The position numbers were made by a program, and so were the translations under genes. Positions 1-64,000 of a DNA stretch of 64,000 nt are shown here, in pieces (position 1 is the stretch's first letter; each line of letters opens with the position of its first letter). The stretch lies in assembly GCA_964247055.1 (NCBI GenBank), contig OZ176050.1, forward strand, positions 7,316,001 to 7,380,000, in the 5' to 3' direction. The notes under the pieces are model-generated. The model was given only the letters and a program-made list of their open reading frames with translations. It did no database searches and was not told where the DNA came from. This stretch comes from Paragordius varius (Eukaryota; Animalia; Nematomorpha).

Positions 1-7
1 AGTTTAT

Positions 8-327
8 GGGCGTGGAATCATCAACATTTTCTGATTAAATTATTTATGCAAATAAGTAATACTTTATTTCCATATTTTTTTAGTTTCATTTCAATATATA
101 TATATATATATATATATATTAGATTTTCAGACAAAAGAAAATTAATCTTATCAACCCAATAACGGATTTTTTTTAAAATAGAGAAACAATTTATCGTTAT
201 TTATAATGTCCATATATATATTGCAAGTGCAAAATTGGGCAGAGGGCGGAAAATCATCAGTATGTTTCTGATTAAATTATTTATGCAAATAAGTAATACT
301 TACATATCTTTTTAATTTCACTTTACA

Positions 328-367
<40 letters not shown>

Positions 368-421
368 TAGATTTTCAGACGGAAACAATTGATTATTGTT
401 ATTTTATTTGTCCATATATAT
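8..421. repeat. Diverged tandem duplication (about 230-bp period) containing (TA)n tracts
   Basis: TTCTGATTAAATTATTTATGCAAATAAGTAATACT occurs at ~30 and ~267, each copy followed by (TA)n, TTTAGATTTTCAGAC and GTCCATATAT. Confidence 0.8.
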
Positions 422-430
422 CTTTTGTCA

Positions 431-726
431 TACCACTTACAGTCTAAATTCACCCTTTAACAATTCAAATTCACACTTGACCAATTAAAATTCACCGTAA
501 AAAAACAATTAGGTGTTTTCGAACTAATATAACTCATTATTAATATGAAATATATATTTATGCATATATTATTTCAGTGTAATTTTAATTTTAAACATAA
601 TTTTATTTTTTTTAAATATGTTAAAATATAGGAAATTTTTAATTTTAGAAAACAAATAATTTATTTAAGGGTGAATTTGCATTCAAGGGTGAGTTTGAAA
701 TCAAGGGTGAATTTGAATAAATGGTA
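431..726. mobile_element. MITE with repeated subterminal AAATTCACCC motifs (TA-flanked, probably Tc1/mariner-like)
   Basis: Left end TACCACTTACAGTCTAAATTCACCC with further AAATTCAC copies; right end has three GGGTGA(A/G)TTTG copies then AATAAATGGTA. A related copy lies at ~4645-4864. Confidence 0.55.
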
Positions 727-1140
727 TATATTTTTAAAAAAAATTATTATCGATAATGTCAAAAGATGAAATTGACATTTTATATGCTAACCGAAGATTA
801 ATGCGTGTTAAAATCATGTAATAGGTTGTAAAACAACGAACGGTTTCATAAATTTTCCTAATTTTTATACGTTGTAAACTTTATTTTTGCTTTAATTTTT
901 ATAATTGGCCTGTGTGTAATATTTTTATCTTATATTTTTCAAAACACGATATAATTATTTCAAAAATAGCTTGATTGTAATCCAATTTACTTTTTGTGTT
1001 TAAAAAATAAATGGTAATAATTAGTTGTGTATAGATTTACAAAATTGACAAAAAATTATATTTAACCAAAAACAATTGGGAAGAAAATTATTTTTGCAAA
1101 CTGTTGCGGTTCCAATAAACCTTATCACAAAAATATTTAC

Positions 1141-4100
1141 CATTGAAAAGATTTAAAGTCCAAACGTAAATGTAATATCCTGAATCCATTTCCTCGTCTG
1201 ATCCATTAATGTTATTCAATCCTGGTTGAACGCTAAAAAATACAAAAATTAGATATATTCCCACAAAATGCAAAAGATCAATTTTTTAAAACGACATCTT
1301 CACTTTTCAAACGCTGATTATGTTTAGTATAACTTCTGTTACAAAATAAGGCATACATAGAGATGTAAATTAATAACTTATAATTATGACAATTCTAATC
1401 ATAAAGGGTAAAAAATTAAGGTTGAGAAACTGTTGCTGACTGTAAAATTTTTGTCTTTTCGTTTTTACGTTTTTTATCTTTTTAATATCAATTTTAAATG
1501 GTGCATTTCGTGGGGTAATGATTTAAAATTTTATAACAGAAATATTGATTAATTAAAAAATTTAGTAAACTACTTTTGTGGAGAAGAATCGAGAAAAACG
1601 ACAAGTACAATATAATAATCGACATTTTGGGTTAAATTGCTCAACATATTCATGTATAGTGGATCATTGCGTTTTTGAAACATGGCGTCAGGTTCAAAAA
1701 CATGTAATAGCTTAATATATGCCTGTTTCTATAAAATATATAAATAAATGTTGAAATGTAAACATATGAAACTCATTTATATATATAGTAAGAATATACA
1801 ATAAAAAAGTAATAAGTAACTAATGTTTTTTATATAAAGAACAATATTTTTCGTTTTGGAATAAACTAACTGTACGATTATAATTGTAAATAATAGTAAA
1901 AACGATTGGTTATATTTAGAAAATAGTATCAAAAAATATATTTTTCTTTATAATTTATTTTACTTTTCATTTATCAATTTAATCTTTACTGTAGTAAAAA
2001 TGATACCATTTCACAAAATTTAAACATATAAAAAATTACAAGGTTTGGAATAAACGTCTGGAGATTGAGTTGGGCAAATGCTTGTAAATTCTGTAAAAAA
2101 ACCGAATAAAACAATTATAAAGCAATAAAATATATTATTATATAAGAGTAAACTATGATATTACAGCATTTGCAAGATTTTGATCAGGATTTGAAGATAA
2201 ATGCAAGAAAGTCACATCAAACGAATTAGGATCCATCCTCGCAAAATTTATACTGAATCTAACACATATTAATGATTTTAAGAAAAAAAATTTTAAATCA
2301 AATTTACACTTTACTAATTGACTTTTATAAAACAATATTCTGTATAAAATGAAACAGGCCAAAAAAATTAGAGTTTATAGACCTAGTTTACTTAAAACAG
2401 ACATTTTTGGCCTATTTTCCTTAACCGCTTATTTTAGTATAATATTTAAAAATAATTAAATAATTTTTTTACCATTAAAATATGATTTGTCTTGATTGTG
2501 GGATTTCGCGTTTTAAGAATTTTGAGTTATAAATTTAGAAAAACCAAAAAAATTATCATATAATAATAATTTGATATAATTGGATGTCATTAAAGTTAAA
2601 TTAACATTAGTGATTCCAGGTTTAAAAATATTTTTGATTTATTTAATTTCATTTTTTCAGGCGACAAAAAAATATTTTTGGAAAAAGTGTTATGTATTCT
2701 TTCGGTTGCAATTAAAGACTACAAAGGTTGCTTTTATTTTACATAAAACAATATATTCTGTTTTTCTTTACTTCATGTCACATAGTTTTAAATGAATAAT
2801 TTCAAGCGAATCAAAAAATGGTAAATATTATATATATATGCAATGAATTAAAACATCATACATATTTTTTTGTGATAAATGGTTTATATTATTGCCATCG
2901 TTGTTAATATATATTGGAGGTAGCCAAATATACATAAAGGGTATTTTATTAGCTTTGTCATCAGAAATTTTATCATCATTGCTATTATCTTGGGTGGGCG
3001 AGGGAAATTTTTGAACAAACAGTTGGGAAAGTCCACCAGAATATCCCAGCGGTCCTAACGATTCCATTCTCCATATAATGCATTCTCTGGAAAAAATTAT
3101 TTATATATAAAAATGTGTAAAATAACTCTAAATTAAAACCACATTTAATCTATATATTTATAAAAAAAACTTCTCCCAATCACATGACTAAAAAGTGTGT
3201 GTGCAATAAATCTAATTTGAAAAAAAATATCTCTAAAAATTATGTCAAATTAAAATTTCCCAAATATATAATTAATTTTTTCCGCAATCATCAACTAAAA
3301 ACGTGTAAAAAATAAATCTTATCAAATTTAAATGTTTTGTCTAATTTTGTTAATGTTTTAAACTAAAATATAAGAATATTAATATAAGTAAAATAAAACG
3401 GCAAAACGTAAATAAGCATATTTTTCCATAAAAAGACCATTATTTTATAAACTTTGATTTTTATTTATTGAACTTTTAGATTTGGGTAGCAAAATTAAAA
3501 AAGGGATGTACTAAATTGATAGCAAACCCATTATATGTTTTATTGTATTTAAACTTATAAAGGATAAAAATCAAGTATCAAAAAGTATGGTTGTTTTTAG
3601 GTGTGTGTAAAAAATATTAGTCAACTTTTAATTTTAACATTTTTTTGCTTTGGAATTTCTGTAAAATTAAATGAAAATAAAAAATCATACTTTTCAGAAG
3701 CACTCAATAATAAAGGGAGCGTGGGATGGGAAATAAGTGCATTGATTTTGCTTGTGTGCCCATAAACTTGAGCTTTTAGTTCGGTGTTTAAAATGCGCGG
3801 TATTTCCGATTCCTTGGCCATGTAATTTATCTTATTTTTAATATAAAATGTATAAATTAAAATTATAATATTAGCAGAGTGAACAAGCTCTCCGATCCAA
3901 AAAAAATGTGATTTTAACGCCATATAGAAAATTAAGTGCAAAAATATGTGCCAAACACCTGACACTACCGTATTCTGGGTAGATTTTTATATTAATAATA
4001 TTTTCATCTAGAAATATAATGGGTATCGTGGAATACGTTTTGGGAAAATATTATTTGTGACATGAAAATTAACAGAAAATATTGAGTCAAATTTGAAAAA

Positions 4101-7100
4101 ATTTAGGCGATTAAAATATTTTTAATATCGCTAGTCATGCATGCACAACCATGTATAGATTAACCGTAAAAAAAATAAAACCAAAACTTTTTTTTCTTAA
4201 ATTTATCCTACTCTCTAACCTTTATTATAATTGAAATCAATATTTTATGCCCGCTGAAACTGATGAGTTATGTTAAAAAAATTAATTTCTATTTATCATA
4301 ACATTTTATTATATATTGTATTTTTTTAAAAAAAATTTTATATAAATAAAATAAAATGCAATTACCATCCAAAGTGAAAGTGTTCCCTGACCTGTGCAAT
4401 GGACAGCATAAAGGGGAAAATTATCGAAATAAGTTTGACTCCAAACTTCAGTCTCTAAATGAATGATGGGAGTATCGGATTGCAATGGACTAAAAGATTT
4501 ATAATACAAATGAATTAGATATTAAATTTATGGTCAAAAATAAAATTATAAATATAAGAAAAGAAGAACTAAATGACAATTATTTTCATATAAAAAGATA
4601 ACAATATTATTTGATCCATAATATTATATATATATATATATATATTATTTACAAATCAAATTCACCCTAAATATAAATGTGTTTTCAGGCTATATAACTC
4701 ATCATTAGAAATATGTCTTTATGGCTATGTTTATTATTTTTCAGTATTATTTTAATTGCAAAAAATTCAATTTTTAAAAATATAAAAAAATATAGGTAAT
4801 ATTTATGAAAGCACATAATTTATTTTAAGGTGAATTTGTGTTGTTCAAGGGTGAATTTGAAGTATATATATAAATTTATTTCCAGTTTACATATATTCAT
4901 TTTGAGTAAAGATACGTGCATAACATAAATTTGTTAAAAAGTATAATTGTCTTTTTAGCAAATTTGTCTTTTAGTTGATACTTTTTATCTGTAGTCTGTA
5001 CAATCTCAAGATATATAAATGTATATACTGTCATTATTATACTAAGAATATAAATAACAAGACAACATATTTAATTACAGATAATATTAAAAAAGTAAGG
5101 TAAGTAAATATACGTATTTGAAAGAGGGTGTTGATCATTTATAGAAGTTAATTTTTTGATATGGTCCATAAGTAAAAGTGAATGATCAGCAAATAGCAAA
5201 CTCCGCCCGCTTTCTGAGAAATTTGCCGTTTCCTTTGTTTGAACCAAAAGTTTTCGATGTATACCACAATCTTCTATATAGCAAAATAATAATTATAACA
5301 TTATAACCACAAAATATAAAAAGTAACAAAATAAATATTTTGTCTAATAAAAAAGTAAGAAAATGATATTTTTTGAAAACCATAATTTTCCAAAACTAAT
5401 TAATTACAATTTTGTGAATAATCGAATTGAGTATTTTACCAATTTAAAATTCTGTTCCTTATTTAGCAACGGAAAATGATGAATTATATCAAAAAATCAA
5501 AGTTTAAAATATGGCAAATATTCTATTACATTATTCGTTGCTTTTATAATTATTTTAATTTAAAAATATATTTTTTATGTGGTGGATTAGTAATTTTAAC
5601 TATTATTGCGAGTTAAAAAAAATAATCGTTTAATGTAACAGTAAATATTAAATAAATTTTTAAAAAATAATATTATTAAATTATTCATATTTTTTCAAAA
5701 ATGTCAAAATAATTTATAAAGAAAATTATACTCGGCATCATAGCTTGTACCATGTTGGTCACTAAGGTAATTTTGGGTTGATTCAACAATCCAGATATCG
5801 TTTGACAGTCTAACCATTCGATTTTCCTATAAAAAAGTTATTATAGATTTCAAAACCTGTTTGCGCAAAAAAATGTGTTAGCTTATGTAAAAATACATAA
5901 TGATTTAAATTTCCCACCTAGCAGTATACAAAAAGTAATACATATACTACACAATAGTTTCAATTCATTGATTGGGTAAAATTAGCAAAAAAATTAACTT
6001 TTATATTTATTTGAACAGTTTTAAATAGCGTAACAAGCTAATTTATTATAGATTTTAGATCGTTATAGATGTAATAAAAATTGTAATATAAAATATATAT
6101 TTTTTGAAAACAGCCATACTTTTAAATTAATACAACCTATTATTTCGGGTTTGTTTTATGTAAATTGACATTCTCATTATTTATAAAAGGGAAAGTATGG
6201 CCATTTAAACGTTTAGTTTTTACTGTTTTAATTTCCTATATTTTTCTTTGAGTGTGTAAAAATTGTAATAATAAAATATACCAAATAAGCAAATCTCTGG
6301 ATTGAGGATGTATTGCATAAAGCAAATCAACACTTTTATGCCAATCGCGAAGTAATAATTCAATTTCGTGAATGACCTGCTTATCAAGGACAAAAGCTGA
6401 CTTCCCATTCTCATCATACTGCATCAAATATTATAAATAATTATATATAAACATTTATTTCTCAACATTTTTTAAATATTTATCAAAAACCTTTTTAACC
6501 AAACTCGAATCTTTGTGAGCTCAATTTTCCAATTAAACTCCATACTTTACTAATCAAATTGAAAGTTTTGTCAATCGATCTCAATACTTTTTTCAAAACT
6601 AATACTTTTCAATCAATATCAATACTTTTTAACGCTCACTTTATTCCAATATTAATAATCATATTTTTTAAGCATTAAAATGTCTTGAAAATCACTGAAT
6701 CTTGGAATTATCTTTATTAATATATAATTTAATTGAAAATAAATATTATAAAGTTTTTGTTCAAAAAAGCAAAGGTTATAATAAATACACCAAAAACAAA
6801 TTTAGATTAAATATTTTGATTATAAAATAATAATCTAGGACAATCACAGATGTTCAAATTTTATTATTAATAAAGCTGTTAATCGAAAATAAATGATGAG
6901 TTGGAATGAAAAAGGCTAATTGTCCAAAGTTTAGGGTTAAACAATCAAACCTCTTTTTGTCAAAAATATGTGATCATACAAAAATAATATATAAAATAAG
7001 AAGTATGATTATTCTATTGATTGGTCCAAAAAAGTGTGCAAAAATGCGCTTGGTAAAAAGTTTTCTAAGATAAAAATAGCTAATATTTTAAAGATGCACT

Positions 7101-8836
7101 CAAAAAATAAAAAAACATTTCAAACATTCAAAATAAATATATGAATTCACTAAAAAAAAGAAATAACAAATATACTCGCCGCACACAAAAAAGAGGTGTG
7201 ATTGTATAATAAAAATAATGTTTTTTAAGGGTAAAAAAAATTTGTTTTAATAAAATTACTATGTCCTCATTGGAAGCATTCAATGAATAATTTGTTGAAT
7301 GACCATTCCGTGGCCCCGGTTGACCTCCGCCATTTGAAATGGTTGAATCAAACGATGCCGATTTCGAGAGAGTTCTTACATTATCTTAATAAATATTAGT
7401 AAAAAAGAACAAAATTTAATTTTTAAAAAATATACAACAGAAAAAATTAAAATTATAAAGTATATAAAATATAAGAGACTTTATTTTTAAAAAAAAGAAA
7501 ACCTATTTTTTAACCCAACTATTGTTTTGGGTTGCGAAATAAGCGAACAATAAAGAGGTAGATTGGTATCCACTCAGATAATTATATTATAGATATGTAA
7601 TGAGGATTTCATAACAAAAATCAAGAATATCAATATAAAAAATATTAGTCTTATAATTTTTGTCTTTATGATAAAAAAATTTACTGTAAACCTCTATTCT
7701 TCATTTTACCCCCAAACGAGAGATTATATAAAATATGGTTTAATAAAAATAAAATTAGTTTTTACATAATACTATTAAAATCATCACTTTCCAAATTTCA
7801 TATAAAAAAATAGTGTTTGTAGCGGATTTTACTTTCATAACTATTTATTATGGATGCAACTTGGTGATGATCTGTATCGTGGGTCATCTCTGCTCTGCCC
7901 TTTTTGGCTTCAGAAGAACCCTGAGTGTTAACATCAGTTGATCGATTCATAAGTAATAGGAGGATGCGTTCACTTCTCAGCGTGAAATGAAATTCCTTAT
8001 TGTTTAGCCAATGAGGTACGATAGGACAGGGTGAGCTATAATTTTCTTGGTTTGGATTGAGTTTCAACACATCTACACAACAGTAAAGACAAATTGTAAT
8101 AAAATATACTAAAAGACAAATATTTAAAAGAGACAGTCGTAAACTCGGATGCAAAATAAGAAGAGTAATGTAAATTGGTAACAAACACGTTCAAAGAAAA
8201 AAATCAAAGTTTTAAAATATATTTGTCTTTTCTGTCAAATATTTGTCATTATATTTTTATCTTTTTTATGTATAATTTCGATTTTTAATGCCTATTAGTA
8301 AATAGTAAATCCCCCTCAAATGAATATGGAAATATATGGTTTAATGTCCGCACCATGATTCTTTTGAGATAATATTCAGTTTTTTTGACCATACATAATA
8401 TTAAGTTAACCGATAAATTTGAAAAATAAATAAGTTTAAATTTTGGCCACAATCAAATAAGTTTGTGTAAAGCCATCTTCAAAAAATTATGATCTACTGT
8501 CCCAGATCGTGCAAATAGAAAATTTACAGTATGATAAAAAAATACCCTTTTCAACGCGTTGAGGATCAAGTTTGCAAACCATAATGAATTGAAAGCCCAA
8601 ATGAGTATTAGAATTTTGTGAATTATTTCCAGTTGGCTTATTTGTAAAAGTTGGTTGATCCAATTCATCATCTGGAGTATATTAAAAATATATTTTAAAA
8701 TTAAGAAATTACAAAATTCCAATATATAAAACCTTTTGTAAAATAAGTTTTATTCTAAAAAACGCAACTTAAAAAGTAAAATAAACATTTGTAGTTTTGT
8801 TATAATTTTTTAAAAGCCTATATTGAGGGTGGTTGG

Positions 8837-8867
<31 letters not shown>

Positions 8868-11800
8868 AGATTTTCATAATACTTTATAAACCCGCATTTA
8901 ACCCTAATCATAATCCTAATTTAAGATGCAAATATATGGACTTTGTATTATGAAAGATAATATTTATAATGTTTTACTTTATAATTTTATAAGTCTCACA
9001 TATTTTACGCTTTTTGTCTAAGATTTTACAGTATGTATTTAATAAGTGTACCATTTATGAAAGGAGGATGAGAATGTTGATTATGTGTTCCCAATTTACT
9101 CGCCAATTCTTTTCCAACATGTGATCGGCAAAATTCGATGGAATGTATTTTTTGTCTAACATGGAAATAAATCATAAACAAAAAGTAAATGAATAAACTT
9201 TATTTTATAAGGACAAAATCAAACTTTTAAACGTTGAGTCATTTAATATAACCTAGCCTAAAGAAAGAAAAATGTAGATTGGCAAAACTCTCAATTTATT
9301 TCACATTGAATCGAAGATCACAAAAAATAAATATTTGATAAACTTAAAATTATATACTTGAAATGTTTAAAATGCTTTAAAATGTTAAGTTTATGATGGG
9401 ATGATTGTGAGCCAGGCTTATCAATTCCATTAGTTGCGTGATAAATCGGGGACATAACATTGTTTTGCATTGTTGTTTCATCTAAGAACATAAAAATTTG
9501 TTTCCCAAATACAAAAAATATTTAAACTACATTTTTTTACATTTACAGTAAAAAATAAAATTATAAAGATAAACTTTGAAATTGAAAAGATATAGATAAA
9601 TACTTTTTGCATAAAGAAAACGCTCTTTTTATGCTATCACCAATTTATCTAAATCTTTATTTTACAACCCAAAGAGATAAGTCAAAAAAGGGTAAAATTA
9701 TATGGGTATCCTGAAAACAAAATTTATTTTTTATTGCACTAAATTTTTACCAGTCGTATCAATGATTGGTGAACTTTTGTATTGATTTGCTTCGAAATTT
9801 GCGATAGTGTGTACATTTCGTTTAAGTTTATGATTCTTATTTTCGCGGCCATTCAAAGGATTCCCATTAATATCAATGCTTAAATTTGATCGGTGCACAT
9901 TATTTGCATCTTAATACGTTAAAATAAAAAAATTATTGAAATTTTAGAGGAGAAAAACGCAAAAACTAAATGACTAGTCTAAAATCTTTATGAAGACAAT
10001 CATATTTTGTAAATCTTGATTTTTTACATGTAACCTATTGTTTGGTTAGAAATAAGGTAGAGATATGTTCATTGGAACTCTATTGTATTCAAGGGTATTA
10101 TGTAAGTCAAGATGTCAAATATATTGTATTTCCCTAATAACATTAATATTAATATCCTGTCTTTTGTCTTTCTTTACGTTTTTACTTTTATTTTTATTTT
10201 AAATAAAAATTGAAAAAATAATAAAAATCGGATTACCATTTTGATTATAGGATTTCGCTGATTCTTGAGTCGATTCTTGGCGCCAAACTCTAATAAATCC
10301 ATCAACACTCGTGCTCATTAAGCAATTAGCAACTGTACCTCTGAAAAATGCCAACATTATAATAATTAAATTAAAATATCATAAAGAACAAAACCTAATA
10401 ACCGGACAAAAAGAAATAAATAGCATTTTAAAATATATTTATAAATTTTTATACCTCATCGTTTTCATACAATATTTTAATTTTGTATTAGTTATTTTTT
10501 ATTTTCATTCGATGTGATTAAGTTAAATGTATCTAACGAAAGTTTATTAATGATTCATCATTAACTTTGCTGATATTTGCGAAATTATTCCAAAAATTAT
10601 TTCAACCCAATCGATTATCATTTATTTATAAAAAAGAATAAGTGTAAAATATTTTGTAAAGTAATAGAAAGGCCAAGCCCTGTAATTTTCATAAAGTCAA
10701 TCAACCATATTTTAAAATCCTAAATTAGTGGTTATGAAAATTATATTTAAGGGTATCTTAAGCCCATTATAACGACAAGATTTATTTACAAATGGATTTT
10801 AATAAATCTTTGGCTTTTGAGAATGACTAAATTTTTTTACCGGCTCTTTACTGAAATATTTGTATTTTAGGAATTTTAGGCCTTATTTTAATATTGTGGA
10901 ATCAATCATGAAAAAATATATGATAAGTTTTATAAAATAAATACTCTGGCATGTAATGACTAGTTTGTCTCCATTCAAAAAATAAAACAGGTGAGGGGTG
11001 TTGCAAAGAAACGGAATCAAATCCTATAAAAAAAATAAGTCATTTATCCCAAAGAAATAATTGATATAAATTTATATTTAATTAAATTAATTGATTATCC
11101 CAAAAAATATTAATAATAAATTCATTTTTATTTTAAAAAAAAGTTAATCGAAAAAAATAATTGATGACAACATTGATATTTATGAAAAATTAATTATTTT
11201 TACCTAAATTAGGGACGGCATACCAAATATGGATACTTGATTCATCCTAAGATTTTCATAAAGATATTTAACATTAAAATTACCAAAATTTAAGTCCATT
11301 TAATTACATTTTAAAAAATTTTTATCCAAAAAAAATTTTTGTAGGTTATTTGAGAATAAATTTTTTATAACATAATTTCTTTTTTTATAACATAGTATTG
11401 TCAAACATTTTTAAAATCATGAAAGATATGAATGTATTTTTAAAACTGCTTTTGTATTAATATAATATTTAAAATAATCTATTTTATATAAGGCAAATCT
11501 CATAATATTATATTTTTTAAAATTCCGTAACATGAATTTTAAAATTTAGAAAAAAATTGAGTAGAACGGAAAAAATACAAATTATATTATAAACGCTTAT
11601 CTAATTCTTAATTACAGATGCATTTTAATGGTTGCTTATTTCACACCATAGTTGGGCAATTTGCAACACAGGAGTGTATGAAAAAAAGAAAAGGAAATAA
11701 TTATATATTCAACATTTTGTTGTTTTTTCCATACATTACTGTGTTGTAAATTGCCCTAAGTGTGAAATAAGCAACCATTAAAATGCATAATGTATAAATC

Positions 11801-14800
11801 AATTAAATCTAGAAACAGTATGGTGAAAAAAGATAAACCTTGCTACGAGAAGCAAAAAATTGGCCGTCCGGAGAAAATTCGATATGTGTCACATTGTTTG
11901 GGATACTAGAAAAGAAACAGTAATGAGCAAATTTAAAAAGATAAAAAATATTATCTATGTTTATAAAACATAATATTTTATACTTATTTTTTCTAAACTA
12001 CCTATGCTATATGATTACAAATGTCGGTTATCAATTTACATCTCTATAAATTTTGCAACTCAAAACGATGGGTAAAAACCAATAAATGCATGGCTTTTTT
12101 ATAAAAATATATTAACTTTTAACTATAAATGTATGGTGTATAATATGTAATGTTGTTTTACTGTTAAATAAGACAAACCGCTCAATTAATAAAGAATTAA
12201 AAGTTTTTAGTTAAAATTGTTAAATTACTTGACTTTTTCCCAAGTTTGACACCAATTTTGTTTAATTGATTTGTCGCCATTTTTAACGATTGATTGTTCA
12301 GTTTCATTATCTATATAAATACATTGATTGTATATAAAAAAAAAATGCCGTAAAAATTTTGAATGCAAACCTTCTCCAATCATAAAATCGGATTCCTCAG
12401 TATCTGGCACCGAATCTGATCTTAATTCCCAGAGCGTTAAAGCTATAACATATTAATAATTTCATAGAGTTAAGTGAAAGCAAAACTACTTTTAAAAAAT
12501 CAAAATAATTTTTAATAAATATATTATAACCCTTATTATATCCTTATAGCCAAATATAGTCATAAGTCAATATCAATATTAAAAATTATATTAATACGAA
12601 TTTTGTAGTTGTACGAAAAAATCCAAATGTATATATAAATTTTAAAAGATACAATAAATTATTAAATGGTTAACATAAAGTATAATTTTAAGATTTTAAA
12701 GCGTGTAAGTTACTAAGCAAAAACTTTAAGTATTTTTATAAGGCATAACGCCAAATTACACATCCCAATTGTAATATCTATCAAAAACTAATTAATTTAT
12801 TGACAAAATAATAAATTTTAACATTAACTTTAAAATGTTAATGTAATTTTTTTGATAAATTTCTTATTTTTTAGCAAAATTACCTGAGCCGGCTGCTAAA
12901 AACTTGTTTTTATAGAGAGAAATGGTAAAAACAAACAGATTGAGAGGCACAACTTGTGAAAATTTCCATGAAAACTGATAATTTGATTGATTCTAAAATG
13001 TTCATATTATTCATCATTAATAAAGCATTAATTTATCATTGTATAAAAAACAATATAAATTTTGACAAAAAAATTCGTACTTTTATGGTAGGAGTTTGGT
13101 GCAAAACATCCAAAATACAAATAATTGATCCATATGATACGACAATCTAAGTAAAAGGCAAAAGATAGAATGTTAAAGCTCATTTGTTTTATTAAAAAAC
13201 CATATATTTTGATCCGTGTTTTTCTAGCCAAAATGTTTAAAACCTCAGAGAAAAGAAAATTTAGTATGTTATCAATTCAAATTTTTATCCCTGCTTTCGT
13301 TAATAACATTAAGTTATATTGAAAAAATCAAGGAGCTAATATGTTATTCATTCAAAAATATATTTGTCTTCTACTTAACGATTTTAATTTTTATGCATTT
13401 TTTTCAAATTCCTATGCAGTAGCGAGCTATTGTTGGCTATTTAGGTTTTTAGCTTAAGTGGTACTTAATTTACAATGTTTTATATGACAATTTTCGGTTT
13501 TTTCAACAGTTTTGATAAATATAATAAAAATGAAAAATGGGAACAGACATTAAAATTAAACCAAAATGGTCAATAAGAGCTCTGGTTCTATATAAACGTG
13601 CATAATAATAAATCATATCAAATAAATTAAAACTTAAAACATATACATATATAAATCATTGAATAAGAGTAGATACAAATTTTGCTTATTATAGTGATAT
13701 ATTTAGTTTTGATAAATCATATCACAATCAAAGTCTATTCCAAAAAAAAGGTGAAAAACAAAATTATAGCAAGTTGATTTTGTCGGTATTTAGAGCCAAT
13801 CAATTAAATCACAATGTCATATTACTCATTTTACGCTAACAAATAATCAAATACGATTATATAAATCATTTAATCATCAAAATTTACAGTTCCATTTTCC
13901 TTGGAACAATCGAGACAAACAACATTTTGATGTTGGGTCTTTTTGGCGTCAGAAACAACTTGAATTTGATTGAAAGCTTTGTCCAGAATTATAACTTCAT
14001 TCCCCGAACCATATGCCTAATCAGAAATGTTATATTGTTAATAATTTGTTAAATAAACTTGTAAATTATGAAATTATGTAATTGTGTTAGGTAGGACAGT
14101 TGTGTCGTACTGATGAGTGCTAACAAGCACGAATCTACGATTACTATTAACGAAAGGGTTTCACATATTTTTTAATTTCTGTTAATAAGTATAGTTTTCA
14201 ATTAATTCTCTATTTAATTTCTTTATCATTATCTACGGGTTTAACAATTGTTATTACAGTTAAAATAATTATAACTTATAAAAATAAAAGTAATAACTCT
14301 ATATTCATATGATAAATTAAAAATTCCTTTTAGATATATTTTAATTTTGTCAACGGAGTTTAAATACCGCAATAATAAAAGATCCAGCGAATCGCAAAGT
14401 AACCGCATGTTAGAAATTATAGATTTTTATTACTAAACTATAACTATATAAATTAATTTTACTTTTTATCACATTGTAAAATAAATAACTGATGTAAAAA
14501 TGTGTAGTGATACAACACTTTTAGAAAAAAAATCATTTTGTAAAATTATTATAATTTTAGGGTCTAATTTAATCAAACATCTCTACATAAAGCGGTAAAC
14601 ATAAGAAACACAGTTTATATTTATAGGGTTATAATTAAAAATTACAATATAATATTCTAGGCTATAAGGTTGAGATAATGCGCACATATTTTTAATAATA
14701 AACTACTGACTCAAAAAGGGAAAAAGCGGGCGACAACGCTAAAAGGGAGGAAAATACTTACAAGATTTTTTTTAATATAAAACTTAATGAAAATGGCACA

Positions 14801-15144
14801 TATCTAAAATCAATATCATTATTACATTAATTTTATTGTAAAAACTATAATATATTTAAAAGTTATCAATTTGAAAATTATAAACGCCAAAAATTTGACA
14901 AATATCTTCTCCTATTAACAAACATACAAACGAATCATGCAAATTAAACATTTGAAGAATAATTTTATGCATCAAATAATATCATAAACAATGTGTTTTC
15001 CAAATTTATATAATATAAAAAAGTAGATTAATAAATTCGATTTTCTTTTAACCCCCACATCGGTATGAAAATCTATGCCTGGGGACATATATGCTCTTAA
15101 ATCATATTTTATATAAATTTTTAGACATTTATCTGAAACTTACA

Positions 15145-15201
<57 letters not shown>

Positions 15202-15370
15202 CAATTATATATTAAATATAAGTGTTATTAAATCTAATTTTTATGATTAAAAATAGGGATTTAATCTTATATAAAGTTTAAACCACAAACGGATATCCAT
15301 CAATATTTCCATTACAGAAAGTAAAATTTCCATCATTCACCGCTCCCGATATTATTTGGTGACAAAACAT
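1141..15370 (-). CDS. DMXL: DmX-like protein / Rabconnectin-3 alpha (WD40), 5' part of a multi-exon gene continuing past the window start
   Basis: Hand-spliced GT-AG exons keep frame: 15284-15370 MFCHQIISGAVNDGNFTFCNGNIDGYPFV, 13888-14016 AYGSGNEVIILDKAFNQIQVV..., 13081-13146, 12884-12992, 12371-12442, 12229-12310, 11839-11905 (HIEFSPDGQFFAS), 11204-11246, 10945-11023 (HPSPVLFFEWRQTSHYMPR), 10237-10340 (NCLMSTSVDGFIRVW). Further exons give PHWLNNKEFHF (~8000), LLRDWHKSVDLLYAIHP (6282-6418), HPTLPLLLSAS (~3700) and LGPLGYSGGLSQL (~3050). These follow the recalled DMXL1/2 N-terminal motifs in order. Exons below 10237 are only partly resolved. Confidence 0.93.
4645..4864. mobile_element. Second, shorter copy of the AAATTCACCC MITE family
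   Basis: CAAATTCACCCT...AAGGTGAATTTG...GGGTGAATTTG, with an interior similar to 431-726; flanked by TA repeats. Confidence 0.5.
11615..11792. mobile_element. 178-bp fold-back MITE in a DMXL intron
   Basis: Perfect 29-bp inverted repeat ATGCATTTTAATGGTTGCTTATTTCACAC / GTGTGAAATAAGCAACCATTAAAATGCAT, with pairing continuing inward (GGGCAATTTGCAACACAG / CTGTGTTGTAAATTGCCC); TA on both flanks. Confidence 0.75.
14110..14134 (+). ncRNA. Hammerhead-ribozyme-like core, probably degenerate (Penelope/retrozyme-type remnant)
   Basis: CTGATGA + 5-bp stem II GTGCT-AACA-AGCAC + GAAT (canonical core has GAAA). Stems I and III cannot be closed cleanly. Confidence 0.35.
15149..15200. repeat. (AT)n microsatellite in DMXL intron 1
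   Basis: Direct reading, one AC interruption. Other (TA)n tracts at ~95, ~331, ~4626 and ~8839. Confidence 0.95.
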
Positions 15371-15518
15371 TTAAAATTAATTAAAATAACAGTTTTTCAA
15401 ATAACATAGGATTTTAAGCAAACATATGTTTATTAACTCGAGAATATCATTAGAGTGCATAAACATGTTTAAATTTTTTATATAGATTGGAATAAAGGTG
15501 TGTTGGGAGACGTTAGGT

Positions 15519-16389
15519 TAATGTGACCAGATATTTTTAACTTCGACGCAGTACAAAATTAAAACATAGTTTGCCTGTTTTTATACCATCGGTTTGGGAT
15601 ATTAAACATCTACAAAAAACCAGATGAAATATATATATTCTGATAGAAAAATATTAGGATTATCATGGTGCTTTTGGTTTAAATTTTTAGATGTTAGCAC
15701 TGAAAGTACCATTTTTGGCTCTTTTAAAAAGGACTGTTTTCTTAAAATAAACGCTCCGACAATCTGCAATAATTAAATATACGCTAATTGATGTTAAATA
15801 TATTTAAAGTTTTTGATTAAAGTAAACTTTCAAAATTTAATATCTAGCAAAATTTGTTGAGCGTTCATACTATTTTGAACATGATGGAAACGATAGAAAC
15901 GGTTTAGATGTAATACTGTTAAATCGATAATACTAAACATTTTCTCACTCAGAATTTTGATTAAAATATTCGTGAGTTTTCAAAGTTATATCAATTGAAA
16001 ACTGTGTTTTTCTCAAAAATTCACCAAAATGCAAGCAAGCAAACCTTTAAATTAAATTTTGAATGTTCAACATCATCGAATTATTTAAATGAGGGTTTTA
16101 TTATATCTTAAAGCGTTATAATGTTTCCATCATGCTTCAAAAAATATCTTAAATTGGTTTAGGCAAAAATATGAGAAAACTAATAAAAATTAAAGTTTAG
16201 TAAAAAATTAAGAAATAAATAAAATAATTTTTTTTGAAATAAAAGGTAATTAATATATATTAAAAATTAAATTTTTTTTAATTACAAAAAGCAGTACAAA
16301 AGTAAGCGCAGTACAGGCGCAGTACAGGCGCAGTTTTTTCCTGAAAATCCAGTACTGTATTGCGAAAAACAGCCTATCTGGTCACATTA
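15519..16389. mobile_element. hAT-family MITE, 871 bp
   Basis: TIR TAATGTGACCAGA / TCTGGTCACATTA; perfect 8-bp TSD CGTTAGGT (15511-15518 and 16390-16397); subterminal GCGCAGTACAG repeats. Confidence 0.92.
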
Positions 16390-17007
16390 CGTTAGGTGTA
16401 CATAAAATAAAAAAACTGTAATCCACAAATTTAATTTTATGACTTTCTGATTTAATTCTTTATGCTTACGAAATCTGTCGGTTTAAAAAATATTTTATGA
16501 ATTATATTATTTAGATAAATAAATGAACCAGGATTTTAATGCGGCTATTATTTTGGCAATCGGCATTATGATAAATATTTATACTTATGTACTAAATTCC
16601 TATCAATATATATGCTTGGGGTATAAAAAAATAACCTGATGAATTATATAATTCTGATGGAAAATGTATCAGGATCATGGTGCTTTTGATTTTGGGGCTT
16701 AAGAGTAATACTAAAAAGTTTTTTACACTTTTATGGTAAGTGCTCCATATCAAAAAATAACCAAATTTGAGCAGATTTTTTGTAATAAATTTTTTTTGAT
16801 ATAGCTAAAAGTCCAAAAAATATCAATATAAAAAGCAAAGCAAAAATTTTAGAATATTTAATTTTAGGCGGCTCCGAAAGTTCGAAATATTCTTGCTCTT
16901 CTTAAACGAACTAGTTTTTTCAAATAAACGCAAAAACTCCGAGATCGTGCGATCAAATTTTTAATATATGCTAAAAAATATAGTGAAATTTATATAAAAC
17001 AATTTAA

Positions 17008-18053
17008 TGGTGGGGTGATAAAAAAAGTTTTGACGACGCAAGTTTTTCAAGTCATGGCTTGCTTTCATGTGATAAAAGAATTTAACATTAAACGACTTAA
17101 GAAATCAAGCAAGAAAACTTGATTTGGAGGTGATAAATAATTATATTATCAAGTAAAACTTATGGATATTGCAAATGTGATGTAAGGCTCACTTGACAAA
17201 TTTACAAATATGGATAAAAAATTTTGGAAACTAGTGATGTATCTAATTTGGGCTTTATATGTAATTACAATTATTTATGATGGCAACGATTACTTGTATA
17301 ATCGCATATTTACTCTAATAAATTCATTCAATTTTAGCTAATTATAATTGCAATAATAAATTATTTATTTGATAAATTTTGGCTAAACTTATTCAAATGG
17401 GGTGAATTTCAAAAGAGTTTAAATTTTTAAAGAAATCCTGATAATATTTAAGAACAATGCATATGAAAATATGTTAAATATATAAATTCCGGCAAAAAAA
17501 ATTGATTCTCCAAAATATCTTATCAATTTTTAAATGTTAATCTTGTAAAATTTAAATCTTCGTTTAATAATAGGTTACTTTACGATTAACTACTGTAAAA
17601 AAATTATTTCATTATAAATTTATTTCAAATGTAATGTTGATATCGATTAAAAAGAATAATATGTTTTGTATAAACATCCCATTATATTTGTAAATGGACT
17701 CCAAAAAAGGGAGTATGTTGTAAAATTATAGAGTGTCTTTTAAGGGTGAATGGTTCCATCGATTTAAAAATTATTACCGCTCTTAATTATTAGAAAGATC
17801 TATATATTTGAGTTTAAAAAACTTCAATAAACGCTTTGGATCTTTTTGTGTATTATTTTATAAATTTTGGCTGAAAAGGATTAAAAAATTTCTGTAAATT
17901 TTAAATTTATGGCAATAAATATTACATTCACAAGCAAAAGACTTAACTTAAGTGTTTTTTAATACCGATCTACAAGTGTACACTTGCTGACTTAAGCAAA
18001 CTTACTCAACTTGCCACGCTTGACTTTAAGTGAAAATTTTTATTACCCCACCC
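17008..18053. mobile_element. Putative PIF/Harbinger-type MITE
   Basis: Imperfect TIR TGGTGGGGTGATAAAAA / TTTTTATTACCCCACCC with TAA on both flanks. Confidence 0.45.
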
Positions 18054-19102
18054 TAAATTTTTGTAAAAAGTATGCCTTATATAAAAAATATTTTTTATGT
18101 TGCACTTTAGTGTAAATTTAAAATGTTTATCGCGCAATCTCGGCTGTTTGAGTAATTTTAAAAGAAACCTGTTTTATAAGAGTAAATGAGTTTGGGACTT
18201 TCAAACCCACATCTAAAAATTAAAATATGATAAAAATATTTTGCTTTTCATAAACAGTTATATATTTTGGTGATATTTTTTGGAATGAAACATTTAATTT
18301 TCGTTAAAATTTATTACAAAAAATGTGCTCGAATTTTTCCATTTTCTGATATGAAGCTATTACCACAAAAGTGTAAATAACTGTTTTATATTACTATTAA
18401 GCCCAAAACCAAAAGGACCATGAGACTCCTGATACATTTTTTCGGAATATATATACTTCATCATGATATTTTTTGTGTACACTCTGTATGTAATAAACAT
18501 TTTTTATTTTTTGTTAAAACCTTTTCGCAAATCTTCATTTTTAAAGTTTTATTTAACACTTGATGCAGAACATATTTCAGTTATTTGATTTAAATTGGTT
18601 CTATTGACGCGAGATTTTAAATACGAATTCTAATATTTCAAAAAGCTTAATAAAAACCATTGCAAGAGTTTGCACTTATATTACATTGATGAACCAAAAA
18701 TTTAAAAAAATTATGCGAAAACACACGAATTTTCGGATGAACCTGTAGGTAATAATTAGGCAACTCACATGCATGCATTAGCTAAAAAAATGAATTATGC
18801 AAAATTAATCGATTTGTTTATAATATTAGTTATGATTTTAAGTTTTATAATTTTAAACAAGACATTTTGCAAAAAATTTTGGAAAAATTTTGAAATATTA
18901 TAATATGAAGTTTTATTCAAAACTATGTTCTATTTAAAATATTTTGGCTTATTTACATAATTATTAAAAAAACAGTGATTTAAAACCGTCCTCGTCTTTT
19001 TAATAATAGTTTAAATATGGTCTAGGAGAACTTCTGCCCCAATTTGAATTGAAGTGTTAATATTATGTTACAAATTTTTATATTGTAATATATTATTTAT
19101 AA

Positions 19103-19730
<628 letters not shown>

Positions 19731-22700
19731 TGAAAGCTTGAAAAATTTTATTAACTAAAACTAATTAAATTATCCGCACTTTTTTAATCGCGTTAGTAAT
19801 TTGGCTGCATTAATTCATATTGAATTTTATAACTGATAATTACAGTCCTATTCCATTATCTGCATTTTATCTTTATTATCAAAGTACGCATGCGGATATA
19901 AAAAATACTTTCGTCTGTTTGATCGTTGCGTCGGAATGTGTAACAAATTTAACATTTTAGAAAATATAACTCTTTTTAGCAAACATGCACTCTTATTTTA
20001 ATTGTGATCTTTACTATAATTCAAAGTCTTTATAACTCTTGTATACCTCTTTTTCATGACGATAATTTTTCATTCAAGATTAACAAAAAACATGTTATAA
20101 ACTGTACGTAAAATTTGTTGTTTGTATACATAAATTACTAATAAAAATTTTAACCTTAAATAAATGAAATTCTCTATTAATTTTATTGACAAATACCATC
20201 TAGCTACCTTACAGATATTTCCCCTCAATAAACCATGATTTATCCCACGTATAAATTGAAGCTAAAATGCCTCTTGTGCCATTTAGTTCAAAAAATATTT
20301 TGATAATAACATTTATTACCATTCACATATTAGGACATAATTTATTATCCAACAATTAGAAACGATCTAGTTAAACATGACAGCTCAATCTTTTTACGTC
20401 GTCCACATTGGCATCATTCAAGCGACTTATAATATATATTAACATTTTATTTTCAAATATGTCGCCTCTCATGTAAATGTTGACGGTAAAACACTAGGTA
20501 TTATTTGAACATATATTTTTATATTTTCATTATTTGGCACATCCGGACAAAACTCCCCACCTTTCATCTTTGCGATTCTTTGAGAATGCTTCCAAATTCA
20601 AATCATTTTTGAAATTGGTGAATTCTACAACATCATTTGCATGATCAATACGAATTCTAAAATTTGGTCAGGGAAGTTAAACGTTTAAATTCATTTTTAA
20701 TATCTTTTAATTTTAGGAATCTAAATTATCTCATAGGTATTCGAATTATTAAGTTTCTTTCTTTTGTAATTTCTTTATTTTCTTCTCAAGTCGTTTTAAG
20801 TTTAGGAAAATATTAATATATCATTGATGTGGCATAGGAGCCAATATAAAACACCATTTGTCATTATTAATATGTTCGTCTGGCTTCTTCTTAAATAGTA
20901 ATATTTCCTGTTCTATACAAAAAATCTATTTAAACACTCCTCATTTCGAATTATCATAGTAGCTGTATAAAATTTTTCTTTATACTCAATAAAATGTTAT
21001 TTAAAAGATTTTTGAATAGAAAGGTTATATTCATTATGACGGTTGTAATTAACTATATTGAGAATTCAAATTTCTACTTCTTCAGCTTTTACGCCCAAAT
21101 TTTTTGATGCTGGATAAAACAATGAGAGAGTAAAAGATTTGAATTACGTTTGTTTTTTAAAAGGAATCAACAACCATGAATAGATTTTTCCTAAAAATTA
21201 TATTGGGGTGCTAATTATGATGAGGAACATTACCTTTTGTAATATTTTTTACGGTAAAATTTTAGATAGTTAATAATGTTGTCATTACGAAATCCAAATA
21301 ATTTTGTTAATTTTAATCTTCGTGCTAGTGAAAAAAGGGAAATTTTCAAAATTAGTAAATTGTTTTGGCATTGCATACTTTGTATGACTTACCAAAGTTA
21401 GTTCCAAATTTAAAGATGCCTTTGTATCGGCCTTGCAAAATACAAATGTCCAATTTTTCTATACACAATATATAAGAATGTTTATTTGTATATTTTACTT
21501 ATAATTCCAATGGCGACTTATGTGTGTTAAAACCATAATATTGAATTTTCATTCTTCACTAGTCTGACACACCCTTTTAATTGAATTCATTTAACTCAAA
21601 AAGCCATTTCATATAATAATTAGCAGATCACTTTATTTAATTTAGGAGCCCAGGTCAAATTTGCGAATAAAAACAGGCATTAAATAAATAGAGAGCCAAA
21701 TCTCCTTTACTTTATTGGCTTATGATTAGTTCTGTGCTAAATCATGTATGTACACAATTTAAATATTAAAATTTGGGTTCGGTTTATTTGATTCCACTTT
21801 CAGATCATTATAGGTCTATTTAAAAAATAAATTCATCCAAAATATGTTTGAAGAAATGGAAATTAAAAACTAAATATAAACACCGAAAGTTCCGATAAAA
21901 TTTTTGAAAGTCATACTTTTACACATAAAAAAGTAATCATATAAAATATTTGATGAGTTAATGGTTAAACTCATCCAAATCTAAATAACACTAGTCGACA
22001 AATTTGGACATTTTTAAGCACCACCACTCAAACTTTTTAAATTATGACTAATTTCAGTGTTTTAAAACCGAATTTGAAAAAAATTTTGATCCCGCCAATC
22101 AGAATTTTGAAATATTATAGGTTTTTCAATTTTTCAAAAACAAGAGAAAATCTAGAGAAAATTAAATATAACTTTATAATAAAATGTTATTATATTATAA
22201 ACTTAATATCATTTAATAAAGCGTTTTAAACTCTATCTTTTGCATATAAATATGTCATTAAAAATCAGAGAAAAACAAATAGTACGGACTCGTTCTTTCG
22301 AGTACTTATTAGACTTTTTCTCTTGAGTTGGTTCTTATAAAAAATTCCTTATTTATACCTAGTGGATATATCTTATTTTTTTAAAATTATTGGTTGTTTT
22401 GTATTTTGAATTTCAGATGGATGTTGTTTAGCCACTTTTAGTAGAATTTACTGTTATGGGGTTGGACCATTTGTATTTACCTAATTTATATTCAATTTAA
22501 TTGTATTTATCTAACTTTATTCTGTAAATTGGTTAATTTAACATGTCAATTTGCCTGGATTTTGCTTGCAAATCTCTCTTATCGGACTTTACGATTACTT
22601 ATTGTTATCTTTGCCATATCTGGCATAATTGGATCGCTTGGGGGATATGCAGAACTTGTGTAGCCGCCCGGATCTATCACACTATACATAAGCCCCTTTT

Positions 22701-22899
22701 AGATTTTTAATACTTTGGCTCTTAGCATGTTTAGTATCTTATTTAATGCCTAGAATTTGTATCCATGCATGAAAAATTACTTGTATCGACTTGCTTGTTT
22801 GAATATTTAAACATATGTACACGAGGAATGATTGTTATTTTTGAATTAAATACAAATTTATAAATTTTGGAAAAATCCTATTGGTGGCCTCAATTTTCT

Positions 22900-23610
22900 T
22901 TTTTGTTTTGGCCTATCCATGCCATTAGGTATCAGAAAATGCAAAAATAATGGGTGGTGCATAACCTTGTTGATCAGTGTAATTAATCCTCAACGTCCCC
23001 CCGTTACCATTATTACTTATGCCTCCTCTATCGACTTCTATCACTGCAAATATTTAGATTTTATAATTACATCTGACGGAATTTTGGACCCCGACATATG
23101 ATCACAGCTTGCATTATACCGCTACCATGGTCATGTTTATAATTTGAAAATCTTCTGTCATAAGAGTTTCAACCAAAATAGCCATCCTATGAGCGATGGT
23201 TTACCTCGTCGATATTTACGGATCTGAATCATGGGTATATAATTCTACTGACAAAACCATCACCAACTCCTTTCAAATGTGGTGCTTGAAAATTTTGGGT
23301 TTCTCCTGGGAAGTGGACATAATTAATTCATATACCTTCTTCAAACCAGAATGTTTGCTTTACCATCTGGTAATCTACAGACAATTATACTATCTCAGCC
23401 ATATCGAGATTCCCTGTAAAAAAACATTCTCCTTGGGTTGGTCGACGGTGCTCGCAAAAGAGGCCGTCCCAAAAAGCGGTGGGTCGATGTCCTTAAATCA
23501 GTTTCAAACCATGCTCTTACCTAAATCTTCAAAGGTATAAAGATCGACTGGATGGAAAACGCTGATTTAAAACTATTAGCCGCTTCGCGACTAGCTTCTA
23601 ACACACATAA
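22900..23610 (+). mobile_element. 5'-truncated, decayed non-LTR retrotransposon (RTE-like) RT C-terminal region
   Basis: Fragments CKYLDFIITSDGILDPDI, YGSESW, QMWCLKILGFSW, RQLYYLSHI and LLGLVDGARKRGRPKKRWVDVL, with frameshifts. Confidence 0.85.
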
Positions 23611-24703
23611 AAAAAGATAAATTTTAAATTATAGAAATTAATGATTCAAGTTCTACAAAAACAATTAATACTTAATTAAATTAAAGCTAAACAAATTCAA
23701 TATCAAAACGACGAGAAGGACAAAGCATACATCTTCAACGTTTAAAATAAAATAAGATCTGGAATTGTAAATTTTTCTTATCGATTCATTGCGCCATGTA
23801 AAAATGTTGTTCAGCAGGCTCACATTCGCCATGTGAATTAACTGAATAATACTAGGTAACGATTTAATTAAACAAAGTCGTTGTTCATTTTATCTCCATT
23901 AAACGGTAAACAATCAGAAAATGAGTCCGTTAAATAGAGAGTCTATTTTATCATTCAGTAATCATTTCGAATTGTCCACGAAGAGCATTTGCAGCACGCG
24001 TTGCCATAAGAAGAAAAAGGTTTAAAATTTATCATCTGCTGGCAGAAACATAAGTTGAACATATTCTATCGATTGACACATGTGACACATGGTCTAAAAA
24101 TATTAATAGTAATGATTGGATGATTGGGCGCTGGTAGACACACAACTGCGAAGACGCTAATCTGCAGTGTCATTAGATGATGACCCAACTCAAACTTAAC
24201 AACAAGTGGCAGAAGCATATGTATCACAAAAACAATCAATAAATGCTAGCTATGGGAAAGATCAATAAACTCGGTTAATATTTTTCGCGGCCGCACAAAG
24301 CTACTCGGAAGGCCGCCTTAGGCCCCCGATGAACTAAATGATAAATATTATAACATTAGGGTAAAATATATGTTTAAGACCCAATATGAAGTGTTAAATG
24401 ACCTTTGAGGTAAAAATGGTATATTTTTGTATTTAATATTTCCTCCGTAACTATAGATTTTTTAAGTTAGCCGCAAATATTAATGCGAACTATCGAAAAT
24501 ATTATCTTAAAAACATCTTAAATTCCAAATATATAACTTTTAAAGATTAAGTCATTAATGATTCACTGGAATATACTTGGAAAAATTGTCATCCAATAAT
24601 TGTGTTTTTATAAAAAAATATCCTAATATTACGCTGATAATGGTTAAAAGTTGTTTTTATAATTTTGTTTTGATATTTATCATCAAAAATAAAACCGTTT
24701 TTA

Positions 24704-24882
24704 TCGACTGGGATAACGTTTTTATTGATTGGAAAATGTTTTTATTGACTGGAAAAATGTTTCGATTGACTGGGAAAACGTTTCGATTGACTGGGAAAAC
24801 GTTTCGATTGAATGGGTAAAATGTTTCGATTGACTGGGAAAACGTTTCGAATTATCGGGAAAATGTTAATTTCGACTGGGAA
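24704..24882. repeat. 21-bp minisatellite GACTGGGAAAACGTTTCGATT, about 8 copies, decaying at the edges
   Basis: Direct reading; accounts for the periodic RLTGKTF peptides in two listed ORFs. Confidence 0.92.
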
Positions 24883-25570
24883 ATGGTATACCATTTCCAC
24901 TTCAAGAGTCTTGAACATTTTAAGTTGGTCTTTAAACTTTTTAAGTTTGGATTATAAATTTTTATGTAGATTTATTTTATTAATTTTTAAATTTTTTATA
25001 TATTTATTCATTTAAAACCAAAATTTTGTTTTGAACTAATTTTCTAATTTAACGATATTCAATTATTAATGTTTACGAAAATTGTGATTTGTGACCCAGA
25101 AAACTTATATTTTTCAATTACATGTCAAAATGATATTTAAATTAATATATTTTTAAAAACTTAATAAACATATACGGTTTCTAAATGATCAAAAGTTTAG
25201 TTATATCAAGAGAATCGTTAAATAATAAATTATATTAATGATACACGGTTTTATTGTTAAAAGTTAAAAACAAAATAAAAAAGTTGAAGGACCAACTTGA
25301 AATGTTTAAGGACTGACTTAAAGTGTTCCATGACACTGTTGAAGTTAAAATAGTTATACACCAGTGGTACTCACCAAAATAATTAAAGGGCCAAAAGTAA
25401 ATTTCTTGTTTCAAGACCCATAAACTATAAGATTTACATAGCTGTTTGACAAATTTGAAGATATTTATACTCCAAATAAGTATATCAAAAAATCCAGAAA
25501 ATAATTTAGGATAATGAAAAGCATTTCATGGGCGCATATGGCCCATAGCGGTTTGAATATCACTGTATAC

Positions 25571-27226
25571 CAGGGCTTCTTAAGTTTTTATAGTTCCCGA
25601 CCCCATTTATGATTGCTAGTTTCATAACGACACCAATAAATATAAAAGAAAAATAACCTTCGAAATAACACTCGGAAATTTTGTTGATAATATTTATCAG
25701 GATTATTTTGGTTTTAAGTGATTGACAAAAATAAATCAACATTTTTTATAAACTCTAACATTTTCTGATTCATAGTAAATTTATACAAGATACTAGCTGG
25801 CCCTGTCACGCTTCGCTGTGGCCTAGTCTCACCGATAATTATTTTTAATAATTTGCAATGAATAGAGTTAATGGAGATAAAAAAATTAAAAAAATACACA
25901 ATAGAAAGAATGTCTTTAATTATTCTTTTACGGGTTTTTGCATAGGCTCAAATAATGTTTATCCGTTGACCATATTTTATCTGTCCCTTATTAAAGTTAA
26001 TATTCAACTATCACTGGATTTAAAAGGTTTTCGTTTTACGAAATCATGGTTAAAAGTTCTATTTTGAAATTTTGTTCACACAGCTGGGATCAAGGGATAT
26101 AAAAAGTAAATCATTTGTGGTCCCTTTTTAAAGGAAAGAATGATATTATACAAATTCCCCAGAAATGTGTTTAACTGTACTCGTATGGCTTCTTAAGTGT
26201 TTTGAAAATTAGCTCCAAAACTACACCATTTTTATATGGCGTCTCAGTTTTAAAACGGTAGACCCCTACACATAGACCTATATGGAAAAAGCGCTCAATT
26301 AAATTTTTGCCTTTATAGGGCAAATATTTGTAATCATCTTTGATACCATCGTCTCATGGGTTATTTAAAAAAATATCTCAACACTAAATAATCGTTATAT
26401 CATGGCGTATTTTTAGGGCATGAAGGCCCCAAATTAACGGCTAATAAAAAAGCTCGACCTTAAGTAGTTACGGGTAATATTTCAAGCTTTTAATAAGCTC
26501 ATATGGCTTCATAAATTTTCTGTAAATTAGCTCCAAAACAACGCATTTTCTATATAATGGCGCAGTTTTAGCGGCTATCTGTTTACCCAGCAGCCAATAT
26601 TCAAAAAATGCAAGACTAAAATTTTGGCCACAGGGAATACTTGGAATCCTCAGTGATATTTAACGGTCTTATACCCTGGGCAAATAATTACTTAATTTTT
26701 TAAATAAATGGCTTACGGGGGGAAACGGGTAAAAAGAGAGTTTAAATTAAAAAACTAAGCCAACTATGTTCGGCGCAATCGAAAAAAACCACAGAAAAAA
26801 TATATTTGAAATCTAATGGTCCAACACGTTTTCCGGAAAATTGCAAAGACACGATTTTTGTGGACCTGTGTTTTCAAAAAAAACGTTTTTTACACGGAGT
26901 GGGCCCGAACTGGGAGCATAATTTAAAAAAGGGCGAAGCTATTGTCGGGGATTAATGATTATATTTTTTTGACATTTGAATTTGAATGGGTCTACCGGTT
27001 TTCCGGAAAGCCAGCATTTTTTATTTTTATAAATATATAGATTATAATGATCTTGATAGAAATGCTGGTATAAACAGTCTTTCCGAATTTGAAAAATACA
27101 TATGATATATTTATCTAGATGATTGTTATTTTTCTTTATAACAATAATTTTACAAGTTAAAAAATATTTTCTGTTAAATTTTATTTTTATCACTCGCGAC
27201 CGCGACCTATAGTTTAAGAAGCCTTG
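25571..27226. mobile_element. hAT-type MITE (about 407 bp without its insert) carrying a Helitron
   Basis: TIR CAGGGCTTCTTAA / TTAAGAAGCCTTG (1 mismatch); 8-bp TSD CTGTATAC / CTGTAAAC (1 mismatch). Confidence 0.8.
25793..27041 (-). mobile_element. Complete non-autonomous Helitron, 1249 bp, sister of the array unit
   Basis: On minus: A|TCTATATATTTATAAAAATAAAAAATGCTGGC at 27041 and GGCCACAGCGAAGCGTGACAGGGCCAGCTAG|T ending at 25793; no TSD. The first ~500 bp align by eye with the array A subunit. Confidence 0.88.
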
Positions 27227-27452
27227 CTGTAAACCACCATTTATTGATATTGTGGCGAAGCATTTTTTTGGAAACCTTGCAGATTAAATCATTATGTTTT
27301 ATTCTTCCGCTAAATGCAAACATTTAAGAAAACCGTTTTATGTTATAGCCATTAGTGCACCCATTTGTAAATACGCCTCTATGATAAACCTTTTTCAATA
27401 AAATATATATATATATTTATTAAATGCAACATACGGTTTTGGGGTGCACCAG

Positions 27453-29528
27453 ATGACTAATACGGGATTAGTCAATTTTGATTTAAGCTCTGAGTTAGAT
27501 CCCGCTGAATATTCGGAATTAAAGTAAAATGGTTAAAAATTTAGAAATAAACGGCATGATTTGGCCACAAGTGAATTTAAATTTAAAAATGTACCAACTT
27601 TACAACCTGGAAAGAAAGTTTCTCGCAGAGATTTGGATCATAAAATAGAAAAAGAAGAAAGAATTTACACCAAAAGAAATTTATTACTGTTGGATGCATA
27701 CAGCCGTCATGTTAAAATGGTTAATGATTATATTGCTTATTATGGTGGCACTGTAAAGGAGTTTTTGCGGGACAAGTTTTTTTTGTGGATATATTTTTAG
27801 AACTAAAGATAAAAGTATAAGTGATGTGTTGCATGATACGCATCAATTTATTTGGGAGCCAAGTGATGCCACGGATACTTGGTATAAAATTTTTGTATGA
27901 TTACAAGGGCCAAGCGTTTAGCGAAAAAATATTACGACAGACTTTTTCACGAATATTGCATTGTCGATCTTTCGTATTATGAAAAAGGTAACATAGGAAT
28001 GAGATGGCGGACCCAAAAAGAAGTTGTACAGGGTAAAGGTCAATTTATTTGTGGCGAAAAGCATTGCGGAAACAAGGATCGTTTAGCCAGTTGGGAGGTT
28101 AGTTTCATCTACATGGAGAGCAATAAAAAGAAAGAAGCGTTAGTCAAAGCCCGTTTATGCCCACTTTGTTCTGTCAAATTGAACTATAAATATTTAAACA
28201 AAAGACCCCAAAAACGACGGAAGAAAAACGAGAAAAATGTGGAGACCCAAACACTTTCTGGTTCAGAATCATCAAGTTCATCATCATATGCAGAAGATTC
28301 TGAAAAAGAATTAAATTTATCCAATATAACAAACAATATTGACGAATTTTTGGATGAGATTAGAACCAATATTAAACAAAATACTTTATCAGAATCTACT
28401 ACGGTAAATTCAAAATCTGACACCTCATCACGAGATCAAAAAAATTTAAATATATGGAAACAACCAACATCTTTGCTTGAACCTGCAAACGATATTCAAG
28501 ATAAATCAAGGTGAGTTTTATATACGTTTTTGTATGATGAAAAATTGATGTATTGAAACATATGATGATTTGTTAATCTTCTCTCTGATTCAAACACATA
28601 GTTACATTTAACAAAAATAATTTTATAAATTAAGACCTACTAAAAATGAAAAATTAATGGTAGCGTAATAATTTAAAAAGTTCAACATATCTTTGAATAT
28701 TGTCTAATATTTTTTAAAAACGATTTTGATACTTTTATATCTTTTTATTCTAAATACCCCCATCTATGGTGTGAAGTTTCTATGTTTTCCAAATTTAGCC
28801 ATTTTTATATTACAAGCTCTAATTAAAAGATGAGATTTTTCAAAAGAAAAATGTAAATCGATTTTTGAAAGCTTGCCTATATTGTTATATGGTATTGCCA
28901 ATTTTATCAATTTTCAGGAAAAAAAGCAATATATAAATATTAAAATAATTGTTGATAGTTAGATAACCGATTTTTATACATAGGAACTTAATTAGTGTTT
29001 ATAATATATGCCAAGTTTTTAACACAGATGCTCTCGCTTTATTAAAAATAATTAAAATTACATAATTTGATAAAGGCGTTTTAAAATTTTGCTCCTATTC
29101 TATATATTAATAGTGGGCAAAATATAAAAATTACTTTTTACCGAATTTTTTTATATGCAATTTTTAAATTTTCAGAAAAATGTTAATATTTACAGCAGAT
29201 CCTTCAATTAAATGACTTTAAAATAATTTACTAAAATATATAGGCTAATCTTGATGATTATTGACTTTTCTGTTTTTCAGTCTACTTTTTAAGTTTAAAT
29301 AAGGAGTTTTTGGACATTTTAAAGCCTTAAAATATTGATGGATGTTGGATACATTTTTAAAAACCCAATATGAAGAGGTCGATGTTAATTTTAGGATCAC
29401 AAATATTATTATATATTTTTTGCATGGTTATTTTATTTCTAATTTTGAATAATCTTTTAACATATATTACTTATTTATTTGATAGAGAGGAAGAATTTGA
29501 TGAGTATTTCAAAGACATGTTCCTGTAA
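27453..29528 (+). CDS. FRA10AC1: FRA10AC1 homolog (spliceosome C-complex associated), 5 exons
   Basis: Exons 27453-27523, 27545-27775, 27801-27881, 27908-28510 and 29486-29528; introns 21, 25, 26 and 975 nt. Motifs DAYSRHVKMVNDY, HQFIWE, WAKRLAKKYYDRLFHEYCIVDLS, GMRWRTQKEVVQGKGQFICGEKHC, EALVKARLCPLCSVKLNY and C-terminal EEEFDEYFKDMFL*. The start codon is the least certain part. Confidence 0.95.
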
Positions 29529-30015
29529 AATTTATATTATTGTCTTATAAATAAATTATATAATTAATATATTTTATATAATATAAATTGTTAATAAAAT
29601 GATGTGTAAAGCCTTTAATCATCGTCCAAAGATTTCATCACCCGCTGTTTTTCGTATTCTCATTTGATAATTTGCATTTGGTTATATTATAACAAATTAA
29701 TCTGTAAAAGAGCATCAACTATATTACAAAAACATTTTTTACTTATGATAACTATTTAAGGCTTCAATATTTAAGGTTTATCAATGTAATCCTCTTTTTA
29801 ATATGACAGTCTTATTCAATATAAAATTTATAGGAACTGACTTAAATCGCAACAAAAATTTCTATGAATTATATATTTTAAATATTTATTACACATTGAT
29901 TGATTGAATTATAATAAAAAAATTAACCCATATAATACCGTATTTTGTATTACACTGTGCGTATCAAAGATGCCATGTTTATGAATCATATATCATTCGA
30001 TACCTAAATTTAGTA

Positions 30016-30385
30016 CAGTGGTTACCAACCTTCTTTGTTCAGGCTCCACCGAATTGAAAAAATCATGCTCCCCCCTCTTTATTCCCAAAAAAACAAAGAT
30101 TTGCATCTTCATTGAAATATTTTTTCCATATTGGGGACAACACATCTGCGATCTTCCTTAATTTCCAATTTGTTTTTTTGACCAAGGGTGAGAATCCAGT
30201 GTATAATTGATCCAAAAGGTATCGAAGTACATGAGGCAATTTGAGATAATTTTGGATGCAGGTTATGTGCTTTTATCCAAAATCTTACGATATAAAGATT
30301 AGCAAAGTAAATTTTAATAGTCGTATTTCAACTCTAATGCCTTTTCCTTTACTGAGAGATGGCGCTCTAAGAGGAATATGCTGCA
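30016..30385 (-). mobile_element. hAT (Charlie/Buster-like) 3' remnant with dimerisation-domain fragment
   Basis: Terminus CAGTGGTTACCAACC at 30016; minus-strand FWIKAHNLHPKLSQIA...IPFGS...KEDRRCVVPNMEKIF. Confidence 0.65.
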
Positions 30386-30480
30386 TCTATTATATATAAA
30401 AATGAATTTTTAGTTTTTTTGACGATCAAAGCAAATTGAAACTCTATCGAATTTGATTAAAATATCCTATTTAGTTTGAA
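30386..30480 (+). mobile_element. Helitron-like 5' end from a different family; 3' end not found
   Basis: A|TCTATTATATATAAAAATGAATTTTTAG directly abuts the hAT remnant. End coordinate is arbitrary. Confidence 0.45.
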
Positions 30481-30779
30481 AAAATATTTATTTAGTTTTA
30501 TAATAAAACTTTTTATTTAGGTATTGCACAAACAAAAGTTTATCCATTTTTATGCCGAAAAATGATCTTTAATAGGGTAGGGTCTGACTGATTCTGAATG
30601 CATTCAAAACCATGACTCTTAAAAACCCAGAAATGTCCTCTATCAATCATTTGTCATGATATAAATACAAATAAATTTTTTTATAATTTAAAAAAGGATA
30701 AAATAACTGTAAAATTAAATGTATAAAGTTTGTTTAGTGCTTATGGTCTACAAATAAGTCTATTAAAGTAAAAAAAAGA

Positions 30780-32010
30780 TGTTTTTTGAGAGACTAGATA
30801 AATCAGTGGCCCTCCATAAGCAAAGAAAGAAATTTTAATGTGGAGATTTATTGATCATTTGGCTCAAAGAAAGAATCTTATGAAATATGACACGGGGCAC
30901 ATCCTTAAACAATGAGGAGGGAGTTAATTTGACTAGATACGCACAATTTCAAATTTGGCTCGAACAAACATGTTTTTTGATAAAAGTGAAAGTTATTTGA
31001 TAGCCTAAAAAGCTGTAATTAATAAATTTTATTAGTTCCGTGAGATTCTGGGAGACTGTAAGTTTATATTAAATTTAAATTCATGAAGTGATGACTGGGT
31101 TAAGTCAGCCAAACCATTAATGCCGAGACACAAATTGTGTGTTGAAAGCGGGTAAATTCCAAGTATACAGAGACGCATGGTTCTATAAACGGGTAATAAT
31201 ACAATCACCAGAAAAGGGTAAGGCCTTTGACAACTGGGGACATAGTGGTGATAGTGATGAAATATATGTTTAAAGAGGAAATTGAAGAAATTATTTGTCA
31301 GATTAAGAAAAAGGTGCATTTATTATATAAGTTAAATAAACAGTTTAAATTTAGTCAAACTTGTGTAACCAAATAAGCCCCTATCGCAAACGATTAAAAT
31401 GTCTCAGAAAACGTTCAGAAATATAATAGCGATACTAGGAAATCAAATCAGTTTCAAGCCACGAAAGACAACTATGGACACTGTACATGCAGTTAGGAGG
31501 TTTAATATAAAGAAGAATAAGTTGCACGGGGTTTCGATTAATAGGAAAAAGCGATTGACAGGACTCCAAGAAGACTATTTTATCTCTTCAAGACTATTTA
31601 AACACTTTGGAATAAATCATGGCGTCTACGAAGGGTTTTTGTGCGTTATTTTGATTAAAGGTTAGGTTAGTATTTTATGTAGTTTATATATATTGATAAT
31701 ATATTCACTACGTTAGATTCACTGGGTGAGTTTGAATGCGGTCTGAAAGTCGATAGTTTTGGTGGTTAGCAACATAAAATGGATGATACGAGTTGGATTT
31801 TGAATGGTAGAAAAAGAAACAAATTTGGGGGAACATAAGTTTAGATAGATCGCTAACTGACTATATGAATTAAATAATTAAGAGCATTTGGGTAAAAATT
31901 TTGAGTCTTTTGCGATAGTAAATGGAAAATACAGCCCGTAACAGAAGTGGGGTGTCAAAATTTCCGAAAAAGTCATTTAATGTAACCAAAATGAAAATGG
32001 GTAGTATGAT
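30780..32010 (+). mobile_element. Decayed RTE-clade LINE, left part (split by the hAT)
   Basis: GNQISFKPRKTTMDTVHAVRR...KNKLHGVSIN resembles the RT motif QFGFMPGKSTTDAIFAVR...KLHMVFIDLEKAFD; ends ...TKMKMGSM at the TSD. Confidence 0.75.
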
Positions 32011-32136
32011 TAAGGTGACCAGATTTTTTGAAGGAAAAAGCGGGACAAATCTGAGAAGGGAGTGGGTCATTGGGGGATACAACCAAAATATTTTATACAA
32101 AAAATTTATTGTAATATTTATTTATTTTTAACAAAA

Positions 32137-35100
32137 TCTATATATTTATAAAAATGGAAAATGCTGGCTTTGTGATCTGGTACAGGAAAACCGGTAGACC
32201 CAATCAAATCCAAATATCGAAAAAATATAATCATTAATAAATGTCCCGACAATAGCTTCGCCCTTTTTTTGAAATAGGCCCCCAGTTCGGGCCCACCCCG
32301 TATGAAAAACGGGTTTTTTTTGAAAACAGAAGTCCACGAAATCGTGTTTTTGAGACAATTTTCCGGAGAACGTGTTGGACCATTCAATTTCAAATATAAT
32401 TTTTGTTTACTTATTTTCGATTGCGCCGAACATAGTCGAGCCACTTTTTTGATTTAGGCCCTCTTTTTACCCGCTCCCCCCGTAAAATGCCATTTTTTTC
32501 AAAAAACAAAGTCCACAAAAATAATTTTCTAAATCGATTTTTCGCCCTAGGTATGAGACCGTAAAAATTCAATAAAGATTCCACGTATTCCCTGTTAAAA
32601 GGCAAAAATTTTAGTCCACCGTTTATTTGATGATAACTGCTGGGTAAGGAGCTACCCGCTAAAAACTGATTTTTCATATAACTTTGTGAACTGTTTCCGG
32701 AAAACCGGTGATCCCAATCAAATCCAAATATCGAAAAAATATAATCATTAATAAATGTCCCGACAATAGCTTCGCCCTTTTTTTGAAATAGGCCCCCAGT
32801 TCGGGCCCACCCCGTATGAAAAATGGGTTAAGTCAATTTTTTGGAGAACGTGTTGGACCATTCAATTTCAAATATGAATTTTGTTTACTTATTTTTGATC
32901 GCGCTAAACATAGTCGAGTCACTTTTTTGATTTAGGCCCTCTTTTTACCCGCTCCCCCCGTAAATGCCATTTTTTTCAAAAAAAACAAAGTCCACAAAAA
33001 TATTTTTTTGATTGTATTTTTTTGCCCACGGTATGAGACTGTAAAAATTCGAGAAAGATTTTTCGTATTGCCTGTTAAAAGGCAAAAATTTTAGTCAAGC
33101 GTTTCTTTGATGATAGATGCTGAGTAAGGAGGATCTATCATATGCATAGCATGTTAAAAGATATATGGATATTAATACATTATTTATCCTCATCTATATA
33201 TTTATAAAAATGGAAAATGCTGGCTTTGTGATCTGGTACAGGAAAACCGGTAGACCCAATCAAATCCAAATATCGAAAAAATATAATCATTAATAAATGT
33301 CCCGACAATAGCTTCGCCCTTTTTTTGAAATAGGCCCCCAGTTCGGGCCCACCCCGTATGAAAAACGGGTTTTTTTTGAAAACACAAGTCCACGAAATCG
33401 TGTTTTTGAGACAATTTTCCGGAGAACGTGTTGGACCATTCAATTTCAAATATAATTTTTGTTTACTTATTTTCGATTGCGCCGAACATAGTCGAGCCAC
33501 TTTTTTGATTTAGGCCCTCTTTTTACCCGCTCCCCCCGTAAAATGCCATTTTTTTCAAAAAACAAAGTCCACAAAAATAATTTTCTAAATCGATTTTTCG
33601 CCCTAGGTATGAGACCGTAAAAATTCAATAAAGATTCCACGTATTCCCTGTTAAAAGGCAAAAATTTTAGTCCACCGTTTATTTGATGATAACTGCTGGG
33701 TAAGGAGCTACCCGCTAAAAACTGATTTTTCATATAACTTTGTGAACTGTTTCCGGAAAACCGGTGATCCCAATCAAATCCAAATATCGAAAAAATATAA
33801 TCATTAATAAATGTCCCGACAATAGCTTCGCCCTTTTTTTGAAATAGGCCCCCAGTTCGGGCCCACCCCGTATGAAAAATGGGTTAAGTCAATTTTTTGG
33901 AGAACGTGTTGGACCATTCAATTTCAAATATGAATTTTGTTTACTTATTTTTGATCGCGCTAAACATAGTCGAGTCACTTTTTTGATTTAGGCCCTCTTT
34001 TTACCCGCTCCCCCCGTAAATGCCATTTTTTTCAAAAAAAACAAAGTCCACAAAAATATTTTTTTGATTGTATTTTTTTGCCCACGGTATGAGACTGTAA
34101 AAATTCGAGAAAGATTTTTCGTATTGCCTGTTAAAAGGCAAAAATTTTAGTCAAGCGTTTCTTTGATGATAGATGCTGAGTAAGGAGGATCTATCATATG
34201 CATAGCATGTTAAAAGATATATGGATATTAATACATTATTTATCCTCATCTATATATTTATAAAAATGGAAAATGCTGGCTTTGTGATCTGGTACAGGAA
34301 AACCGGTAGACCCAATCAAATCCAAATATCGAAAAAATATAATCATTAATAAATGTCCCGACAATAGCTTCGCCCTTTTTTTGAAATAGGCCCCCAGTTC
34401 GGGCCCACCCCGTATGAAAAACGGGTTTTTTTTGAAAACACAAGTCCACGAAATCGTGTTTTTGAGACAATTTTCCGGAGAACGTGTTGGACCATTCAAT
34501 TTCAAATATAATTTTTGTTTACTTATTTTCGATTGCGCCGAACATAGTCGAGCCACTTTTTTGATTTAGGCCCTCTTTTTACCCGCTCCCCCCGTAAAAT
34601 GCCATTTTTTTCAAAAAACAAAGTCCACAAAAATAATTTTCTAAATCGATTTTTCGCCCTAGGTATGAGACCGTAAAAATTCAATAAAGATTCCACGTAT
34701 TCCCTGTTAAAAGGCAAAAATTTTAGTCCACCGTTTATTTGATGATAACTGCTGGGTAAGGAGCTACCCGCTAAAAACTGATTTTTCATATAACTTTGTG
34801 AACTGTTTCCGGAAAACCGGTGATCCCAATCAAATCCAAATATCGAAAAAATATAATCATTAATAAATGTCCCGACAATAGCTTCGCCCTTTTTTTGAAA
34901 TAGGCCCCCAGTTCGGGCCCACCCCGTATGAAAAACGGGTTAAGTCAATTTTTTGGAGAACGTGTTGGACCATTCAATTTCAAATATGAATTTTGTTTAC
35001 TTATTTTTGATCGCGCTAAACATAGTCGAGTCACTTTTTTGATTTAGGCCCTCTTTTTACCCGCTCCCCCCGTAAATGCCATTTTTTTCAAAAAAAACAA

Positions 35101-38100
35101 AGTCCACAAAAATATTTTTTTGATTGTATTTTTTTGCCCACGGTATGAGACTGTAAAAATTCGAGAAAGATTTTTCGTATTGCCTGTTAAAAGGCAAAAA
35201 TTTTAGTCAAGCGTTTCTTTGATGATAGATGCTGAGTAAGGAGGATCTATCATATGCATAGCATGTTAAAAGATATATGGATATTAATACATTATTTATC
35301 CTCATCTATATATTTATAAAAATGGAAAATGCTGGCTTTGTGATCTGGTACAGGAAAACCGGTAGACCCAATCAAATCCAAATATCGAAAAAATATAATC
35401 ATTAATAAATGTCCCGACAATAGCTTCGCCCTTTTTTTGAAATAGGCCCCCAGTTCGGGCCCACCCCGTATGAAAAACGGGTTTTTTTTGAAAACACAAG
35501 TCCACGAAATCGTGTTTTTGAGACAATTTTCCGGAGAACGTGTTGGACCATTCAATTTCAAATATAATTTTTGTTTACTTATTTTCGATTGCGCCGAACA
35601 TAGTCGAGCCACTTTTTTGATTTAGGCCCTCTTTTTACCCGCTCCCCCCGTAAAATGCCATTTTTTTCAAAAAACAAAGTCCACAAAAATAATTTTCTAA
35701 ATCGATTTTTCGCCCTAGGTATGAGACCGTAAAAATTCAATAAAGATTCCACGTATTCCCTGTTAAAAGGCAAAAATTTTAGTCCACCGTTTATTTGATG
35801 ATAACTGCTGGGTAAGGAGCTACCCGCTAAAAACTGATTTTTCATATAACTTTGTGAACTGTTTCCGGAAAACCGGTGATCCCAATCAAATCCAAATATC
35901 GAAAAAATATAATCATTAATAAATGTCCCGACAATAGCTTCGCCCTTTTTTTGAAATAGGCCCCCAGTTCGGGCCCACCCCGTATGAAAAATGGGTTAAG
36001 TCAATTTTTTGGAGAACGTGTTGGACCATTCAATTTCAAATATGAATTTTGTTTACTTATTTTTGATCGCGCTAAACATAGTCGAGTCACTTTTTTGATT
36101 TAGGCCCTCTTTTTACCCGCTCCCCCCGTAAATGCCATTTTTTTCAAAAAAAACAAAGTCCACAAAAATATTTTTTTGATTGTATTTTTTTGCCCACGGT
36201 ATGAGACTGTAAAAATTCGAGAAAGATTTTTCGTATTGCCTGTTAAAAGGCAAAAATTTTAGTCAAGCGTTTCTTTGATGATAGATGCTGAGTAAGGAGT
36301 ATCTATCATATGCATAGCATGTTAAAAGATATATGGATATTAATACATTATTTATCCTCATCTATATATTTATAAAAATGGAAAATGCTGGCTTTGTGAT
36401 CTGGTACAGGAAAACCGGTAGACCCAATCAAATCCAAATATCGAAAAAATATAATCATTAATAAATGTCCCGACAATAGCTTCGCCCTTTTTTTGAAATA
36501 GGCCCCCAGTTCGGGCCCACCCCGTATGAAAAACGGGTTTTTTTTGAAAACACAAGTCCACGAAATCGTGTTTTTGAGACAATTTTCCGGAGAACGTGTT
36601 GGACCATTCAATTTCAAATATAATTTTTGTTTACTTATTTTCGATTGCGCCGAACATAGTCGAGCCACTTTTTTGATTTAGGCCCTCTTTTTACCCGCTC
36701 CCCCCGTAAAATGCCATTTTTTTCAAAAAACAAAGTCCACAAAAATAATTTTCTAAATCGATTTTTCGCCCTAGGTATGAGACCGTAAAAATTCAATAAA
36801 GATTCCACGTATTCCCTGTTAAAAGGCAAAAATTTTAGTCCACCGTTTATTTGATGATAACTGCTGGGTAAGGAGCTACCCGCTAAAAACTGATTTTTCA
36901 TATAACTTTGTGAACTGTTTCCGGAAAACCGGTGATCCCAATCAAATCCAAATATCGAAAAAATATAATCATTAATAAATGTCCCGACAATAGCTTCGCC
37001 CTTTTTTTGAAATAGGCCCCCAGTTCGGGCCCACCCCGTATGAAAAATGGGTTAAGTCAATTTTTTGGAGAACGTGTTGGACCATTCAATTTCAAATATG
37101 AATTTTGTTTACTTATTTTTGATCGCGCTAAACATAGTCGAGTCACTTTTTTGATTTAGGCCCTCTTTTTACCCGCTCCCCCCGTAAATGCCATTTTTTT
37201 CAAAAAAAACAAAGTCCACAAAAATATTTTTTTGATTGTATTTTTTTGCCCACGGTATGAGACTGTAAAAATTCGAGAAAGATTTTTCGTATTGCCTGTT
37301 AAAAGGCAAAAATTTTAGTCAAGCGTTTCTTTGATGATAGATGCTGAGTAAGGAGTATCTATCATATGCATAGCATGTTAAAAGATATATGGATATTAAT
37401 ACATTATTTATCCTCATCTATATATTTATAAAAATGGAAAATGCTGGCTTTGTGATCTGGTACAGGAAAACCGGTAGACCCAATCAAATCCAAATATCGA
37501 AAAAATATAATCATTAATAAATGTCCCGACAATAGCTTCGCCCTTTTTTTGAAATAGGCCCCCAGTTCGGGCCCACCCCGTATGAAAAACGGGTTTTTTT
37601 TGAAAACACAAGTCCACGAAATCGTGTTTTTGAGACAATTTTCCGGAGAACGTGTTGGACCATTCAATTTCAAATATAATTTTTGTTTACTTATTTTCGA
37701 TTGCGCCGAACATAGTCGAGCCACTTTTTTGATTTAGGCCCTCTTTTTACCCGCTCCCCCCGTAAAATGCCATTTTTTTCAAAAAACAAAGTCCACAAAA
37801 ATAATTTTCTAAATCGATTTTTCGCCCTAGGTATGAGACCGTAAAAATTCAATAAAGATTCCACGTATTCCCTGTTAAAAGGCAAAAATTTTAGTCCACC
37901 GTTTATTTGATGATAACTGCTGGGTAAGGAGCTACCCGCTAAAAACTGATTTTTCATATAACTTTGTGAACTGTTTCCGGAAAACCGGTGATCCCAATCA
38001 AATCCAAATATCGAAAAAATATAATCATTAATAAATGTCCCGACAATAGCTTCGCCCTTTTTTTGAAATAGGCCCCCAGTTCGGGCCCACCCCGTATGAA

Positions 38101-41100
38101 AAATGGGTTAAGTCAATTTTTTGGAGAACGTGTTGGACCATTCAATTTCAAATATGAATTTTGTTTACTTATTTTTGATCGCGCTAAACATAGTCGAGTC
38201 ACTTTTTTGATTTAGGCCCTCTTTTTACCCGCTCCCCCCGTAAATGCCATTTTTTTCAAAAAAAACAAAGTCCACAAAAATATTTTTTTGATTGTATTTT
38301 TTTGCCCACGGTATGAGACTGTAAAAATTCGAGAAAGATTTTTCGTATTGCCTGTTAAAAGGCAAAAATTTTAGTCAAGCGTTTCTTTGATGATAGATGC
38401 TGAGTAAGGAGGATCTATCATATGCATAGCATGTTAAAAGATATATGGATATTAATACATTATTTATCCTCATCTATATATTTATAAAAATGGAAAATGC
38501 TGGCTTTGTGATCTGGTACAGGAAAACCGGTAGACCCAATCAAATCCAAATATCGAAAAAATATAATCATTAATAAATGTCCCGACAATAGCTTCGCCCT
38601 TTTTTTGAAATAGGCCCCCAGTTCGGGCCCACCCCGTATGAAAAACGGGTTTTTTTTGAAAACAGAAGTCCACAAAATCGTGTTTTTGAGACAATTTTCC
38701 GGAGAACGTGTTGGACCATTCAATTTCAAATATAATTTTTGTTTACTTATTTTCGATTGCGCCGAACATAGTGGAGCCACTTTTTTGATTTAGGCCCTCT
38801 TTTTACCCGCTCCCCCCGTAAAATGCCATTTTTTTCAAAAAACAAAGTCCACAAAAATAATTTTCTAAATCGATTTTTCGCCCTAGGTATGAGACCGTAA
38901 AAATTCAATAAAGATTCCACGTATTCCCTGTTAAAAGGCAAAAATTTTAGTCCACCGTTTATTTGATGATAACTGCTGGGTAAGGAGCTACCCGCTAAAA
39001 ACTGATTTTTCATATAACTTTGTGAACTGTTTCCGGAAAACCGGTGATCCCAATCAAATCCAAATATCGAAAAAATATAATCATTAATAAATGTCCCGAC
39101 AATAGCTTCGCCCTTTTTTTGAAATAGGCCCCCAGTTCGGGCCCACCCCGTATGAAAAACGGGTTAAGTCAATTTTTTGGAGAACGTGTTGGACCATTCA
39201 ATTTCAAATATGAATTTTGTTTACTTATTTTTGATCGCGCTAAACATAGTCGAGTCACTTTTTTGATTTAGGCCCTCTTTTTACCCGCTCCCCCCGTAAA
39301 TGCCATTTTTTTCAAAAAAAACAAAGTCCACAAAAATATTTTTTTGATTGTATTTTTTTGCCCACGGTATGAGACTGTAAAAATTCGAGAAAGATTTTTC
39401 GTATTGCCTGTTAAAAGGCAAAAATTTTAGTCAAGCGTTTCTTTGATGATAGATGCTGAGTAAGGAGGATCTATCATATGCATAGCATGTTAAAAGATAT
39501 ATGGATATTAATACATTATTTATCCTCATCTATATATTTATAAAAATGGAAAATGCTGGCTTTGTGATCTGGTACAGGAAAACCGGTAGACCCAATCAAA
39601 TCCAAATATCGAAAAAATATAATCATTAATAAATGTCCCGACAATAGCTTCGCCCTTTTTTTGAAATAGGCCCCCAGTTCGGGCCCACCCCGTATGAAAA
39701 ACGGGTTTTTTTTGAAAACAGAAGTCCACAAAATCGTGTTTTTGAGACAATTTTCCGGAGAACGTGTTGGACCATTCAATTTCAAATATAATTTTTGTTT
39801 ACTTATTTTCGATTGCGCCGAACATAGTGGAGCCACTTTTTTGATTTAGGCCCTCTTTTTACCCGCTCCCCCCGTAAAATGCCATTTTTTTCAAAAAACA
39901 AAGTCCACAAAAATAATTTTCTAAATCGATTTTTCGCCCTAGGTATGAGACCGTAAAAATTCAATAAAGATTCCACGTATTACCTGTTAAAAGGCAAAAA
40001 TTTTAGTCCACCGTTTATTTGATGATAACTGCTGGGTAAGGAGCTACCCGCTAAAAACTGATTTTTCATATAACTTTGTGAACTGTTTCCGGAAAACCGG
40101 TGATCCCAATCAAATCCAAATATCGAAAAAATATAATCATTAATAAATGTCCCGACAATAGCTTCGCCCTTTTTTTGAAATAGGCCCCCAGTTCGGGCCC
40201 ACCCCGTATGAAAAATGGGTTAAGTCAATTTTTTGGAGAACGTGTTGGACCATTCAATTTCAAATATGAATTTTGTTTACTTATTTTTGATCGCGCTAAA
40301 CATAGTCGAGTCACTTTTTTGATTTAGGCCCTCTTTTTACCCGCTCCCCCCGTAAATGCCATTTTTTTCAAAAAAAACAAAGTCCACAAAAATATTTTTT
40401 TGATTGTATTTTTTTGCCCACGGTATGAGACTGTAAAAATTCGAGAAAGATTTTTCGTATTGCCTGTTAAAAGGCAAAAATTTTAGTCAAGCGTTTCTTT
40501 GATGATAGATGCTGAGTAAGGAGGATCTATCATATGCATAGCATGTTAAAAGATATATGGATATTAATACATTATTTATCCTCATCTATATATTTATAAA
40601 AATGGAAAATGCTGGCTTTGTGATCTGGTACAGGAAAACCGGTAGACCCAATCAAATCCAAATATCGAAAAAATATAATCATTAATAAATGTCCCGACAA
40701 TAGCTTCGCCCTTTTTTTGAAATAGGCCCCCAGTTCGGGCCCACCCCGTATGAAAAACGGGTTTTTTTTGAAAACACAAGTCCACAAAATCGTGTTTTTG
40801 AGACAATTTTCCGGAGAACGTGTTGGACCATTCAATTTCAAATATAATTTTTGTTTACTTATTTTCGATTGCGCCGAACATAGTGGAGCCACTTTTTTGA
40901 TTTAGGCCCTCTTTTTACCCGCTCCCCCCGTAAAATGCCATTTTTTTCAAAAAACAAAGTCCACAAAAATAATTTTCTAAATCGATTTTTCGCCCTAGGT
41001 ATGAGACCGTAAAAATTCAATAAAGATTCCACGTATTCCCTGTTAAAAGGCAAAAATTTTAGTCCACCGTTTATTTGATGATAACTGCTGGGTAAGGAGC

Positions 41101-44100
41101 TACCCGCTAAAAACTGATTTTTCATATAACTTTGTGAACTGTTTCCGGAAAACCGGTGATCCCAATCAAATCCAAATATCGAAAAAATATAATCATTAAT
41201 AAATGTCCCGACAATAGCTTCGCCCTTTTTTTGAAATAGGCCCCCAGTTCGGGCCCACCCCGTATGAAAAACGGGTTAAGTCAATTTTTTGGAGAACGTG
41301 TTGGACCATTCAATTTCAAATATGAATTTTGTTTACTTATTTTTGATCGCGCTAAACATAGTCGAGTCACTTTTTTGATTTAGGCCCTCTTTTTACCCGC
41401 TCCCCCCGTAAATGCCATTTTTTTCAAAAAAAACAAAGTCCACAAAAATATTTTTTTGATTGTATTTTTTTGCCCACGGTATGAGACTGTAAAAATTCGA
41501 GAAAGATTTTTCGTATTGCCTGTTAAAAGGCAAAAATTTTAGTCAAGCGTTTCTTTGATGATAGATGCTGAGTAAGGAGGATCTATCATATGCATAGCAT
41601 GTTAAAAGATATATGGATATTAATACATTATTTATCCTCATCTATATATTTATAAAAATGGAAAATGCTGGCTTTGTGATCTGGTACAGGAAAACCGGTA
41701 GACCCAATCAAATCCAAATATCGAAAAAATATAATCATTAATAAATGTCCCGACAATAGCTTCGCCCTTTTTTTGAAATAGGCCCCCAGTTCGGGCCCAC
41801 CCCGTATGAAAAACGGGTTTTTTTTGAAAACACAAGTCCACGAAATCGTGTTTTTGAGACAATTTTCCGGAGAACGTGTTGGACCATTCAATTTCAAATA
41901 TAATTTTTGTTTACTTATTTTCGATTGCGCCGAACATAGTCGAGCCACTTTTTTGATTTAGGCCCTCTTTTTACCCGCTCCCCCCGTAAAATGCCATTTT
42001 TTTCAAAAAACAAAGTCCACAAAAATAATTTTCTAAATCGATTTTTCGCCCTAGGTATGAGACCGTAAAAATTCAATAAAGATTCCACGTATTCCCTGTT
42101 AAAAGGCAAAAATTTTAGTCCACCGTTTATTTGATGATAACTGCTGGGTAAGGAGCTACCCGCTAAAAACTGATTTTTCATATAACTTTGTGAACTGTTT
42201 CCGGAAAACCGGTGATCCCAATCAAATCCAAATATCGAAAAAATATAATCATTAATAAATGTCCCGACAATAGCTTCGCCCTTTTTTTGAAATAGGCCCC
42301 CAGTTCGGGCCCACCCCGTATGAAAAATGGGTTAAGTCAATTTTTTGGAGAACGTGTTGGACCATTCAATTTCAAATATGAATTTTGTTTACTTATTTTT
42401 GATCGCGCTAAACATAGTCGAGTCACTTTTTTGATTTAGGCCCTCTTTTTACCCGCTCCCCCCGTAAATGCCATTTTTTTCAAAAAAAACAAAGTCCACA
42501 AAAATATTTTTTTGATTGTATTTTTTTGCCCACGGTATGAGACTGTAAAAATTCGAGAAAGATTTTTCGTATTGCCTGTTAAAAGGCAAAAATTTTAGTC
42601 AAGCGTTTCTTTGATGATAGATGCTGAGTAAGGAGTATCTATCATATGCATAGCATGTTAAAAGATATATGGATATTAATACATTATTTATCCTCATCTA
42701 TATATTTATAAAAATGGAAAATGCTGGCTTTGTGATCTGGTACAGGAAAACCGGTAGACCCAATCAAATCCAAATATCGAAAAAATATAATCATTAATAA
42801 ATGTCCCGACAATAGCTTCGCCCTTTTTTTGAAATAGGCCCCCAGTTCGGGCCCACCCCGTATGAAAAACGGGTTTTTTTTGAAAACACAAGTCCACAAA
42901 ATCGTGTTTTTGAGACAATTTTCCGGAGAACGTGTTGGACCATTCAATTTCAAATATAATTTTTGTTTACTTATTTTCGATTGCGCCGAACATAGTGGAG
43001 CCACTTTTTTGATTTAGGCCCTCTTTTTACCCGCTCCCCCCGTAAAATGCCATTTTTTTCAAAAAACAAAGTCCACAAAAATAATTTTCTAAATCGATTT
43101 TTCGCCCTAGGTATGAGACCGTAAAAATTCAATAAAGATTCCACGTATTACCTGTTAAAAGGCAAAAATTTTAGTCCACCGTTTATTTGATGATAACTGC
43201 TGGGTAAGGAGCTACCCGCTAAAAACTGATTTTTCATATAACTTTGTGAACTGTTTCCGGAAAACCGGTGATCCCAATCAAATCCAAATATCGAAAAAAT
43301 ATAATCATTAATAAATGTCCCGACAATAGCTTCGCCCTTTTTTTGAAATAGGCCCCCAGTTCGGGCCCACCCCGTATGAAAAATGGGTTAAGTCAATTTT
43401 TTGGAGAACGTGTTGGACCATTCAATTTCAAATATGAATTTTGTTTACTTATTTTTGATCGCGCTAAACATAGTCGAGTCACTTTTTTGATTTAGGCCCT
43501 CTTTTTACCCGCTCCCCCCGTAAATGCCATTTTTTTCAAAAAAAACAAAGTCCACAAAAATATTTTTTTGATTGTATTTTTTTGCCCACGGTATGAGACT
43601 GTAAAAATTCGAGAAAGATTTTTCGTATTGCCTGTTAAAAGGCAAAAATTTTAGTCAAGCGTTTCTTTGATGATAGATGCTGAGTAAGGAGTATCTATCA
43701 TATGCATAGCATGTTAAAAGATATATGGATATTAATACATTATTTATCCTCATCTATATATTTATAAAAATGGAAAATGCTGGCTTTGTGATCTGGTACA
43801 GGAAAACCGGTAGACCCAATCAAATCCAAATATCGAAAAAATATAATCATTAATAAATGTCCCGACAATAGCTTCGCCCTTTTTTTGAAATAGGCCCCCA
43901 GTTCGGGCCCACCCCGTATGAAAAACGGGTTTTTTTTGAAAACACAAGTCCACAAAATCGTGTTTTTGAGACAATTTTCCGGAGAACGTGTTGGACCATT
44001 CAATTTCAAATATAATTTTTGTTTACTTATTTTCGATTGCGCCGAACATAGTGGAGCCACTTTTTTGATTTAGGCCCTCTTTTTACCCGCTCCCCCCGTA

Positions 44101-47100
44101 AAATGCCATTTTTTTCAAAAAACAAAGTCCACAAAAATAATTTTCTAAATCGATTTTTCGCCCTAGGTATGAGACCGTAAAAATTCAATAAAGATTCCAC
44201 GTATTCCCTGTTAAAAGGCAAAAATTTTAGTCCACCGTTTATTTGATGATAACTGCTGGGTAAGGAGCTACCCGCTAAAAACTGATTTTTCATATAACTT
44301 TGTGAACTGTTTCCGGAAAACCGGTGATCCCAATCAAATCCAAATATCGAAAAAATATAATCATTAATAAATGTCCCGACAATAGCTTCGCCCTTTTTTT
44401 GAAATAGGCCCCCAGTTCGGGCCCACCCCGTATGAAAAACGGGTTAAGTCAATTTTTTGGAGAACGTGTTGGACCATTCAATTTCAAATATGAATTTTGT
44501 TTACTTATTTTTGATCGCGCTAAACATAGTCGAGTCACTTTTTTGATTTAGGCCCTCTTTTTACCCGCTCCCCCCGTAAATGCCATTTTTTTCAAAAAAA
44601 ACAAAGTCCACAAAAATATTTTTTTGATTGTATTTTTTTGCCCACGGTATGAGACTGTAAAAATTCGAGAAAGATTTTTCGTATTGCCTGTTAAAAGGCA
44701 AAAATTTTAGTCAAGCGTTTCTTTGATGATAGATGCTGAGTAAGGAGTATCTATCATATGCATAGCATGTTAAAAGATATATGGATATTAATACATTATT
44801 TATCCTCATCTATATATTTATAAAAATGGAAAATGCTGGCTTTGTGATCTGGTACAGGAAAACCGGTAGACCCAATCAAATCCAAATATCGAAAAAATAT
44901 AATCATTAATAAATGTCCCGACAATAGCTTCGCCCTTTTTTTGAAATAGGCCCCCAGTTCGGGCCCACCCCGTATGAAAAACGGGTTTTTTTTGAAAACA
45001 CAAGTCCACAAAATCGTGTTTTTGAGACAATTTTCCGGAGAACGTGTTGGACCATTCAATTTCAAATATAATTTTTGTTTACTTATTTTCGATTGCGCCG
45101 AACATAGTGGAGCCACTTTTTTGATTTAGGCCCTCTTTTTACCCGCTCCCCCCGTAAAATGCCATTTTTTTCAAAAAACAAAGTCCACAAAAATAATTTT
45201 CTAAATCGATTTTTCGCCCTAGGTATGAGACCGTAAAAATTCAATAAAGATTCCACGTATTCCCTGTTAAAAGGCAAAAATTTTAGTCCACCGTTTATTT
45301 GATGATAACTGCTGGGTAAGGAGCTACCCGCTAAAAACTGATTTTTCATATAACTTTGTGAACTGTTTCCGGAAAACCGGTGATCCCAATCAAATCCAAA
45401 TATCGAAAAAATATAATCATTAATAAATGTCCCGACAATAGCTTCGCCCTTTTTTTGAAATAGGCCCCCAGTTCGGGCCCACCCCGTATGAAAAACGGGT
45501 TTTTTTTGAAAACACAAGTCCACAAAATCGTGTTTTTGAGACAATTTTCCGGAGAACGTGTTGGACCATTCAATTTCAAATATAATTTTTGTTTACTTAT
45601 TTTCGATTGCGCCGAACATAGTGGAGCCACTTTTTTGATTTAGGCCCTCTTTTTACCCGCTCCCCCCGTAAAATGCCATTTTTTTCAAAAAACAAAGTCC
45701 ACAAAAATAATTTTCTAAATCGATTTTTCGCCCTAGGTATGAGACCGTAAAAATTCAATAAAGATTCCACGTATTACCTGTTAAAAGGCAAAAATTTTAG
45801 TCCACCGTTTATTTGATGATAACTGCTGGGTAAGGAGCTACCCGCTAAAAACTGATTTTTCATATAACTTTGTGAACTGTTTCCGGAAAACCGGTGATCC
45901 CAATCAAATCCAAATATCGAAAAAATATAATCATTAATAAATGTCCCGACAATAGCTTCGCCCTTTTTTTGAAATAGGCCCCCAGTTCGGGCCCACCCCG
46001 TATGAAAAATGGGTTAAGTCAATTTTTTGGAGAACGTGTTGGACCATTCAATTTCAAATATGAATTTTGTTTACTTATTTTTGATCGCGCTAAACATAGT
46101 CGAGTCACTTTTTTGATTTAGGCCCTCTTTTTACCCGCTCCCCCCGTAAATGCCATTTTTTTCAAAAAAAACAAAGTCCACAAAAATATTTTTTTGATTG
46201 TATTTTTTTGCCCACGGTATGAGACTGTAAAAATTCGAGAAAGATTTTTCGTATTGCCTGTTAAAAGGCAAAAATTTTAGTCAAGCGTTTCTTTGATGAT
46301 AGATGCTGAGTAAGGAGTATCTATCATATGCATAGCATGTTAAAAGATATATGGATATTAATACATTATTTATCCTCATCTATATATTTATAAAAATGGA
46401 AAATGCTGGCTTTGTGATCTGGTACAGGAAAACCGGTAGACCCAATCAAATCCAAATATCGAAAAAATATAATCATTAATAAATGTCCCGACAATAGCTT
46501 CGCCCTTTTTTTGAAATAGGCCCCCAGTTCGGGCCCACCCCGTATGAAAAACGGGTTTTTTTTGAAAACACAAGTCCACAAAATCGTGTTTTTGAGACAA
46601 TTTTCCGGAGAACGTGTTGGACCATTCAATTTCAAATATAATTTTTGTTTACTTATTTTCGATTGCGCCGAACATAGTGGAGCCACTTTTTTGATTTAGG
46701 CCCTCTTTTTACCCGCTCCCCCCGTAAAATGCCATTTTTTTCAAAAAACAAAGTCCACAAAAATAATTTTCTAAATCGATTTTTCGCCCTAGGTATGAGA
46801 CCGTAAAAATTCAATAAAGATTCCACGTATTCCCTGTTAAAAGGCAAAAATTTTAGTCCACCGTTTATTTGATGATAACTGCTGGGTAAGGAGCTACCCG
46901 CTAAAAACTGATTTTTCATATAACTTTGTGAACTGTTTCCGGAAAACCGGTGATCCCAATCAAATCCAAATATCGAAAAAATATAATCATTAATAAATGT
47001 CCCGACAATAGCTTCGCCCTTTTTTTGAAATAGGCCCCCAGTTCGGGCCCACCCCGTATGAAAAATGGGTTAAGTCAATTTTTTGGAGAACGTGTTGGAC

Positions 47101-47579
47101 CATTCAATTTCAAATATGAATTTTGTTTACTTATTTTTGATCGCGCTAAACATAGTCGAGTCACTTTTTTGATTTAGGCCCTCTTTTTACCCGCTCCCCC
47201 CGTAAATGCCATTTTTTTCAAAAAAAACAAAGTCCACAAAAATATTTTTTTGATTGTATTTTTTTGCCCACGGTATGAGACTGTAAAAATTCGAGAAAGA
47301 TTTTTCGTATTGCCTGTTAAAAGGCAAAAATTTTAGTCAAGCGTTTCTTTGATGATAGATGCTGAGTAAGGAGTATCTATCATATGCATAGCATGTTAAA
47401 AGATATATGGATATTAATACATTATTTATCCTCATCTATATATTTATAAAAATGGAAAATGCTGGCTTTGTGATCTACAGGAAAAACGGTAGACCCATTC
47501 AAATCCAAACTTCGAACCCCCCCCCCCAGAAGTCCGAAGGACTTCCTCGGGCTGCGTAGCAGCACGAGATTCACGCTAG
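32137..47579 (+). repeat. Helitron-derived tandem array: 14 units (13 x 1056 bp, 1 x 1570 bp) plus a terminal 145-bp mini-Helitron
   Basis: Unit starts (A|TCTATATATTTATAAAAATGG) at 32137, 33193, 34249, 35305, 36361, 37417, 38473, 39529, 40585, 41641, 42697, 43753, 44809, 46379 and 47435. Each unit is 5' end + 514-bp subunit A + diverged truncated subunit B + ~60-bp spacer. Flanks rejoin as AACAAAA|TACATT without a TSD. Confidence 0.95.
47435..47579 (+). mobile_element. 145-bp mini-Helitron with both termini
   Basis: TC start; C11 tract; hairpins GAAGTCC-GAA-GGACTTC (47529-47545) and CTCGGGCTGC-GTA-GCAGCACGAG (47546-47568); CTAG|T seven nt later. Confidence 0.88.
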
Positions 47580-47689
47580 TACATTATAAATATAAAAAAA
47601 ATTTGTACCTCACAGGTTGTTTGTACCTTATTCAATAAATTTCCATGTGCACGAACAAAGGGTGAAGTTATTTTAATATTCTAGAAAAA

Positions 47690-48400
47690 AATAATAAAGA
47701 CAAAATCATCACAAAGTGCGCTGGGTGATGCAAGAAGCGGCACAAAAATATTTTTAACAATTTAGCGAATAATCTTAATCAAAACATTATTGGCAGATAC
47801 GCAACGTTCAAACAGCTATAATGATTTGTTAGCCCTGGATGTGGAAAATATAGATGTTAAAATGCTCGAATATTGTAGATCTGTTGGTTAGCTCTTTTGC
47901 CAGCGATTGATATATTTATAAAAATGTGATCTCCTAGAATCCTATTTTTTATCACAGGACAAAGGTCAAAATTCCAAGTCAAAAAAGGTTAGAAAATAAT
48001 TCTATACCATTACCTAATCGCAATATTATAAAGCATCCAGAAAAACAAGGCTCAATGAATAGCCAGAGTATAAAAATGTTTTATACAAACAGAAACGATT
48101 ATTTGGAAGACAAGACGGTGCACAATGACACTTTTTGATGAAGTCTCATTATTAAATAAATATATTGAATGAAAACTTATATTATGGACAACAGAAAAAA
48201 ATACGTAGGATAGAAATGGTTAAAATAATCATTTTTAAACAAATTATGTTCCATACAATATTATTTTAATTGTAGAATTTGCATTATCTTTACCTGAACC
48301 ACTGCTATTGAACGCGTTTTTCCACAGTAAATTAAGTAAGAACACGGAATCAAATTTAAATGTTGAATAAATTATGAAGACTTATACAATATTTTACGTG
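47690..48400 (+). pseudogene. Heavily deleted second hAT transposase fragment, inverted relative to the main copy
   Basis: ARSGTKNIFNNLANNLNQNIIG, YFLSQDK, LFDEVSLLNKYI and IVEFALSLP...AIERVF fragments parallel the minus-strand transposase. Confidence 0.75.
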
Positions 48401-48442
48401 ATTTGGTTTATTTTTTTACACAAAAACTTTAAAGAAAATATT

Positions 48443-50285
48443 TTATTCTTTGGTATATTTTTTGTTTGAGTGAATGCGTTTTAGCAGATTGTCATCATTT
48501 TTTAAAATATTGTAGAAGTCTTCACAAGAATTTGTCAAATTATATTTGAGAGATAAAACGGCCTTTAAAAAACATTTAAATTTGATTTTTCCGATGTCCA
48601 CACCTGATTTACTGTGGAAAAAACGCGCTCAGTAGCAGCGTGGGTTCCAGGTAAAGATCGAATTCCACAATTTTTAAAATATTATTGTATGTAATATAGT
48701 TGGCTTCAAAATGATGAAATATTTCCAACCATTTCTTTTCTACTGTATATTTTATTTTGTCCATAATTTAAGTTTTTCATTATTAATATATCTTTAACTA
48801 ATGATACTTCAGAAAAAAGATCATTTTCTGAAAGATTACCTTTTGATAAATTTTGGGAGCAGATATAATCAAATAATTTTTGAACATCGCGCCAAATTAA
48901 ATTCTGATTTTAATGTTATCCAATGAAAATGATCAATTTCAATGAAGTGGGTCGTCCAGTCTTCCAAATAATCTTTACAGAACATTTTTATATGGTACAG
49001 GATGTCTTGGCGATTTATTAAACCTTGTTTTTCTAAATTATTTATTATATTGCGGATGGTTAATAGTATAAAATTATTTTCTAACCGTTCTTGACATTGG
49101 AATTTTAGGTTACTAACTTCATTGGCTACTTCGATTGCCGAAATTTTGTCACCTTCTATAAATTTAATAACATTTTGAAAGAGAGAAGTTGGATTATGTA
49201 AGAATTCTAACCATATTTTTGAACAATCACTTTCAAAAAACTTTTTTAAAGTTGTAGGACATTTGTCCTGTGATAATAAAAAAGATTTTAAAGGATCATA
49301 CATTTTTAAAATTCTTTCGATAGCTGGCATAAAAGCTAACCAACGAGTTTTACAATATCCAAGCATTTTTTGATATTGAACTTCTGCATTTTCACAGAAT
49401 TCTTTAAGCGTTTCCTACCGTGTATATAAAAAAATAGGATTATATTTTAACAACTACATTTTCCACATCTATGGGTAACAAATCAGCAGCTGTTTGAATA
49501 ATGTGTATTATATGCGCTGCACACCCAACGCCAATAATGTTTTGATTAAGATTATCTGTTAATTCATGAAAAATATTTTTTTGTTCCTCTCCTTGCTTTT
49601 CCACCAAAGTTCATATTGGTGTTGTCAGCGCAATATACGATAATTTTGTATTTTAAATTATTTTTTTGCATTATTGAAGTAAATATTATTTCGGAATTTT
49701 CACCGGGTAGGGAAATTAAATCTAAAATTTTAATTTTTACTCCGGTTTCTGAATCAAAATATCTCATCAAAGTGGGAAATAATTTTGTTTCATGGTGATT
49801 TGATGCATCAGAGTATAGCGATATGGAATTAATTTTCAGCAAATCTTTTTGTATTTCAGAAAATATATGTGGCGAAAGGACATTGCACACAATGGCTTTA
49901 GCCTTTGTACGGGCACATGTAAATTTTTTTATGGAATAACGTGCGAATAACTTGTGAGGTACAGTCCATAGATCTAAAGGAATGATTGTGATTAACGGCG
50001 TGAAAAGATAACACGCACTCAGCTAGTGCCAAATTCTTTTCTTCCTCTCCAAAAGCGGTTTTTCAAAAAAATCGCTCATTTTGTAAGATGATGTCGCCAT
50101 ATCTAAACATTTTTTATGTTTCTGTGTTTCCATATGCTTTGTAATATCATGCTTGCCGCCATGTGCTAGGGTGAATCCCCCTCGCATATAGGACATTTAA
50201 CAAATGATTCATTCTTCGTTTTTTTAATAAAAGGAAAATCCTTCATTAATTCATCGTTGAATTTACAACCTCTTTTTGTGCTCAT
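48443..50285 (-). pseudogene. hAT transposase pseudogene (BED zinc finger, DDE/D core, dimerisation domain) with frameshifts and stops
   Basis: MSTKRGCKFNDELMKDFPFIKK...CPIC...HGGKHDITKHMETQKH, ISLYSDASN, YCADNTN, GVGCAAH, CKTRWL, AATERVFS. Confidence 0.92.
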
Positions 50286-50298
50286 GTTTATAAACTAC

Positions 50299-50570
50299 TA
50301 TTAGTATAATAAATATTATATTACCTTAATTTTCTGTGATAAACGTGTAAGGTACCGATTTGTGGTATCAATTTGTCTTTTAAGCTACCGATTTGTGGTA
50401 TTAATTTGGCTTTTTAATAATGTTGGCAAGTAATAAAACTAAAATATTAGTATAATAAATATTATATTACCTTAATTTTGTGAAATAAACGTGTAAGGTA
50501 CCGATTTGTGGTATCAATTTGTCTTTTAATCTAGAGATTTGTGGTATTAACTTGGCTTTTTGATAATAAT
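50299..50570. repeat. About 146-bp tandem duplication upstream of the transposase ATG
   Basis: TATTAGTATAATAAATATTATATTACCTTAAT starts at 50299 and 50445; internal GATTTGTGGTAT motif occurs four times. Confidence 0.8.
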
Positions 50571-50838
50571 GACAGTAGTAGTAGGAAGTATAGTGTATAA
50601 TCACATGATATAAATTCGAAAAAATAAATATTTTTAATTTAAAATTAAAAATTTTAATTTAAAATTGAATAGATTTTAAAGATATTTAATGATAAAAAAT
50701 TTAAACGGACAAAAAAAATTTATTTGTATTAAAAAAATATTTTTTTATCTAATTGTGAAAAAGCGGGACATTTAAAAACGTAGCAGGAAGCGGGACAAAG
50801 TGTGAAAAAGCGGGACGTCTGGTCACCTTAAGTATGAT

Positions 50839-51090
50839 GTGTGAGATAACAAGAAAAGACACAGTTAAGAATAGTACGAATGTTTATTCGATATCAAGGA
50901 GAATGCAAAAAATATACTATGTTAATTAGGGTATATTAAAAGGAGATTATCCCACCATAAAAACGGTAACTGTCATATAGTTAAAAGAAAACGAGGACGC
51001 GGATGCCCTAAAGAAAGCAGCTCTAAATGAAGTTTTGTGGCGAGATGTCCCTCCGACCGTTTTCACGAGTGATATCACGTAATGTAAAAA
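50839..51090 (+). mobile_element. Decayed RTE-clade LINE, right part
   Basis: Continues MCEITRKDTVKN...KRKRGRGCPK, matching the RTE motifs EMKMLRWMCGVTRKDRIRN and RGRGRPK once the hAT is removed. Confidence 0.75.
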
Positions 51091-51531
51091 AATTAATTTG
51101 TTCATCATTACGTCATTAATATAAGCTTTTTCACAAATTAATGTTATTTAACAACATATACCAATAAGTATGATATTTGACTGCTTTTGTATTCTAAAAC
51201 CGTCCAAAACCAACTTATATTTACACCGGTACCCAATCTCAATACTCATTTTTAATTTTGTATGAAACCGTTTACAAAAATAGGCTTATGTGGAATCCAA
51301 TATTCTTAAAATTATTTATCCCGTTGATATTTATAAATGCATATGTCCCAGGGATAACCTTATTAATTCCATTCCCTTTAATATGGCACATAATATCAGT
51401 CGTTTATATTGAATTAAAAAATTGTGCACATTTTTATACATATAAAAAGATGCGCTTGTAAATCATTATATATAAACATTCATACCCTTATTTTATAAAT
51501 GACCTTGAAACTGCTTTACAATATATAAAAT

Positions 51532-51952
51532 ATGATTTATATAATATTGTTATTCAGTTTTATAAATAATTTAAACACTAACATAACTAAACCGACCAAA
51601 ATTGAATGTTATAGCTGTGGACATCCACCTTCATACAGTTTAGCCCAGATATTTTTTGGCCAAAAATCTTGCCAAAATAAATTTGAAACGCCTGTAATTG
51701 GAATATCAAGCTGCTCTGGGCAGTGCCAGGTATTATCTAACATAAGTTTAGAAATCAATTTACAAAATTGACTCAAATACCATAATTACAAAAAGTTGTG
51801 TGCCTCTATGCACTCCAATATTATCAAAAACGCTAGAAACATATTGTTGCGACGCCAATCTCTGTAATTCTTCAAATTATTCTATAAAAATAAACTATTT
51901 CATATGTTCAAGCATTTGCTTATGCATTTATTTGATTATAAAAATTATTTGA
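51532..51952 (+). CDS. Ly6/uPAR (three-finger, quiver/sleepless-like) predicted GPI-anchored surface protein, 132 aa
   Basis: Exons 51532-51729 and 51752-51952 with a 22-nt intron. Hydrophobic N-terminus, ten cysteines from ECYSC to CCDANLCN (LU-domain signature), then a hydrophobic tail NYFICSSICLCIYLIIKII*. Confidence 0.85.
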
Positions 51953-52271
51953 ACTCTTGGATTTGAAAATAGATTTTGCTTAATAAAGCTAATAATGTTG
52001 CATATAATCCTAAATAAAATCCATTAGACATTGATGTTATTAACTGTTGAACAGTATTCTTTATAAGATTATGGGTTTTGGCTATTAGTTTTACGCGATA
52101 TTTTGTAATTGCTTTATTTTGCATGTTGGAACGGGAAATTATAGAAATATTTTTGGATACCTGTATAAAATATAAAATTACTTTTTTTATATTTATGTAT
52201 ATGGGATTACTCTTATGAATATATTTTATTTTAAAAATTAATTGGCGCAAAAGTTTGAGCTCCTGATCCAT
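51945..52271 (-). CDS. Putative NEPRO/Rmp1-like (RNase MRP subunit N-terminal domain) small protein
   Basis: The ORF contains a GT-AG 21-nt intron candidate (52161-52181). Spliced product MDQELKLLRQLIFKIKYIHKSNPIYINIKKVSKNI...TVQQLITSMSNGFYLGLYATLLALLSKIYFQIQEFK resembles the recalled NEPRO N-terminal pattern (E..LL..L.YK...H....L.KV; G.F......ALLSR). Weak, memory-based similarity; true start uncertain. Confidence 0.5.
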   Translation of the reverse strand: MDQELKLLRQLIFKIKYIHKSNPIYINIKKVILYFIQVSKNISIISRSNMQNKAITKYRVKLIAKTHNLIKNTVQQLITSMSNGFYLGLYATLLALLSKIYFQIQEFK

Positions 52272-53226
52272 TAGATTTTTACAGCAGATTAGAGAGATTT
52301 AAAATTAACATGTGGTTAGCAAAGGGTTAGTGTCAAAAGGTTTTGTTTTGAAAATATATTATCCACTTGGATGCAACTAATTTTCAATGCTTTGATTCAA
52401 ATTGGGGTCATTATGATCCTAGGCCTACATCTGATATCAAAAATACAGGGTCAATTGATACCATTGCAAAAGTTTTTATTTATATAACATTGATGATCCG
52501 AAGCATATAAAAGATTCATTTGAAAATAACATCTTATGACTTATTTTATAGATACTTTAATGGTTATAAATTAGCCAACAAACATGGTGCTCAATCAAAA
52601 AATTAACTTCAATTTAGCATTGAATTCAATAAAGATAAATCCTAAAAATGTTTTAACACTCCATGACCTTTTCGGGTTTAAAACTACCATCAATATGTCA
52701 AGACAAAAAAGGGAAGCAATCATTTATCAAAATACGTCGATTTATATGAAACTTAAATCTAAAATATCTTTGTTATTTTGGCTCATAATATATTTTTAAT
52801 TATGAAGCATGAATATAAAATGAAACCGTCTCTTTCAGTAGTATTTCAATATCTATTTTACACTGCATAATTTAGAATAATTTTACGCCTCACGAACAAT
52901 TAATAAATATCTTAATAGACAAATAAAAATATGTTTAAGTTTTTAGGCGCATGATACAAAAAAATATTTATTTATAATGGTAAAAATTATCTTCTCTAAC
53001 TTTATCACCGCCAATCCTTTGATTTTTTGTTTTTAAATTGGATACAACTACATATAAGTTCTCCGATTCAAATTGGAGCCTTTTGTGGCCACCCGCCTGT
53101 TATAAATGATATTTTTAAAAATATGGAAAAAGAAACTATTGTAAAAAAATTTATTTATATAACAATGATGTGCCGAAATATAAAAAAAGCTTTGTTGAAA
53201 AACACTTTCTATAACTTATGTACTGA

Positions 53227-54727
53227 TGTTAACTTGATGAGGAGATAATATAAGAAACGTGAAAGGATTATTTATTCGGTTTTTTTGTGGTTTACATATA
53301 ATAATTTTAGGTGTACATAATTTGCATTATAACAATAAAATTTTAAGTAACAAAGAATATAATAGATAGTACCCAAAAAATATAAAAATAATACAATTCA
53401 AATAATGCTGAACGTTATGATATACAACCAAGGTATGTATTTCAAATTTGTATGTATCACAGAAAATTATGATATAAATACAAATATATTTCAGATTTGC
53501 ATAACATCACTTGCCCCTTAGGAGACCCGGACCGGCTTCCGCCGAATTCTCTCGGGGTAAGGATTTTCATTGATTTTGTCATTTTTGCTATTAATGTTAT
53601 CATTACTACTTTATTATTATTATTATCATTTATTTTATCAATATTATTGTCATTACTATTGTTATTATTATTCAACACTGTTACCTTTATTGTTGTTATT
53701 GTCTTTATCACTATCATTACTATTGTTTTGAGTGACCGGTGCAGTTGAGTTGGCGGTGTCGACGAATCATAGTTTGAAAGAGAACATCCTGTGTTATGTG
53801 TGTCGACGCGTTTCATTTGATATATGCCTCGCGCCACCCTAGACCATTTCTTTTAAACTGGTCCAGTCGCACTGGAATACCATCGGCGCTGTAAGGAATC
53901 TGAACAGTGTCCTTTTGTAACTGGAACATCCTCTTATGGTTGAAATCGTCGAGGGTGTAGCGACTCTTTAGCTCAACCTGGGGAGGTGGGCGTATTACCG
54001 ATCAATCTTATTACAAGCTTGTCCGCGCCAATCTAACTTACCCATCTATCTGTTGAATGATGTGGGAGTCCTCCCCAGCCATTTGTTGATATATCTAGAG
54101 TCGCTCCAGATTCATAGCCCGTTCACTTTCAGTGCTCTGGAGGTTGGTTTTCTGCATTTGCAATTGCGGCAGGCGGGACATTTGCTTGGCCCATGAATAC
54201 TCCTATAACCCTTGCGCGAATGTGTCCGAGGTTTTGATTGTTGTAATCGATTAAAATTATTACCTATGTTATAATTGGTATTATCATTATATTTTTTGAT
54301 GGACATGTTGGTGATATTGGCAATTGACATTATCATGGGTTGTTGCATTTTAAACTCTTCCACCATCCGAATTTTGAAACCCGGTGGGCTCCACTGTTGT
54401 GTTAGATTAGTTGTTAGATTAGTTCGGATTCGCTTGGCCAGCAGATGTTAACTTGATGAGAGATAATATAAGAAACGTGAAATGATTATTTATTCGGTTT
54501 TTTGTGGTTTATATATACTAATTTTTGGTGTACATAATTTGCATTATAACAATAAAATTTCAAGTAACAAATATAATATTTACATAGTACCCAAAAAATA
54601 CAAAAATAATACAATTCAAATAAGGCTGAAAGTTATGATATTCAACCAAGGTATGTATTTCAAATTTGTATGTAACACAGAAAATTATGATATAAAAACA
54701 AAGTATATATTTCAGATTTGCATAACA
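53227..54727 (-). mobile_element. Internally deleted LTR retroelement (gypsy-like), 1501 bp
   Basis: Direct repeats 53227-53506 and 54446-54727 (TGTTA...TAACA); flanks ACTGA / ACTGG (5-bp TSD, 1 mismatch); purine tract AAGGGGCAAG before the minus-strand 3' LTR; decayed gag knuckle (HGPSKCPACRNC) and integrase-tail-like text. No clear PBS. Confidence 0.82.
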
Positions 54728-55765
54728 ACTGGTTATGTCTCAATGGCTAAATAATGCAAAATTAACTGCTTATAAATCTTTGTGATTTTATAAAAACTTT
54801 AATTTTAGCCGTAGAATAAAATGACCCATTATTTTGGAAAAAGGTTGTAAAATAAAAATGGCTTCAAAGTAGTTTAACCCTTCAATTCAAATTGGGGTAT
54901 CTAAATAAACCAGACTAAATTTAGGATTTTGAAAAAAGTACTGAAGGAAACGGTCCCAATTTAAATTTATGCTTCTATCCTAATAAAAATTATATAAATA
55001 TGACAAAATATCTAAATAAAATTTTGTTTTGAAAAAAAGTTCCATATCTACTTCGACGCCATTTTTATTTACAAAATCTTTGCAATATCCTGTTTATTTG
55101 ATTATAAAGCTAAAATGAAAGCTAATTTTTATTTAAATTACATCTAACATTGATAGAAATAGAGAAAGCGGTTTATTTTGTATTATTATAAGTCTAAACC
55201 ATTTTAGATGAGTCCGAGAATTATAAATAAATTTTTTATTAAAAATCATTTTGAGAATGATTAGAAAGAATTTAATTTATTGCAATTGTATGGACCCTTT
55301 TATCTTTTTATGATTTGATCCATTTTTATATTTTGTCAATGGAGAAAAAATATTTTTTTATTTCAAACAGAGAGTAATCGTTCAAATCAAAAAATTGTGA
55401 CAACTTTCGCTCTAACGCACTGCCCTCCTGCCACGCATAAAACAACATATTTACTAAAAGCTTTTGTCCTTATTACGGAGGAGCAGCACTTATATTTTGT
55501 TATGTGTGATAAATATATGTAAAAATATTATTTATGAAATGACATGATATTTTATAATAATACTTTATTACAAATTTTCTTATGCGTGAAAAATATCATT
55601 TAACAATTTCAACTTTACGACTATCATCTAGTTGTTTCGGCTAATCATGTTTAAAAATAATTAATTAAATTATCTAAGAAATATTTTGGTTGACTCGAAA
55701 GCAGCGTCTTTTCCATTTTTTCGAATAATTGTTAGTCCTTTATATCAAAACTAATGAAATGAGAG

Positions 55766-56115
55766 GGGGGCAAGGGGTGCATCATGGCCCGGGTGCCGTT
55801 ATTTAGGGGCGCCTAAATGATTTTTTAAAATTAAATTTTAATTATGCAAAAATAATAAAATGAGATTTTTCAGCAATTTAGGTAATAATCCCTAAAATAT
55901 ATACTCTTTTATTCACCTAGTTAGTACCATTGAATAAATTTAGTATCATATAAATATATATTTATAGATTTAATATATGACTGTGCTGTCTATGGTGTTT
56001 AGGGTAAAACGTTTGTATTTTTTTAACTAAACTGTTTTATCGGCTTTTCAAAAAGGGGGGGGGGGGGTATAAAAGTTTTATACCCTGGGCGCCGCAAATT
56101 CTTGGTACGCCACTG
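55766..56115. mobile_element. hAT-like MITE lacking its left TIR
   Basis: Right end CTTGGTACGCCACTG (CAGTGGCGTACC type); GC-rich subterminal GGCCCGGGTGCC / CCTGGGCGCC; flanks AATGAGAG / AATGAGAT. Confidence 0.5.
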
Positions 56116-58362
56116 AATGAGATACTCTGCATTAAAAACTAAAAACAGGTAAAAAACATCACAAATGCAAACATGTGTTTAGAAACTAAAAAATGATTAC
56201 AACAGTGTATTGCGAATTTAAATTTGACTAATAAAATATAGCATTTCAAACACATTGCTCGTATTCAAATTCACTCATTTATAATTTTAGTTAGTATATT
56301 TCAAAAAGCGCTTAAGAATAATCAACCACCTCGAAAAAGTAAAACTCATAAAATCGGTACACTGGCCGCAATATTGGGCTTCTGGATTTCTCTCCGCTCA
56401 CGGATGAAGAAAGGTCGGGAATTCAGTGGTTTAATAGATTTAATACTTTTTTTTCTAAAATGCGTTTTTAAAATAAAAATAAAGAAAAAATACTAAATAT
56501 ATCATTGATTTAGGTTCTAGTTTTTACAATGATACATTAAAATTAAAATAAATATAATTTCGCTATTATAAATTATATGAATAATTATGTATATATATTA
56601 ACATTATTTGATGAGAGAACCCTATTATTTAAATAAATTTACTTAGCATATAATCTCATGACAGCATAACTACTTTGTAACCGTCAATGTAGTCTAATCC
56701 CCTCCATATTATTAAAAAAAATAAAAATTTATTAAATATCATAAAATATGGGACCCGTATATATTTGATTTCATCGGTTTATTTAGTGAAGGTTTGTGCA
56801 CCATTTTCCAAAATCTAAAAGAATAACAATATAGTATATTAAATATAGCAATTCAATGAATAAGATCTTTAATTTAAATCTAATAACTATCTTCACCTCC
56901 AATCTTTAAATTTTTAAATCCAAATTCATTATTTTATATTTAAAAGTAAGTTTTATAGCTCCATGATAAAAATTACGAAAGTATTAACGCTTCATGATTG
57001 TTTGGGATAGTTTTATGCACCAGGCCATTTAATATTTAATCTAAAAAATATAGCATTGAACCAATCTTTAGCCTTTTAAGCGCATGGCACCAAAAAAAAT
57101 TTTTAAGAAATGCAAAATTGTAAATTCATCTCAAAATTTTCGTCGCCATTTTTTATTTAATATTTTAAATCGTAAACGTAGGCAAAATGTATATTATGGT
57201 TGAAAAATATAAATAATTAACTTGAAAGCTTTCCATTATAATTTACCAGAAAATTTTTGATGTTTATTGATTTTTATATCAGCTGTTCGTTTGGATCGTA
57301 TTTAGAACTAAATTTGGGACTTTGTTTTTTAGTTTTTGTGTCTAATACAAGATAGGGTTTGCTAAATAACTTTCAAAACAGTATGTTTATTTGTAGAAAA
57401 CTACCCGAATATGTCATCGCGTACAAAAAATGAAGTTATGAAGCGTTAAAATCGGATATTATAAACAGCTGATAATTTAATCAAAATTTTAATATGCTTT
57501 TTATTCAAGGTTTTAAAATTAATTAAGTTTTCATAAGTTTAATCTTTAAGTTTTATGAGTAGTTTTGCTACATGAAAAAGCATTTATAGCGATTTTACAT
57601 TGAATATATTTATTTTTTTGTATTATTTTTATTAAATAAAAAAATAAGGTCTATATTGTAAATTTAAAGGCTTAGCTCCTTTAGTATAACGGCATTTTAA
57701 CTTTGAGATTCTGGTTTAAAAGGCGTTAAAAGACTTATATTTAAGAAAAACATCATCTCCAAAATAGAAAAATGAGGAATTTAATATATTTAAGAATTTC
57801 GCTAATCCTTTAAAAAAACCAATAGTGTGGTGGATTAAACAGGGGTTTAAATCCTTACTAAATCTTAATTATTTGTGTTTTTATTGTAATATGCTGACGG
57901 CTGGTTGTATCATAGAGAATACCGAATTGGCCTAAAATATTTAGTACTTTTTTTGTTAATTAGTCCTAAGGCTATCTGCTTGTTTAATATTAATCCGTAT
58001 TATTGTATCATTATATTAATTTATAAATTATCATTGAGTTTTAAAAAGCAAAATATTTGATGACCTACAAAGTTGCATGAGAGAAGTCAAATCCTCTATA
58101 TATCCGCAATCATAATTGACATTAATCTATTTTTTAAGTCGAAAATCTAAAACAGGTATTAGGACACTCTTAACACATTTCGTGTTTAACTTTGTTCTTT
58201 AAAGCAAAATAAAAATAGTTATTAAACAATTTTGAGCATATGCATATGGTTCCTAAACTTTTGAAATCTCAAACGATTCATTGAGGGAAAACCATATTTC
58301 CATTTAAATAAGAAAATTAATTGATAAAGTTATTAATTAAAATGGGTCAAAATGGAATCTAC

Positions 58363-61300
58363 CTGTAATTTTTTGAGCAATTTCGTGCATAACTTCTCTA
58401 AACTCTTTTGTCGTTCTTCCAAATTTCTAATTTTTTGCTCATAATTTTGGCATTCTCTAATGTAATTCACCGAAGCCTTCAAAATTGTCCCCTTGTTATG
58501 TTTAATATCTCTGTTTCAACAAAGATTAATTATATATATATCATATATATATTGTGTTAAATTTATAGATGATAAAAACAAAAATATTTACGCTAATATG
58601 CTTGGCGGTAGTAATGAAGCCAATTCTTTTATACGAAAATTAATGTTGTCTCTTCTGGCTCTCTCAACTAATTGATAAAACACATTAATCAAATTTTATG
58701 AAATTATAAATTACTAGTTATAAATTATTATTATTATTTAAATATATAAAGTTTGCGTTCGGTATTTTTTTTTAAAAAACACGAAAACGATCGTAATAAA
58801 GTAAATATATAAATGGATATAAAATTAATTATAACAATGTTTAAATTATGCGAAATAGGACAAAATATATTTTATATATAAATATCAATCCAATTACAAA
58901 TACAATTTAAATATTTATATTTAATTAGTCTTTTCAATCCAAATATATGAACATACAAATTAACGACAAGCATAAACAGGATCGGTGCGATCCCTAAACC
59001 ATTCTTTAAAATTAAAATCCGTTATGTTTTAAATTTTTGCAAAACACAAATAAAGATGGGTTTTAAAAGCTAAGTAGGTTTTTAATAAACATGTAACATA
59101 CATAGCTAATATTTTTTGCAATAAAAATGATAAATCCTTTTAATAAAATATAATATTACCACAAAATTATGTTTAATAATATATGGGAAGTAACCTCTAT
59201 TATGGTTATTTTTCTTTATCCGTTCCTTATTGCAATTCATGGGTAAACAATCCCGAGATCCCCTAATCATTTCATCCTTGGTGTAATGATTGTTTAAAAA
59301 GTAATCTGGACATGATGCTGAACTCTAAAAAATATAAAGTTTATGTGTGAACGATATATGTTTATATCTAGGTGAGTCCAACACGCGGCCCTCGAGATAA
59401 ATGAGCCGATGCTCACAAAATCTTAGTAAAATTGATATTTCAATTTTTCTAAATAAGTATCATAAACGGAAAAACTAAAAATTGTTATATTGTGTTTTTA
59501 TTTTATAGTCTTATATCTGAATTCAATTAAGTAATGCCCATATGTAGAAATGCTGCCAGCGAAGCCATTTGTGAACACCGCTGGCGGTAATGTGACCAGA
59601 TAGGCTGTTTTTCGCAGTACAGTACTGGGTTTTCAGAAAAAAACTGCGCCTGTACTGCGCCCACTTTTGTACTGCTTTTTGAAATTAAAAGAATTTAATT
59701 TTTTATAAAATAACCTTTTATTTATTCAAAAAATTATTTTAGAAATAAATATAGTACCCTCTATAAAAATAACCCCATAATTTGTAAAGAAATGGTTCAT
59801 TTTGCGGTAAAAATTAAGATTGGCCTATTTTTAATTGGTTTTATTTTCTGCTGGAATTATACAAAAAACTTATGATTGCAGTCTTTTGCTCAGTGGCGAA
59901 ATAAACCTCGGACTCCACCTTAAGATGCTCTTTCACTCAGGTCCGCAAAAAGAGGTGCTTAAAATTATAAAATTAATAAATTAATTTATGATATTTAAAT
60001 AAATGTTTGACCAAGTTTAGAAAGTTCATTTTTTATTATAATTATTAAACTGAAAATTATAAAGAAATTTGTTATTCCCGTAACATATTAAGCAAAATTT
60101 ATGGCATATCATTTTAAAATAATCCTTTTTTCTTATTAAAAAATAAAGAGTTTTTACGTTTTCTATATTTATTAGGTGGGAGGTATATTACTTGATTTTT
60201 TCCCTAAACTTTAATTTTTATTAGTTTTCTTATTTTTTTGCATAAACAAATTTGAGATATTTTGTTGAAGCGTCTTCAAACTATTTTGAATGATTGAAAC
60301 GGTATAACGTTCTAAGTTAAGATTAAACCCTTTTAAATAATCCGAGAATGTTAAACATTATTATAGGTTCAGAATTTCGATTTAAAGGTTTGTTTGATTG
60401 CAAATTTTGGTGAGTTTTTATCAAAAAACACATTCTCTATTTAACATAAATTTGAAAACGAACGAATCTTTTAATCAATATTTTGATTAAGAATAAGCAT
60501 AATCGAATTATATATATATATAAAATGTTGTAACATCTCAACCGTTTATATCGTTTTCATCAGCCCAAAATACTACGAAGTACGCTTCAACAAAATTTTG
60601 CTAAAAATTAAATTTTTGAAAGTGTCCATTTTTTAAAATATCAAAATTTAGCATACATTTAAAATTATTGCACAATGTCGAAATTTTTGCGTTTATTTTA
60701 ATAGAACAGTCCATTTAAAAGAGGGCATTTGGGACTTTCAGAGCTCACATCTAAAAATTTCAAAAGCGCCATGATAATCCAGAATTTTTCTTCTCAAACA
60801 TCTGGATATTTTTTTGTGGAAACTGTGTAATATACCATATCGATGGTGTAAAAACAGGCAAAATATGTTTTAATTTTGTACTGCGTCAAAGTTAAAAATA
60901 TCTGGTCACATTAATATACGGGAATATACATTAGGACATATTATTGTTATACAGAAATCGTAATGTACATACTTGATTAACTGAGCCATTTGGCCAATAA
61001 TATTTGGCTTCATCATTTTTGATTAAATCTTCAATCATATCGAGTTCATAATCAACCTTTAAAATGTATGGTATATAATGTACAAATTACATAACGTAAA
61101 ATTTCAATTTTCCTATAGTTGCATATTTTATAGATTTTTCTAAAAAAGTTGTATAAGGTTACCCTTTCTGTATTTAATAATTGAATACTAATATAAAGAA
61201 TACATGTTTCCCATCTCGCAATTCCATCAATTTATCACTACTCTCATATAACATAAGATCGGAAAAGCTAAGATCTTCATCGTCCGGTTTCGTAATTACT

Positions 61301-63410
61301 CTGTTTTCAAAATTATTGTCAGTATTTATACTATTGTTTGTGGGAATTTGATCTTTATGATGTAACTCATACTCATTGATACAACTTTCATTTTTTATTG
61401 TTAATTTTAAATTATCATTCTTATCATTAACATACTCATAATTATCGGTTTTATTTTGTGGAATGAATTCAGTGTTGCTCGCATACATAATATCATTGTA
61501 ATTTGTTTCAATCTCACATCTCCTGTCATCATAATAAGGAGTCAAATTGTTAACAGTGTTTTGTACATTGGAGTTATTATTATTATTATTATTGTAATTG
61601 TAGTTGTTTGTATTGTAATTGAAATCGTTTTCATTGGGTGTATAAGGGTAAGAAAGAGCTTCTTGAGGTGCATCAAGGTCAGTATATTGTTTCGATAATT
61701 CTTGGAGGTGGTAATCGGTAGGATTTGTTAACGGTGAAATGTACTAAAAAATTTATTATTTTCAATTTTAGTAAAAATTCCAAATTAAATTTAAAATAAT
61801 CCTTATATATGACTTTAGATTGAATCATTACTGAAATATATACAGGTGTATTATAAATTTTTTATTTCCAAATTTTTCTATATACAATTTTTAAACAATT
61901 ATTATAAACACAACAAAAAATGCTGATATATAGACAACAAATTTTTCTGCCACTCGAGTTTTTTGCATTTTCTGATATTTAGTATCATTTTAACAGTAAA
62001 TCTGAAATAAAAATTATAACTCGATGGAAGAATTTTGTATAATTTAATTTTTTTGATTATGCGCCCTCTTTATCAAAATATTACTAAAAAATGTTTCTTT
62101 GAAAATATTCAAGTAATGCCCATTTGTAATATATCATTCGAAAGAGTATTAAAAACTCTATAAAATGCATACTAATATGTATTACATCGACAGTTAATAT
62201 TGGACACATAGAGCGACAAACGCGCGAAGCGAGAGCATTTTTTTAATTATTATATTTTTAAAACTAATGGATGAAAATAGCTCAAACTTTGTTTAGATGG
62301 AGATGAATATCCAAAAAAGATAACACAAGAAAGTTTTTTTTGATTAAAACATTTTTTATTGCTTTTATGTCACACAAAACAGCCATTTTTAAGTTTTTTT
62401 GTTTTTAAAAATTACCATCTCATCAATAATTTATTTTCTTTACAAGGCTGATAATTTCGAAATTTTAAAGGCAATAACAAAGTTTAAGGTATTTTAGATC
62501 TTTTATTGCCATTATGTAATAAATTTACAGTTATAACTATGCATTTTAGTATCCACTAGGTAAAATATTTATGATAATAATAATTTTTATTAAAAAGCAA
62601 ACCAAAAGCTTTTTCAAACATTTTTTTAAATTAAATACTAATATAACCCTAATAATTATATTAAAATAATTTTTATAATTTTTAAATTAGTTTGTCTGTA
62701 AAAATTCTTGACTTATTTAGGAATTGAAAATTTCGACCATTTAAATTCAAATAACTTTTACATCCGATTGATTTTAATGTCTTACTACCATTTTAAAGAT
62801 TCAGTTTTTTGCGCTCTTTCGAATGATATAAAATACATGGTTTAATATCTAAAACTTTAAATTTTCGAAAATTCGATTTTAATGTTAAATCGGGGCCAAA
62901 AATTATCGATAAACTCTAATATAAAAAAATACTTCCATGCTAGACCAATTTTCTTTTCAGATATACTAATTATGTACTTTGATGAAATAAATTTTAAATT
63001 TACAAGAATGGCAGTTAAAAAAAGTTAAAATTTGTTGTCTAGTGAACACAAAAAATGCTGATATATTAATGGTATATATCTTTGATTTTACAAGGCCCTT
63101 GTGCATTATGCAAAATTTTTAATTTTGGAACATATTCTTTGTGCATGTTTAAATTTTAACAAAAAAATCAGATATAATACTTTTAACTATGATATGCATA
63201 TATAAAATATCAAACTTAACTACTATTTACCATAATTGCTAAATAACTTAGCAATAGAAATTAAAAGTAAATTATAACCTTTGGAGAGATTTGGGAAGAA
63301 GGTATTTGAGATGATGAATTAAACGGTAAATTAATCGATGTTACTACAATTTTATTGGATGAATCAAGAAATCTATGATCAGAATTATTCATCGAACTTT
63401 TGTCTCTCAT
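58363..63410 (-). CDS. MITF: MITF/TFE-family bHLH-ZIP transcription factor (3' end below 58363 unresolved)
   Basis: Exons 63279-63410, 61204-61743 (LTNPTDYHLQE, matching LENPTKYHIQQ), 60973-61056, 59195-59324 (SSASCP...KERIKKNNHNR), 58592-58667 (VERARRDNINFRIKELASLLP) and 58363-58510 (DIKHNKGTILKASVNYIRECQNYEQKIRNLEERQKSLEK). All splice in frame with GT-AG sites. Confidence 0.93.
59588..60913. mobile_element. Second copy of the TAATGTGACCAGA hAT MITE, opposite orientation, in MITF intron 3, with a ~450-bp extra segment
   Basis: Both TIRs are present and the interior aligns with 15519-16389. Flanks GCTGGCGG / ATATACGG do not form a TSD. Confidence 0.85.
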
Positions 63411-64000
63411 AATTTGTAGAAAATATTAAATATTTATATAATTACTGAAAATATGATGTAATGAGGTGTGTGTCCCTTCTCTTACTCTATATAAATGTTG
63501 CGAAATAGAACTGTTTACAACTTATATCTCTTCAACTTAGCCAATCAAAAATATGTATTTGTGTGGTGTGTTCATCGTCATACCGGTTTTTCATCCAACT
63601 TTTTGGCCATTTTATCCTCTAGTCATTTTTATAACAAAAAATATAATTAATGATAATGGCTTATAATAAAAATATTGCTACAAAAATATTTTGTATTGGA
63701 GCCAAACTTGTATTGAGATAAACAATTGTTTGATAGTTCAGAGAACTTCATTCATACAAGCAAAGCCACTTAGAGATTCATTGTATGGTCTGCAATTAAT
63801 TATAAATTTTAAAACTGTTTTACCAAATACTTAATTATTTGATATATGTATAAAAGGAACAAAAGTCAAATAAAATGTGGTGTGATTTTGTCGCAATAGT
63901 GGTGTGTTTTAACTTTTGCTGTTAAAACTCTTAATTTAATCTCTAGTTCACCACATGCGAATGACGTAATTATCATCTTACAATATTAGCACATTTTTTG

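Follow-up and report, generated by a model that had tools for sequence, protein, structure and literature searches.

A Helitron array with fifteen 5' ends and a single 3' end in Paragordius varius carries the marks of homology-driven exchange

We observed that a tandem Helitron array in the nematomorph Paragordius varius, which has 15 5' ends (heads) and one 3' end, carries a pattern of sequence variants that shows homology-driven exchange at work among its units. The array lies in the 64-kb stretch of DNA analysed here (the window). Recombination probably accounts for its history throughout, from a two-headed composite through a founding duplication in the heads to growth by unequal exchange. 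The features on which this reading draws are collected in Table 1.

An exact search for the 21-nt head returned 15 matches between 32137 and 47435, compared with a shuffle expectation of 0.03. The heads are spaced by 13 intervals of 1056 bp and one unit of 1570 bp beginning at 44809. The initial annotation had described a 1056-bp unit, which holds for 13 units and fails for this one, where an additional 514-bp subunit gives the order A-A-B. The first head is preceded by AACAAAA and all 14 of the others by TATTTATCCTCA, and the 14 internal junctions are identical, reading CCTCA/TC (the slash marks the boundary) without a terminator. Canonical Helitrons open with a 5' TC directly after a host A and close with CTRR followed by a host T, with a GC-rich hairpin ~10-12 nt upstream; the array has ends of this kind, its CTAG/T lying at 47579 and its hairpins ending at 47568. 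The insertion point is A/T, with flanks AACAAAA/TACATTA, and there is neither a target duplication nor a terminal inverted repeat.

Within the array, the sole GC-rich hairpin with CTAG/T is the one that ends at 47579 (z -4.7). No CTRR was present within 60 bp upstream of the head at the two junctions scanned, the spacers being identical except at one site, and the spacer folds no better than shuffled sequences (z 0.1-0.2). These head, CTRR and fold scans confirm the earlier reading of 15 A/TC heads, internal junctions free of hairpin-CTAG and a single 3' terminus at 47579. The internal hairpin-CTRR/TC junctions of a head-to-tail concatemer are absent. Structurally, the array falls under the definition of a Xiong-type array, namely tandem truncated units that each have a 5' end, and one 3' end. 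We rejected a candidate cryptic internal terminator where subunit A ends, a GGGTA hairpin that precedes CTAA; the candidate is weak (z -2.2), lies off the unit boundary and is not followed by T.

Table 1 Coordinates of the array, its parts and the surrounding elements in the window
Feature	Position	Strand	Remarks
Whole Helitron-bounded array	32137-47579	+	14 head-to-head units and terminal mini-Helitron, 15,443 bp
First 5' end (TC head)	32137-32178	+	42 bp identical across all 15 heads
Remaining 14 heads	33193, 34249, 35305, 36361, 37417, 38473, 39529, 40585, 41641, 42697, 43753, 44809, 46379, 47435	+	
Subunit A (514 bp), unit 1	32168-32681	+	~77% identity to body of dispersed sibling
Subunit B, unit 1	32682-33131	+	older internal tandem copy of A (84%), 3'-truncated
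Spacer, ~60 bp	33132-33192	+	AT-rich, ends CCTCA; no hairpin, no CTRR
1570-bp unit (A-A-B)	44809-46378	+	extra 514 bp; out-of-register exchange inside 111-bp tract common to A and B
Mini-Helitron, 145 bp	47435-47579	+	15th head and only 3' end
Double GC-rich hairpin and terminal CTAG, then T	47529-47579	+	hairpins at 47529-47545 and 47546-47568
Dispersed full-length non-autonomous sibling, 1249 bp	25793-27041	-	same A/TC head, one A-like body, own GC-rich CTAG/T end
Host hAT-type element	32011-50830	-	perfect 13-bp TIRs (32011-32023, 50818-50830)
Left 8-bp target duplication, AGTATGAT	32003-32010	+	
Right 8-bp target duplication, AGTATGAT	50831-50838	+	
hAT-like transposase, broken	48430-50290	-	several stops, frameshifts; weak Dimer_Tnp_hAT match, E 0.025, below cut-off
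Relic of same transposase	47604-48447	+	inverted, internally deleted, ~80% identical; abuts right flank of array

Within each unit, two ~84% identical subunits form an older dimer, and the order is head, subunit A (514 bp), subunit B and ~60-bp spacer. Subunit B starts ~31 bp inside the head and hence lacks the TC. The head of the mini-Helitron matches the long heads perfectly over 42 bp and at 92% over ~82 bp; the homology between heads that had been put at ~70 bp is real, and its size needs correcting to these values. Because all internal heads are of the long type after base 42, the founding junction lies within bases 1-42 of the head. As anatomy, these data support the composite proposed in the initial annotation, in which a 3'-truncated long copy, a ~60-bp spacer and a 145-bp mini-Helitron stand in a row and the head-to-head segment was amplified.

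The spacer has no significant match elsewhere in the window, whether sought as host hAT DNA, as sibling body or as a patchwork of filler; it may be element body, host DNA or repair filler. Its likeness to the head in inverted orientation and to the right-hand flank (TACATTAT) is at chance level (p 0.17-0.97). At 33110-33141, the end of subunit B recurs in inverted form in the opening 9-12 nt of the spacer, with variable site 996 at the mismatch. Snap-back synthesis at the truncation point is possible, the 9-nt fold-back being borderline (p 0.04, uncorrected). The repeated 106-aa ORFs on the minus strand had no Pfam match, and an Rfam search gave no family of note.

The initial annotation had set as a test that dispersed family members begin at the TC of the array. 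A search of the window yielded one such sibling, with the same head in different flanks, and its 5' end at 27041 lies at the same A/TC. The TC is therefore a real Helitron end. Over its first 480 bp the sibling is 77% identical to the array, and its tail is different. Further Helitron-like TC heads occur at 30386 (+), 3149 (+) and 51450 (-), with no terminator found nearby.

The 14 units vary at six columns only, with a mean divergence of 0.26%. None of the six variable sites is a singleton, and the units fall into 10 haplotypes. Of the 15 site pairs, 10 fail the four-gamete test, the variants call for a minimum of three recombination points, and divergence between units grows with the distance between them (permutation p 0.004). 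A single rolling-circle burst with point mutation afterwards would have to place 31 mutations at six sites and was rejected (upper bound ~1e-54). In simulations, copying of whole units in the TC phase never produced an incompatible pair. The breakpoint of the A-A-B unit lies inside an internal 111-bp tract that is identical in A and B, far from any TC, and the older A/B duplication likewise excluded the TC. The variant pattern, together with the out-of-register exchange in the A-A-B unit, shows that homology-driven exchange is active in the array.

The observed mixing goes beyond simple recombination models, in which an incompatible fraction of at least 0.6 was reached in just 0-2.7% of samples. 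A two-parent test for mixing of two parent arrays or diverged units gave p 0.025. Very high conversion, the mixing of two parent arrays or units, or assembly mosaicism or haplotype mixing must therefore be added to the simple models.

On this evidence, we propose that a non-autonomous canonical Helitron became two-headed when the 60-bp spacer came to link a 3'-truncated long copy (head-A-B) with a mini-Helitron from its own subfamily. The mini-Helitron supplies the sole terminator; the arrangement is seen in the sequence, and self-insertion with read-through may have been the route to it. One duplication would then have set the phase at TC. Its breakpoint lies in the 42-bp identical heads, and homology may have driven it. 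Thereafter, with 1056 bp of homology available, ordinary unequal exchange and conversion would enlarge and mix the array, and the recombination recorded in the variants could be the work of host machinery. Once two units are present, a crossover anywhere in the 1056 bp preserves the TC phase, so that the heads are required for the first duplication alone. It follows that 15 heads do not imply 14 RepHel events.

Two routes of amplification had been offered at the outset, RepHel acting from origin to origin and unequal exchange, and for the growth phase the second is now directly evidenced by the variants and simulations. As for the founding event, judged from sequence, a RepHel cut at the TC would leave the same product as a crossover within the 42 bp of identity. 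Two points count against recombination at this step: the first 42 bp, where the junction lies, also contain the exact nick site, and 42 bp is short for homologous recombination.

It is unlikely, although the architecture is exactly what such a model predicts, that the array arose along the lines of the published rolling-circle model (Xiong et al. 2016). On that route, a Helitron circle would lose its terminator through recombination between the two heads, RepHel would roll truncated units out of it as a concatemer, and recombination would scramble the variants after integration. Helraiser circles without a hairpin still form and transpose (PMC4778049). However, units left by a single burst should be identical or differ by singleton variants, which does not fit six sites with no singleton among them, and the left-to-right variant gradient suits stepwise local growth rather than a rolling-circle burst. 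Since the variant pattern needs recombination anyway, the burst is an extra step.

We consider it very improbable that RepHel nicked at one head and cleaved and rejoined at the next, so that a terminator-free 1056-bp circle seeded the array. Release from origin to origin is known for the initiators of geminiviruses and rolling-circle plasmids. The junction is compatible with a cut exactly at A/TC. Helraiser requires its left end but can dispense with the right end and the hairpin, and it uses de novo ends that have no hairpin, such as CTTG, CTAC and AATG (PMC4778049); the unit here ends in CTCA. Nevertheless, a crossover within the 42 bp of identity would leave a junction that looks no different, the 64-kb window contains no RepHel ORF, and both of the other datable duplications, the A/B dimer and the A-A-B unit, ignored the TC. 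Our literature search found no paper showing RepHel release at a second left end, nor one excluding such release. The broader proposition that circles released between two left ends, with no right end, found many-headed satellites that recombination only reshuffles is correspondingly hard to credit.

There is also a slight chance that the locus is real and its copy number or variant order was inflated in assembly, or that two haplotypes, or similar arrays, were merged into a mosaic. The lack of singletons and the heavy mixing, which exceed the simulations, would suit such an effect, as would the array's length of 15.4 kb, near that of typical accurate long reads. Against it, the sixteen homopolymers (of at least 6 bases) in each unit show no length variation, the 10 haplotypes are distinct and follow a positional gradient, and the unique flanks close with matching hAT TIRs and target duplication.

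Our preferred reading, recombination throughout, concerns an array that works like a Xiong-type array and whose architecture is already known in plants and fungi. Across 27 plant genomes, Xiong, Dooner and Du (2016; doi 10.1111/tpj.13314) described many arrays that combine multiple 5' ends with one 3' end, with several to hundreds of repeats, as summarised in PMC12628747; PMC6591975 also covers them. In their model, as outlined in PMC8268682, a circle in which the 5' end is repeated internally recombines between these repeats and loses its terminator, and the following round makes truncated units. In these accounts, the plant arrays are alike in having many TC heads, one hairpin-CTRR tail and truncated units. 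They are partly decayed, whereas the present array is from an animal and its units are near-identical (0.26% mean divergence). Unlike those described in the same accounts, it lies in a gene-containing region, inside a hAT element, and its variants show later unequal exchange.

The Fusarium element FoHeli (Chellapan et al. 2016, PMC5148889) has multiple 5' termini and one 3' terminus, and forms two-headed composites via self-insertion. It resembles the present composite in having at least two 5' ends and one 3' end, but it is of the Helitron2 type and repeats <200 bp, in comparison to the canonical TC...CTAG element here, with a 1056-bp unit repeated 14 times. DINE-1, DINE-TR1 and the oyster Cg170 (PMC12628747, PMC8268682) likewise show satellite growth between Helitron ends, and the A/B dimer is such an internal repeat; their central repeat normally excludes the terminus, whereas the higher-order unit here includes the 5' end. 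Helraiser circles and concatemers (PMC4778049, PMC5876387) share the A/TC start, the hairpin-CTAG/T end and the lack of a target duplication, but their head-to-tail junctions read CTAG/TC and those of the array CCTCA/TC without a hairpin. The initial annotation had put the array forward as an undescribed system. This is refuted by the published many-headed, single-tailed arrays, the terminator-loss model and the Fusarium two-headed composites. Its premise that Helitron arrays are normally joined head to tail at CTRR-TC is incomplete, given the same published arrays.

The array is positioned 126 bp inside the left end of its host element, which we identified as hAT-type: its 13-bp TIRs are perfect, and the 8-bp duplication AGTATGAT stands at either end (chance match ~6e-5). 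Only unnamed homologues of the transposase were found. The two hAT-like transposase copies, 47604-48447 (+) and 48432-49963 (-), meet tail to tail at their C-termini around a centre at ~48440; both lie within one TIR/TSD pair, and the plus copy is heavily deleted. An empty site was sought, but the window has just the one copy of the host hAT, relatives in Logan were without the end, and a pattern scan of metagenomes gave no match. A degenerate frame resembling a LINE reverse transcriptase, recognised by eye at 30780-32010 and 50839-51090 (+), is interrupted by the hAT element; Pfam and PDB searches of the outer flanks of the hAT element gave no confirmation of it. The 5' region of the hAT element has a 146-bp tandem duplication (50299-50567). 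Nematomorph genomes are reported to contain hAT and Helitron elements (bioRxiv 10.1101/2024.06.11.598342).

Elsewhere in the window, we observed a FRA10AC1 gene at 27440-29530 (+), for which the one exon searched matched Pfam PF09725 (E 1e-40) and had its best match in Gordionus (70%); its introns are apparently of 26 nt. A ubiquitin-conjugating enzyme-like gene at 19163-19730 (+) has very short GT-AG introns of ~21-29 nt. Two copies of a second TIR family (TAATGTGACCAGA), 74-83% alike, are located at 15519-16389 and 59588-60913, and a short duplication around CGTTAGGT flanks the first. A 21-bp tandem repeat of ~7.6 copies occupies 24692-24867, with a similar motif near 31520-31560, and a 285-bp direct duplication (92%) is found at 53225-53506 and 54444-54727.

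In conclusion, the array is a clean, young animal case of a transposon becoming satellite DNA. Its flanks are unique, its variants are informative, and an unexpanded sibling lies 5 kb from it. An arrangement of many heads and one tail, which in plants has been read as evidence of rolling-circle amplification, can, once founded by a single event, grow and persist through ordinary recombination. If RepHel does close head-to-head circles, a terminator-independent step would be added to Helitron biochemistry, and this locus would be a ready substrate.
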